The position numbers were made by a program, and so were the translations under genes. From the NCBI GenBank assembly GCA_049599475.1, contig JBMYOQ010000005.1, forward strand, positions 64,001-128,000: DNA of 64,000 nt. Reading direction: 5' to 3'. Source of the DNA: Opitutales bacterium. GTDB taxonomy: Bacteria > Verrucomicrobiota > Verrucomicrobiia > Opitutales > JABSRG01. The notes below the pieces were generated by a model. That model was not told where the DNA came from and made no database searches. It saw only the letters and a program-made list of their open reading frames with translations. Shown here piece after piece: positions 1 to 64,000 of this stretch; the stretch's first letter is position 1, and every line of letters begins with the position of its first letter.

Positions 1-36
1 AAATCGCGTCATGTATTTACACCGCAGGGTGACATT

Positions 37-741
37 TTGGCGGTGCCGGATGGTTGGGCACTTCTCGAACCTGGAGACGCCGCTCTAACGCGACGGGTGA
101 AGGCCGACGGCCCTCATTGGGAGGTGAAACAGAAAAAGGGCCGAAAAGTGTTTTCGCGTGGAGTCTGGGCTCCCGCTGAGCGGATTGAAGCCCTCGCATC
201 GGCTCTTAAAATCGAGCGTAAAGATCCCGCATATGCGCGTAAGCTCGAATCAGCCCGGGCGCGAAGAGCTGAACAAGAGACGGCATACGCTGAAGACTTT
301 ACGCAGGCTTTACGTGATTATCTGAACTTCCATTCGGACTACGAGGCCCTCGCGGCAGAGTTGGCGGGTCGTATAAGCGCGCACGCTTCACCTGTCGGCA
401 GTCGCACGGTGGCCCGCACGAAACGCATTACCATTGAACAGCGTGCCGAGGCGGCGACGATAGCTTGGCTGCGCCATCAAACGACGGCTTATGACAATAT
501 GCATATTCCCCGGGAAAAGGGTGCGCGCCGAGAGATCAGGCGGATCTTGGCCAAAGAATCCAAGCGGCTTCTGCAGCATTACCGAGAAGGCAAACCAATC
601 GACATAGCAAGGTGCCCTCTTCAAAAGGCGATTCGCGTAGAACTAATTGCGGTTTGCGTATGTGGTAGCCAGAGCAGGTGTGCGACACCCTATTGTCATG
701 CCCCTAGGCGGCTTGCTAATCCGATCGCCTCAACAGAGTGA
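37..741 (+). CDS. DUF2293-like domain protein (true start may lie upstream of the window)
   Basis: PDGWALLEPGDAALTRRVK, SRGVWAP and AWLRHQTTAYD motifs resemble the DUF2293 family. The last ~35 aa look non-conserved. Confidence 0.65.
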   Translation: MAVPDGWALLEPGDAALTRRVKADGPHWEVKQKKGRKVFSRGVWAPAERIEALASALKIERKDPAYARKLESARARRAEQETAYAEDFTQALRDYLNFHSDYEALAAELAGRISAHASPVGSRTVARTKRITIEQRAEAATIAWLRHQTTAYDNMHIPREKGARREIRRILAKESKRLLQHYREGKPIDIARCPLQKAIRVELIAVCVCGSQSRCATPYCHAPRRLANPIASTE

Positions 742-784
742 GTCGACTTCAGAACTAACAAAGAGGTCACTAAGATTTACCTTA

Positions 785-811
785 TCGTTTTCAATGGCGC
801 ACTCGAAGAGA
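785..811 (-). repeat. Degenerate direct repeat of the tRNA-Arg 3' end plus flank (att-like site)
   Basis: tcgttttcaatggcgcactcgaagaga (785-811) vs tcgtttccgatggcacacccgaaggga (2003-2029): 22/27 identical, ungapped, all 5 differences are transitions. Confidence 0.7.
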
Positions 812-895
812 CACATACATGCGTTCCTATAAATAAAGATACAGTATATTTATACTTGACAAAAATTGCTTAAGCCCGGCTTTTAGTTTCAAGGA

Positions 896-1906
896 ATGGG
901 CTACCACCGAAGAACTAGAATACTAGAGAGGCATCTGCTTAAAAACCAGAGCTGTGTTTACCATGTGGTGAACAGGGTGGCATTGGGGAGTATGTTATTG
1001 GATGATAGGGCGAAGGGTGTGTTTGTGCAAATGATGCGTAGGCAGGCTGGTTTTGCTGGGGTGGAGGTGATGGCCTTTTGCGTGATGACGAATCATTTTC
1101 ATCTGTTGGTGCGGGTGCCTGAGCCTTGTGAAATCTCTGATGAGGAGCTTTTGAGGCGGTATCGCATTCTTTATGGGAAGCATTGTCCGCAGTCTATGCC
1201 GCAACCTGATTATCTTGAGCAGATGTTGGCTGAGGGAGATGAAGATGCCGAGGAGTGGCGAAAGCGTATTGTTGCTCGGATGCATGATCTGAGTGCCTTT
1301 GTGGGCGAACTGAAGCATCGCTTCTCTATTTGGTTTAATGACCATCGTCATAATAAGGGGACTGTGTGGTCTGAGCGTTTTAGGAGCATTATTGTTGAGG
1401 ATTTACCTGAATATACCGCTCCCGTTGCTGCTTACATTGATTTGAACCCTGTGCGTGCTCAATTGGTGGATGATCCCGGTGAATATGTTTATAGTAGCTA
1501 TGGCTCTGCTATGAAGGGGGTGCGCTCGGCTCAGTTTGGCTTACGGTCTTTATATTCCGGAAAACGCACCTGGAAGGTGGCTCTGGAGTCTTATCGTGTT
1601 CTGTTGTTCGGAAAGGGATACGAATCGAAAGGAACGCCTCACGAGGATACAGGCATGATCGATCCCGAGCGTGCGTATCAAGTCATCAAGGATGGCGGTC
1701 GCTTGTCTTGGGCAGAATATCTGCGTATGCGCGTCGGGTATTTTACGCGTGGAGGCGCGCTAGGGTCTTCAGAATTTATTAAAGGGTTCCATCGAGGAGG
1801 CCTACCACCAAAGTCCGATTCACCTTCCGGCCAAGGGCACCGCGCAAAAGGAGTTAGTGACCAGTTCTATACTTTCCGGAACATTCAGAAAAACGTCTTT
1901 GGCTGA
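896..1906 (+). mobile_element. REP-associated tyrosine transposase (RAYT / Y1_Tnp, HUH superfamily)
   Basis: YHVVNRV, CVMTNHFHLLV (HUH), GTVWSERFRS, YIDLNPVRA (catalytic Tyr) and YVYSSY motifs; 336 aa intact ORF. Confidence 0.88.
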
Positions 1907-1968
1907 GTTTCGCCTGCTTGGTCCAAATACACCGGATCGCTCGGGTGAGACCTCCGCTTACAGAAAAA

Positions 1969-1992
1969 CCCAAACGCTTCTTTGCATTTGGG
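1969..1992 (-). terminator. Probable intrinsic terminator downstream of tRNA-Arg
   Basis: Minus strand reads cccaaatgc-aaagaa-gcgtttggg followed by tttttctg. Confidence 0.65.
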
Positions 1993-2012
1993 CCTGTGGT
2001 TCTCGTTTCCGA

Positions 2013-2091
<79 letters not shown>

Positions 2092-2228
2092 CGGTGGAAA
2101 GGAAGGAAAGAGCCAAAAGATTGGGTGCTTAGCAAGCGTTTTTTAGAAAAAATCTCGTGAGGTAGGTTTCTGGAAATTGCGTCTTGTCGTTGGGGGATGC
2201 GGTCGTCGTAAGATAGGGCTTTTGATTC

Positions 2229-2885
2229 ATGTCCCTCCGAAAAGCATATAGAGGCGCTCGTTTTGTGGCTGCAGAGCCGGGTGCTTACCTGAAGCCCTGG
2301 AATCGACCGGTGCAGTGGGAGCCCAATGGTGAAGGGCTGTTTGGTGCTTCGAAGGGCATATTGAGCTGGTTCCAGAATGTGGACGGTTCGATCGCAGAGG
2401 TGATTGCTTATCTGGATTGGTTGAATCACCGGAACCCCTACCGACCTTACTGGATGCGTCGGCTCTGTCTGCCGAATGGCTTGATTCTGGGGCTTATTGA
2501 CCGGCTGCTGACGCAGCAGGAGCAGCTACCTGATATGAGTTTTGATGTTCCAGAGGAGCTGGCTTGGACCTATTTGGAGCAGCAAGCGGTTCATCTTGAT
2601 GGCCTAGAGAAAGTTTTTGGGAAGACGAGTATCGGTATGCCTTTGATGCGGGTGTATCGTCTCCACAGCACGGTTTTTAAATTGCGGGAACGCTTCTATG
2701 CCGAGGTGTCTGAGGCTGGGGGACAGCTCTTTGGTTACGGAAATCAGATAACGATGAATGTTGGGCTCGAAATTTTAGGACTGTCTCATTTTGCCCCTGC
2801 CAGCCTTTTGAGGAAATTATATGCGCGCCAGCGTGATATTGAGGCGAAAATACGGTCTGCTTTTGAAGAGAGGTCGAGAGCGTGA
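2229..2885 (+). CDS. Hypothetical protein, first gene of a glycosyltransferase operon
   Basis: 218 aa ORF whose stop overlaps the next start (GTGA); no motif recognised. Confidence 0.6.
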   Translation: MSLRKAYRGARFVAAEPGAYLKPWNRPVQWEPNGEGLFGASKGILSWFQNVDGSIAEVIAYLDWLNHRNPYRPYWMRRLCLPNGLILGLIDRLLTQQEQLPDMSFDVPEELAWTYLEQQAVHLDGLEKVFGKTSIGMPLMRVYRLHSTVFKLRERFYAEVSEAGGQLFGYGNQITMNVGLEILGLSHFAPASLLRKLYARQRDIEAKIRSAFEERSRA

Positions 2886-3925
2886 GGGTTGCTGTCGTAA
2901 ATACGCATGTGCCTTTTACCATGGGAGGTGCGGAAGCTCATGCAGACAACCTTGTGAAGGCGCTGGAAGACTGTGGCCATGAGGTAGAGCTGGTAAAGAT
3001 CCCCTTCAACTGGCAATCGCCTTGGAGCGTAATGGACCATCTGCTGGCGACCCGTATGTTTGATTTGGAACGTGTGAACGGGAAGGTGATCGACCGGGTG
3101 ATTGGCTTACGATTTCCCGCATATCATGTGCGCCATCCGAACAAAGTCCTATGGATTATTCATCAATATCGCTCGGCCTTCGATTTTTGGGAGGATCCGA
3201 AAGCAGATTTGGCGCAGCAAGAAGGGGGGCGCGCAGTCCGCGATGCGATTCGCTCTTCGGAACGAAAGCTCTTAGCCGAAGCTAAAGCAATCTATGCCAA
3301 CTCGGATAACGTTCGCAAGCGCCTGCATGATTTTTGCCTGCGGGAGGCGGAGACTTTATACCATCCTCCCGCGCTAGCGGATGTGCTGAAGCCTGGGGAA
3401 GATTCGGGATATTTCTTGTGCCCTGGGCGTTTGGATTCGATGAAGCGTCAGGATTTTGTATTACAGGCTCTCGCGAAATGTAAGCAGTCTATTTCCCTGA
3501 AGTTTGTAGGGTCAACAGGATCTGAGAAATACGCTAAGGATCTGATACAATCGGCGAGACGCCTCAAGGTGGCGGATTGCATTGAATGGTGTGGCTATGT
3601 ATCCAAAGAGGAATTGTCCGAGCTCTATGCGCATGCGCGTGCGATTGTATATGCTCCCCAGGACGAAGATTATGGATACGTTGCCCTAGAGTCGCAGATC
3701 GCAGCGAAGCCCGTGTTGACGACCGATGATTCGGGCGGTGTGCTGGAATTTGTGAATGATTCCAATGGGTGGGTCGCTTCCTTTAATCCGGAGCAGTTTG
3801 CAGAGAATTTGGATGAGGCTTGGTCAGATCCTGACAAATGCAAGCGTTTGGGAGAGGCGGGTAATGCTGCCTACCGCTCCCATGACATGACCTGGGCTGC
3901 CGTGGTGGATAGGCTGGTGTCGTGA
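2882..3925 (+). CDS. Glycosyltransferase family 4 (GT-B)
   Basis: N-terminal GGAE motif, GRLDSMKRQD, and EDYGYVALES (E-x7-E). Confidence 0.9.
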   Translation: MRVAVVNTHVPFTMGGAEAHADNLVKALEDCGHEVELVKIPFNWQSPWSVMDHLLATRMFDLERVNGKVIDRVIGLRFPAYHVRHPNKVLWIIHQYRSAFDFWEDPKADLAQQEGGRAVRDAIRSSERKLLAEAKAIYANSDNVRKRLHDFCLREAETLYHPPALADVLKPGEDSGYFLCPGRLDSMKRQDFVLQALAKCKQSISLKFVGSTGSEKYAKDLIQSARRLKVADCIEWCGYVSKEELSELYAHARAIVYAPQDEDYGYVALESQIAAKPVLTTDDSGGVLEFVNDSNGWVASFNPEQFAENLDEAWSDPDKCKRLGEAGNAAYRSHDMTWAAVVDRLVS

Positions 3926-5244
3926 TGAAGATTCATTGGTTTACGCCTTTGCCTCCAGAACGGACCGATGTGGGAAACTTTTCGGAACGCGTTTGCCGAG
4001 TGCTTCAAGCGCGTTGTGATCTTACGGTCTGGTCGCACTCCCAGCATGCGGGCCGTTTTTCTAAGCCGCGGAATAGTGGATCTTACCAGGTGTTACCTTA
4101 CTCGGCCGTCGACGCGCATCGAGAATCTCTTAATCGTGCTGACGCGATTTTTTATAATCTAGGTAACAACGCGGCCTTTCATCGGGAAATCATTCGGATT
4201 ATGCGGCAATACCCGGGGGTCGCAATCTTGCACGACCTCTCTTTGTTTGAGTGCGTGTCTAGTGTCTACCGTGAGCGCCTAGGAGGGGACCAAATGTTCC
4301 TGGATTTGGTTAGGTTCGAATATGGTGAAGAGCTTGCTAAGAAGATTGGAGATTGGCTCCTAGCAGATGACGAAGCGCGTAAAATGGTCGACGTGGCGAG
4401 CATGTGCCCCTTTGCGAAGCATGCAACCTTGGGTGCGTGGGGGATTATTTCACACACGGAAATTGCCACAGGCTCGGAGCTTGGAAGCGACACGCGTCCG
4501 CGGTGGACTCTGCCGCTTCCATTTCCCTCTGAAGACGTGAGCTTGCTCGGGATCGCCGGCGGTGAGCGATTAGATATGTGTGTCTTTGGCTATATCGGAG
4601 GTCCGAACCGGAGGCTTGATGAGATTTTGCAGGCTATGGCGTCGTTTTCGAAAAGCGAAGCACTCTTTTTGCATATCGCGGGGGCCGTGAATCCGTCCCT
4701 AGAGATCGTGCAGAAAGTTAAAGAATTGGGCTTGGAGAATCAGGTGAAGATTCATGGGTTTTTGAGTGATGAGAAGCTGGATACATTACTGGCTCAGGTA
4801 GGACTTGTGCTGAATTTGCGTTTTCCTACACGCGGTGAGGCCTCGGGCTCATTGCTTCGGGCTTGGAGTCAGGGCGCAGCGGTGGTTGTAACGGATACGG
4901 GGTTTTATGGGAAGATCCCGGACGAAGTCGTATGGAAGGTGAGTCCGAGGAGGGAGCAGGAGGACTTGTTTGCCTTGTGGGAATTACTATTGGGCGATCG
5001 TTCGCTGATAGATTCAAAGCGTCGGAACGGTATTGAATATTTAAAGACACAGCATTCGGTTGAGCCCTATGTTGAGCGGATTTTAGAAATAGCCCAGACT
5101 CCTAGTGACTTACGTGCCCCGTCGATATTACCTATGCTTTATCAGCGTTTTGGATTGGTCGCGGCGAGTACATTTGTCCTTCCTGAAGATGTCGATACTG
5201 TTTGGATTGAGCGTCTGGATGCTGAAATGAGCTCGTGGTTTTGA
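3922..5244 (+). CDS. Glycosyltransferase family 4-like protein
   Basis: FTPLPPERTDV, YNLGNNAAFH, ILHD and NLRFPTRGEASGSL motifs of a GT4 subfamily. Confidence 0.85.
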   Translation: MMKIHWFTPLPPERTDVGNFSERVCRVLQARCDLTVWSHSQHAGRFSKPRNSGSYQVLPYSAVDAHRESLNRADAIFYNLGNNAAFHREIIRIMRQYPGVAILHDLSLFECVSSVYRERLGGDQMFLDLVRFEYGEELAKKIGDWLLADDEARKMVDVASMCPFAKHATLGAWGIISHTEIATGSELGSDTRPRWTLPLPFPSEDVSLLGIAGGERLDMCVFGYIGGPNRRLDEILQAMASFSKSEALFLHIAGAVNPSLEIVQKVKELGLENQVKIHGFLSDEKLDTLLAQVGLVLNLRFPTRGEASGSLLRAWSQGAAVVVTDTGFYGKIPDEVVWKVSPRREQEDLFALWELLLGDRSLIDSKRRNGIEYLKTQHSVEPYVERILEIAQTPSDLRAPSILPMLYQRFGLVAASTFVLPEDVDTVWIERLDAEMSSWF

Positions 5245-5270
5245 GGCTCTGTTTGGGCGACGATTTCCGT

Positions 5271-6176
5271 TCAATCTGGTTTCTTAATAAAAGCCGTCGA
5301 TCGATCTTCGATCGATTTCCAGAAAGGGAGGGCGAGCTTTAGGCAGAGTGTGCCGCGAAGTTTAGCCCAAAAAGGCTTGGATACTCTGGACTGGATCCAG
5401 GTGTATCGAGCTTGATCGATTACGGACCATTCATGGAGCGGGTAGCGCCATTTTTCCCAGAGTTTGCGGTAATTGTTTTCGTCTTCAATGGATCCAACGC
5501 GTGAGGCGCTGACTGCATGCTGGATGATGCTTTGGTTCGCGACAACGGCGACGCGGCCTTTCTCAAGTGCCTGAAGGCAAAAGTCGACATCCTCCATGCC
5601 ATTGACGTAGCGCTCATCGAAGCCACCCAGGGATCTGAAAAACTCTGCTTCGACGAGCCAGCAGGCGGCAGTCGCGGCAGCCCATGGGGTATATTTCTCT
5701 TTTGGAAGGGTCTCCGCATTCTGAAAGGCATGCGCAGGTGTGGTGTATATGCTTAAATAGACTCCGGCATGATCGATCTGGCCATCGTCCATGCGTTTTT
5801 GAATGTTGCCAACGACGCTCACTTGGCGTTTGTGGTCCATCCAGCGGTGTTTACGCCTGATGGCTTTATGCATTGGTTTGAGCCAGCCTGGAGTCAGGAT
5901 TATATCATTATTGAGGAGAAGCAGTAATTTCCCTTCGGCTTTGCTCGCGGCGTAGTTGTTGGAGCGTGCGAAGCCCATGTTTTCCTTGTTGAGGAAGATT
6001 TTGGTCTTTGGGCGATCCCGAAGTGTCTCCAGGAACTCGCGGGTGCCGTCGGTGCTACAGTCGTCTATGAGGATGAGTTCGTAATCCTCGCCTGCCATCG
6101 TCTCCTCGAGGGATTTGAGGTAGGCCTTGGTGTATTCCAAGCCATTATAAAGCGCCGTGACGACCGAGTATTCCAT
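5271..6176 (-). CDS. Glycosyltransferase family 2
   Basis: LIDDCSTDGT, NMGFARSNN, LLNND, GGFDERY and EDVDFC motifs. Confidence 0.92.
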   Translation of the reverse strand: MEYSVVTALYNGLEYTKAYLKSLEETMAGEDYELILIDDCSTDGTREFLETLRDRPKTKIFLNKENMGFARSNNYAASKAEGKLLLLLNNDIILTPGWLKPMHKAIRRKHRWMDHKRQVSVVGNIQKRMDDGQIDHAGVYLSIYTTPAHAFQNAETLPKEKYTPWAAATAACWLVEAEFFRSLGGFDERYVNGMEDVDFCLQALEKGRVAVVANQSIIQHAVSASRVGSIEDENNYRKLWEKWRYPLHEWSVIDQARYTWIQSRVSKPFWAKLRGTLCLKLALPFWKSIEDRSTAFIKKPD

Positions 6177-6286
6177 GTGCCCATCAGAGCATGCCTAAGG
6201 GCGCACCATGTCAAGCTAGGTGAAGTGGGCAGCAGTGGCGCGGAACCGGTGGAGCATCGCTTGCTGCAGGAGCTCTCGAGTAAGAC

Positions 6287-8314
6287 TTAAGCGGGAAAGG
6301 TGTAATTATGCCCCGAGTGCGCTGAGATTTTATCGAGATAGACAAGATCGCTGTGGTAGGCTGCTCGGCGCGCTATCTCCACTTTAAATTCTTCGGTAAT
6401 TTGCTCTAGGTTTGTGTCAGGATTTAGCAAGTCGGCCCAGAAGCCGGCTTTACGTAGGACTCGATTCCAGGAAGCGCGATCTGCCTTGATTCTACCGAAT
6501 TTGTCAAGGTATCGGATTTTCCCAACGTGTGAGTAATGCTGGAAGATCTCGGGGGGTACTTCTGTGATGGGGTCGTCTTCGTTGACGAATCTAAAGATCT
6601 GTCCCGACATTTCTTCCATCAGGAATGTGGCGAAGTCTTTGTCCCCGGGACGGGGCGATCCGTAAGTATACAGGCCGGATACTGGGATCTTCTGAGCGCA
6701 TAAATCTGCTGCGCAGAGGGTTGCCAGGCCGGCTCCTAGACTGTGGCCAGTGAGCCAAATTTCTCTTTCTGGATTTTCCTCAAGGGCTTCTTTTACTTGT
6801 GCGACCACGGTTTCTTTGACGGCGGAGTATGCACTGAGGAAGCCCTTGTGCACGGAGACTGTGGGGCCTGGGGTGTCGCCCAGAATATTCCAGCTGTCTA
6901 AGGGGATATTTAGATCGGTAATGATGTCTTGGAGTTCCTCTTTTTGTGTGCCTCGGAAGCAGATAGTTATGGAGTCATGGGTGTTTATGATGAATCCCTG
7001 GGTTCCGCGTGAAGCATTGTCTGCCCCTTCGCTGCCGAGCAGTATTGGCTTTTTAGATACGCCCATTTTGGAGACTTCTGGTTCGATCTCGGGGAATGGC
7101 AGGTATGCAATTTTGGAACAGCGCGCGGTCCAATATGCGATGTTTATGTCGAATGTGTCTTCGTCGGAAGCCATTGCTTCTGCGAAGGTTTTCGGGGTAT
7201 TGGTGTGGGCGGGCTGGGGTCCTTGCTGGTTGGCTGTTTTTGTCGGATTTTCAGAACTGTCCGCTTCTTTCTTTTCTGTTACGCCGGATACGGTAGCGCG
7301 GATTTTTGAGATTTTGTTCAGGATGTCATACCAGAAGGGTGCTCCGAGCGAGGCTGCGATGATGGTCGCGCTTAAGCCGATGATTTTTAAGAACCAATAG
7401 TGGGCGACCTGTCCGAAATCATCCTTTATGCAGCCGAAATCCATTTTCTTGAATTCGTAGTCGTCCCAGCCTAGGGGCACACCGGTGTTTTCAAGTTCGA
7501 GAACCGTATCTTCTACATTGTTGAAGGCTTCTTTGAAATTATTCGCCTGCTCTGAGCTGTCGTCTCCTTCCGTGCCGATTTCTTTATATGCCGCTTCTAC
7601 ACTGGCCTTTAAGATTTCGTCATTGGTCGAGAGGGCATTTATTATCCTTATCGTGTCAGCATTTATTAATACAGTCACGGCGATGGAGCTGATGATGACG
7701 TAGCGTTGGACGAGTCGCTTAAAGATACCCCGACTGCGGTCCATGCTCTCGTCGTACCAATTTCCAAGGGATTGAATAAGGGCGTCGCGCTCGCTGAGCT
7801 GTGGATTCTGGCGCTTGATGACTGCCGCGTGCTCGATTTGAGATTCGATCGCGTGGGCCAGCTGCACGCGTTGATCTTTCTCATCTTTATCCTTTAGCGA
7901 CTCGCTGTTTGCCCACCGTTTTACAGCGTGATTAAATCCTCCCAAACTATAGCATGGCTCCTTGCTGATTAGCTGCATTAGGACCGTGGCAAAAGTCTTG
8001 GCGTTTAAGCTGGAGGGAGCATGATTCTCGGAGTTGCTTTTTTTCTGTGCGCTCTCCTCTTGTGTGCCTGAGCCTTGTGGGTCTGTTGCATTCTTACACT
8101 GGCGGGCTGGATCGATGAGTGCCAGAATTTTGGGCTGATTGAAAAATTGCTTTGTTAATGTGCTATTCTTAAAGAATAAGCGGTCTACTGTTTGCCTGAG
8201 GACCTTTGCTTTGAGGTGGAAGCGAGCGATCAGGATGTCGCTGATGGATGTCACCAGAGTGCTGAGTACTAGGTAGACGAAGAAGAGGCCGATAAATATT
8301 TCGAGAGCTTTCAT
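6287..8314 (-). CDS. Membrane-domain / class 3 lipase fusion protein
   Basis: C-terminal ICFRGT, VHKGF, TGHSLGAG, YTYGSPR and VNEDDPITEVP (Lipase_3). N-terminal multi-TM domain with NADT, PLGW and LGAPFWYDIL. Confidence 0.85.
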   Translation of the reverse strand: MKALEIFIGLFFVYLVLSTLVTSISDILIARFHLKAKVLRQTVDRLFFKNSTLTKQFFNQPKILALIDPARQCKNATDPQGSGTQEESAQKKSNSENHAPSSLNAKTFATVLMQLISKEPCYSLGGFNHAVKRWANSESLKDKDEKDQRVQLAHAIESQIEHAAVIKRQNPQLSERDALIQSLGNWYDESMDRSRGIFKRLVQRYVIISSIAVTVLINADTIRIINALSTNDEILKASVEAAYKEIGTEGDDSSEQANNFKEAFNNVEDTVLELENTGVPLGWDDYEFKKMDFGCIKDDFGQVAHYWFLKIIGLSATIIAASLGAPFWYDILNKISKIRATVSGVTEKKEADSSENPTKTANQQGPQPAHTNTPKTFAEAMASDEDTFDINIAYWTARCSKIAYLPFPEIEPEVSKMGVSKKPILLGSEGADNASRGTQGFIINTHDSITICFRGTQKEELQDIITDLNIPLDSWNILGDTPGPTVSVHKGFLSAYSAVKETVVAQVKEALEENPEREIWLTGHSLGAGLATLCAADLCAQKIPVSGLYTYGSPRPGDKDFATFLMEEMSGQIFRFVNEDDPITEVPPEIFQHYSHVGKIRYLDKFGRIKADRASWNRVLRKAGFWADLLNPDTNLEQITEEFKVEIARRAAYHSDLVYLDKISAHSGHNYTFPA

Positions 8315-8560
8315 GAGAGGAGGGTCGGAGAGAGCTAAGGATTCGTTGTATAACTTTGGACCTGTCGCGTGGCTCTTTCAGGTGCCACTGTGTGTTACCT
8401 TAATTAGCGATAAGCGATAGGTGTCCCTCCAGGACTCAAGCGCAGGGATGAAAGTCAAGCAGATTTGAGAACCGCTTTTCAATTAGGGATCTACTGGCAT
8501 CAGCCTAGAACTCTATGGTGTATTGGAGATGCTAGCCAGCTCAGCGGCTCATTCGCCGTC

Positions 8561-9295
8561 TTATTTGCCCCGCTGGTGGGATTGCACGAGGGCCTTGGCG
8601 ATTGCGTTTTCCACTCTGTTGCGAGAGTGGTTTATGTTTTGACGAATGCTCTTTCTGGCAGCTTGCGGGTCTTTGTTCTCAATGGCATCCAATATGGCCA
8701 AATGCTCTCCTGCTGTTTCTTGAATGCGGTGTGCATTTGTGATGACCGAAATTTTTACGAAGCGCAGACGCTCGTTCAAGCTGTGGAGAGAATCGGTGAT
8801 AGCCTGGTTGTTCAGGCTGTGAGCGAGACCCATGTGGAAATTGGTGTCACCCTCTACAAGGACTTCCGAATCGACCGTTTCGTCTGCCTGGATCTGCAGC
8901 CATTTTTCCCAGAAGCTACGTTGCTCCTGGACCCACTTTGCGTCGAGAGCAGAGTGGGTTGCCAAGGAATCTACGATAAACAGTTCCAGGGCCATGCGTA
9001 GATCGTAAAAGTCTTGGGTCTCTTTCGCGTCAGGTTGAATGACGAAGCATCCCTGGTTGGGCACCTTTTCCACGAGCTTTTGCTCTACAAGAGCTCGGAG
9101 TGCTTCTCGAATGGGGATGCGGCTGGCTGAAAACTCGGCGCAAAGAGATGCCTCAGAGAGGTGAAAGCCTGGGGGGTAATACCAGCTCAGGACTCGCTTG
9201 CGCAGAAGTTCCAAAATCTGCGCATTCGAACGACCGTGCCCGGTGGGGGGCGCGGTGTCTTTGGGGCGTGTCGCCTGAGTAGAGGGTTCCTGCAT
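8561..9295 (-). CDS. GntR family (FadR/FCD subfamily) transcriptional regulator
   Basis: wHTH LSEASLCAEFSASRIPIREAL; FCD motifs DTNFH and EHLAILDAI; divergent from the catabolic operon. Confidence 0.92.
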   Translation of the reverse strand: MQEPSTQATRPKDTAPPTGHGRSNAQILELLRKRVLSWYYPPGFHLSEASLCAEFSASRIPIREALRALVEQKLVEKVPNQGCFVIQPDAKETQDFYDLRMALELFIVDSLATHSALDAKWVQEQRSFWEKWLQIQADETVDSEVLVEGDTNFHMGLAHSLNNQAITDSLHSLNERLRFVKISVITNAHRIQETAGEHLAILDAIENKDPQAARKSIRQNINHSRNRVENAIAKALVQSHQRGK

Positions 9296-9355
9296 GGGTA
9301 CAACTGTCGGTTAAAAATGCTCATCTGCAACTGTGAATCGATTATTTTATAAAAA

Positions 9356-9376
9356 CGTATACGCTGTTGTATACAA
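9356..9376. promoter_or_regulatory. Putative GntR/FCD operators (CGTATACG and TTGTATACAA)
   Basis: Perfect palindrome TTGTATACAA at 9367-9376 and a second GTATAC core at 9356-9363, in the divergent intergenic region. Confidence 0.65.
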
Positions 9377-9392
9377 TGGTATGGGTGCTGCT
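9377..9392 (+). promoter_or_regulatory. Putative sigma54 (-24/-12) promoter
   Basis: TGGTATGGGTGCTGCT has exact GG-N10-GC spacing and ends about 40 nt before the receptor ATG. Confidence 0.5.
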
Positions 9393-9433
9393 AAAGCCGA
9401 ATTGGACAAACTCATTCTTTCCGATTTCTAATT

Positions 9434-11890
9434 ATGATTACTGACTCACATCGTCCTTGGTCGCCAAAGAGCGCCACATCCTCCCGCCTGTTGACGGGTG
9501 GATTCTTCGTATGTGTTCTCGCAGGTTCTACATTGCAGGCACAGGAAGCGGAGGAAGATATCCTGGAGCTCGACAGCTATGTATTCGAGACCAACGAAAT
9601 TGACGACACAGGGATTCTTCCGGATCGTCCGATTGAAGGTTTCGGCGCGGGCTACTCGTCGTTGACGGAGATTCCGCGTTCGATCACGACTCTGGAGTCG
9701 GACCTCATCGACAATTTTGCGATTGAGAATGTAAACGACTTCGTGCGTGTCGCAGCGGGAACATACACGGGCAACTACTTTGGTGTTCCTGGAGCCCTCG
9801 ATGTGCGCGGTGACCGCGCTGACAATCTTTTCCGCGGGTTCCGTAGGGTAGAAAACCGAGGTAACTATCCGACTCCGCTTGGTGCGACAGAATTTGTCGA
9901 AATCATTAAAGGTCCCATGCCTGTTTCTTTTGGGCCAGGCAAGGTAGGAGGAGCGCTTAATTTCTATCCTAAAACAGCTAAAAGCGATACTGCGCAGATG
10001 CTAGATGAGGCAACGGGTAAAGTCACGGCAACCATTGGAAGTTACGATAAGTATATCGGCTCAATCGAGCATGGAGCCCCGTTAGAGGTTGGCGGTAAAA
10101 AGGGTGGTTACTATGCATACCTACGTGCCGAAGATACAGGAAGTTTCTATGATAATGTCTTCAGCGAAGGACTGCTCGGACAACTTGCTTTCAACTTCGA
10201 TCTCAGCGAAGATCTTCGTATCGAATTTGGCACGATGGCCCACTACAGCAATTTGGCTCAAAACTTGGGCTGGAACCGCGTAACGCAGGACCTGATCGAT
10301 AACGGAACTTATATCACTGGATTGGATACGGATGTCCAAGATACAAACGGAAATGGCTTCCTGGACCGTGACGAACTAGATCCTATCAATGACGTAGGTG
10401 CGGGGCTCGACCAGTTTGCATTTTTAGGAAATATGACAGGTATCACGACGCCTGCGGGCAGCCCTGGATTCTTCTTAGACAGCGGGCTCGGTACGACCAC
10501 GCTGGATCATAGCCAAGTCCAAGCGGACCCTGATGACTTCTCTGAGACAGATGCGATCGTCCTCTACTTTGACCTCATCAAGCGCATCGATTTCGATACT
10601 GTATTCACAAATCAAAGCTTCTTTGATGTCTACGATCACCACAAGTATTCAACTTATGGTTTCACTGCGAAATATGACACCTACGTGTTTGAAAATCGCT
10701 CTACATTTGAGAAGCGTTGGCAGCTAGAAAATGCGACTCTTACTTCTGAGCTTGGTGGTGGAATCCGCTACTCGGATGGTGAAGAGCGCGAATCACGGGG
10801 ACGTGGCTATCAAGTGCAAGATCGTCGCGACATTTCTTTGGATTACATCCCAGCTAATACACGTTTCGAGCAGGCAGAGGCCAATGGCGATGCAACGGAT
10901 ATTCCATACAATCACGTCCAAGAAGGGGATTACCTCAATCTTGGCTTGTTTGGAAGCTTGACTGCGGCATTTGACAATGGTCTTACCGCGCAAGCCGGTA
11001 TTCGCGAAGATTATTTCGAAGTCGAAACTGAGGGTTACAGCTTTGGCCCAGGATCCGGTGCCACCAATGAAGATGAGGACGAAGCCTTCTCCTTCAATCT
11101 AAGCCTGACTTACGACACTGGCACTGGCCTGTTCCCTTACGTCACGTATGCGGAGTCCAGCTATCTGGAGTTGGGGCAGGGTAGCATTCTTGACCAGGCG
11201 CTCATCGGAAATGGTTCTTGGCTCCAGGATTCCGAAGTATTCGAAATTGGTGTGAAGGGGTCGTTCTTCGATAAAACACTCTTCGCGACGATTGCTTACT
11301 ACGACCAAGAGCGCTCCTTCAACGATTCCAACGCGAATGCATCTGTTTCCTACGGTTCTAAAGGGGTTGAGGCAGAGCTGAGATGGGTGGTTAATGAGAA
11401 CCTCTCTTTCATTGGTGCAGCCACCTTTTCTGAAGCAGAATTGGATGCCTTCCCATTTTTCCTAGGTATCCCGCCGGAAGTGCTTGGATATTCATTGGAT
11501 GATATTTCCGAAATACCTTATGGTGGACGCTTCATCTCGGACGGCAATGCGATCGATCTCGGTATCTCAACACCCGCAGATTGGCCAGCACCTACCGAGA
11601 CACACTCGCTCACCGCGATCTACTCCATGGACAATGGGCTCGGCTTCTCTTTCGGGGGAACTTACATCGGCTCGACTTTCTCAGGATTCTTCGAAGAGGT
11701 AAGCTTGCCGTCTTACATCGAATTTAATGGTTCGATCTCATATAAATATAAGAATTGGAGCTTCAATGCCTCAGTCCTCAATATCTTCGAGGAAGAAGGC
11801 TATACCCCACAGTTCCTCTTCCAGGAAGTGTTTATTGGACCAAACATAAACGAGCGTCAGTACCAACTGACGGTTGCTTACGAATGGTAA
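9434..11890 (+). CDS. TonB-dependent outer-membrane receptor
   Basis: Signal peptide; plug motifs EIPRSIT, LDVRG and VEIIKGP; beta-barrel with C-terminal YQLTVAYEW; 818 aa. Confidence 0.92.
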   Translation: MITDSHRPWSPKSATSSRLLTGGFFVCVLAGSTLQAQEAEEDILELDSYVFETNEIDDTGILPDRPIEGFGAGYSSLTEIPRSITTLESDLIDNFAIENVNDFVRVAAGTYTGNYFGVPGALDVRGDRADNLFRGFRRVENRGNYPTPLGATEFVEIIKGPMPVSFGPGKVGGALNFYPKTAKSDTAQMLDEATGKVTATIGSYDKYIGSIEHGAPLEVGGKKGGYYAYLRAEDTGSFYDNVFSEGLLGQLAFNFDLSEDLRIEFGTMAHYSNLAQNLGWNRVTQDLIDNGTYITGLDTDVQDTNGNGFLDRDELDPINDVGAGLDQFAFLGNMTGITTPAGSPGFFLDSGLGTTTLDHSQVQADPDDFSETDAIVLYFDLIKRIDFDTVFTNQSFFDVYDHHKYSTYGFTAKYDTYVFENRSTFEKRWQLENATLTSELGGGIRYSDGEERESRGRGYQVQDRRDISLDYIPANTRFEQAEANGDATDIPYNHVQEGDYLNLGLFGSLTAAFDNGLTAQAGIREDYFEVETEGYSFGPGSGATNEDEDEAFSFNLSLTYDTGTGLFPYVTYAESSYLELGQGSILDQALIGNGSWLQDSEVFEIGVKGSFFDKTLFATIAYYDQERSFNDSNANASVSYGSKGVEAELRWVVNENLSFIGAATFSEAELDAFPFFLGIPPEVLGYSLDDISEIPYGGRFISDGNAIDLGISTPADWPAPTETHSLTAIYSMDNGLGFSFGGTYIGSTFSGFFEEVSLPSYIEFNGSISYKYKNWSFNASVLNIFEEEGYTPQFLFQEVFIGPNINERQYQLTVAYEW

Positions 11891-11900
11891 TCTCAGGTCG

Positions 11901-11928
11901 GCGGGCGAGGCAGAATAGTCTCGCCCGT
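11901..11928 (+). other. GC-rich hairpin after the receptor gene (stabiliser or partial terminator)
   Basis: gcgggcgaggc-agaata-gtctcgcccgt, with no strong U-tract. Confidence 0.55.
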
Positions 11929-11974
11929 TGTATTTCAAGTAGTTGTTTTGTTTGTAGTGTAAATATTGGTTAGA

Positions 11975-12035
11975 TTAGGACAAACCGCGCATTCTCCGAA
12001 TGGTGAGATCTTTGGAGAATGCCGGGTTGTTCTAA
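11975..12035 (+). repeat. Long imperfect inverted repeat (~25 bp stem, 10 nt loop)
   Basis: ttaggacaaaccgcgcattctccgaa / tttggagaatgccgggttgttctaa: 1 mismatch, 1 bulge and 2 G-U pairs. Confidence 0.75.
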
Positions 12036-12064
12036 CGGCCTCTCAGAGTTCTCTTACCCATACC

Positions 12065-12634
12065 GTGAACGAATCGAGGAAAACAGAAATAGCGCAGAAT
12101 GTTGTAGCCGCTTTCAAGGGGTACGAAGCCGCATTGGTTTCCAACGACATTGAAGCCTTACAAAGTTACTTTCACCAATCGCCTGATGCTATTCGCTTCG
12201 GAGTGAATGAGCAATTATATGGCTACGAAGCGATCGCTCAGTTTCGCAAAGACCGTGTAATCAATTTTCGTAACCGGACGGAAAAACGCTTCGAAATCTC
12301 GGTTCTATCCGAGACTGTCGCGACCACGATGTACGAATACTCTATTGAGGTAGAGGGCGTGCCGCGAGATGGGAGACAGTCGCAGACATGGTTGTTCTCC
12401 GAGGGTAATTGGAAAATAATTACGGCACATGTTTCCCTACTTCCTGGTCGATCGGAAGTAGCTGACTGGAAACGCTTTGCACAGGAAAATGCAGCCTGCC
12501 TCGATTTTACTATCGATCCAGCTCATTTGGCAGGCGTTGTGCAACACCTAGAGACCATGGATAAACTTGTGGAGCCTCTGATGGATTTTGAATTGCCGGA
12601 GGACGTGGAGCCCGCTCCTGTATTTCGCCCATGA
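12065..12634 (+). CDS. AtzH/HpxZ-like (DUF3225) fused to AtzG/HpxX-like (DUF4089) protein
   Basis: YEAALVSND, IRFGVNEQLYG, GRQSQTW and IITAHVS (AtzH-like), then GVVQHL...LPEDVEPAPVFRP (AtzG-like) in one frame. GTG at 12065 is preferred because the longer ORF start runs through the hairpin. Confidence 0.82.
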   Translation: MNESRKTEIAQNVVAAFKGYEAALVSNDIEALQSYFHQSPDAIRFGVNEQLYGYEAIAQFRKDRVINFRNRTEKRFEISVLSETVATTMYEYSIEVEGVPRDGRQSQTWLFSEGNWKIITAHVSLLPGRSEVADWKRFAQENAACLDFTIDPAHLAGVVQHLETMDKLVEPLMDFELPEDVEPAPVFRP

Positions 12635-14028
12635 GCACACCTTATTATCGCATGCAAGCTGCAGAAATTGCGGCAGGTGTGAAAACGAAACAATTTTCGG
12701 CGGTCGAAATTGTCCAAGCATGTATTGATAGAATAGATACTGTAGGGCAGAAGCTAAATGCATTTACACGGGTCACGCGTGAGCGCGCACTCGCAGAAGC
12801 GGCGGAACTGGATGCTGCGCTTGCTCGAGGCGAAGATGTTGGCCCCCTTGCAGGCGTTCCTTTTGCCGTGAAAAATCTCTTCGACTTAAAGGGCGAGGTG
12901 ACTGTTGCAGGGTCCAAAATTAACAGAGATAATGATCCGGCGGAATCCGATGCGACCGCGGTCCAGCGCCTTACTCAAGCTGGAGCCATTTGCGTGGGCG
13001 CACTCAATATGGGGGAATACGCCTATGATTTTGTCACTGAAAATGCCCACGATGGCGCGACGCTCAATCCTTGGGACTTGGGGCATTCGGCGGGCGGTTC
13101 CTCGGGTGGCTCAGGAGCAGCAACGGCGGGTGGGCTTGTGCCCATAACTCTTGGAACGGATACCAATGGATCTATCCGAGTGCCTTCTTCATTCTGCGGT
13201 ATTTGGGGAATACGCCCCACCTATGGGCGTCTCTCTCGCGGAGGTTCGTTTGCCTTTGTTGATAGTATTGATACGATTGGCCCGTTCGCGCGGAGTGTTG
13301 AGGATCTTGCTCAAGCCTACGATGCCATGTCAGGTCCCGACGCACGCGATGCCGCATGCTCGGAGTTGCCAGAAACCGCGTTTGCCCAAACCCTGACTTC
13401 GGCTGATACACCGTTTAGGATCGCCAAGCTTGGGGGCTATTTCGCGGAAGGCGGCGATCCCAAGGTGCATGCGGCCGTGGATACCGTCATGGCGGCTTTA
13501 GGAGTCAGTGAATCAGTCGAGATCCCTGAGCCAGCGCTCGCTAGAACCTCTGCATTTGTCATTACTTGCGCAGAAGCCGGAGCACGCCATCTAGACCGAG
13601 TGCGCAGCCGTGCTCATGATTTCGATCCGAATATTCGCGACCGCTTTATTGCCGGTACGATGGTTCCGCACGCTTGGGTGGATAAGGCCCAGCGCTTTCG
13701 CACCTGGTGGCATGGCGAGGTGATGAAGGTGTTTGAATCCGTAGATATATTGATTGCACCGGCGACACCGCTTACTGCTTCAAAGCTTGGCCAAAAGACT
13801 CTGAGCTTCAACGGGGAGCAGTTGCCCCTACGCCCCAATATCGGCCTATTTACGCAGCCCTTGTCGTTTGCGGGTCTTCCTATTTTAGCGGCTCCAGTGC
13901 ATCGCGACGAGCAGATGCCGTGTGCCGTCCAGCTGGTAGCGGCTCCGCATGCTGAAGAAAAATTATTTAAATTGGCTCGAAAGTTGGAGACGATGGGGGT
14001 GTGCACCTCCCCGGTGGCTTCATTTTAA
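12631..14028 (+). CDS. atzE: AtzE-family amidase (1-carboxybiuret hydrolase-like)
   Basis: GVPFAVKNLFD, GALNMGEYAYDF, GGSSGGS, LGTDTNGSIRVP and FTQPLSFAGLP; amidase signature; coupled to the AtzG-like gene. Confidence 0.85.
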   Translation: MSTPYYRMQAAEIAAGVKTKQFSAVEIVQACIDRIDTVGQKLNAFTRVTRERALAEAAELDAALARGEDVGPLAGVPFAVKNLFDLKGEVTVAGSKINRDNDPAESDATAVQRLTQAGAICVGALNMGEYAYDFVTENAHDGATLNPWDLGHSAGGSSGGSGAATAGGLVPITLGTDTNGSIRVPSSFCGIWGIRPTYGRLSRGGSFAFVDSIDTIGPFARSVEDLAQAYDAMSGPDARDAACSELPETAFAQTLTSADTPFRIAKLGGYFAEGGDPKVHAAVDTVMAALGVSESVEIPEPALARTSAFVITCAEAGARHLDRVRSRAHDFDPNIRDRFIAGTMVPHAWVDKAQRFRTWWHGEVMKVFESVDILIAPATPLTASKLGQKTLSFNGEQLPLRPNIGLFTQPLSFAGLPILAAPVHRDEQMPCAVQLVAAPHAEEKLFKLARKLETMGVCTSPVASF

Positions 14029-14050
14029 GTGTATCCTAAATTAAATTACA

Positions 14051-14731
14051 ATGTCTCCTGCGCCTGTTAATGCCCAGCCTTTTGAGTTCCATCTGAAGAT
14101 GGATGAGTGTGCATTCCTCATCATTGATATGCAGCGGGACTTTGTTGAGCCTGGAGGTTTTGGAGAATCTTTGGGAAATGATGTATCCTTGCTCCGTTCG
14201 ACAATATTGCCTACGGCTCGGTTGCTGGCTGCATGGCGCGAAATGGGGGGTAAAGTGATACACACGCGTGAAGGGCATTTGCCGGATTTGTCGGATCTTC
14301 CGGAATCTAAGCGCACGCGAGGCAATCCGGAAATTGCGATAGGGGATACCGGGCCGATGGGCCGCATTCTAATTCGCGGCGAAGCGGGCCAAGGCATCAT
14401 TCCTGAGTTAGCCCCCGCCGAGGGTGAGTGCGTGATCGATAAGCCGGGGAAGGGCGCATTCTATAATACGTCTCTCGGAGATTATTTGAAGGCGGAAGGG
14501 ATCACTCAATTGATTGTTGCAGGAGTGACCACTGAGGTTTGCGTGCACACCACCGTGCGAGAGGCCAATGATCGCGGATATGACTGCCTCGTATTATCGG
14601 ACTGCACAGGGTCTTATTTCCCGGAATTTCATGAAATGGCCTTAAAAATGGTCGTAGCTCAGAGCGGCATATTTGGCTGGGTGTCCGAGAGTGCATCTAT
14701 CTTAAACGCACTAGATAAATTGAAGGAATAA
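14051..14731 (+). CDS. trtA: Isochorismatase-like cysteine hydrolase, triuret hydrolase (TrtA)-like
   Basis: D-K-C triad (IDMQRDF, DKPGKGAF, GVTTEVCV). GGFGESLGND, TEVC, GSYF and GIFGW match TrtA as recalled rather than BiuH (GGY..MGYD, TDVC, GAT, GVFG). Confidence 0.72.
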   Translation: MSPAPVNAQPFEFHLKMDECAFLIIDMQRDFVEPGGFGESLGNDVSLLRSTILPTARLLAAWREMGGKVIHTREGHLPDLSDLPESKRTRGNPEIAIGDTGPMGRILIRGEAGQGIIPELAPAEGECVIDKPGKGAFYNTSLGDYLKAEGITQLIVAGVTTEVCVHTTVREANDRGYDCLVLSDCTGSYFPEFHEMALKMVVAQSGIFGWVSESASILNALDKLKE

Positions 14732-14737
14732 AACGCG

Positions 14738-16312
14738 ATGACTGATTCCACGAATACTTTTAAGCCCAAGCTCTGGGTTCCCGGAGATTGGAATGCATTT
14801 TTTGGATACGGGACAAATATTTTGGTAAATGTCCTCACGCTCACAGGCTTATTGAGATTCGTATTGGGCTTTCCTGACGAGCTTGTTTTCGGTCGAGTAT
14901 TACCAGCAGTCGGGTTGATGCTTTTCCTGTCCACTTTTTATTATTCCTGGATGGCGTATCGTCTGGCGAAGGAAACGGGACGCACCGATGTCTGTGCACT
15001 CCCATCCGGGCCGGGAGTGGGGCACATGTTTATCTGTGTGTTTGTGGTCATGATGCCGATAAAAATGGAGACGGGCGATCCTGTTAAAGCTTGGGAAGCC
15101 GGCCTCACCTGGGTGTTTATTCAGAGTTTTGTCCTCGTGATCGGCGCATTCTTGGGGAAGTGGATTCGTAAGATTACCCCGCGTGCTGCGCTTTTGGGTA
15201 CTCTCGCTGGGGTCGCGATTACTTTTATCTCAATGCGTCCACTGATGCAGATGTTCCTCACTCCAGCGATTGGCGTGCTGTGCTTTGTCATCATTATGGC
15301 AGGCTGGTTCGGAGGTGTGAAATTCTTCAAGGGAATGCCCGCAGGTTTAGTTGCCTTGTTGGGAGGCACTGCCATTGCTTGGGGATCTCAATTATTCGGA
15401 ATGAATCTGGGTGGCTTGTCGCTTGAGGGGGTGACTGACTCTTTGAAATATTTTGGATTTAGCATTCCGATTCCAGCCCTCGATCATACGTTTTCGGGCT
15501 TCGAGTTTTTAGGTATCCTGCTCGTGACTGCGATTCCCTTCGGCCTGTATGATTTGATCGAAGCGATCGATAATGTGGAGAGCTCCGCCGCAGCGGGAGA
15601 CCCATATCCTACCAAAAAAGTGCTCTTGGCCGACGGTGTTGTCAGTATGATCGGTTGCTTGATGGGGAATCCATTTACCTTAGCCGTTTATATTGGGCAT
15701 CCCGGCTGGAAGGCTATGGGTGGCCGTATCGGCTACACTTTGGCAACAGGTGTTATGGTGATTCTGTTGTGCTGGTTTGGTACAGTCTCTGTGATATTGG
15801 CCGTCGTGCCGGTTGTCGCAATATTACCAATACTTTTATATATCGGACTCTTGATTGGCTCTCAGGCATTTCAAGAGACTCCCGCGCGTCACGCACCCGC
15901 AGTGATCATGGCGATGGTGCCGCACATGGCACACTGGGCTGGAGGTATGATCGAGGGTGCGCTCAATGCAAATGGCATTTTCGAACGCACACCAGAGCTC
16001 TACGAGAAGCTCGCTGGGGAAGGTGTATTGCTTCAAGGCCTACACAAAGTCGGAGATGGTGCAGCGCTCTCTGGGATTATTCTGGCGACGATGACTGTGT
16101 TTATCATCGAACGAAAATTACAGTATGCCGCGATTGCTGCCGCGATTGGCGCCGGCCTGACTTATTTGGGCTTAATGCATGGTCAAAATGTGGGCTGGGC
16201 GATGAATCCGAGTATAGCGCTGGGATACTTGATGACGGCTGGGTTTCTTGCCTTGTGCTCACGCCAGAAACTCGATCCCGTTCCTGAAGACCCACATCAC
16301 CATGCGTCTTAG
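14738..16312 (+). CDS. NCS2/AzgA-like (xanthine/uracil permease-related) transporter
   Basis: Many TM segments; GDWNAFFG, DVCALPSGP, DNVESSAAAGD and VYIGHPGWKAMGGRIGY. Confidence 0.8.
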   Translation: MTDSTNTFKPKLWVPGDWNAFFGYGTNILVNVLTLTGLLRFVLGFPDELVFGRVLPAVGLMLFLSTFYYSWMAYRLAKETGRTDVCALPSGPGVGHMFICVFVVMMPIKMETGDPVKAWEAGLTWVFIQSFVLVIGAFLGKWIRKITPRAALLGTLAGVAITFISMRPLMQMFLTPAIGVLCFVIIMAGWFGGVKFFKGMPAGLVALLGGTAIAWGSQLFGMNLGGLSLEGVTDSLKYFGFSIPIPALDHTFSGFEFLGILLVTAIPFGLYDLIEAIDNVESSAAAGDPYPTKKVLLADGVVSMIGCLMGNPFTLAVYIGHPGWKAMGGRIGYTLATGVMVILLCWFGTVSVILAVVPVVAILPILLYIGLLIGSQAFQETPARHAPAVIMAMVPHMAHWAGGMIEGALNANGIFERTPELYEKLAGEGVLLQGLHKVGDGAALSGIILATMTVFIIERKLQYAAIAAAIGAGLTYLGLMHGQNVGWAMNPSIALGYLMTAGFLALCSRQKLDPVPEDPHHHAS

Positions 16313-17237
16313 GCCTTTTTATAGCCTGGTTTTTGCTGCCGTACTGGCGGGGCCGTTGGTGGCACAGCCGGTTTGGCTGGATATGGACCAGCAGGCATTG
16401 GATGATGCGTATAATCAGAGTGTATGGGCCGGGAACCTAGAGCAGGTCATTGCTCGCTTCGATTCGAACAGTGATCGCGCCCGAGCAGCCCTCGGAGCGC
16501 CCAAGCGATTCACGTATGGGCAGGAGCCGGATGAAGGTATTGATGTTTATAGGACGTCTGCCGATAACGCACCTATTCATATTTTCATACATGGAGGAGC
16601 CTGGTTTTTGGGGCGCGCACATGGAAACGCGCATGCGGCTGAGGCCTTCGTGGATGCGGGAGTGCATTTTGTAGTTCCTGATTTTTCATCGGTGAAAGAT
16701 CTTGGAGGCAACCTCGGCGGGATGGTTGCGCAGCTGCGAGCGGCTGTCGCGTGGGTCTATAAGAATGCGGCGACAGAGTTTGGTGGTGATCCTAACCGAA
16801 TATTTCTCTCCGGTTTTTCATCAGGAGGCCATCTTGCGTCAGTCCTTGCTACGACGGATTGGCCAGCGTTCGAAAAAGGCCTGCCATCTCAAATGTTTCA
16901 AGGCGCGGTCCTCTGTAGTGGAATGTATGATCTGTATCCCGTCAGCCTGTCGGCCCGCAGAGAGTATGTGAATTTCACAGATCAGATTATCGAAGATTAT
17001 AGCGCATTGAGACAGCTTCATTACCTAAACTGTCCAATCGTGCTGGCTTACGGTGGATTGGAGTCGCCCGAGTTTAAGCGGCAATCCGAGGTGTTTTATG
17101 AGGCACTCACAAAGGCTGAAGTTCCGGTCGAATTGATCGTCGCGGAGCAATACAATCATTTCGAAGTGATAGAGACCCTGGGGAACCCGTTCGGGCATTT
17201 AGGCAAGGCAGCTCTAGCGCAGATTTTCGGGAAATAG
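16302..17237 (+). CDS. Alpha/beta hydrolase, arylformamidase-like, with signal peptide
   Basis: HGGAW oxyanion motif, GFSSGG nucleophile, ESPEF and NHFE; MRLRPFYSLVFAAVLAGPLVA leader starting at ATG 16302. Confidence 0.82.
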   Translation: MRLRPFYSLVFAAVLAGPLVAQPVWLDMDQQALDDAYNQSVWAGNLEQVIARFDSNSDRARAALGAPKRFTYGQEPDEGIDVYRTSADNAPIHIFIHGGAWFLGRAHGNAHAAEAFVDAGVHFVVPDFSSVKDLGGNLGGMVAQLRAAVAWVYKNAATEFGGDPNRIFLSGFSSGGHLASVLATTDWPAFEKGLPSQMFQGAVLCSGMYDLYPVSLSARREYVNFTDQIIEDYSALRQLHYLNCPIVLAYGGLESPEFKRQSEVFYEALTKAEVPVELIVAEQYNHFEVIETLGNPFGHLGKAALAQIFGK

Positions 17238-17290
17238 ATCAAAGGCGATCATGATTGGAGTGCCTCTGCCGGGATCCCATGGCTGAGAGT

Positions 17291-17977
17291 TTATTCGACC
17301 TCTTGATACAGGGATTGGCTTATGATCGATCCGTGCTCACTTTCGGAAATAGCCCTTGTGATTGAAGGCTGTGCGTCTAGAGCCTGGCCGAGCATCTTAA
17401 GTCCATCCGTGTTGAAAGAAATTAAGTGGCTGAATGATCCATCTCCGACTTCTACTCGAAACATGTTAATGTAGATGTCTTTGCTGACAGTTTCTTGAGT
17501 CTGGGTCTGCCATCTTTCAAGAGTCTCGAGGAGCTTGGATTCATTTTTTGCGGCTACCCGTAGATTCAGGAGTGTGCCAGGAGTGTGGGTTCCGTCGAAA
17601 CGAACTGCTTTTAGATAAGTGTGTGAACCGGACGATTGAAGAGTCCGTGAAAGTGTGTTGCTTGCTGCTGTCCAGTCGGGGTGTTTCGAGAAAAGATCTC
17701 GGTTTGTGAGCAGGGATTCGAACGATAGGGCCGGGATAAGTGTGAAGCCGCCCTGTGTGTCGAGTGACTGATATGCTCGAAGGAAAAGCGGAATATCATG
17801 TTGATCGCTCATCCGCGCATTGATCGCCTGCATCTCCTGTTGAAAGCGTGGCAGGTCGGAAAACGCGACAGGTTCTATACAAATTGCCGGCAGGATCTCT
17901 GGCGCCTCAGCTTTTATTGCTATAGTTTGTGAGAGTAAAACCGCGAGGCTTAGGCAAAGGATATAAGGTGTGTGCAT
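17291..17977 (-). CDS. Hypothetical exported protein
   Basis: 228 aa ORF with a hydrophobic signal-like N-terminus. Confidence 0.6.
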   Translation of the reverse strand: MHTPYILCLSLAVLLSQTIAIKAEAPEILPAICIEPVAFSDLPRFQQEMQAINARMSDQHDIPLFLRAYQSLDTQGGFTLIPALSFESLLTNRDLFSKHPDWTAASNTLSRTLQSSGSHTYLKAVRFDGTHTPGTLLNLRVAAKNESKLLETLERWQTQTQETVSKDIYINMFRVEVGDGSFSHLISFNTDGLKMLGQALDAQPSITRAISESEHGSIISQSLYQEVE

Positions 17978-18175
17978 ATTTGAGGAAACGAGTTGCGGAC
18001 GGGTCTTGCGGTCTGAGCATGGTGGGTAGCGAGTGTCGTACCGTGTGCTTGTAGGGGTTGAATCTCTGCTGATTTTATCTATCTCTGAACAATATGAGAA
18101 AGGACTATCGCCTTTACAGGAATGCCCTTTGCTGCGATACTATTTCGCTTTTTCTAACCGCAACCTATCGCTAAA

Positions 18176-19237
18176 ATGATCGAAGCACCTGAAACGCCGA
18201 GCTTTACGGACGCAGAATTGGATGCAGAGGCTGATCGTATTTTCAAACGCCTCTACACCGTCGAATGCAGTACGGACGTTTCGTGGTCGTATGAGAAGTG
18301 CCGCGAGCTTGCTCCGGTGACTCTCGAGATCGAGCACTGGAAGCGCGAGCGCAATGCGATCGTGTTGGCCCATTCCTATGTGAATCCGGAGATTATCTAC
18401 GGAGTTGGGGATCATGTCGGCGATTCATACAAGCTCTCTGTCGACGCGGCTGAAAACAAGAAGCCGATGATCGTCTTCAGCGGTGTGGTTTTCATGGCAG
18501 AGACTGCGAAAATCCTCTCTCCGGATGCCCGCGTCTTAGTGCCAGATATGGGTTCTGGCTGTTCCTTGGCTGATTCTTTGACAGGCGAGCAACTTCGTGA
18601 GATGAAGGCTGGAATTGAGGGCGATTTTGCAACTGTCTGCTATGTGAATTGCAACGCAGATGTGAAGGCCGAGTGCGATGTCTGCGTGACTTCTACCAAC
18701 GTATACAAAATTATCGCGGCCCTCCCGCAGAAGCGCATTCTCTTCGTGCCCGACCGTTTGATGGCGGAAAACATCCGTGTCGAGATGCGGAAATTGGGGA
18801 TCGATAAAGAGATTCTGACATCTGATGGCACATGCATGGTGCATGACCAATTTACTCCAGATCTGATCGCTGATGCGCGTAGCCGCTACCCTGGCTTGGC
18901 AGTGGTATCTCACCCAGAGTGCACACGTGAAATCACAGAGCGTAGCGACTTTGTCGGCAGCACGTCTGCGATGATGAAATACGTGAAGGAGAGTGATGCG
19001 CCTTACTACATGATGCTTACCGAGTGTGGGTTGGTGAGTCGCTTAGAGGTGGAAAATCCCGAGAAGCGCTTTATTGGCTCCTGCAAGATGTGCCCTTACA
19101 TGAAGCTCAATACTTTGGAGAAGATTCGCGATGCTCTGAAATTTGTAGATCCAGCTCTCGAGGTCACCTTGGATGAAGATATTCGCCTGAAAGCCGAAGC
19201 TTCCCTGAGGAAAATGATCGAGATGACCCAGGCCTAA
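18176..19237 (+). CDS. nadA: Quinolinate synthase
   Basis: VLAHSY, GDSYKL, GVVFMAE, GCSLAD, CMVH, HPEC and CPYMK (Fe-S cysteines). Confidence 0.96.
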   Translation: MIEAPETPSFTDAELDAEADRIFKRLYTVECSTDVSWSYEKCRELAPVTLEIEHWKRERNAIVLAHSYVNPEIIYGVGDHVGDSYKLSVDAAENKKPMIVFSGVVFMAETAKILSPDARVLVPDMGSGCSLADSLTGEQLREMKAGIEGDFATVCYVNCNADVKAECDVCVTSTNVYKIIAALPQKRILFVPDRLMAENIRVEMRKLGIDKEILTSDGTCMVHDQFTPDLIADARSRYPGLAVVSHPECTREITERSDFVGSTSAMMKYVKESDAPYYMMLTECGLVSRLEVENPEKRFIGSCKMCPYMKLNTLEKIRDALKFVDPALEVTLDEDIRLKAEASLRKMIEMTQA

Positions 19238-19264
19238 GGCCATAAATTTCTACCCAAGAGAGTC

Positions 19265-20089
19265 ATGTTTGACGACCCACTTATTGATCTAGCGCTCCGC
19301 GAGGATGCCGGGCTAGGAGATTTGACCAGCGAAGCGATTTTTAGCAAATCCGACACCGCATCTGGCCGAATCGTGGCCAAGGAGCCCCTGGTTCTCGCCG
19401 GTATGGAAATTGGCGCAAAGGTGTTCGAACGCTGTTCGAAGGACATTGTATTTGAGCCCTTGGCGGAGGATGGCGACAAGATCATCCCGGGCGAAACGGT
19501 GCTGCGATTCTCGGGGCCCACGATCCCGCTGCTCATCGCAGAGCGTACGGTCCTGAACTTCATGCAAAACTTGTCTGGCATCGCGACGGTTTGTCGGCGC
19601 TACGCAGATGTTGCGACACCCTATGGTGTGAAAGTCGTTGATACGCGCAAAACGCTCCCAGGATTCCGTTCCTTGGCTAAGTATGCAGTGCGTTGTGGCG
19701 GTTGCTTTAATCACCGTTCAGGTCTGGGAGACCATGTGTTGATTAAGGAAAACCATATAGCGGCTGCGGGGTCGCTCGAGGCAGCTATTGAACGCTGCCA
19801 GGCGCGTGCTCCACATCTCTGCAAAATCGAAGTAGAGGTCGTCGATATCGAAATGGCCGGTAAGGCGATCGCGGCGGGTGCAGATGTATTGCTTCTCGAT
19901 AATATGAGCGTAGAAGAGATTGGCGACTACGTGAAGCGCTACAAATACCAGGCGGTGCTCGAAGTCTCAGGAGGCGTCACCATGGACACTTTGGAAAGCT
20001 ACTGTCAGACGGGTGTCGATGTGATCAGTGTCGGTGCTTTAACCCACTCTGTGAAGGCTGCCGACCTGAGTATGCTCTTCGATGTATGA
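19265..20089 (+). CDS. nadC: Nicotinate-nucleotide diphosphorylase
   Basis: ALREDAGLGDLT, ERTVLNF, DTRKTLPG, IKENH, LLDNM and SVGALTHS. Confidence 0.97.
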   Translation: MFDDPLIDLALREDAGLGDLTSEAIFSKSDTASGRIVAKEPLVLAGMEIGAKVFERCSKDIVFEPLAEDGDKIIPGETVLRFSGPTIPLLIAERTVLNFMQNLSGIATVCRRYADVATPYGVKVVDTRKTLPGFRSLAKYAVRCGGCFNHRSGLGDHVLIKENHIAAAGSLEAAIERCQARAPHLCKIEVEVVDIEMAGKAIAAGADVLLLDNMSVEEIGDYVKRYKYQAVLEVSGGVTMDTLESYCQTGVDVISVGALTHSVKAADLSMLFDV

Positions 20090-21684
20090 AGGTCCTAGAT
20101 ACAGATTGTCTCGTGCTGGGCGCGGGACTCGCGGGCGCGGCGTATGCATATCATGTCGGTAAGCAGGGGCATGACGTAGTCTTACTCTCGGCGGATAAGC
20201 CCAAAAAAAGTGCAAACTCAAATTGGGCTCAGGGCGGCATTATTTATCATGATAAAGATGATATGGATCGCCTGCGTAAGGATATTTTGGATGCGAATGG
20301 AGGTACCTCGAATCCGGATGCGGTCGACGCTCTGGTGCAGCATGGCGCTCAGTCGTTGAAGACCTTGTTGCTGGACGAATTAAATATTGATTTCGACCGG
20401 GAGGAGTCTACTGGAGACCTCAAGTTTACTCGGGAAGGTGGACACTCCGAAGCCCGTATTATCTTCGCTAAGGATACCACCGGGAAAAGCATGTTGGACG
20501 GGGTGCACAAAGCGCTGGACGGCCTCGACAGTGTGTCGCGTATCGAGAATTCTGTAGCAATCGATCTGCTCACGCTCTCACATAGCTCGACCGCTTACCA
20601 CGACCGTTTCAAACCGCCGACGGTCTTCGGAGCTTACATCCTGGATACGCAGACACGCGAAGTCTCTGCAATTCGCGCGAAGAAGACCATCCTGGCCACG
20701 GGAGGTCTCGGGCAATTGTATAACCACACGACCAATCAGCGGGGGATATATGGTCATGGCGCTGCCATGGCGTATCGCGTTGGTGCGCGGATGATGGATA
20801 TGGAGTATATTCAATTCCATCCTACTGCATTCTGTAAGAAAGGGGCACCCACCTTTTTGCTTACGGAGGCCTTGCGCGGAGAAGGCGCGATTTTGATCAA
20901 TGAAGCAGGCGAGCGCTTCATGGAAGGCAAGCATCCTTTGAAAGAGTTGGCCCCGCGTGACTTTGTAGCGCGCAGCATCTATGAAGAGATGATGCAAAAT
21001 GGGGATTTCTCGGTCTATTTGGACATGACTCACTTCGATGCTGAGCACCTCAAAGCCCGTTTCCCCTTTATCTACGAAAAGTGTCTCGAGTTTGGTGTCG
21101 ATATCACTCGAGAGCCCGCACCGGTGGCTCCGGCGGCCCACTATCTGTGTGGCGGAGTCTATGCGAGCATGTCGGGGCGTACAACGATTGAAAATCTTAA
21201 CGCGATCGGGGAGTCTGCCTGCACTGGATTGCATGGTGCGAATCGACTGGCCAGCACGTCCTTGCTCGAATGCCTGACGGGTGCTCAATTGACTGCGGAT
21301 CTCGACCTGCGCGATCTGAAAAATGAACAATTCCACTTGCCCGAGGTAAAGCCATGGCAAAGCCCGAGCAAAGAAGCGGACAGTTCGCTGGTGAAACAGG
21401 ACCTCAAGCTCATCAAGAACACGATGACGAACTATGTCGGCCTGATTCGCTCGGCCGATCGCCTCGAGCGAGCGGGGCGTATTTTAAACACGCTTAAAGA
21501 AGAGGTCGACGCCTTCTACAAGGACTGCCGCCTGGATGAGAGTCTCCTCAATCTGCGCAATGCTGTTTTATCGGCCTTGCTGGTGGTGCATGCTGCAAAG
21601 CTCAACCGCCAGTCTCGAGGCTGTCACTACCGCGCTGACGCCGTGACAAAAGAAGTCCAAGGGATCGTCGAATATCGGATATAG
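20086..21684 (+). CDS. nadB: L-aspartate oxidase
   Basis: GAGLAG, WAQGGI, EGGHS, QFHPT, EALRGEG, HGANRLASTSLLE and SRGCHYR. Confidence 0.96.
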   Translation: MKVLDTDCLVLGAGLAGAAYAYHVGKQGHDVVLLSADKPKKSANSNWAQGGIIYHDKDDMDRLRKDILDANGGTSNPDAVDALVQHGAQSLKTLLLDELNIDFDREESTGDLKFTREGGHSEARIIFAKDTTGKSMLDGVHKALDGLDSVSRIENSVAIDLLTLSHSSTAYHDRFKPPTVFGAYILDTQTREVSAIRAKKTILATGGLGQLYNHTTNQRGIYGHGAAMAYRVGARMMDMEYIQFHPTAFCKKGAPTFLLTEALRGEGAILINEAGERFMEGKHPLKELAPRDFVARSIYEEMMQNGDFSVYLDMTHFDAEHLKARFPFIYEKCLEFGVDITREPAPVAPAAHYLCGGVYASMSGRTTIENLNAIGESACTGLHGANRLASTSLLECLTGAQLTADLDLRDLKNEQFHLPEVKPWQSPSKEADSSLVKQDLKLIKNTMTNYVGLIRSADRLERAGRILNTLKEEVDAFYKDCRLDESLLNLRNAVLSALLVVHAAKLNRQSRGCHYRADAVTKEVQGIVEYRI

Positions 21685-21749
21685 CTTTTGGCGAGCTTAG
21701 GCTTTCCGGCCTTTACATGCGAACGGGCTCGGATACGGTCTAGGTATCC

Positions 21750-22238
21750 ATGTCGCAGCATCGTAACATTGTCCTTTTTATCTGCACCGGCAACACATGT
21801 CGGAGTCCGATGGCTGAGCGACTTTTGGCGCATGCTCTCAAGGCGGAGGATGCTCCATTGAATGAGCTGGAAGTGCGGTCGGCTGGAGTCGCTGCTTACG
21901 GAGGCGATCCGGCTTCTGAGAATTCGGTGGTTGCGCTGAAGAAGGTGGGTATCGCATTGGATGATCACCAAAGCAGCGCATTGACGCATCAGCTGCTGGA
22001 TCAGGCCTTGGTGGTTTTCTGCATGACGGACTCCCATCAATTTGCGATTTCTCAAGCGCTTGACGGTGTCCCGGATGCGCCTAAGGTTTTCCTCATGCGC
22101 GAGCTGATGGGGGCAGGAGTCGATGTCCAAATTCCGGACCCCTTTGGTGGGCCGCTTCCCGCCTACGAAGCATCGCGCGATAGTATGGTCGAGGCGATCC
22201 CGTCCATTATTCAATTTCTCAAAAACGAGCTTTCCTAA
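21750..22238 (+). CDS. Low-molecular-weight protein phosphatase (YwlE-like arginine phosphatase)
   Basis: CTGNTCRSPMAE P-loop and DPFGG. Confidence 0.9.
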   Translation: MSQHRNIVLFICTGNTCRSPMAERLLAHALKAEDAPLNELEVRSAGVAAYGGDPASENSVVALKKVGIALDDHQSSALTHQLLDQALVVFCMTDSHQFAISQALDGVPDAPKVFLMRELMGAGVDVQIPDPFGGPLPAYEASRDSMVEAIPSIIQFLKNELS

Positions 22239-22265
22239 ACATCCTACTTTTAAACCCAGAACAAC

Positions 22266-23537
22266 ATGCTAACCACAAATCCAAACCTCTTGTCTACACC
22301 GCTAGCCGAACTCGATCCTGCGATCTACGATTTGATCCAGTCTGAGAAGGGCCGCCAGCAGAGCCACATCGAGTTGATTGCATCGGAAAATTTCACCTTG
22401 CCCGCAGTAATGGAAGCGCAGGGCAGTGTGTTGACGAACAAGTATGCCGAAGGCTACCCAGGCAAGCGCTACTATGGAGGTTGCGAGTTTGTGGATGAAG
22501 TGGAGACGCTTGCTATCGAGCGGGCGAAGGCTCTCTTCGGAGCAGGATGGGCCAATGTGCAGCCGCACTCTGGTAGTCAGGCGAATGCCGCGGTATATTT
22601 CGCTACGATTAAGCCAGGGGACAAAATCCTCACTATGCGTCTCGAGGACGGCGGTCATCTGACGCATGGTCACCCAATGAATTTCTCCGGTAATTTCTAC
22701 GAAGTGGTGCACTACGGCGTGGATCCGGAGACCGGCCTTATCAACTACGACGAGATCGAAGAGATGGCTGAAAAAGAGCAGCCTAAGATGATCACGGTGG
22801 GTGCGTCTGCCTACTCACGTGTTATCGACTTCGAGCGCATGGGTAAGATCGCTCGCAAGGTGGGTGCTTATCTTCTCGCAGATATTGCCCACATCGCAGG
22901 TCTGGTTGCTGCAGGCGAGCATCCATCACCAGTCGGCCACGCAGATTTCGTGACTACCACGACCCACAAGACCCTCCGCGGACCGCGTGGTGGTTTGATC
23001 CTTGGAACTGACGAAGAGCTCGGTAAGAAGGTGAACACCTCTGCTTTCCCAGGGATTCAAGGCGGACCGCTGATGCACGTTATCGCTGCAAAGGCGACTT
23101 GTTTCCAAGAGTGTGCGAAGCCCGAATTCAAGGCTTACCAGGCTCAAGTGAAGCGCAACGCAGCGGCCTTGGCAGGGCGTTTGGTGGAAAAGGGATACGG
23201 TGTCGTCTCTGGCGGGACTGAAAATCACCTCTGCCTCATTGATTTGCGCAAAAATCTTCCAGACCTCACCGGTAGTCTCGCTCAGAAGACCTTGGACAAG
23301 GCGCATATCACGCTGAACAAGAACACCGTCCCGGGTGAAGATCGTAGCCCATTCAAGACCAGCGGTATTCGCATTGGAACGCCTGCAGTGACCTCGCGCG
23401 GGATGGGAGAGGCTGAAATGGTCGAGATCGCCGACGCCATCGATTTAGTGTTACGCGATCCGAAAAATGAATCTGTTATTGAGAATGCCAAATCAGTAGC
23501 TACCCGCTTGGCAACAGCCTTTCCGCTGCCGTATTAG
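22266..23537 (+). CDS. glyA: Serine hydroxymethyltransferase
   Basis: [28 protein letters not shown] and [14 protein letters not shown]. Confidence 0.98.
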
Positions 23538-23553
23538 CGGTATTTTTACAATT

Positions 23554-23586
23554 AGCGCACTCTGTTCTAAAAAGAGGCGCTTTTTG
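23554..23586 (+). terminator. Probable intrinsic terminator after glyA
   Basis: agcgc(a)ctct...agaggcgct followed by a T-run. Confidence 0.5.
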
Positions 23587-23654
23587 TTAAAAAGTATTGG
23601 CTCTCCTGCCGTTATGATCTTACTCGGAGTATTCTTTAATCCCAAAACTATCCT

Positions 23655-24359
23655 ATGAAGAGAAATTCTAATCTATCCCCAAGACGCGGTTTTACCCTCG
23701 TAGAACTGCTCACTGTAATCGCCGTTATCGGCATCCTGGCTGCGATCCTCATTCCGACGATCGGTGCGGTGCAAAAGACCGCGCAACAGACACAGTCTTC
23801 AAGTAATCTTCGCCAGATCGCTACGGCTTACACATCTTATTCAAACTCAGGTGGCCGTGCGCGTAACATTTCTTCTTCCCAGGCCTCTGATATGCAGAAC
23901 TGGGCAGCAGTCCTTGCGGCGAACGTAGGCCTGAACGAGCCGGCGCTCTACATCATCAATTACGCAGATGATGTCGCAGCAGAAGAAACACTTCCTACGA
24001 TCATCGTAGACAACTCTGGCAACATTGATGGCGATTTCTCTGGTTTCCCAGTGAGCTACAGCGCTGTCACAGGATTGAGCTTAAGCTCGCCTGCTTCGAC
24101 AACTCCACTCATCTGGACTAAAGGCCTTAGTAGTTCAGGAGAGTGGCCAGCGGCAACTAGCCCATGGATTGCAAATGAGGGACATATCGCATTCCTCGAC
24201 ACACACGTAGAGTTTTTCCAGGCACAATCAGGTGAAGCTGCAGTGACTCTCGTAGGTCACCCGCGCAACGGTTCTGCTGGTCAGGAAACGAATGACATCA
24301 GTGCTGCGGTTAACGCGTCTGGCACTACAGTTATTCGCGAAGGTCCTGCTCTTCAGTAA
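23655..24359 (+). CDS. Prepilin-type N-terminal methylation domain protein (PVC H-X9-DG-like family)
   Basis: RRGFTLVELLTVIAVIGILAAILIP, SSSNLRQI and C-terminal HIAFLDTHVE. Confidence 0.9.
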   Translation: MKRNSNLSPRRGFTLVELLTVIAVIGILAAILIPTIGAVQKTAQQTQSSSNLRQIATAYTSYSNSGGRARNISSSQASDMQNWAAVLAANVGLNEPALYIINYADDVAAEETLPTIIVDNSGNIDGDFSGFPVSYSAVTGLSLSSPASTTPLIWTKGLSSSGEWPAATSPWIANEGHIAFLDTHVEFFQAQSGEAAVTLVGHPRNGSAGQETNDISAAVNASGTTVIREGPALQ

Positions 24360-24381
24360 GGCTGTTTAGCTAATTTTCCCC

Positions 24382-24411
24382 AAGCCCGGTTCATAAGAGC
24401 CGGGTTTTTTT
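24382..24411 (+). terminator. Intrinsic terminator
   Basis: aagcccggttc-ataa-gagccgggtt followed by a T-run. Confidence 0.85.
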
Positions 24412-24461
24412 GTGCCTGTAGCATTGCTTTCGTATTCAGGCTAGGTCTGATTGATAAACAT

Positions 24462-26492
24462 ATGATCAGTTTACGAGATATGCCCGAAGAGGCTGTGTCG
24501 GTGCCGGATGTGCCGGGATTGGTGTCTCGTATTTTTGGAGAAAGCGGATGGCTGGTCGAAAAGCATGGTTTGGAGTATCGTGCCGAGCAGGAAGAGATGG
24601 CCTTGCGGGTGGCGCATGCCTTCTGTGGGGACCATCCTATTATCTTCGAGGCCGGCACGGGGACGGGGAAGAGTCTCGCTTATTTGGTGCCAGGAATCAT
24701 CCACGCGGTCGCCTTCAAGCGGCCTTTGGTGATCTCGTCGCATACGATCGCGCTGCAGGAGCAATTGAAGCGGAAGGATTTGGTCATTTGCCGGGAGCTA
24801 TTTGAGTCGATACCGGAGCTGAATCCATTTGCCGAATTTGAGACAGCCTTGCTTGTTGGGCGCGGAAACTACCTTTGCACGACCCGTCTAGCGCGTGCGC
24901 TCGGAAATTTATCCGAAACCGTTGAGGATGCGGAGTCGAGTGAGCTGAGGCGTATCGCCGATTGGGCGCAGCATACGGAGACAGGGCTGCAGCATGAAAT
25001 TGTGCCAAGGGTGTCCCCCGAGGTATGGGACATGGTGAGCGCGGATTCCTCGATTTGCTCCCGTAAGAACTGCGACGACTCCATTTGTTTTTACCAAAAG
25101 GCGAAGAAAGAAATTGCTCGGAGTCACGTGCGAATTCTCAACCACAGCCTCTTATTCGCTCTGCTCAATGCTGGGATGTCTGCACCTGCTGATAAGCGCG
25201 GTATTCTCTTTCCGGAAGATACCTTGGTGCTCGACGAGGCGCATACGATACCATCGATTGCGACGGACCATATAGGGAATGCTGTGAGTTCCTTTGGTTT
25301 CGGTTTGGCGCTGAATCGTTTATACAATCCGCAGAAGGAAAAAGGCTTTTTAAAGAAGCATGGAAACAAGCGTGTAATAGACACGGCGGCCCACGCAATT
25401 TTGGCAGTGGATCAGTATTTTTCCGATATCCATACTGGATTGCTGGACGTGAAAAATATTGTCCGAGTGCATCAGCCTGGATGGTCGGATATGAGTGAAC
25501 TCTCACCGGTGCCCCGCCTTGTGGATGAGTTGGGAAGCCTGGAAGGGCGCATTCAGGATGAGAATGCGTTGTCTGAGTTGCGGGACCATCGCCGACGTCT
25601 CAAAAGCCTCTACGAGTCCTTAGTTGCCTGCAATGAGATGAAAGAGCCTGGGCATGTCTTTTGGGTGGAGCGCGCCGGTAAACGGCGGACAACGATACAT
25701 GTGCGCTCGGCTCCGATTGACGTGGCTCCCTATCTCAAAGAATATCTGTTCGATGCTGAGACGGGCTGTCTCATGACGAGCGCGACCTTGGCGACAGGGA
25801 GAAATCTCAATGATTTTGCGAAAAAAGTGGGAGGGCTGGATGCTGACCTCGGGCAGGTGCTGTCTCCCTTTGATTATGACAAGCAGGTGGACATTCGCGT
25901 GTCGAAGAAAGGGTTTCTTGCTCGAGTGCAAGGCCGGGGAGGTTTCCAGACAGACATTTCTGGCCTTTGCCAGGAAATTTTCAAATCGGTGTCTCTGCGT
26001 GAAGGAGGCAGTCTAGTCCTTTTCACCAACTATCGGGATATGCAGCAGTGTGCCCTCGAATCTGAGCGAGCCTTCTCCGATGCGGGTCGTGCTTTGTTTG
26101 TGCAAGGGCAGGATCTATCTCGGAGTGAGATGGTCGAGCAGTTCAAGAAATTGGGGAATGCTGTGATGTTTGGGACGGATTCCTTTTGGACGGGCATCGA
26201 TGTGCCGGGCCGAGCTTTGGAGCACGTGATCATCACGAAATTGCCCTTTGAAAACCCATCGCACCCAGTCCAAGAGGCCAAGGTAGAGTGGGTTGAAAGC
26301 CATGGTGGAAATCCATTTATGGAGATATCGATCCCGGACGCGGTCATCAAATTTCGACAAGGGATTGGACGACTCATTCGAAGCCGAACGGACAGTGGCA
26401 TCATTACGATCTTAGATAATCGCGTATTGAATAAGCCCTACGGTAAATATTTCTTAGCAGCTCTACCCAAGAAGCAGTACGCGGTGGTCTAG
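24462..26492 (+). CDS. dinG: DinG/YoaA-family ATP-dependent DNA helicase
   Basis: EAGTGTGKS, GRGNYLC with Fe-S cysteines, DEAH, SATL, FWTGIDVPG and QGIGRLIRS. Confidence 0.92.
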   Translation: MISLRDMPEEAVSVPDVPGLVSRIFGESGWLVEKHGLEYRAEQEEMALRVAHAFCGDHPIIFEAGTGTGKSLAYLVPGIIHAVAFKRPLVISSHTIALQEQLKRKDLVICRELFESIPELNPFAEFETALLVGRGNYLCTTRLARALGNLSETVEDAESSELRRIADWAQHTETGLQHEIVPRVSPEVWDMVSADSSICSRKNCDDSICFYQKAKKEIARSHVRILNHSLLFALLNAGMSAPADKRGILFPEDTLVLDEAHTIPSIATDHIGNAVSSFGFGLALNRLYNPQKEKGFLKKHGNKRVIDTAAHAILAVDQYFSDIHTGLLDVKNIVRVHQPGWSDMSELSPVPRLVDELGSLEGRIQDENALSELRDHRRRLKSLYESLVACNEMKEPGHVFWVERAGKRRTTIHVRSAPIDVAPYLKEYLFDAETGCLMTSATLATGRNLNDFAKKVGGLDADLGQVLSPFDYDKQVDIRVSKKGFLARVQGRGGFQTDISGLCQEIFKSVSLREGGSLVLFTNYRDMQQCALESERAFSDAGRALFVQGQDLSRSEMVEQFKKLGNAVMFGTDSFWTGIDVPGRALEHVIITKLPFENPSHPVQEAKVEWVESHGGNPFMEISIPDAVIKFRQGIGRLIRSRTDSGIITILDNRVLNKPYGKYFLAALPKKQYAVV

Positions 26493-26558
26493 AGTGGATC
26501 TGGGAAGGCTTACCGGAGATGGCGAAGCAATGGCGCTGCGTTTAGGCTGATGTTGTCA

Positions 26559-26643
26559 GTAGCGGCCGATCTCCGAGCGACCGAATGCTGCGTATCAGCT
26601 GGGCGAAATTGCTGTCTTCAACCGCTCGGAGATCGGTTGCTAC
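26559..26643. repeat. Inverted pair of GTAG-type REP-like palindromes (REPIN-like)
   Basis: GTAGCGGCCGATCTCCGAGCGACCG (26559-26583) and reverse-complement GTAGCAACCGATCTCCGAGCGGTTG (26619-26643), 35 nt apart, between convergent genes. Confidence 0.75.
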
Positions 26644-26803
26644 CCCATTTCTTCTCTAAGGGCAGCGCAATTGGAGGACAGCGTCCCTCCCAGAAGGCTG
26701 ACGATTACAAATTGAGCTCAATACGAAAACACTTCTGAGAAATGCTCTAGATGCCAAACACTACCCGACGTGGATATATGTCGCTCTGCTGGTAGTGGAT
26801 TGT

Positions 26804-27727
26804 TCAGGCAGTCTTCTTTTGCCGAGTCAGTTTGAATAGATAAATAAACAGGCTGATGGTCCGTGAGCACGGGTAGTAAACTAGGGCTTGGAGGCTCCTA
26901 AAAATGGCTCTTCCAATGCGGTAGCTTGTATCGCTTGGGCGGTTTCTAAAATACCATGCGCAGAATTTATATTCGAGACTGCTCGTCCAGGGGCCCGCGA
27001 AGTGTAGGATGGCGGGTTGCTGGAGTCCGTGTTTGTCGACGAATTCGCAGATGTTGGCCTTGGGGTCGAGTCTTACGGGCTTTATCGCGCGTATCGGTGT
27101 TTTCATGAACTTACCCCACGCATTGTAGGCCTCGCGTCCGGCGATTTCCAGGGCGAGTCCATAGACGGTCTCATCATTGGGCCCTCCCGAGTCGAAGTTT
27201 CGAATCTTTAATTCGACGCACCGTTCGTGGATTTGGTGGGCGGTCTCGATGACTTTCTTTGCGAAAGGGCTTCGGTCAAAATAGTAGACCCCGCCGTTAA
27301 ACTTGGCTAGTCGCTCGATCCCAAGAGTTTTGAGGGTGAAATCGAGGTCCTCGAGATAGGGGTCGGACTGGCCCAGGAATTTAAATCCAGACCAAATCGG
27401 AGAGAATCCGTGTTTCCGAATGGCCTCTAGCTGGTCTGTGAAGGGTTTCAGGCACAGGCTGTCAGCGTCGATAAACAGGGTTTCTTCGAAGGGCGAGTAG
27501 GTGTGCAGGTGGAGTTTTTGGACCACGCCACGGCCGAGGCTCTTATCCAGGGGTATGATTTCCTGGAAGTGGGGGTTGCGGTAATCAGGATTGTCTGTGA
27601 CGAGCGCGATTGGTAGCTCTGGCATGTGCTCCTTGAGGGAGATCGCTAAATTTTCGGCCTGCTTTATGAAGCGTCTCTTGCCAAATGCGATCGTGAGGAT
27701 TCCAATCCGATGCCTGTCTGATTCCAT
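26804..27727 (-). CDS. GT-A fold glycosyltransferase (GT8-like)
   Basis: SPFEETLFIDAD (DxD), FNGGV, NDE and ILHFAG. Confidence 0.75.
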   Translation of the reverse strand: MESDRHRIGILTIAFGKRRFIKQAENLAISLKEHMPELPIALVTDNPDYRNPHFQEIIPLDKSLGRGVVQKLHLHTYSPFEETLFIDADSLCLKPFTDQLEAIRKHGFSPIWSGFKFLGQSDPYLEDLDFTLKTLGIERLAKFNGGVYYFDRSPFAKKVIETAHQIHERCVELKIRNFDSGGPNDETVYGLALEIAGREAYNAWGKFMKTPIRAIKPVRLDPKANICEFVDKHGLQQPAILHFAGPWTSSLEYKFCAWYFRNRPSDTSYRIGRAIFRSLQALVYYPCSRTISLFIYLFKLTRQKKTA

Positions 27728-27932
27728 TGTGAGTTTGCTAAATGATCGCGAAACCTATGAACCAGGGAGGAGCAATGGATCGGTGGATCAAGAGCCGTTA
27801 GCCGCAGGCTGAGGGAAGGGAGGCATCGGTCAATCGATTAATTTGCGGCTATCTGAGACTTAAAAAAATCAGAATTAAAGTCTTGGCAAGTGAGGCGAAT
27901 TATGAGTTTCTCTTCGCTTTCCAATTTTTCAT

Positions 27933-28028
27933 ATGGGTAATTTAAAGAAGAAACGTCGTCTCAAGATGAACAAGCACAAGCGCCGTAAGCGGATCAAAGA
28001 GAACCGCCACAAGAAGCGCGCTTGGTAA
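27933..28028 (+). CDS. 31-aa basic protein, bS22 / AURKAIP1-COX24 (mS38-like) family; missing from the ORF track
   Basis: [42 protein letters not shown] signature; followed by its own terminator. Confidence 0.88.
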
Positions 28029-28077
28029 TCATCTGTTGAAGAGACGCGCGCGCTTGCCGCGTATTTTCAATTTCCGG

Positions 28078-28110
28078 AAACGCCACCCTAATATAGGCTG
28101 GCGTTTTTGT
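28078..28110 (+). terminator. Probable terminator after the bS22-like gene
   Basis: aaacgcca-cccta-ata-tagg-c-tggcgttt followed by ttgt. Confidence 0.6.
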
Positions 28111-28167
28111 GTTTGCAGGAAAGATCCTTTCGCTGTTTGGAACGTTGTCCTGTCTAAACGGAATTCC

Positions 28168-30729
28168 ATGAGCATTTTCGCGCGAAGATTTTTTGAGCTT
28201 TGGATCCTCGTAGGAGTATCCTCGGTTCTTTGGGCGACTCCGCTTGTTGAGGGTGAGGATGTATTAATCTCATCGGAGCCCACGGCGGATCTATTGAAGG
28301 AAGCTCTGGAGCTCGGTCTGCCGGAAGCGGATGCGTTTCTGGCGGCTGAATTGGAAAAGGAGGGCTTATCCGAGCTGGATAGGGTCAGCCTCCTGGTGGA
28401 GAGAATGGCTTTGGCGATTCAGCTCAATGACTGGACGAAGGCCGCCGCAATCTCGGAGGAATTTCCCGAGGATGGCCCGTTACAGACTGTGCGTCGGCTT
28501 CTCAGCGCGATGCTTTGGTGGGGTGAGCGCGATGTTGCAGAGGCACAGAAGCTCCTAGGGGAAATCGAAGGGTGGCGCTTAGGTGCTCGATGGCGCGCAT
28601 GGTATTGGGTCCTCGATGGGATGATTTCTGAGCATCGCAATGAATTGGCGAAATCAGCGGAGAGTTACGACAAGGCCTTGGAGCATGCGCGAGAGGATCA
28701 ATTGCCATTTTTGGAGCTCCTCGTTGAAAGAAACAAAATCCTTATAGATGGCTCATCGGAAGGGGTTGAGACGGATCTCCTGATAAGGATGAGGGAGTTC
28801 TCTGGGGAGGCGATCGCTCACCAATTTGCGGAGCAGTTGATGTTTTCATATGTGCGCCGAGGCGCATACGACGAAGCATTGGCTCTTCTAGAGGAACGCC
28901 GTGCTTTTATTTTGCTGCCCCGGGATCAGAACTATTTGGATAAATTTAGGCTTTTTGAGGCGCTTGTCTTGGAGGAAAGCGGTCAGGAAAATGTAGCTGC
29001 ATTGGTGCAGCTTTTGGGGTCTGGGCAGACGCCGCGAGTGCTTCGTCAGGGGCTGGAGATGCTTTTGGCGCAGAAGGAAGCTTTGCCTGCGGATGTGGAC
29101 CTTGCTGCATTGTTGACGCGCTGGTCTGAGCAGCTGCCAGTGCATCCCATTCAGGTTGATATTCTGAATGGCTTGGCGGTGCTGGCATTGGTCGAAGAGA
29201 GGTTTCCCTTAGCTCGGCAGGCGGCTGAGGTGATTATCGAAGAATATCCTGGTTCTGAGAAGGTGGCCTCAGCGATGCAGATATTGGCCTGGGCAGACTG
29301 GGATGAAGGGGCTTATCGCTCGGCGGCAGTCTGGTTTGAAAAGCTACGGAACCTAGAAGCGAGAGGTTCAGAAAAAGCCCTGCTGGCTGCTAAAGTCGCG
29401 GATGCTTATTTCCTCGCGGGGGACTATGAGCTTGCGGCTGGAAGCTACGCGCAGGCCTTGCAGAAGCGTTCTGCGGTCGGGGAAATGTGGCCGACGTTGC
29501 AGTATCAGAGGATTTTGAGCTTATTGCGCGCGGATGCGATTGATCAGGCGATCGCAGCTATCAAGGACTATCCCGATGGTTGGGCGGGCGAAGCAGAGGA
29601 ACTGCGTTGGCGGTTGGAGTGGAATGTGGCTGTGCAGTTATCACGCGGCGGTAATCGTGAAGATGCGCAGTCGCGGGTTGAGCGCCTCTTGGAAGAAGGA
29701 GGTTTGCCGGAGTCTCTGGGTTCGCGTTTTGAGTGGCTGAATGTGCGCTTGCTGTTTGATCTGGGCCGCTATGAAAGCGTGATTGCGCGGGCGGACCGGG
29801 TGCTTGGGGGTGCTAATGCAGAATCCGCTTTTGGGCCTGAGGTGAGTGCTGAGCTTATGCTGGTGCGTTCGCGGGCAGAGTTGCGCACAGGCGAAGATGT
29901 GGATGTCGTTATTGCCGAATTGGAATCGATTCGGACTCAATTTCCTGAGACTGAGGCCGCTCCTGAAACGCTCTGGATCGCGAGTCGGATGCTTTCGCAG
30001 CAGGGGCGTTTGATTGATGCAGAGGAGGCCATGAATCAGTTGGCCGCCGAGTATGCGGGCACTCAGTGGTCACGTATGGCTTTGTTTGAGTCGGCGGATT
30101 TGGCGGAGGCTCGAGAGGATTTTGAGCAGGCTGCAAGTCGCTTGGAGGACTTTGTTCAGGAGTCTCCGCAAGACCCATTGGCATTTACTGCGCGCTTGAA
30201 CCAAGCTGATTTGTTGCGAAAGACGGGCGACTTTGATGAGGCGCGCGTGCTCTTGGATTCTGTTTTGCAGGCATTTCCTGGTCATCCGGAACGTTTCCTG
30301 GCTGAAATGATTCGGGCGGACATTTTGGCCGCAGGTTCGGGCGAAAACCGTTTGGAGAGTGCAATCTCTGCCTATGGCCGACTCCTAGACCTCCCTGGCT
30401 TACCGGCTGACCTCCTCTTGGAGGCTCGGTTTAAGCTGGGTAAAGTGCACGAGCGTCTTGGTGATAAGGAGTCTGCGATTCGCGAATGGCTAGAGGCTGC
30501 GCTGAAATTTGAGGAGGCGACTGACGGAGCATTTGTGAACGGGCCTTATTGGGTCTCTCGCAGCCTATTGGAAATCGCGCGAATTTCAGAGGAACAGCAA
30601 AACATTGAGGCGGCTAAGGGGGCCTTGGGGCGTTTGATAGCTCTGGGTTTACCTGGAACCGCTGCGGCAAACTCGGCGCTTCAACGCTTGCGTAGCCCAC
30701 TTGTAGGGCTCAATTCTGTGTCACCCTAA
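28168..30729 (+). CDS. Large exported tetratricopeptide-repeat protein
   Basis: Signal-like N-terminus from ATG 28168; repeated YPGSE, FPETE and FPGHP TPR_6-type turns. Confidence 0.8.
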   Translation: MSIFARRFFELWILVGVSSVLWATPLVEGEDVLISSEPTADLLKEALELGLPEADAFLAAELEKEGLSELDRVSLLVERMALAIQLNDWTKAAAISEEFPEDGPLQTVRRLLSAMLWWGERDVAEAQKLLGEIEGWRLGARWRAWYWVLDGMISEHRNELAKSAESYDKALEHAREDQLPFLELLVERNKILIDGSSEGVETDLLIRMREFSGEAIAHQFAEQLMFSYVRRGAYDEALALLEERRAFILLPRDQNYLDKFRLFEALVLEESGQENVAALVQLLGSGQTPRVLRQGLEMLLAQKEALPADVDLAALLTRWSEQLPVHPIQVDILNGLAVLALVEERFPLARQAAEVIIEEYPGSEKVASAMQILAWADWDEGAYRSAAVWFEKLRNLEARGSEKALLAAKVADAYFLAGDYELAAGSYAQALQKRSAVGEMWPTLQYQRILSLLRADAIDQAIAAIKDYPDGWAGEAEELRWRLEWNVAVQLSRGGNREDAQSRVERLLEEGGLPESLGSRFEWLNVRLLFDLGRYESVIARADRVLGGANAESAFGPEVSAELMLVRSRAELRTGEDVDVVIAELESIRTQFPETEAAPETLWIASRMLSQQGRLIDAEEAMNQLAAEYAGTQWSRMALFESADLAEAREDFEQAASRLEDFVQESPQDPLAFTARLNQADLLRKTGDFDEARVLLDSVLQAFPGHPERFLAEMIRADILAAGSGENRLESAISAYGRLLDLPGLPADLLLEARFKLGKVHERLGDKESAIREWLEAALKFEEATDGAFVNGPYWVSRSLLEIARISEEQQNIEAAKGALGRLIALGLPGTAAANSALQRLRSPLVGLNSVSP

Positions 30730-31388
30730 TGGATAATTTTTATCAACTTTGGCAAGCGGGCGGTCCGATGCTCTGGGTAATGGCCCTGATGAGTATTATC
30801 GGAGCATTCTGTTTTTTGGAGCGGTTCCTCTATTTGCGGAAGTGCACCTTGGCTCGTGCGACCTTCACAAGCGGACTGTATAATCTGGTTGAAAAAGGGC
30901 GCTTGCTTGAGGCTTTGACGGTTTGCCAGGAAAATCCGGGCCCGATTCCTCCGGTGATGCGTGCGGGGTTGTTGAATTTTAAAGAAAATACTGAGAAGAT
31001 TGCGGCTTCGATGCGCGAGGCTGCTTTGCTTCAGGTGCCCTTGTTGGAGCGTCGGATTTCAACGCTTAATTGGGTTGCGAAGATGGCACCCTTGGTGGGC
31101 TTGCTGGGGACCGCGATTCCGCTGGTCAATACGTTTATCTTGATGGGTGCGCAGGGACCTTATGCGAGTAGTGATCTGTTTATCGGAGAGGTCGGTGAGG
31201 CATTGATCACGACTGCAGTTGGTATCTTTGTCGCGATCATGGCGATGAGCTCCTGGTACTGGGTGGATGGTAAGGTGAAGTTTCTTCTGCAAGAGATGGA
31301 GCTGGCTGCGGCCGAGTTTTTGGAATTTCGCCTCAAGATGGAGTTGCGGTTGGACTCGTTGCCTGAGGAGGCTGCGGTTGAGGGATGA
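30729..31388 (+). CDS. MotA/TolQ/ExbB proton channel protein
   Basis: APLVGLLGT and EALITTAVG. Confidence 0.9.
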   Translation: MDNFYQLWQAGGPMLWVMALMSIIGAFCFLERFLYLRKCTLARATFTSGLYNLVEKGRLLEALTVCQENPGPIPPVMRAGLLNFKENTEKIAASMREAALLQVPLLERRISTLNWVAKMAPLVGLLGTAIPLVNTFILMGAQGPYASSDLFIGEVGEALITTAVGIFVAIMAMSSWYWVDGKVKFLLQEMELAAAEFLEFRLKMELRLDSLPEEAAVEG

Positions 31389-31858
31389 GTTCTGAACTCC
31401 AGATGAGCGTCCGGCCTGTATTGGGGGTCGAGGCGGCTCGCCGGTATCGTAAGCTCGGCTGGAGTTGGCTGGCGATTTTGGATTTCGTAGTGATCGGGGG
31501 GCTGATGGGATTCGTGCATTCCGATCTGATTTTCGCCCCCGGCCAGTCGATAGAATTGCCGCGATCCGGGAATGTGGAAAGTCGTCGCATCGAGGCGGTG
31601 CTTACAGTATCCGGGGACCTCTATTTGTTTGATGGTCAAGTCTTTCGTGCGGAAAACATCGAGGATGGTTTTAAAGCCTTCTTTGAAGAGAATGAGAAGT
31701 TGAAGGGGCGCTCAACGATTCTAATTAAGATGGATGCGCAGGCGCCCTCTCGTGCGCTGCTGGATGTCTGTGAACAGGCGCAAACGGCAGGATTTGCTGC
31801 GGTGCACGTGGCTGAGAATCCCGAAGAAGAAACGACGAACTCGGTATTTCCCAATTAG
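31385..31858 (+). CDS. ExbD/TolR-family protein
   Basis: Single TM containing Asp (AILDFV), IELP and ILIKMD; follows ExbB. Confidence 0.8.
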   Translation: MSSELQMSVRPVLGVEAARRYRKLGWSWLAILDFVVIGGLMGFVHSDLIFAPGQSIELPRSGNVESRRIEAVLTVSGDLYLFDGQVFRAENIEDGFKAFFEENEKLKGRSTILIKMDAQAPSRALLDVCEQAQTAGFAAVHVAENPEEETTNSVFPN

Positions 31859-31866
31859 GGCGGGGT

Positions 31867-32601
31867 ATGGGTGTCTCAAGGCGAGTTCTTTGGATTCTGC
31901 TTCCTGTGATCCTGGTGGGGCACGGTGCAGCGTTTTGGTTTCTGGCAACCGGCGTAGAGTTCGGAGAGGCTGGGTCTGATGTAGAGGCTCATGCTGCAGG
32001 TGTCTTTTTCGCGTCCGAATCCATGTTTCAGCAGGATGCTGTAGCTCAGGATATTTCAGAATTGTTCGATACGGCGCCTCTGTTTCTGCCGACGCGTTAC
32101 AATTATACTACTCAGGCGTTGCAGGTAGATGTTGAGCAGGCGGATGGGGCAGGTTTTCAGGCATACGAGTCTTTGCTGGTCGAAGGCTCCGAAGCTCAGC
32201 CGGATTTCCTCGGTAATTTGGGGCGCGGTGATGTCTGGCTGGATTGGACCGCTCCGCAATGGCCTCGCGGGGGCACTCCATTGCCGCAGGTAAGTGAGCG
32301 TAGTCCTGCATTTCACGTGAAAGTCCTGGCGGGTGATGGGGAAGTTGTCGGAATGCGCGTCGGTTCGGTGGACGAAGCTATAGAATCAGCATTTCAAGAA
32401 TCGTGGCGCCCTGTTGTGATTGCCGCGGCTTATGATGAGTTGGGGCCGGTCGGATTTCCGCGTCTTATAGAGTCAAGTGGTAGCTCTGAGGTCGACCAAT
32501 GGCTTGTTGAACGGGTGGACCGGACCGCTGCAGACTGGCTTCCGAGGGCTGGAGGATGGCTTCGTTTCGTGGTTTCTCCCTGGATCGGCTCGGATATTTG
32601 A
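31867..32601 (+). CDS. Putative TonB/TolA-like energy transducer
   Basis: N-terminal TM containing His (LVGHGA), C-terminal ESSGSSEVD TonB-C-like motif, operon context. Confidence 0.5.
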   Translation: MGVSRRVLWILLPVILVGHGAAFWFLATGVEFGEAGSDVEAHAAGVFFASESMFQQDAVAQDISELFDTAPLFLPTRYNYTTQALQVDVEQADGAGFQAYESLLVEGSEAQPDFLGNLGRGDVWLDWTAPQWPRGGTPLPQVSERSPAFHVKVLAGDGEVVGMRVGSVDEAIESAFQESWRPVVIAAAYDELGPVGFPRLIESSGSSEVDQWLVERVDRTAADWLPRAGGWLRFVVSPWIGSDI

Positions 32602-32641
32602 CGAGAGCTGACGTTTTAACGGTTTTTGTACCAATTTGATA

Positions 32642-32670
32642 TTGACGGACTTTCCCCCGAAACCCAGATT
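32642..32670 (+). promoter_or_regulatory. Putative sigma70 promoter for tRNA-Thr/tuf
   Basis: TTGACG-17 nt-CAGATT, about 33 nt before the tRNA. Confidence 0.45.
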
Positions 32671-32702
32671 CCTACGCTTTCCCAAATTATCAGCACTTTT
32701 CA

Positions 32703-32778
<76 letters not shown>

Positions 32779-32813
32779 GACAAACTTCTTAAATATAACA
32801 ACCTCTAACATCC

Positions 32814-34004
<1,191 letters not shown>

Positions 34005-34084
34005 GCTTTTACCGATAGTTACTTTTACCAGGCCGGACCTTCCAATTTGGGGGTCCGGCTTACCCTTTCTAAAAGCACAGTTAC

Positions 34085-34160
34085 AGGAGAGTAGTTCAAT
34101 TGGTAGAGCAGCGGTCTCCAAAACCGCAAGTTGGGGGTTCGAATCCCTCCTCTCCTGCCA
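34085..34160 (+). tRNA. tRNA-Trp (anticodon CCA)
   Basis: AGGAGAGTAGTTCAATTGGTAGAGCAGCGGTCTCCAAAACCGC...GGTTCGAATCC...CTCCTGCCA. Confidence 0.97.
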
Positions 34161-34169
34161 TTTTATAAA

Positions 34170-34373
34170 ATGAAAAACCCATTTCAGAGCATCCGCATTT
34201 TCTGGGGAGAAATGATCCGTGAGCTTAAGAAGGCATCATGGCCCTCCTTCAAGGAATTGAGAAATAACACCGTAATCGTGCTGATCGCTATTGCGCTCCT
34301 GGGTGTATTTACGAGCGTCTCCGATTTCGCGCTTCTGAATATTGTCGAGTTTTTCACCAATTTAGTCAGCTAA
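34170..34373 (+). CDS. secE: Preprotein translocase subunit SecE
   Basis: ELKKASWP plus one TM; lies between tRNA-Trp and nusG. Confidence 0.93.
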   Translation: MKNPFQSIRIFWGEMIRELKKASWPSFKELRNNTVIVLIAIALLGVFTSVSDFALLNIVEFFTNLVS

Positions 34374-34400
34374 GGCCTTGGCCTTAATCCCCATTTATTT

Positions 34401-34970
34401 ATGCCCTTAAGTGGTCCACAGTGGTTTGCCGTTCAGTGCCTTTCTAATCAAGAGGCGAAGGCTAAGAAGTATCTCGATAAGTTCATCGCCATCGAAGAGA
34501 TGGGTGAGTTTGTATTCGAGGTCTTGATGCCGGAAGAAACTGTTACTGAAGTTAAGAATGGCAAGAAGACCCAGCGTCGCCGGAAGTTCTATCCAGGCTA
34601 CATCTTTGTGCACATGCGTCTGTTTGACGACGATGGCAAGCTCCTCCAAGAGCCGTGGTACTTCGTTCGCGAAGCGCAAGGGGTGATCAATTTTGTGGGC
34701 GGAGAACGTCCGGTGCCTCTAAAAAAGGCAGAGATCGATCGTATCCTCACGCAGGCCCAAGAAGCAGAAGGCAAGGAAGTGCCAAAGGTCACTTACGAGG
34801 TCGGCGAAGAGGTCAAAGTCAACGACGGACCGTTTGCTTCTATGACCGGCCGGGTCGACGAGGTCGAGCCAGACAAGGGCAAGCTCAAGGTGTCGGTATC
34901 TATCTTTGGCCGTTTCACTCCAGTCGAACTCGAATACTGGCAGGTCGAACGCCACATCGAAGAGGAATAA
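34401..34970 (+). CDS. nusG: Transcription termination/antitermination factor NusG
   Basis: KFYPGYIFV, KOW motif DGPF and IFGRFTPVEL. Confidence 0.98.
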   Translation: MPLSGPQWFAVQCLSNQEAKAKKYLDKFIAIEEMGEFVFEVLMPEETVTEVKNGKKTQRRRKFYPGYIFVHMRLFDDDGKLLQEPWYFVREAQGVINFVGGERPVPLKKAEIDRILTQAQEAEGKEVPKVTYEVGEEVKVNDGPFASMTGRVDEVEPDKGKLKVSVSIFGRFTPVELEYWQVERHIEEE

Positions 34971-35041
34971 ATTTCATCACGACTCATTAACTTTGGTTTG
35001 AGGTCTTTAGGGATTTCAAACCGGTCGAGATACAAACCAAC

Positions 35042-35464
35042 ATGTCAAAAAAAATCACAGGAACCATCCGTTTGCAGCTCCCAGCAGGTGCCGCCAATCC
35101 CGCTCCTCCCGTAGGTCCGGCTTTGGGTGCCAAGGGTGTAAACATCATGGGCTTCTGTAAGGAGTTCAACGCGCGGACAAAGGACCAAGCTGGAATGATT
35201 CTTCCGGTAGTCATCACCGTCTACGCAGACCGCTCCTTCACATTCATCCTTAAAAGCCCACCGGCTGCTATTCTTCTCAAGAAGGCTGCTGGATTGGCTA
35301 AGGGTTCAGGCGTTCCAAATCGCGATAAGGTAGGTACGGTTACTAAAGACCAAATCCTCGAAATCGTGAAGATTAAGGAAAACGACCTGAACGCTAAGGA
35401 TCCTGAAGCCGCAGCCCAAATGATCATCGGTACCGCGCGTAGCATGGGTATCGAAGTTGCATAA
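35042..35464 (+). CDS. rplK: 50S ribosomal protein L11
   Basis: [12 protein letters not shown] and GTARSMG. Confidence 0.99.
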
Positions 35465-35507
35465 CGAAACACACTGATCCACATCCGGATCTTAAATACT
35501 AACGAAA

Positions 35508-36200
35508 ATGGTAAAATTACACAAACGATACCAGAAAGCTCTTGAAGTCGGAGATCTGACTAAGACGCACTCTCTGGAAGAAGCCGTGTCGCTGCTCAAG
35601 CAGATGCCTTCGCCCAAGTTTGATGAGACCATCGAGCTCTCCGCTCACCTTCTGGTAGACCCACGTCAGAGTGACCAGATGGTGCGTGGCACCGTTTCCC
35701 TGCCTCACGGTAGTGGTAAGAAGGTGACTGTGCTTGTCTTCACAGACAATCCAGAAGACGCCCTCGCTGCTGGCGCAGATTACGCCGGTCTAGAGGACAT
35801 GCTCGAGAAGGTCAAAGGGGGCTGGCTCGATTTTGACAAAGCGATCGCTACACCTGCCGCGATGAAGGTCGTGCGCACCGTAGCTCGGGTCCTCGGACCC
35901 CGTGGTTTGATGCCGAACCCCAAGTCCGGCACTGTCACCGACGATATCCCAGCAGGCATTGAGGCTGTAAAGTCTGGCCAAGTTGAATACAAAATGGATA
36001 AGACAGCCAACGTATCGGTAGTCTGCGGAAAGAAGTCTTTCGACGCAGAGAAGATCGTGGCAAACGTGCAATCTGCGATCGAGTCGATCGGCAAGGCACG
36101 CCCTGATGTATTCAAGGGTCGCTATGTGAAGACCATGGCTATCTCTGGATCTATGAGTCCAAGTGTGAAGCTCGAGGCTTCTACTTTTAACAACCTCTAA
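35508..36200 (+). CDS. rplA: 50S ribosomal protein L1
   Basis: KFDET, RGTVSLPHG and LGPRGLMPNPK. Confidence 0.99.
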   Translation: MVKLHKRYQKALEVGDLTKTHSLEEAVSLLKQMPSPKFDETIELSAHLLVDPRQSDQMVRGTVSLPHGSGKKVTVLVFTDNPEDALAAGADYAGLEDMLEKVKGGWLDFDKAIATPAAMKVVRTVARVLGPRGLMPNPKSGTVTDDIPAGIEAVKSGQVEYKMDKTANVSVVCGKKSFDAEKIVANVQSAIESIGKARPDVFKGRYVKTMAISGSMSPSVKLEASTFNNL

Positions 36201-36212
36201 GGATTACTTCTA

Positions 36213-36737
36213 ATGAGACCTGAAAAACAATTTCTCGTAGAAGAGGTAAATACGCAGCTCGATAAGTCTGACTACGTCTTTTTGACGAACTACAGCCGTA
36301 TCACTGTGGAAGAGACCGAAGAGCTACGCAGCGCGCTTGCAGCGCACGGTGCTGAGTTCCACGTCGTGAAGAACAGCATCCTCAATGTAGCCGCTAAGGC
36401 ACGCGAGCTTCCTGATATGAAGGACTGGCTCTCGGGCCCTACCGCAATTGTTGTCGGTGGAAACAACCCATCTGGAGTTGCGAAAGCCCTCGGCAAGTTC
36501 TTCAAGGACAAGGAAAAGGTAGAGCTCAAAGGTGGAGCGCTTTCTAACCGTTTGTTGAACACGGACGAGATCGAAGAATTGGCTAAGCTGCCAAGCCTCG
36601 ACATCCTACGCGCTCAGCTCATGGGACTGCTCAATACACCTGCGCAAAGCATGGTCGGTGTGCTCAACGCTGTGCCAGTATCCGTCGTCAACCTTCTTCA
36701 GGCGAAAGTCGATCAAGAAGGCGGTTCCGACGCGTAA
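36213..36737 (+). CDS. rplJ: 50S ribosomal protein L10
   Basis: VVKNS, GPTAI and LAKLPS. Confidence 0.97.
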   Translation: MRPEKQFLVEEVNTQLDKSDYVFLTNYSRITVEETEELRSALAAHGAEFHVVKNSILNVAAKARELPDMKDWLSGPTAIVVGGNNPSGVAKALGKFFKDKEKVELKGGALSNRLLNTDEIEELAKLPSLDILRAQLMGLLNTPAQSMVGVLNAVPVSVVNLLQAKVDQEGGSDA

Positions 36738-36748
36738 CATCATCTTTC

Positions 36749-36796
36749 GAACAAGCAGTGTGGGGAGCCTGCTTGTTCTTTAAAACAATCTCCCCA
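36749..36796 (+). promoter_or_regulatory. Candidate H-type RNA pseudoknot in the rplJ-rplL spacer
   Basis: S1 gaacaagcag/ctgcttgttc (10 bp); loop tggggag pairs with ctcccca (7 bp) after an 11-nt A/U linker. Confidence 0.55.
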
Positions 36797-36880
36797 TTTC
36801 AACAGTCCAAAGAACCCGGCTAGGGGAACACTCCTTAAACATCCCAGACACCTGAGATACCTACCATTCAAGGAAATATC

Positions 36881-37273
36881 ATGTCAGATATCACAAAAGA
36901 CCAAGTAATCGACTGGCTCAGCTCACAATCAGTGCTCGAAGTAGCCGGTCTCGTAAAAGATCTCGAAGAGAAGTGGGGCGTTAGCGCTGCTGCTCCTGTA
37001 GCTGTAGCTGCTGCTCCTGGCGCTGCTGCTGGCGGAGGCGACGATGCACCTGCTGCTGAAAAGACTGAATTCGATGTTGTTCTCACAAGCTTCGGCGAGA
37101 AGAAGATCAACGTAATTAAGGAAGTTCGTGGAATCACTGGACTTGGCCTTAAAGAAGCTAAGGAACTCGTTGAAGGAGCTCCAAAGCCAGTCAAGGAAGC
37201 TGTCTCCAAGGACGAAGCGGAAGAGATCCAAAAGAAACTCGAAGCTGCAGGAGCTAAGGTCGAACTTAAGTAA
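36881..37273 (+). CDS. rplL: 50S ribosomal protein L7/L12
   Basis: [18 protein letters not shown] and GLGLKEAK. Confidence 0.99.
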
Positions 37274-37324
37274 TCACCGACTGTCTTTGCATTTTAAGAA
37301 CAACTCTTCTTTTTTTACAGCTTT

Positions 37325-37439
37325 GCGCTCCGGTCAAATGACCGGCGCGCTCTGCTGTTTTTCAGTATCTACGCCCTATAATACCCCGAATCGATGAGAT
37401 TACAGTGGGCCTCACGGCTCTGCCTAAGCCGTGATGCCC
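37325..37439 (+). promoter_or_regulatory. Two hairpins in the rplL-rpoB leader (attenuator/processing-like)
   Basis: gcgctccggtca-aa-tgaccggcgcgc with a distal T-run, and gggcctcacggct-ctgccta-agccgtgatgccc. Confidence 0.5.
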
Positions 37440-37481
37440 GCTTTAAGTTCATCTGAATTTATTATAAATACACCAACCATC

Positions 37482-41255
<3,774 letters not shown>

Positions 41256-41279
41256 TACAATCGCAAACGCACACATTTA

Positions 41280-45401
<4,122 letters not shown>

Positions 45402-45430
45402 TCTCAACGAGAACTTCTGAGAATTATTTC

Positions 45431-45465
45431 AAAGCCTCGGACTCTTGAAGAGTTCGGGGCTTTTT
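45431..45465 (+). terminator. Intrinsic terminator after rpoC
   Basis: aaagcctcggactct-tga-agagttcggggcttt followed by TT. Confidence 0.88.
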
Positions 45466-45523
45466 CCTTTGATCAAATGAACAGCCATTCATGGTTTAAT
45501 AAATTGTATAGGACATTCGTTTA

Positions 45524-47413
45524 ATGCCACTCCTTACCTTACGTGACATATCGCTTTCCTTTGGCGGCCCTCCCTTACTCGATAATATCTCATTCTCTAT
45601 CGAGCCGAGGGATCGTATCTGTTTGGTCGGGCGTAATGGTGAAGGGAAATCTACCCTCATTCGCGTCATTCTGCGCGAGCAGGATGTGGATGCTGGAGAA
45701 TTTGAAAGCCCTGCATCGGTAAAGACTGCACTGCTCTCGCAAACAATTCCTGAGAGTATCTCTGGGAGCGTATTTGAGGTGGTTGCTGAAGGTTTTGGTG
45801 AATCTGCTAAGACGAGTGCCGCCTATCATCGCGCGGCGCATCGTGTTGCAGAGAATCCCGATGATACAGAAGCCGCTGACCAACTCGAAGCACTTCAGTC
45901 CGAAATGGATAATACCGATGGCTGGACGGTAAATCATCAGGTCGAGAAATTGCTCAGCCAGACCGAGCTCGATCCCGATGCGGAATTCGATTCTCTGTCC
46001 GGTGGACTCAAGCGCCGAGTGCTTCTTGCCCGCGCGCTGGCGAGCCAGCCGGATATTTTGCTCCTGGATGAGCCGACCAACCATTTGGATATCCCCTCTA
46101 TTCAATGGATGGAGGAATTTTTGGAAAAGCTTGATGTGGCTATCTTGTTTGTCAGCCACGACCGTGTGTTTTCCCAGAAAATCGGTCAGCGTATATTCGA
46201 TCTAGACCGTGGAACTCTGATTATTTTTAATTGCGATTTTAATACGTATTTGGACCGCAAGGACGAACTACTTTCTAACGAAGTGCGCAATCGTGAGCTC
46301 TTCGATAAGAAGCTTGCTGAAGAGGAAGCGTGGATACGGCGGGGCGTCCGCGCGCGGGGTACGCGGAACCAAGGGCGAGTGAAAGCCCTCAAGGAACTGC
46401 GAAAAGAACGTGGTGCTCGTCGCGATCAGCAGGGCTCGGCTCAGTTTCAAATTTCCTCGTCGGGTCAGTCTGGGAACAAGGTAATTGAAGTAAATGACCT
46501 TTTCTTTAGTTGGGACGGCAGTCCGCTATTCAAAGATTTTAGCACGACCATATGGCGTGGAGATCGTATTGGAATTGTCGGGTCAAACGGTTCGGGGAAA
46601 ACCACATTGATCGAACTCTTACTCGGAAGGTTAAAACCCGAGTCGGGAACGGTGAATCAGGGAACTCAACTCGAAATAGCCTATTTCGATCAACTGCGCG
46701 ACCAGTTGGACCCCGAGAAGACTGTTGCAGAGAATATCGTAGATGATGGAGAGTTTGTGAGTCTGCCGACAGGGAAAAAGCATGTCATCTCGTATCTCGA
46801 AGACTTTCTCTTCACGAAAGATCGTGTGCGCTCACCTGCCAATCAACTCTCTGGAGGGGAACGCGCTCGGCTGCTGTTAGCGAAGCTTTTTCAAAAGCCA
46901 GCAAACCTCCTGATTCTGGACGAGCCTACGAATGATTTGGATGTCGAGACCGTCGATTTACTAGAAGAGCTCATTGCTAATTTCGCGGGCACCATTCTTG
47001 TGGTCAGCCACGACCGTTCTTTCTTAGACAATGTAGTTACGGCGACCTTTGTCCTGGAAGGCAAGGGGTGTGTCGGCGAATATGTTGGCGGCACCGAGAC
47101 CTGGCTCGATAGACTCTCTCCGAAGAAAGCAGCCCCGAAACCTAAGGCCGAGAAACCCAAATCAAAGTCTGAAAAGCCGCGTAAAATGCTCAACCGTGAG
47201 CGGCGTGAGTTCGAAGAATTGCCCGGCAAAATCGAAGAACTCGAGACTGCGCAATCTGAACTCGTAGAGGCCATGGCTGGCGCCGACTTTTACCAAAGTG
47301 GCGAAAATACCCTGGAATCCGCCAGTGCCCAACTCGCGGCATTAGAAGAGAAGATCGCCGAAGCCTATGCCCGGTGGGAAGAGCTTGAAGCCTTAGCTGA
47401 TGCGAGTGCTTAG
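45524..47413 (+). CDS. uup: ABC-F family ATPase Uup
   Basis: Two ABC domains (GRNGEGKS, GSNGSGKT, DEPTN), ARGTRNQGRV linker and C-terminal YARWEELE. Confidence 0.9.
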   Translation: MPLLTLRDISLSFGGPPLLDNISFSIEPRDRICLVGRNGEGKSTLIRVILREQDVDAGEFESPASVKTALLSQTIPESISGSVFEVVAEGFGESAKTSAAYHRAAHRVAENPDDTEAADQLEALQSEMDNTDGWTVNHQVEKLLSQTELDPDAEFDSLSGGLKRRVLLARALASQPDILLLDEPTNHLDIPSIQWMEEFLEKLDVAILFVSHDRVFSQKIGQRIFDLDRGTLIIFNCDFNTYLDRKDELLSNEVRNRELFDKKLAEEEAWIRRGVRARGTRNQGRVKALKELRKERGARRDQQGSAQFQISSSGQSGNKVIEVNDLFFSWDGSPLFKDFSTTIWRGDRIGIVGSNGSGKTTLIELLLGRLKPESGTVNQGTQLEIAYFDQLRDQLDPEKTVAENIVDDGEFVSLPTGKKHVISYLEDFLFTKDRVRSPANQLSGGERARLLLAKLFQKPANLLILDEPTNDLDVETVDLLEELIANFAGTILVVSHDRSFLDNVVTATFVLEGKGCVGEYVGGTETWLDRLSPKKAAPKPKAEKPKSKSEKPRKMLNRERREFEELPGKIEELETAQSELVEAMAGADFYQSGENTLESASAQLAALEEKIAEAYARWEELEALADASA

Positions 47414-47965
47414 CTCGGGAAAGCCTTCATTATTAGAGAGGTTTTTTGGATGCATGCGGGGCTGACGGCGGGATTTGGCGAGGGCGCTGACCTCGACCTC
47501 TAGACGGTTTCTCAAAATCAATTTCGTAAAGGAGGGAGAGGCATTGTTCTCAATGTCCACTGCAATCGATTCTGCGGACGCTGAGAACAGTGGACGTAGG
47601 CATGCCTCCGTCGAGAACAGAGTCTCTCCCGGAAAACTCACGATCATAATTTGAGCTCCCATTCTTCGAAAGTGTGGATTTATCAGAGGGGTCCAATGCT
47701 TTTCTAAACGAGGTAGAAACAACCGGAATGTCAATGAACCTTGGAGAAACAGAATATGCTGTCACTGTTGCTTTGAATGAAATTTTTTCTGTAAGGATTT
47801 GCGTTCGAGAGACACTAGAAGGTGTGCGGAAAACGTATTTCTTCATCGAAGTTGAAACGTTTTATTTTTGTCGGCATTTGTTTAATTTATCACCAAAGCG
47901 ATCTGCTCCCCGTATGCGTCATGCAGTTTCGTCCCTCTAATCACCCAATTTACTCTGTCTCTCTG

Positions 47966-50913
47966 ATGCAGCTCACACTTGTTGCGTTCTGGCGCCATGT
48001 TTTCATCCCTAGACGTCGTAGCTGCGTTAAGCTCCTGGCTTGCGCACTGGCTGTTTGTTCAAACACTGTTCGTGGCGAAACAATCGATTTTGAGCAGTCG
48101 ATTCGTCCTATTTTTGAAGCATCTTGTTTTCAATGTCATGGTCCGGAGAAAAAGAAAGGGGTCTACGGCTAGATATACGGGAGGCTGCCCTTGAAGGAGG
48201 CGATAGCGGTGAACCAGCTTTTGTCCCTGGGGACCCTGAATCCAGTGAGCTTATTTTTATGGTGTCCCTGCCCGCGGATGATTTCGATTTCATGCCTGCT
48301 GAGGGTGACCCGCTGACCAAAGCTCAGATCCAAACCCTGTCAGATTGGATTGAGCAGGGAGCCTCATACGGCACTTATACGGGCGAGGTTGAACCGAAGG
48401 ACGTGCAGCCTATAGATGTTCCGGCGCACCTCGCATTTCTTGGAAAGCATTGCTACGATTGTCACGACGGGACACAGAGTGAGGGAAACCTGAATCTGGA
48501 GGCGCTTGGTTTTGACTTTGAAAACCGAGAGACGTTGAAGCGGTGGGAACTGGTGTTTGATCGGATCCATCACGGAGAGATGCCTCCAGAGCAGAAAGAT
48601 CGGCCCGACTCTGAAGAAACGGATGCATTCTTGAGTCTCTTGGGGGGAGAGCTTGAAGACGCCGAACGCGCTCACCAGGAAGTTGACGGTCGCTCTGAAT
48701 TGAGGCGCCTAAATCGATTTGAATTTGAGAATACGCTGCGCGATACACTCGATGCTCCGTGGCTTATGGTTGCCGACGAGTTGCCTGCAGATGGCACGTA
48801 TCAGTTTTTTAGTAAGTCGAGTCGCAGTCTGGAGATATCCCATGTTCAAATGCTGAAATGGCTGGATGTTACGCGCGATGCGCTGCGCCTTGCTGTCGAC
48901 GCTGCAGCTTGGCCTTCTGAAACAAAGCGCGTGTATGCGCGCCAAGCTATGCGTCACGACGGTCGAGGTATGCGCGCTAGTTTGCCCCTTCTTGGCTGGG
49001 AGACTGATATCGCGGCAATGACTAAGAAGAAGGGGAGCCAATCTGAGCTTCACGAGCTGGAGGCCGTGGCATCCTTTTATGGGGCGCACCCTGCCTTGCC
49101 GCGACACGATTTTCGAGCTATCCGACCGCCCATCGATGGACAGTATCTAATTCGAGTAAATAGTTATTCGATGGCCGCTGGGAATAATGGATATCCCGGT
49201 AATGGCTTAAACAAGGCAGCTCCTGTTAAGCCTGAGCAAGAGCAGCACCAGTGGTATCGGCCAGACCGATACAATATACAGCCCTCCGATCGTATTGAAC
49301 CTGTCACTCTGTACGCTGTGCACTCAAGTGGTGAATCTCGGCCCATCGCCTCATTTGATACGGGGCCCCAGCCGAATATTTCAGAGAGCTTGGTAAGCAT
49401 GCGCAGCGAGGAGTACTTGCGACCAGACGGAGCGCGCCTGGTGCGTTTGAGACCCGGATTTGGCGGAAATAAGAATGTGGAAAATGACCGTATACCTGGT
49501 TGGGCGATACGCTGGGTGGAGATCGAAGGTCCAGTCACGGAAACCTGGCCACCTAAGTCTTACAAGGCTCTGTTCGACGACTTAGACTTTGTCGAGAACG
49601 ATAAACGCGTGGAGGTCTTGTCAGAGAGTCCAGATGCGGACGCATTAAGGCTAATTCAGCGTTTTGTGAGCAAAGTAAGTAATGGGCGTGGTGAAAACTT
49701 GGATACGGTCGATTACGGTGTGGCGATCTATCATCAAGCTCGTGATATGGGGCAAAGCTTTACGGATGCAATGTTAGAGGCATTCGCGGTTGTAATTTTA
49801 TCTCCCGATTTTCTCTATCTGAATGCACAACCTGGGAAGTTGGATGGTCCTGCAATGGCAGAGCGCTTATCTTATTTTCTATGGAATGGACCTCCTGACG
49901 CGGCTCTACTTGAAGGCCTTGCTGGGGGTGCCGACGCGGATGTATTGAAACGAGAAATGGATCGTATGCTAGCAGACGAGCGCGCGGACCGTTTTATCGA
50001 GCACTTTCTCGATCATTGGCTCAACCTAAGAGATCTAGATGATACAGTTCCAGATGTCCTGCTGTATCCTGACTACTTCCTCGATAGCCATTTGGTGGAG
50101 TCGGCTCGATTGGAAGCGCATCTGTTTTTCAAAACTTTGATCGAGGAAAACTTATCTGTGCGGAATTTTGTGGATTCTGATTTTACCTTTCTCAATGAGC
50201 GCCTTGCAGAGCATTATGAAATACCATTTTCGGGCGAATCAGGTGCGCTCGTGCGGACGGAACTGCCGAAGAATTCACCCCGAGGTGGATTCCTCACGCA
50301 GGCTGCATCCTTGAAAGTTTCGGCAAATGGCACCACGACCTCTCCGGTATTGAGAGGGCTGTGGGTGGCTGAGCGTATCATGGGGCGCCATATTGGGGCG
50401 CCACCCTCGGGGATTGAAGCGATAGAACCTGATACGCGGGGTGTGGTCACTATCAAGCAGCAGCTTGGCAAACACGTGGCTTTTAGGTCCTGTGCCTCCT
50501 GTCATGAGAAATTCGATCCCCTAGGCTTTGCCCTGGAATCTTTCGATGTGATGGGAGGGTTCCGGGAAAGCTATCGTTCTTTGAGTGATACCCGAGAGCC
50601 CGTACACGGCTTTGGAATGAATGGGCATGCCTTTAAGTTTAGTTACGCACACGGCGTTGAAAGCGATGCTGTATTGGATGGCGAATACGCCTTTCAGGAC
50701 ATTCACGAACTGAAAGCGATACTCTTGGAGAAAGATCGCAAGGTCGCCGAAACCTTCCTCCACCGACTCGTAATGTATTCTACGGGAGCGCGCGTATCCT
50801 TTGCCGATCGTGCTGAGATAAACGCTATATTAGATAAGCATGAGCCTGCCGGTTATCCGGTGAGGGACCTTATGTTTGAATTGATACAGAGTGATTTATT
50901 CGCGCGAAAATAA
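47966..50913 (+). pseudogene. Planctomycete-type cytochrome c / DUF1587-1595-1592-1588-1585 protein, split by a frameshift near 48158-48161
   Basis: Frame 1 ends CFQCHGPEKKKG and frame 2 resumes GLRLD; further CYDCH, MPP, LRRLNRFEFENTLRD, ERLSYFLW, TSPVLRG and CASCH motifs. Confidence 0.8.
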
Positions 50914-50932
50914 TTTTAAACGAATATTTTGT

Positions 50933-52264
50933 ATGACCCCAAAAATTACATCTAACATATCAGGTCGACGCCGTTTTCTTCGAGCGTCTGGTGTCGTGTG
51001 CGCCCTCCCGTTTTTGGAATCCGTGAAACCCTTGTTTGCTGGGCCTGCTTCACTCGCCCCTGATCTGACTCGGGCTCCCAAGCGATTTATTGGGATATGT
51101 AATAATCTTGGGTTTCTACCAGATCGTTTCTTCCCATCATTTGAGGAGGGGGCCTATCAAGCATCTCCCTACCTCGAGCAATTCTCGGAGTTGGAAGGAC
51201 GGTTTACAGTATTGGATGGTGTGTCACATCCAGGGGTAAATGGTTCCCATAGATCCGACGTTTGTTTTTTGACGGCGGCTCCTGGGCCTGGAACGGGATC
51301 ATTCCGCAATACCATATCGTTCGATCAGTATTTGGCGGGGCAGTTTGGATCCGAGACGCGGTTCCCCTCGATGACATTGGGGGTCAATGCGAAGCCAGGT
51401 GAGCGCAGTTTGTCATGGACGCAGTCTGGAGTCTTGATCCCGTGTACCTCTATCGCAGCCGATGTCTATCGCAGCTTATTCCTCAAAGGCAGCGATGCCG
51501 AAATTGAGGCAAAAGTGAATGATTTGCGCTTAGGCCGCAGTATGATGGACTTTTTAATGGGGGCTTCGAATCGCTTGAAACGGGATATCAGCAAACGTGA
51601 CAAGGAGCGCCTCGACCAATATCAAACCGCGATTCGAGATGTCGAAAAACGCCTAAACGAGAACGAAGCTTGGGCGCGCAAACCGAAACCGGTTGCGCCG
51701 ATTCCTGAGCCGACGGATCCGGAAGATCGCGGTGCTTTTAATGACAAGACACGCTTGATGCTCCAGATGGCCAAGCTGGCCTTTGAGACGGACTCGACGC
51801 GCTCGATCTCCTTGTTGTTGGATGCTAATGGGACTCCAGCGATTTCGGACTTGGAAGAACATCACGTGCAAGTGGATCAAAGCTATCACAATTTATCTCA
51901 CCACGGAAAAAGGGACAACAAACTCTCGCAGCTCGAAGCCATCGACAATGCGCAGCTTCGTGAGTTGCGAGATTTCTTGAATGACCTGAGCGCTGTCGAT
52001 GAAGGCGACGGGGATTTGCTCGAGAATACGACCGTGATGTATGGGAGCAATTTGGGGGATGCGAACAAGCATACCACAACCAATATGCCCATGCTTGTCG
52101 CTGGTGGTCGCTTCAAGCACCAGAATCTCCTCCAATTTGACCGGAAAGACAACTATCCGCTACCAAACATTTTCGTAAGCATCCTCCAGCAAATGGGGCT
52201 TGAGGCAGATGCGTTTTCTACCGGCAAGAGCACATTGACCGGCTTGGATATTCGGGGCGCGTAG
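50933..52264 (+). CDS. DUF1552 family protein with Tat signal
   Basis: RRRFLR...ALPFLES, DQY.A, RFPS, IRDVEKRL and HNLSHH; usual partner of DUF1592 proteins. Confidence 0.88.
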   Translation: MTPKITSNISGRRRFLRASGVVCALPFLESVKPLFAGPASLAPDLTRAPKRFIGICNNLGFLPDRFFPSFEEGAYQASPYLEQFSELEGRFTVLDGVSHPGVNGSHRSDVCFLTAAPGPGTGSFRNTISFDQYLAGQFGSETRFPSMTLGVNAKPGERSLSWTQSGVLIPCTSIAADVYRSLFLKGSDAEIEAKVNDLRLGRSMMDFLMGASNRLKRDISKRDKERLDQYQTAIRDVEKRLNENEAWARKPKPVAPIPEPTDPEDRGAFNDKTRLMLQMAKLAFETDSTRSISLLLDANGTPAISDLEEHHVQVDQSYHNLSHHGKRDNKLSQLEAIDNAQLRELRDFLNDLSAVDEGDGDLLENTTVMYGSNLGDANKHTTTNMPMLVAGGRFKHQNLLQFDRKDNYPLPNIFVSILQQMGLEADAFSTGKSTLTGLDIRGA

Positions 52265-52287
52265 TGCGTTTTTAACGACGTTCTATC

Positions 52288-52950
52288 TCAACTCTTCCAT
52301 GCCACGAAGCGATATGCGCCCATCAGGGTTGAATGGGTTTTCCATGTCCATTGCGTAGGGTCGAGTCCCAACAGCTCAGGTAATTCGTCTCCGCGAAAAC
52401 CGCTTTCTACGCTCACTTTTGCATCGTGGTTAGACACGTAGTTGGTGCCGAGTAGTCGGGTCAAAGGGAGAAGAGTAAGGCTCAAGCGGCTGCGTGCAGT
52501 CTCATTGAAGATTAGCAGACGTGCGTGCTCATTGATTGATTTTCCCACTGCCCGTAGGAGGTCCTCTTCGAATTGATGGAGAATCATATTTCCGATCACG
52601 ATGGGGTGCTCGGCAAATGCGCGGGTCTCTAGGATGTCTTCTTGAATCCACCCCCATGTCTGGGGCCAAGAATCGGGGCGGCTCCAGAGGTCCAGCCCAG
52701 ATATGCTGTGCTCAAGGAGTTTAGGGTATCTTTTGGCCAAAAACGCGCCGAAGCTGCCGTCACCTGCGCCCAGCTCGAGTATGGGCTCTCCGGCATTCTT
52801 GGATTGCTGCAAGGTCTTCGCAACCCAGCTAAAATTGCCCATCAACGCATTGAAGATTCTCAAGTCGCGACGGTTGTGCATCGCGTCCGGGTGGCCCTCG
52901 GGCAGGCTATCGAGGATTTCCGGAGTGAGGGTACGCTTCAGTGTCGGCAT
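52288..52950 (-). CDS. SAM-dependent methyltransferase domain protein
   Basis: PEILD, LELGAGDG, ILHQF and HDAKVSV. Confidence 0.82.
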   Translation of the reverse strand: MPTLKRTLTPEILDSLPEGHPDAMHNRRDLRIFNALMGNFSWVAKTLQQSKNAGEPILELGAGDGSFGAFLAKRYPKLLEHSISGLDLWSRPDSWPQTWGWIQEDILETRAFAEHPIVIGNMILHQFEEDLLRAVGKSINEHARLLIFNETARSRLSLTLLPLTRLLGTNYVSNHDAKVSVESGFRGDELPELLGLDPTQWTWKTHSTLMGAYRFVAWKS

Positions 52951-53058
52951 ATTTGAAAGCGAAGAAGGGATTCATTATGAAGGCAAGAATCCTATGTTCT
53001 CCCACTATTTTTTACATTTGCTCTGGCTTTGGCCGGGGAGCGGCTGTTGCTTGCGTCT

Positions 53059-53658
53059 ATGCATTGGTACGAAAACGAGATCCAGGCGCTCGAGCGTGAA
53101 AAGAAGCCCCTGATTCGAAACGGCGAAACGGTCGTATTCTATGGGAGCTCGTCGATACGCCTCTGGGATTCGCTGGAGTCTGAATTTCCCGGCTATCATG
53201 TCCTGAATATGGGATTTGGCGGTTCGACATTGGCCGGCTGCGGGTGGTTTTTCGATCGGATGCTCGGGGATGTGCAGCCCAAGGCATTAGTGCTCTATGC
53301 GGGGGATAACGACCTTGGCGATGGCCGCCACCCGGAGGAAATCTATCTCTTTTTCGAGGCGATACATGGCTATGTCCGCGCTTATCTGCCCGATATGCCC
53401 TTCACCTTTATCTCGGTAAAACCGAGTCCGGTGCGTATGCATTTGGTCCCCAAAATGAAAATGCTCAATGAATGGGTCGCTCAAAGTCTGGAGCCGACTC
53501 CGCACGAAACCTTTGTCGATGTCTTCAATCCAATGATGAATTGTGGTCAGAATTTACAAACGCTTTACACAGATGACGGCCTTCATATGAACTCCAAAGG
53601 CTATGATATCTGGAAATCGGTGCTAATGGAGCATCGAAACACAATTTTTGGTGGATGA
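53059..53658 (+). CDS. SGNH/GDSL hydrolase
   Basis: FYGSSSIRLW, GFGGS, YAGDND and DGLHMN; start taken at MHWYE. Confidence 0.9.
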   Translation: MHWYENEIQALEREKKPLIRNGETVVFYGSSSIRLWDSLESEFPGYHVLNMGFGGSTLAGCGWFFDRMLGDVQPKALVLYAGDNDLGDGRHPEEIYLFFEAIHGYVRAYLPDMPFTFISVKPSPVRMHLVPKMKMLNEWVAQSLEPTPHETFVDVFNPMMNCGQNLQTLYTDDGLHMNSKGYDIWKSVLMEHRNTIFGG

Positions 53659-54380
53659 ATCGAGAGTATTATCAATGGCACAGTAAGTTCCTGGACAGAA
53701 ACATGGAGCTGCTGATCTTCGGCCATGCAGGAGCCCGAGTTTTAGTCTTTCCTACGCGAATGGGGCGTTTCTTCGACTTCGAAAACTGGCGTCTTGTCGA
53801 CGCTCTTGGCGACCATATTCGGAACGGTTGGGTGCAACTGTTCTGCGTCGACAGTGTGGACGAGGAAACCTGGTATAATGACTGGGCCCACCCGCGGGGA
53901 CGCGTCGACCGCCATCTCAACTATGAGAAGTATATCATAGAAGAGGTCCTGCCGCTCACTCGTTATAAGAACCGCGATATGTCGATGATCGCCTTGGGAT
54001 GCAGCTTCGGCGCCTTTCACGCCATGAATATTGCACTGCGCCATCCCAAGCACTTTGGCCGTGTGATCGCCTTGAGCGGCCGCTATGATGTGACTCTCGA
54101 TGTCGAGGATTTTCGCAACTTGATGAACGGCTACTACGACGAGGATGTGTATCTCAACAATCCAAGCCACTTCTTGCCGAACGCCGACGGGAAATACTTG
54201 GAAGAGCTGCGCAATCTAGAAGTCACCATTGCCGTGGGTGAGCACGATCCGTTTGTTCACAACAATCATGAGTTCTCGGAAATACTCGGGCAGAAAGGGA
54301 TCCCACATAGTATCGATATTTGGCCAGGTAGGGCGCATCGTGCGCGATTCTGGCGACAAATGCTACCGCACTACATCTAA
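53655..54380 (+). CDS. Esterase family (alpha/beta hydrolase) protein
   Basis: FGHAG..VLVFPT, GCSFG nucleophile and ALSGRYD. Confidence 0.85.
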   Translation: MNREYYQWHSKFLDRNMELLIFGHAGARVLVFPTRMGRFFDFENWRLVDALGDHIRNGWVQLFCVDSVDEETWYNDWAHPRGRVDRHLNYEKYIIEEVLPLTRYKNRDMSMIALGCSFGAFHAMNIALRHPKHFGRVIALSGRYDVTLDVEDFRNLMNGYYDEDVYLNNPSHFLPNADGKYLEELRNLEVTIAVGEHDPFVHNNHEFSEILGQKGIPHSIDIWPGRAHRARFWRQMLPHYI

Positions 54381-54456
54381 GGAAAAACAGGCTTTCCTTC
54401 TTATTTTTTTAACGAGGGCTTGACCACCTTCCGATGCGATAGGATTACTTGTCGTA

Positions 54457-54897
54457 ATGGGTGCGAAAAAGACTGCTGTGCGTCGCCGGAGACCGGTGCA
54501 ATTTTCAGAATCTGACTTTGAAGTGCGCGATAGCTCGATACCGAATATTGGTAAAGGCCTATTCGCTCTGCGCCTGGTGAGACCGGGTGACACGATTGGT
54601 TCTTATGTCGGGAAAATCATTGATGACTCCATGGCGGAAGAAGAGCCCTATGTCTCGTCCCGCTATCTGGTCTATGTGTGCCAAGATTACTGGATTGAGG
54701 GGCAGATCGATGGAAACTACACCCGCTTCATCAATCATAGCACGAAGCCCAATGCGGAGCTGGTTACATCCGTGCGCTGGAAGACCGCTCGTATCAAAGC
54801 CCTCAAATTGATCCGCCCAGGGGATGAGATATTCTTCGATTACGGCGAGGATTATTGGGAAGCTTTGGAAAATGAGCTAGAGCCCGTCGAAAAGTAG
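54457..54897 (+). CDS. SET-domain protein (putative lysine methyltransferase)
   Basis: GKGLFA, RFINHS.KPN and EIFFDYG. Confidence 0.93.
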   Translation: MGAKKTAVRRRRPVQFSESDFEVRDSSIPNIGKGLFALRLVRPGDTIGSYVGKIIDDSMAEEEPYVSSRYLVYVCQDYWIEGQIDGNYTRFINHSTKPNAELVTSVRWKTARIKALKLIRPGDEIFFDYGEDYWEALENELEPVEK

Positions 54898-55015
54898 ATT
54901 CTCGGCTGGGTATTAGATTTTATGTTGGTCCAAAGTGAAAAGTTCGGTGCTCTGGAAAAAATAGAGTTAAATCCTGAAAGAATTTTGAGTTCGGCGACGT
55001 TCTTTCTTTTGAGAT

Positions 55016-56374
55016 ATGGAAGATTCTCAGCGATTCTGGCTTGGTAGAGCGCGCCGATTGGCAGCGCGGGTAAACTTTTTCCTCTGGGTAGAGGGATGGT
55101 TACTGGCCGGTGTTGTTGTTCATATCGCTTATGCCGCCGGAGTCCTCTGGATGCGATCATCGATGGATTATTCGATGTCCTCAATCTGGTTGGGTTACGC
55201 GGGGCTGATTATCGTGCTTGCGATTGCGGCCCTGTGGCGTTGCCGGGGAAAATGGTACACCGTTCAGGCGGCACTCTCGCGCTTGGAGGTGCATCACGAA
55301 TTGTATGGTCAACTCAGTGCAGCGAATGAGGGCAAAGCGGAGTGGCCCGCGCGTGGAGAGAGTTCGGGGTCCGTTCAATACCGATCGACCAATGGGCAGG
55401 TTTGGTTCGGCCTCAGTCTTTTATTTTTTGTCATAGCTTTGTGGATACCTATTCAGAAACAGGTGAAAGATGTGTTCGCTCCGGATATCGAGACTCCGCC
55501 CGATATGACGACTGTCGAAATGTGGCTCGAAGTCTTGAAGGATGATCCCTCTATTGACCAAGCGGCGCTTGAGGACATCGAAGATACTTTAGAGACTCTT
55601 GAAAACGAGGACCCCGCATCCTGGTATGATCAGGCGTCTTTGGAAGCGGCCAGTGCTCTGCGCGAGCAATTGGAATATTCTCTGGATGAACTGCAGGAAA
55701 AATTAGATCTCGCCAACTCGGAGCTCGGCAAAGCTCTTGAAAGGATGGAAGGCGATACCCAGCAACTAAGCTTGGGTAAGGAGGCAATGAATGCTCTCAG
55801 TGAACTTCCAAAAGGTGCAATGCCCTGGAGGGATTCAATTCTTGAGCAATTGACCTCGGGGCAGAACCAAGGCCCTATGAGCTTGGATGCGGAGGCTATG
55901 GAGTCGTTGAGGCAAAGCATGTCGCGGAGCCAAAACACAGCTCAAACCCTTTCGGATATTGGCACTATGCGCCGCCTGAGCGAAGAGGAAATGCAGCAGC
56001 TTCTCGCCCAATGCCAATCAACTGGACCCGGCGGGGAAGGGGATTTGCCTGGTAGTGGTGGGGTGGCTCGAGGTCCAGGGACGGCGCCGCTACTTTTTCG
56101 CCCCGATGACCTCCCCTTCATGCCAGAAACTTTTGAGGGTGTGTCCAACTCTGACTTATCGCGTGCATCCATCGGAGAGACGATTGATACGAAAGTTGTA
56201 TCCATGAATGACCGACAGGACGACGAAATTGAAACAGGCCTCCTGGATAGCAGGTCTGCACTAGACTCAGGTCAGGGGGGCACCGCTACGTGGCAGCAGA
56301 GCCTGACGCCTGCTGAAGCTCAGCGATTAAAGAAATTTTTCAATCGAGACACTCCGCCCGATCCTAATCCTTAA
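55016..56374 (+). CDS. Membrane-anchored coiled-coil protein, first gene of the MoxR operon
   Basis: Three TM segments, an acidic helical region and a GSGGVARGPG Gly-rich motif. Confidence 0.7.
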   Translation: MEDSQRFWLGRARRLAARVNFFLWVEGWLLAGVVVHIAYAAGVLWMRSSMDYSMSSIWLGYAGLIIVLAIAALWRCRGKWYTVQAALSRLEVHHELYGQLSAANEGKAEWPARGESSGSVQYRSTNGQVWFGLSLLFFVIALWIPIQKQVKDVFAPDIETPPDMTTVEMWLEVLKDDPSIDQAALEDIEDTLETLENEDPASWYDQASLEAASALREQLEYSLDELQEKLDLANSELGKALERMEGDTQQLSLGKEAMNALSELPKGAMPWRDSILEQLTSGQNQGPMSLDAEAMESLRQSMSRSQNTAQTLSDIGTMRRLSEEEMQQLLAQCQSTGPGGEGDLPGSGGVARGPGTAPLLFRPDDLPFMPETFEGVSNSDLSRASIGETIDTKVVSMNDRQDDEIETGLLDSRSALDSGQGGTATWQQSLTPAEAQRLKKFFNRDTPPDPNP

Positions 56375-56394
56375 GATTGCCTATAATCTCTCCT

Positions 56395-57411
56395 ATGAAC
56401 GATTCCGAAGCCTCCGATTTATCTAAGCGATTTCAGACACTAAGCGAAAAACTTAATCAGCAAATATTGGGACAACCCGAATTGATCGAGTCGGTCCTGG
56501 TTGCGATGGTCGCTGGAGGGCATATTTTGTTGGAAGGCTTGCCGGGCTTAGGGAAAACGGAATTGATAAAGACCTTGTCTGCGTTGAGTGGTCTTGAGGC
56601 GCGCCGAGTTCAATTTACCCCGGACTTATTGCCGGGCGATATTGTAGGGAGTGCGATCATACAAGAGGTCGATGGTCGAAAAGTCTTCGAATTCTCAGAA
56701 GGTCCCGTATTTACCCAACTGCTTCTTGCTGATGAGATCAATAGAGCTTCTCCCAAGACTCAGGCTGCGCTCTTGGAAGCGATGCAGGAGCGATCGGTGT
56801 CTGCTATGGGCGAGACCCGTCCACTTCCCAAACCGTTTTTTGTGTTTGCGACTCAAAATCCTGTGGATCTCGAAGGTACTTATGCACTTCCAGAGGCACA
56901 GACAGACCGTTTTCTCTTTAAGTTAAACGTATTCAAAGCGCCCTCCGACGTTCTCGAAGCGATCATTAATAAGCGATCCGTTCAGACGCCGGATCTTCCT
57001 GACTCGATTCTCGACACCGAGGCTGTGATGGCAGCTATGGCCTCCGCAGAAGAGGTTTTCCTAGCACCGCCGGTCGTATCCTACATAGCGCGATTAGTGG
57101 ACGCGACCCATGGAGATGGGAGTAAGGAGTCCGCGTTTATCCGGTTCGGTGCGAGCCCACGGGCGGCTATCGGTCTTGCGCGTGCTGCACGAGCGCGTGC
57201 TTGGATATCTGGGCGCAAGCATGCGGGCATCGAGGATGTTCAAGCATTGGCGAAGGCAGTGTTGAGGCATCGTCTCGTGCTGAATTATGAGGCAAGGCTA
57301 GAAGGGCTCTCAACAGACGATTTAATCGACCGCATTCTGGAAGCGCTACCCACCGAGAACGCTGCGCTGCCCGAAGCTCTAGATGCAGCAAAAATACAAA
57401 AAGGTTCATGA
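56395..57411 (+). CDS. moxR: MoxR family AAA+ ATPase
   Basis: LEGLPGLGKT, QFTPDLLP, DEINRASPKTQ, ATQNP and GASPRA. Confidence 0.95.
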   Translation: MNDSEASDLSKRFQTLSEKLNQQILGQPELIESVLVAMVAGGHILLEGLPGLGKTELIKTLSALSGLEARRVQFTPDLLPGDIVGSAIIQEVDGRKVFEFSEGPVFTQLLLADEINRASPKTQAALLEAMQERSVSAMGETRPLPKPFFVFATQNPVDLEGTYALPEAQTDRFLFKLNVFKAPSDVLEAIINKRSVQTPDLPDSILDTEAVMAAMASAEEVFLAPPVVSYIARLVDATHGDGSKESAFIRFGASPRAAIGLARAARARAWISGRKHAGIEDVQALAKAVLRHRLVLNYEARLEGLSTDDLIDRILEALPTENAALPEALDAAKIQKGS

Positions 57412-59165
57412 GGACATTTCGCATAGCTTTCTTTTGCATGGGCCTCTTGGCTCTGGGTAGCTTATGGGCTCAGGTAGCTACGCTGAAGCCGAGTCTGTCG
57501 AGCAAATCACCCTACGATGTGTCGATATATCCTGCGACGAAGCTGATCGTAAACGAAGGGTTTCTGGCTTATTTCGTGGAAATCTCTAATACGTCGAGCG
57601 ATCCGGTTTCCTTCGAAGTCGAAGCCCAATATCAAGCGCGGCATAGTAGCAACAACGCCAATACTGAGTCCAGCCGGACTGATGTCTTCACTGTTCCTGC
57701 AGGTACGAAGCAGATATTCTCCTCTCAAGTTTTGACTTCCGATAGTTCAGGCGTCGGATGGGGATCGCCTTCTATTCATTTTCGTGTATCGGGGCCTACC
57801 ATACGCGGGTCGAATGCGGGCACCGTGAGTGCAAATTATACACGCAATAGGAATCAAGTCGCGTTTATCGGTTTTGTCGGCGGACTCTTCGCACAAGTCG
57901 GTTCTTCACTGGATGATCCCAGCACGCGAGACCTCTTGGTGGAACGATTTGATAAAGCCTATATGCCCCTCGCTGCTACTGCCTATACGGGCATGGATGC
58001 GGTGGCCATAAATGCGAGTATCTGGACTGACCTGGCACCCGAGGCGCGCGAAGCTTTGCTGGATTGGGTGACCCTCGGAGGGCGGTTAATTCTTCATGTG
58101 GCCTCCAGTCGAGACCTGGATCAGCGATTCCTCGAATCCGAATTTCAATTGAAGGGAAACGCTCCATCCGTCGCGATGGGCTTCGGTGAAATTCACCGTA
58201 TCAATAGTAAAGAGACAGGTGTTTGGGAGAAATGGATCGATACAAATATCGAGCCCAATAAGCGGCAGCGTTTTTCAAATGGCCAAACGACATGGCTGGG
58301 AGAAGCATGGGAGGACCTGATCGCCGACGATCCGATCAATATGAATGCAGCCTTGGTGTCCTTGTTTATGATCGCCTTTGCTGTGATCATAGGGCCTGTG
58401 AATTTGATCAAGTTTGCGCCCCCGCATAAGCGTTTCAGGATTTTCATTACAACGCCCATTATTTCATTGGTGGCAAGTATGATCCTGGTGGGCGTTATCT
58501 TGGTCGGAGACGGGGTCGGTGGTTCGTCTTATCAAAGTTCCTTGGCTTACTTAGATGGAGATGCGGGCAAGTATTACGTAGATCAACGAGCTGTGGTTCG
58601 CAGTAGTTTATTGTTTGATACGAAGGTTGAGACAGATCCAGATAAACGATTGATGCCACTGCTGGTGAACGAATTTGATCGCAGGGCGGCAAATGCCTAT
58701 GATCACACGGGGCCTGTGCATGCGGGAGATTTTCTGAGTAATCGTCGTTGGCAGGGCCTTGGATCAGAATACGTCGAGCCGACCCGGAGTACTATCGATG
58801 TCGAGCGCACCGATGAGGGTGCCTGGGAGGTCTATTCTAGTATCTCGGCACAACTGAGCGAAGTCATGTATGTCGATGAATTGGGAATCTATTGGAATGT
58901 GAGCGACCTTGGTCAGGGCGGGCGAAAAACCATGAGCAAGGCGGAACAGAATACAATTCAGCGTTTTTGGTTGGAGATTGAGGAGAATTCCAGTGCTGCT
59001 CATTATCGAGATGTGCGTAGGTGGAGTCGTCGGAACCGCGGCTTTTTCATAGCGACGACCGAAGCTGTTCAAGAATTACCTGCACTGGAGTTGCCGGCGA
59101 TAATTATGCAAGATCAGTATTTGGTGCTTTGTGGCCTTGTTGATGGGGAAGGAGGCATCCAGTGA
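57408..59165 (+). CDS. Exported/membrane protein with a GATase-like segment
   Basis: Signal peptide, ALLDWVTLGGRL and IIGPVN TM pair. Confidence 0.65.
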   Translation: MRTFRIAFFCMGLLALGSLWAQVATLKPSLSSKSPYDVSIYPATKLIVNEGFLAYFVEISNTSSDPVSFEVEAQYQARHSSNNANTESSRTDVFTVPAGTKQIFSSQVLTSDSSGVGWGSPSIHFRVSGPTIRGSNAGTVSANYTRNRNQVAFIGFVGGLFAQVGSSLDDPSTRDLLVERFDKAYMPLAATAYTGMDAVAINASIWTDLAPEAREALLDWVTLGGRLILHVASSRDLDQRFLESEFQLKGNAPSVAMGFGEIHRINSKETGVWEKWIDTNIEPNKRQRFSNGQTTWLGEAWEDLIADDPINMNAALVSLFMIAFAVIIGPVNLIKFAPPHKRFRIFITTPIISLVASMILVGVILVGDGVGGSSYQSSLAYLDGDAGKYYVDQRAVVRSSLLFDTKVETDPDKRLMPLLVNEFDRRAANAYDHTGPVHAGDFLSNRRWQGLGSEYVEPTRSTIDVERTDEGAWEVYSSISAQLSEVMYVDELGIYWNVSDLGQGGRKTMSKAEQNTIQRFWLEIEENSSAAHYRDVRRWSRRNRGFFIATTEAVQELPALELPAIIMQDQYLVLCGLVDGEGGIQ

Positions 59166-60103
59166 GCACTCCGATTATACAAGCTATGGGCTTAGGAAAG
59201 AGCTTCGGCTCTGTTGTTGCTCTGAATGGTGTGTCTTTTGATATTTTTCCCGGGCAAGTCGTCGGTTTTATCGGAGCAAATGGCGCGGGTAAGACCACGA
59301 CGATGCGTATCCTTGCCACGCTCGATACGGCGAATCGCGGGTTCGCGAAGGTGTGTGGATACGATTGCCTTTTACAACCTTCTGAGGTGCGCCGTCGCCT
59401 CGGCTGGATGCCCGATGATTATGGCTGTTATAAAAACACGACCGTCATGGAGTATTTGGACTTTTTTGCCCGAGCCTACGGCTTTAAGGGCTCGGAGCGG
59501 ACACGACGGGTGAGCAATGTGGTCGATTTCGCAGACTTAGGGCCCCTCTCGGACCGACCGATGACAGGCCTGTCTAAAGGGCAAGCGCAGCGCTTGTGCT
59601 TGGGGCGGACGTTGCTCCACGATCCCGAGGTGCTAATTCTCGACGAGCCTGCCGCTGGATTGGATCCCAAGGCGCGTATCGAGTTTAAGAATCTCGTGAG
59701 GATACTATCAAAGCAGGGAAAAACGCTCCTGATTAGTTCGCACATCTTATCAGAGCTCTCCGAGATGTGCGACCACATGCTGTTTATCGACGGTGGACGT
59801 ATCATTAAAACGGGTACTGCGGAATCGATTCAAAACGACGGAGAGTCGGAGACTTCAGATTTCGAATTGCGGTTTGCTGAGAATAGTGAAGACGCCATGG
59901 CCTTCTTGATACAACGTTTTCCAGAATCGCGTCAGATCGAGACTTTGAAGGATGGTTTTGTCCTGCGAATGCCAGCGCAGGGCTCAGCCCAGCAAGCCGC
60001 GGTCCTGTCGGTGCTCGTGGAGCATGGATACCCCGTTTATAGTTTTTATCGTAAGCAGAAGAAGCTGGAGGATGTCTTTGTAGACATGCTAGATAAGAAA
60101 TGA
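59162..60103 (+). CDS. ABC transporter ATP-binding protein
   Basis: GANGAGKTT, LSKG, LDEP and ISSH. Confidence 0.95.
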   Translation: MSTPIIQAMGLGKSFGSVVALNGVSFDIFPGQVVGFIGANGAGKTTTMRILATLDTANRGFAKVCGYDCLLQPSEVRRRLGWMPDDYGCYKNTTVMEYLDFFARAYGFKGSERTRRVSNVVDFADLGPLSDRPMTGLSKGQAQRLCLGRTLLHDPEVLILDEPAAGLDPKARIEFKNLVRILSKQGKTLLISSHILSELSEMCDHMLFIDGGRIIKTGTAESIQNDGESETSDFELRFAENSEDAMAFLIQRFPESRQIETLKDGFVLRMPAQGSAQQAAVLSVLVEHGYPVYSFYRKQKKLEDVFVDMLDKK

Positions 60104-60837
60104 AGAATAAGATGCCAGAGGACGCCGATTGGATAAATCCAATTATGGTGCGCTACTTTAGGACGCGTCTACGGAGTAAGGCGTTTGTGGTGTGTTATAT
60201 GGCGCTGATGCTGATGCTTGTGATAGCGGTGTTTGGCGTGATTCATTCAGCCTCAGTGAGTAGCCATGCTGCTCGGAGTGATGCGGGCTTTTTGTATTTC
60301 CTGACATTTGTTCCCACCATCCTGTTGCCCTTGTCCGCTTATGCTGCCTTCCGGCAGGAGATTTCGGGAAATACACTGGAGTTACTGTTGGTCACAAATC
60401 TACTGGGTAAAAATATAGCCTGGGGCGCGTGGCAGACCTTCTTTTCGCTGGCTGTATTGTGGCAGGCTGTGTTGTTCCCCATCTGGGTATTGTTTTATTT
60501 CACCCACGGCGCAGATATTGTGGAGAGTTTGGCCACTTCATGTGTGTCCTTACTGGTGGTCGCTCCTTTGATTATGTGTGGCTTGTGGGCGGGGACGCTT
60601 TCAAACGGCTTTAAGCGCTTTTTCGGAGCTGGGTTTTGGTTGCTCGGATACATGCTGTCCCTGGGAATTGGAATGGGTGTCGCCTTCGATACTATGGGAA
60701 GCTCTGCTTCGGAATTTACAGGTTTTATCCTGTTTGGTTTGCACGGATTGGCTGCTACCGCGTTCACCCGCTTTCTCTTAAGTGATGCCCTCTTATCCAC
60801 CACGCACGAAGGGTATTACGTATACGATGCCGCTTAA
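60100..60837 (+). CDS. ABC-2-type permease-like membrane protein
   Basis: NPIMVR, E...NTLELLLVT motif and six TM segments. Confidence 0.75.
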   Translation: MKNKMPEDADWINPIMVRYFRTRLRSKAFVVCYMALMLMLVIAVFGVIHSASVSSHAARSDAGFLYFLTFVPTILLPLSAYAAFRQEISGNTLELLLVTNLLGKNIAWGAWQTFFSLAVLWQAVLFPIWVLFYFTHGADIVESLATSCVSLLVVAPLIMCGLWAGTLSNGFKRFFGAGFWLLGYMLSLGIGMGVAFDTMGSSASEFTGFILFGLHGLAATAFTRFLLSDALLSTTHEGYYVYDAA

Positions 60838-60840
60838 CCT

Positions 60841-62271
60841 ATGGAAAATGTGTCTCAGAATAATTCTATGAAGAAGGATGTCTTTTCCGATTTAGCGGAT
60901 GCCCCGGATCGTTTTCACCCATTTCTCGTGAAGGAGCTACGAAGGTCTCTGAAAGGACGCGGCTTTATCATAGGACTTTCGATCTTCCTCTTTGTCTTGT
61001 CTCTAGCGACTCTTGGCATGATTTCAGAGTCCAGCACCTCTCCCAGGGCGGGTGATGGTATCTGGGGTATCGTGCTCTTTTTGCAGACCGTATACTTTCT
61101 ATTGGTTATCCCCTTTACTAATGCCCAAACGGATCATGAAGACGGAGATGATAGCATGGTGGATCTGATACGATTGACGGCGATGAGCCCGATGAGTGTC
61201 AGTCTGGGGCGATGGATTACGGCCGTGTTCTTTGTCATGATCTACGGGGTGCTCGTCGTTCCTTATTACCTGCTGAGATATTTTCTCGGGGGCTATAATT
61301 TGAGTGAAGGGTTGACCATATTCGGGGTTACTTTGCTGGGCTCATTGATCGCGTGCGCTTGGTCCACTGCATCTACGTATTTACTGTCTAAGCGTATGCG
61401 GGGCGTCTTCAATGTAGGACTCGTCGTGTTGTCTGTCGGATTCCTGCAATCGTTTACCCTGGCTTTGCGGGGAGTCGGTTGGGGGTCTGCTTCGCTCGCC
61501 GAATGGATTGGAATCGTGTTTTTCGCCTTATCACTCTCTTTGATGTTAGTGGCTTTGGGGGCAAATGGATTGGCTTCGCGCGCGCAGAGGCGGATGTTGT
61601 GGGTGAGGGGGCCGTGGTTCGCGCTTCTCGCAGTCACGTCCATTGCGGGCATTTTCTCTTTGGATGAGTTCTACCTAGCGTTTTCATTTATCCTCGTATT
61701 TGTAGGCCTGTTTTTTATCTGTGTTGAAGAGCCCGCCTTGCCTACAGAATTTGTATTTCCTCGGTCGACGAAATCACGAAGTATAAGCTTTTTTAGGAAA
61801 GTGTTTGAGTATCCGGGCGTTGGATACGGATTCTGGCTTTGGTTGCTGGGAAGCGTCCTCTTCTTTGGGGCGTTTGCGGCACATTCTAAATGGAATGATG
61901 AACTCGAAGAAGTTCTCTGGGTGTTTTTGAGCATTGGGTCGATGATCGTTTGGGCCTACTTTATCGCGCGGAAACTCGTCTATCGTTTTCCATATCTCAC
62001 AGCTTATATCTTGGCTTTCACTATCGTGATTATTTCAAATGTGATTCTGGTTTTTGTTGGGGCTGCAAGTGATAATTTTGGGCAGGATACGGTTAAGTTT
62101 GTTACGGATTTTTTCCCGCTCTCGGTGCTCTTTGATATGAATTCGTATGCCGTAAAGAATTATGCCTATGTGGTATATCTTTATACGGGAGCTTCCTTTC
62201 TCGCTTTTATGTTTGGAGCTTTCCGAGAGCGTAGCCGTTTGTTCAGCGAAGAGAAAGCGATGCTTTCATGA
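60841..62271 (+). CDS. ABC-2-type permease-like membrane protein
   Basis: PFLVKELRRSL, DLIRLT motif and many TM segments. Confidence 0.75.
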   Translation: MENVSQNNSMKKDVFSDLADAPDRFHPFLVKELRRSLKGRGFIIGLSIFLFVLSLATLGMISESSTSPRAGDGIWGIVLFLQTVYFLLVIPFTNAQTDHEDGDDSMVDLIRLTAMSPMSVSLGRWITAVFFVMIYGVLVVPYYLLRYFLGGYNLSEGLTIFGVTLLGSLIACAWSTASTYLLSKRMRGVFNVGLVVLSVGFLQSFTLALRGVGWGSASLAEWIGIVFFALSLSLMLVALGANGLASRAQRRMLWVRGPWFALLAVTSIAGIFSLDEFYLAFSFILVFVGLFFICVEEPALPTEFVFPRSTKSRSISFFRKVFEYPGVGYGFWLWLLGSVLFFGAFAAHSKWNDELEEVLWVFLSIGSMIVWAYFIARKLVYRFPYLTAYILAFTIVIISNVILVFVGAASDNFGQDTVKFVTDFFPLSVLFDMNSYAVKNYAYVVYLYTGASFLAFMFGAFRERSRLFSEEKAMLS

Positions 62272-63152
62272 AGGAGGGCAAAATAGATCAAATGTCAGGG
62301 GTCTATCGCTCCGTTTTGGCGGAGTCGAAACGGGTGGCAGCTGCCTGGAAGTTGGGTGCCCTGTCTCCACATCCATCGCAGCGTATGGGTGCTTATATGA
62401 CAAGCCGAGCTGGCAGCTCTGCGGAGTTTTTAGACCAGCGGCCTTTCTCACGCGGGGATGATATCCGCCATATCAATTGGCAGGCTTTCGCGCGCACAGA
62501 GCAAGTGATGATCAATCTGTTTCAGCAGGAGTCCGCACCGATTTTGGACATCATCATTGATTGCAGTGAATCGATGTCATTTCAGGAGGATAAATGGAAG
62601 GGTGCTTGGAAGCTATGGGCGTTTTTGATGAATTTATCGCAGGATTCGGGATCTCGCGTGAGAGCCTTCCTTGTATGTGGATCTGAGTGGGTAGAGGTGC
62701 CCTCGGAAGATCCCGAGGCTGGTTTCGTCTTCCTGATTAATGCCGATCCAGGGGCTCCCTCAGGAGTGCTGAAAGTGCCATTCACCCCCAAATCTTTTCG
62801 GGTTTTCATTAGTGATCTCCTGTTTGAGGAATTATCTCAGGAGATTCCGGCCTGCTTCGCCCGAGGCTCGGGCGGTTTTTCGATGGTTGCTCCCTTTGTA
62901 TCAGAGGAGGCCTCGCCCGCATGGGCTGGAAATATCGAATTCCACGATGTTGAGAACGGCCAAAAGCTAACCCATCTGTGTGATACAGCATTCATTCAGC
63001 GCTATCAAAATAGATATAAGGCGCACTTTAATGCGTGGGACGAAGCGATTCAAAAACAGGGAGGCACACTCTCGCGAGTAGACAGTAAAATGCCCTTATC
63101 AAAGGCGATATCCGCGAGCCTTGCGCGCTGTGGGATGGTCGTGCCGCGTTGA
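62268..63152 (+). CDS. DUF58 domain protein
   Basis: GSSAEFLDQRPF..GDDIRHINW, IDCSESM and FISDL. Confidence 0.92.
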   Translation: MKEGKIDQMSGVYRSVLAESKRVAAAWKLGALSPHPSQRMGAYMTSRAGSSAEFLDQRPFSRGDDIRHINWQAFARTEQVMINLFQQESAPILDIIIDCSESMSFQEDKWKGAWKLWAFLMNLSQDSGSRVRAFLVCGSEWVEVPSEDPEAGFVFLINADPGAPSGVLKVPFTPKSFRVFISDLLFEELSQEIPACFARGSGGFSMVAPFVSEEASPAWAGNIEFHDVENGQKLTHLCDTAFIQRYQNRYKAHFNAWDEAIQKQGGTLSRVDSKMPLSKAISASLARCGMVVPR

Positions 63153-63156
63153 TCGT

Positions 63157-64000
63157 ATGTGGGTGTTTTTGTCAAGCTGGGCCTTGTGGGGATTGCTAAG
63201 TGTCCCGATTCTAGTGGCTATCCATTTTTTTCGCAGGCGAGCGAGACGCGTTGAGGTGTCTACGCTATTTTTGCTGAAGGAAAAGGAGAGGGTGACTCGA
63301 CGAGGGGCTGTGTGGACTCGATTTGAAAATTCATGGCCATTCTTTTTTCAATTGTTGGCCCTGATTCTTGCCATCTTGTTGGCGTCGCGTCCCATGTTGA
63401 TTCAAGACGATACTCAGTTGCGGCTCGCGTTTGTGTTGGACGATTCGGTATCCATGAGAGCATACAAAGGCGAAGTGTCTGAAGCCGTTTCTGAATTATT
63501 GGATAGTGTGCCGCGAAGTATGTCTTTGGACTTGGGTTTATTTACGTCTGCGCGGACGTCCGCAAATTTGGGCTACTACGCATCCTCACAAGAGGTTCGC
63601 AAAGCTCTTGAGGAGTCCTGGAATCCCTCCTCTGGTATCCACGATTCGCGGGGCCAGATCGAGGCAGCCTCCCGTTGGGCGGGGGAGCAGGGCTATGTCA
63701 TCTGGATCTCAGATCATACGGGCACGCAATCCGGTGCAAATTTGAATATATCCGTGGGACTACCAAAGGAAAACGTAGGGATTACCGGAATCGATTATTT
63801 CGAAGACGGCCGCTGGGAGGCTCGTATCAGTAATTTTACCGACTCCAGCCAAAGTCGGGAATGGTGGGTGGCCTACGAAGGAGGGTCTACTGAGCCAATG
63901 GAGTTGTCCCTCTTGCCTGGGCAATCGCTGCGTGTTTCTGGATTGTCGTTTGAGGGTCTGAAACGGCCTTACTTGAAGCTTTCCGCGGATGCTTTGGATA
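63157..64000 (+). CDS. BatA N-terminal / vWA domain protein (3' truncated by the window end)
   Basis: MWVFLSSWALWGLLSVPILVAIHFFRRR...STLFLL, then VLDDSVSM (MIDAS-like) and WISDH; absent from the ORF track because no stop occurs in the window. Confidence 0.85.
   Translation, partial: MWVFLSSWALWGLLSVPILVAIHFFRRRARRVEVSTLFLLKEKERVTRRGAVWTRFENSWPFFFQLLALILAILLASRPMLIQDDTQLRLAFVLDDSVSMRAYKGEVSEAVSELLDSVPRSMSLDLGLFTSARTSANLGYYASSQEVRKALEESWNPSSGIHDSRGQIEAASRWAGEQGYVIWISDHTGTQSGANLNISVGLPKENVGITGIDYFEDGRWEARISNFTDSSQSREWWVAYEGGSTEPMELSLLPGQSLRVSGLSFEGLKRPYLKLSADALD

Follow-up and report, generated by a model that had tools for sequence, protein, structure and literature searches.

Triuret is a product of uric acid oxidation and an impurity of fertilisers. 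Klebsiella hpxWXYZ is an oxalurate/oxamate cluster, in which hpxW, encoding a GGT-family oxamate amidohydrolase, lies next to hpxXYZ. The described triuret pathway, that of Herbaspirillum sp. BH-1 and Rhizobium leguminosarum bv. viciae 3841, proceeds through TrtA, (TrtB), BiuH and AtzF; its intermediate carboxybiuret is short-lived (half-life about 20 min, with biuret as the decay product) and, as the TrtA paper points out, is open to a decarboxylase or a deaminase (PMC7948467). Pseudomonas sp. ADP carries atzDGEHF on plasmid pADP-1, and Esquirol et al. left open the role of the widespread atzG-atzE-atzH clusters without atzD, suggesting that atzGEH clusters are older than cyanuric acid catabolism (PMC6219798).

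The window, meaning the whole stretch of 64,000 nucleotides analysed here, carries a seven-gene cluster at 8561-17237, in which a divergent GntR gene is followed by six co-oriented genes; gene calls and domain searches found all seven where the sequence-only reading had placed them, on the same strands, with atzD, biuH, atzF and hpxW genes all missing from the cluster, as it had said. That reading had also proposed that TrtA feeds AtzGEH without BiuH, which is supported by the diagnostic residues, by a BiuH-free host genome and by the either/or occurrence of AtzE and BiuH among 29 TrtA genomes. Judged from gene content, residues, co-occurrence and promoter conservation, the operon is likely to scavenge triuret nitrogen by way of carboxybiuret, dicarboxyurea and allophanate to four ammonia, with biuret skipped. 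TrtA would take the first ammonia from triuret to give 1-carboxybiuret; AtzE, with the AtzG domain to fold and hold it, would remove the second to give 1,3-dicarboxyurea; the AtzH domain, tethered to AtzE by the fusion, would decarboxylate this to allophanate; and allophanate hydrolase, whose gene adjoins the cassette in some relatives, would free two further ammonia, for a total of 4 NH3 and 3 CO2. In the absence of BiuH, any biuret formed would go no further, a possible reason for the tightness of the operon and for the fusion. The GC content of the cluster is the same as that of the window (0.51 in both), and thus there is no sign of recent transfer.

Compared with the triuret pathway of PMC7948467, the cassette is alike in its TrtA orthologue with the diagnostic residues, in AtzF as the last enzyme, in its GntR regulator and in the predicted substrate and nitrogen yield, but it has neither BiuH nor the cupin, the predicted fate of its carboxybiuret is deamination by AtzE and not decarboxylation, and a TonB receptor and a UraA-fold permease are found where Rhizobium 3841 has a BMP-type ABC importer. 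With atzDGEHF (PMC6219798) it shares AtzG, AtzE and AtzH homologues, AtzF in the genome and, presumably, the three downstream reactions, whereas TrtA stands in the place of AtzD with no atzD in the operon, AtzH is fused to AtzG upstream of atzE, the regulator is GntR and not LysR, and AtzE is 49.5% identical to its pADP-1 counterpart and belongs to another clade. HpxX, HpxY and HpxZ of Klebsiella are homologous to the G, E and H parts, but the cassette lacks HpxW/GGT and its partners are allophanate hydrolase and TrtA. The catalytic steps are all known reactions, but no description seems to exist of their wiring, of the fused enzyme or of the importer in the outer membrane.

The TrtA-type hydrolase (14051..14731, + strand) is an isochorismatase-family protein whose best PDB match is the TrtA structure 6XIX (E 2e-81). 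At the diagnostic positions of PMC7948467, the reference triad D24/K129/C162 has equivalents in D26, K131 and C164, the substrate residues F29, E72, K132 and Q202 are present as F31, E74, K134 and Q204, and the second-shell residues F35, N41, A134, E160, Y187 and I205 are TrtA-type in 6/6 and BiuH-type in 0/6. Accordingly, the Y-Y-S-D-T-V signature of BiuH is matched at none of its six positions and the NF050097 score is 275.7 against a cut-off of 370, while a neighbour-type BiuH reaches 410.6; the same signature check sorts BiuH and TrtA of Rhizobium 3841 correctly. In a 61-row quick tree without bootstrap that includes the Rhizobium 3841 pair, the window protein falls in the TrtA clade, apart from BiuH (SH-aLRT 100), and the assayed Herbaspirillum TrtA was compared with it by phmmer, outside the tree. 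A TrtA would be expected to favour triuret over biuret about 10^4-fold. From these residues and the orthology to an assayed enzyme, we strongly infer that the window protein converts triuret to 1-carboxybiuret.

A single ORF of 189 aa (12065..12634, + strand) contains both PF11533 and PF13318, that is, an N-terminal NTF2-fold decarboxylase domain and a C-terminal AtzE-binding domain. The earlier call of an AtzH-AtzG fusion is therefore retained, with the start moved, most likely to the GTG at 12065; AtzH and AtzG are fused in 18/20 AtzH-bearing loci. In the Arg-rich pocket of the AtzH domain (DUF3225/NTF2), seven of the nine residues at the reference positions of PMC6219798 are identical (Tyr22, Arg46, Arg63, Arg66, Arg73, Gln106 and Gln108, the catalytic Tyr22 and Arg46 included), with Phe94 replaced by Tyr and Arg96 by Ile. 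The AtzE-family amidase (12631..14028, + strand) overlaps the stop of the fusion by 4 nt, exceeds both model cut-offs (TIGR02715, 643.6/425.75; NF006631, 669.2/461), has 6C62 as its best PDB match and is 45.1% identical to Klebsiella HpxY. It has an AtzG partner and the Lys-cisSer-Ser triad; the AtzE active-site positions compared are K74/S150/S174 and Y125/N172/Q402. By family, it would be a 1-carboxybiuret amidohydrolase. A model of the complex of the fusion with AtzE scored 0.86, against 0.01 for the best control (the mark is reached by 116/157 solved pairs and 2/215 mismatched pairs), with contacts agreeing to at least 94% and a partner pLDDT of at least 84, and this pass probably reflects likeness to 6C62. 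In the model, the G domain alone mediates the binding of the fusion to AtzE, and docking or channelling of the AtzH domain onto AtzE is not claimed, because the model has no confident contact between the two.

The GntR/FCD-family regulator (Pfam GntR and FCD; 8561..9295, - strand) is divergent from the receptor gene, as is its orthologue in related cassettes, and may be the repressor of the cassette. The palindrome TTGTATACAA (9367..9376), conserved in the intergenic alignment and preceded just 5' by a second GTATAC half-repeat, is the candidate operator, which we presume GntR to bind; there are 6 exact copies across the 4.68 Mb genome. Directly after it follows a sigma-54-type -24/-12 promoter, TGGTAT-N5-CTGCT (9377..9392, + strand), which is found in eight of the nine intergenic regions compared (the Croceicoccus one lacks it) and in 17/18 receptor-bearing loci, the two sets having one locus in common. 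RpoN and four enhancer-binding proteins were found in the host genome by motif search. A conserved GntR-type box directly 5' of a sigma-54 promoter is a new observation of this analysis, and the conserved sites suggest that sigma-54 would drive the operon, with GntR repressing it until an inducer is present. Rfam detected only tRNAs in the window and no riboswitch at the cassette, and a scan for sigma-70 promoters and terminators remained at chance level (10 vs 8.6 and 6 vs 9.4).

Genomic context points to the TonB-dependent receptor and the permease as importers of the substrate. The receptor (9434..11890, + strand; plug domain) has orthologues of 40-46% identity at the same position in related cassettes, and it is by gene position alone that it is tied to triuret; the high-affinity uptake that had been proposed for it is plausible from this context. 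Databases label receptors of the cassette type as siderophore or iron receptors, and a paralogue on contig C39 is the first gene of a sigma-54, xanthine-riboswitch cluster. The permease (14738..16312, + strand), of an unnamed family and annotated in databases as "regulator", had been called NCS2-like, which agrees with its fold; Pfam, NCBIfam and PDB sequences gave no match, PF00860 and TIGR00801 included, and a profile search against PDB sequences found nothing. Its single-sequence fold was unusable (pLDDT 44.8), and refolding with 74 sequences (pLDDT 89) gave a model of the UraA/NAT-SLC23/SLC26 fold that matches SVCT1 (Foldseek E 6e-8), UraA (1e-6) and UapA (7e-6) at 12-15% identity and also AZG1, with SLC26 proteins matching about equally well. 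By this model, the permease is NCS2/NAT-like in fold and no member by sequence. The last gene (16302..17237, + strand) had been described as an exported formamidase-like hydrolase: its translation from ATG 16302 does show, by eye, a signal-peptide-like N-terminus, but the protein is an alpha/beta hydrolase (BD-FAE/Abhydrolase_3 in Pfam, with HGG and GxSxG motifs) that matched no formamidase family. Beyond the window, it occurs in one of 34 mapped loci (a 53% orthologue in the G601 cassette), with one weak unrelated match in a set of 80 loci, and owing to this rarity it was dropped as a core part and is regarded as accessory.

The remaining enzymes were sought in the host genome, which is 96.6% complete. 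Allophanate hydrolase (atzF, contig C11), urea carboxylase and an AtzD-family gene are all present outside the cluster contig, so that the cluster lacks atzD and the genome has a relative of it. BiuH was not among the four isochorismatase-family matches, and the proxies used for TrtB, for which there was no reference, gave zero Cupin_7 matches and no second AtzH-like gene. Among 60 sampled host relatives, six of the same family included, no match reached the TrtA/BiuH level (best E 2e-18), and thus close kin could not be used for comparison. In the related family f22, 29/351 genomes have TrtA: 18 (15 genera) with AtzE and without BiuH, 11 (4 genera) with BiuH and without AtzE, and none with both or neither. 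Two genera (g67 and g76) each contain both types, and the BiuH-linked copies reflect about two independent switches, so that Fisher p-values for the either/or pattern overstate it. An AtzD-family gene is present in 1 of the 18 TrtA+AtzE genomes and in none of the ten genomes G061-G070. In the tree, most of the BiuH-linked TrtAs branch from within the AtzE-linked ones, and they have the same permease as neighbour, which makes a single substrate likely; the permease thus accompanies TrtA in both pathway types. AtzF is matched in 17/18 TrtA+AtzE genomes against a background of 102/351, its gene lying directly after the permease in five of these cassettes and convergent in one, and Terrarubrum flagellatum has an independent unfused operon, trtA-permease-atzF-atzG-atzE-atzH. 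The either/or pattern is not universal, since 17/26 selected alphaproteobacterial AtzE genomes have two TrtA/BiuH-level enzymes, and the two modules occur together in many alphaproteobacteria. Among 80 metagenome TrtA loci, AtzE occurs in 1 and BiuH in 26, and 14/33 of those of at least 8 kb have neither. A ChrR-like cupin, present in 11/11 f22 BiuH loci and after trtA in Rhizobium 3841, could not be confirmed as TrtB.

In an unlikely but best-surviving alternative, receptor, AtzHG, AtzE, permease and AtzF form a core module for a different or broader natural ureide and TrtA is an add-on; AtzE without TrtA may then act by itself as the deaminase of triuret, of biuret or of an unknown acylurea. 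The genomes of the fusion-type cassettes L007, L011 and L019 and the isolate L037 (three of the four being MAGs of unstated completeness) have no TrtA or AtzD match, which also tells against the triuret reading; L007, L011 and L037 run from atzE to the permease without a gap for trtA, the AtzE proteins of these cassettes form separate subclades, and Esquirol et al. report that atzGEH clusters are seldom linked to atzD or atzF (PMC6219798). Against it, TrtA occurs in 18/21 f22 AtzE genomes (among the remaining three, one is unfused with a link to AtzD, and in another atzE lies at the end of its contig), and in vitro the enzyme shows an extreme specificity for triuret (PMC7948467).

The oxalurate role that the sequence-only reading had kept as its alternative, with AtzG/E/H working as HpxX/Y/Z from oxalurate to oxamate within purine oxidation, is disfavoured by the AtzF partner and the missing HpxW and has only a slim chance. 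The six tested AtzE positions are the same in Klebsiella HpxY, so the substrate is not fixed by those positions; the sole NCBIfam match of the AtzH domain is HpxZ, under its cut-off (106/135); the host genome has other purine-catabolic genes; and TrtA elsewhere joins AllFGH-ArcC, another oxalurate module. However, a GGT/HpxW-type gene is found in no cassette locus and in 1/80 AtzE loci, a cluster-linked GGT query matched 12/23 genomes at 37% identity at best (the single GGT of the host genome at 27%), the enriched partner is AtzF and not HpxW, and in a quick tree without bootstrap HpxY of Klebsiella and Serratia branches apart from the fusion clade, with window AtzE in neither the pADP-1 AtzE nor the HpxY reference clade.

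Similarly improbable is an order with decarboxylation first, the AtzH domain taking the TrtB role with carboxybiuret as its substrate, before AtzE deaminates biuret to allophanate. A supplementary legend of PMC12625717 describes a single alignment of 126 positions that contains trtB, atzH and hpxZ, which suggests kinship, and the metagenome locus L308 continues from biuH-trtA-atzF to an AtzH-like gene, and atzE does not lie between the two. Pseudomonas sp. ADP, however, has AtzGEH yet cannot degrade biuret (PMC6219798), and the GRQSQ motif of AtzH is retained in the window domain, whose identity is 38% to ADP AtzH vs 32% to the L308 protein, a weak preference. That AtzGEH mainly finishes cyanuric acid breakdown begun by the AtzD-family enzyme of contig C39 (C39:17758-18864), which passes NF052395 (429.5/360) and keeps 4/5 AtzD specificity positions (PMC3758960), is very improbable, as its gene stands beside amidase and NCS2 genes of its own, Gln stands at the Thr321 position and 17/18 TrtA+AtzE relatives lack an AtzD-family gene; this enzyme could also supply carboxybiuret, and its route is compatible with the main reading as an addition but leaves the cassette itself unexplained.

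Returning to the triuret reading, we speculate, quite tentatively, that these bacteria have long used triuret as a natural nitrogen source, with dedicated, sigma-54-controlled TonB capture, that many "orphan" atzGEH clusters were originally fed by it and not by cyanuric acid or oxalurate and would have donated the module that atrazine degradation later took over, and that in versions without TrtA and AtzD the AtzE of this clade alone deaminates both ends of triuret. Two uncharacterised transporter families, the TonB receptor among them, become candidate ureide importers. For part of the atzGEH clusters without atzD, the cassette offers a concrete natural feed that can be tested, and the predicted second triuret route would complete a scheme in which either entry enzyme (AtzD or TrtA) can be joined to either exit (BiuH or AtzGEH). 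Such organisms would be overlooked in surveys that take biuH as the marker of triuret use.

The sequence-only reading described the region at 8561-17237 as a divergent GntR gene and six co-oriented genes, and gene positions and family scans bore this layout out. A GntR/FCD gene recognized by family scan (8561-9295, minus strand) is followed on the plus strand by a receptor gene with a TonB plug domain (9434-11890), a single ORF containing AtzH-like and AtzG-like domains (12065-12634), an AtzE amidase scoring over both AtzE cut-offs (12631-14028), an isochorismatase-family hydrolase scoring under the BiuH cut-off (14051-14731), a membrane protein without a family match in the scans (14738-16312), and an alpha/beta hydrolase assigned by family scan (16302-17237). 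From the fusion gene onward (12065-17237), neighboring genes overlap or are separated by at most 22 bases. The best solved relatives were 6XIX for the hydrolase, 6C62 for AtzE, and 6BJT for AtzH, where 6XIX is the TrtA structure according to PMC7948467. Among named organisms, AtzE has its nearest relatives in Verrucomicrobiota, several of them with an Opitutaceae label. The cluster is flanked by two minus-strand genes, one (6287-8314) encoding a 675-aa protein with an N-terminal membrane region without family and a class 3 lipase domain, and the other (17291-17977) a signal-peptide-like protein of 228 aa for which neither a family nor a paralogue was found.

The hydrolase at 14051-14731 had been called TrtA-like, and phylogenetic placement against the biuret hydrolase BiuH upheld this. 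It carries the TrtA residue at 6/6 of the positions that separate the two enzymes according to Tassoulas et al. (PMC7948467), together with the triad and Q202. The six-position test sorted both paralogues of Rhizobium 3841 as expected, and in a 61-row tree, where TrtA and BiuH split with an SH-aLRT support of 100, the window hydrolase fell on the TrtA side. Judged by its six residues, triad, and tree position, the gene is assigned as TrtA, a triuret hydrolase.

The source genome is 96.6% complete in 146 contigs. Among its four isochorismatase-family matches there is no BiuH, and the window gene is the only TrtA/BiuH-like one, so the proposed absence of biuH extends to the whole assembly; neither a Cupin_7 match nor a second AtzH-like gene was found there. 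The companion claim, that atzF and atzD are missing, holds for the cluster but not for the genome, because contig C11 carries allophanate hydrolase (AtzF) and urea carboxylase genes together, and contig C39 carries an AtzD-family gene accompanied by separate amidase and NCS2 permease genes. This AtzD-family gene scores over the NF052395 cut-off and keeps AtzD specificity residues at 4/5 positions (taken from PMC3758960). The C11 genes lie in a single run (8797-21989, L125) with a NikR-like regulator, a sigma-54-type element, an ABC importer, a creatininase-like gene, a type III glutamine synthetase, and two DUF1989 genes. The C39 stretch (17758-31173; L122, L123) forms a second nitrogen-heterocycle region, in which the AtzD side faces a sigma-54 TonB receptor, a 2OG-Fe dioxygenase, a xanthine riboswitch, and an NMT1-type ABC system.

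We searched 351 genomes of a family (f22) that shares its order with the source genome. The AtzE query matched 21 of them. With the TrtA query, 33 genomes reached E <= 1e-40; four whose matches were all weak (42-46% identity) were excluded, and a TrtA-signature gene was present in the other 29. AtzE without a BiuH-level second match occurred in 18 of these 29 (15 genera) and a BiuH-signature gene without AtzE in 11 (4 genera), while none had both and none had neither; both types were found inside each of two genera. An AtzD-family gene was present in 1/18 TrtA+AtzE genomes, and AtzF was matched in 17/18 of these and 11/11 of the TrtA+BiuH genomes (102/351 overall). Of the three AtzE genomes lacking TrtA, the first has an unfused, AtzD-linked cluster, in the second atzE sits at the end of a contig, and the third gave no match to TrtA, AtzD, or AtzF. 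Ten fusion-locus genomes (G061-G070), a set that overlaps f22 so that the counts are not additive, gave TrtA in seven, AtzF in nine, and no AtzD or second BiuH-level match. The diagnostic residues, the lack of BiuH in the source genome, and this either/or pattern support the proposal that TrtA feeds AtzGEH without BiuH.

The pattern reflects about two switches, since 10/11 BiuH-linked TrtAs of f22 form one clade (support 88) nested within the AtzE-linked ones. Across the phylum, only 9/401 genomes matched TrtA at E <= 1e-40. Of 26 alphaproteobacterial genomes selected because TrtA/BiuH-like or permease genes lie close to atzE, 17 had two TrtA/BiuH-level enzymes and 9 had one, and 80 metagenome TrtA loci had AtzE in 1, BiuH in 26, and neither in 53 (among the 33 loci that span 8 kb or more, 14 had neither); therefore, the AtzE route is a minority variant for TrtA. 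Passage of the TrtA product to AtzGEH also does not explain four fusion cassettes with neither TrtA nor AtzD (L007, L011, L019, and L037, the last from Croceicoccus ponticola).

In the proposed route, triuret would be imported, TrtA would convert it to carboxybiuret and NH3, AtzE(G) would convert carboxybiuret to dicarboxyurea and NH3, AtzH would yield allophanate and CO2, and AtzF would release 2 NH3 and 2 CO2. Each reaction is known from a homologue (PMC7948467, PMC6219798). We consider it likely that these steps are combined into one triuret route. AtzG/E/H could instead be the oxalurate enzymes HpxX/Y/Z, and AtzE does share the compared active-site residues with HpxY, but HpxW is absent from the cassettes and no close HpxW-like gene occurs in 23 genomes (best match 37%), which makes this reading very improbable.

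Other TrtA contexts were also seen. On E. coli ColV/IncF plasmids (L251:896-8106 and L252:8001-15211), a TrtA-signature hydrolase is the first gene of an operon continuing with DUF2877, fdrA, DUF1116 (AllFGH-type), carbamate kinase, and cytosine permease, and neither biuH nor atzE is in that stretch; 77/264 plasmid records matching the TrtA query were Escherichia, many of these from poultry. This type may represent a third TrtA exit, yielding carbamoyl-phosphate, in uric-acid-rich hosts. A plasmid of the cultured strain Terrarubrum flagellatum 7MK25 (L253:9001-15140) carries a complete unfused operon, trtA-permease-atzF-atzG-atzE-atzH, preceded by an ABC importer and GntR. A ChrR-like cupin (L216:10117-10539, L223:6680-7084, L254:12946-13299) was found with 11/11 BiuH-type clusters of f22 but with no fusion-type AtzE cassette among those compared, and it may be a carboxybiuret decarboxylase, perhaps TrtB. 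Another locus (L308:7-8188) has biuH, trtA, and atzF but no atzE; it also encodes an AtzH-like protein whose motif is altered to GFQTQ, a candidate TrtB-type AtzH homologue.

AtzH and AtzG form a single ORF in 18/20 AtzH-bearing f22 loci, the others being one irregular locus and one unfused AtzD-linked cluster. Both Pfam domains were present in 10/61 homologues, one of them named (Synoicihabitans lomoniglobus), and the AtzH domain retains Tyr22 and Arg46. Named Opitutales isolates also carry close homologues of the receptor or the fusion. The fusion-AtzE complex model scored 0.86 against 0.01 for the best control, passing a mark reached by 116/157 solved and 2/215 mismatched pairs, with contact agreement of at least 94% and partner pLDDT of at least 84; this pass probably reflects likeness to the solved AtzEG complex. 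All confident contacts lie in the AtzG domain, indicating that the fusion is predicted to tether the AtzH domain to AtzE. The permease, labeled "regulator" in databases, had been described as NCS2-like, which agrees with its UraA/SVCT/SLC26-like predicted fold, although the family scans gave no match by sequence; its gene follows TrtA in AtzE-type and BiuH-type pathways alike.

Between gntR and the receptor gene, a palindrome (TTGTATACAA, 9367-9376), a candidate GntR binding site, is directly followed by a sigma-54-type element, GG-N10-GC (9377-9392). Sigma-54 dependence would suggest nitrogen control. The element occurs in 8/9 intergenic regions first compared, the exception being Croceicoccus, where the palindrome is kept, and in 17/18 receptor-bearing f22 loci. 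A sigma-54 element also accompanies the receptor's nearest paralogue in the source genome (34.5%), and the run that this paralogue opens includes a 2-oxoglutarate dioxygenase gene, a xanthine riboswitch, and genes for an NMT1-type ABC system, a context that points to uptake of nitrogen heterocycles or ureides, not iron, by this receptor family. On contig C10 (45830-49956, L124), the permease and the receptor each have a distant paralogue (35% and 24%, respectively); these two genes are divergently oriented and adjoin no catabolic genes.

The TrtA paper names AtzEG as an existing carboxybiuret amidase and puts triuret upstream of biuret (PMC7948467). Among the papers that the literature search covered, none was seen to report the passage of the TrtA product to AtzGEH, a protein in which AtzH and AtzG are fused, or a triuret TonB receptor. 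The enzymes of the triuret and cyanuric acid pathways are known; the gene order and the fusion appear new, and the operon adds two uncharacterized transporters and a conserved promoter. The role of orphan atzGEH clusters thereby becomes directly testable in cultured strains.
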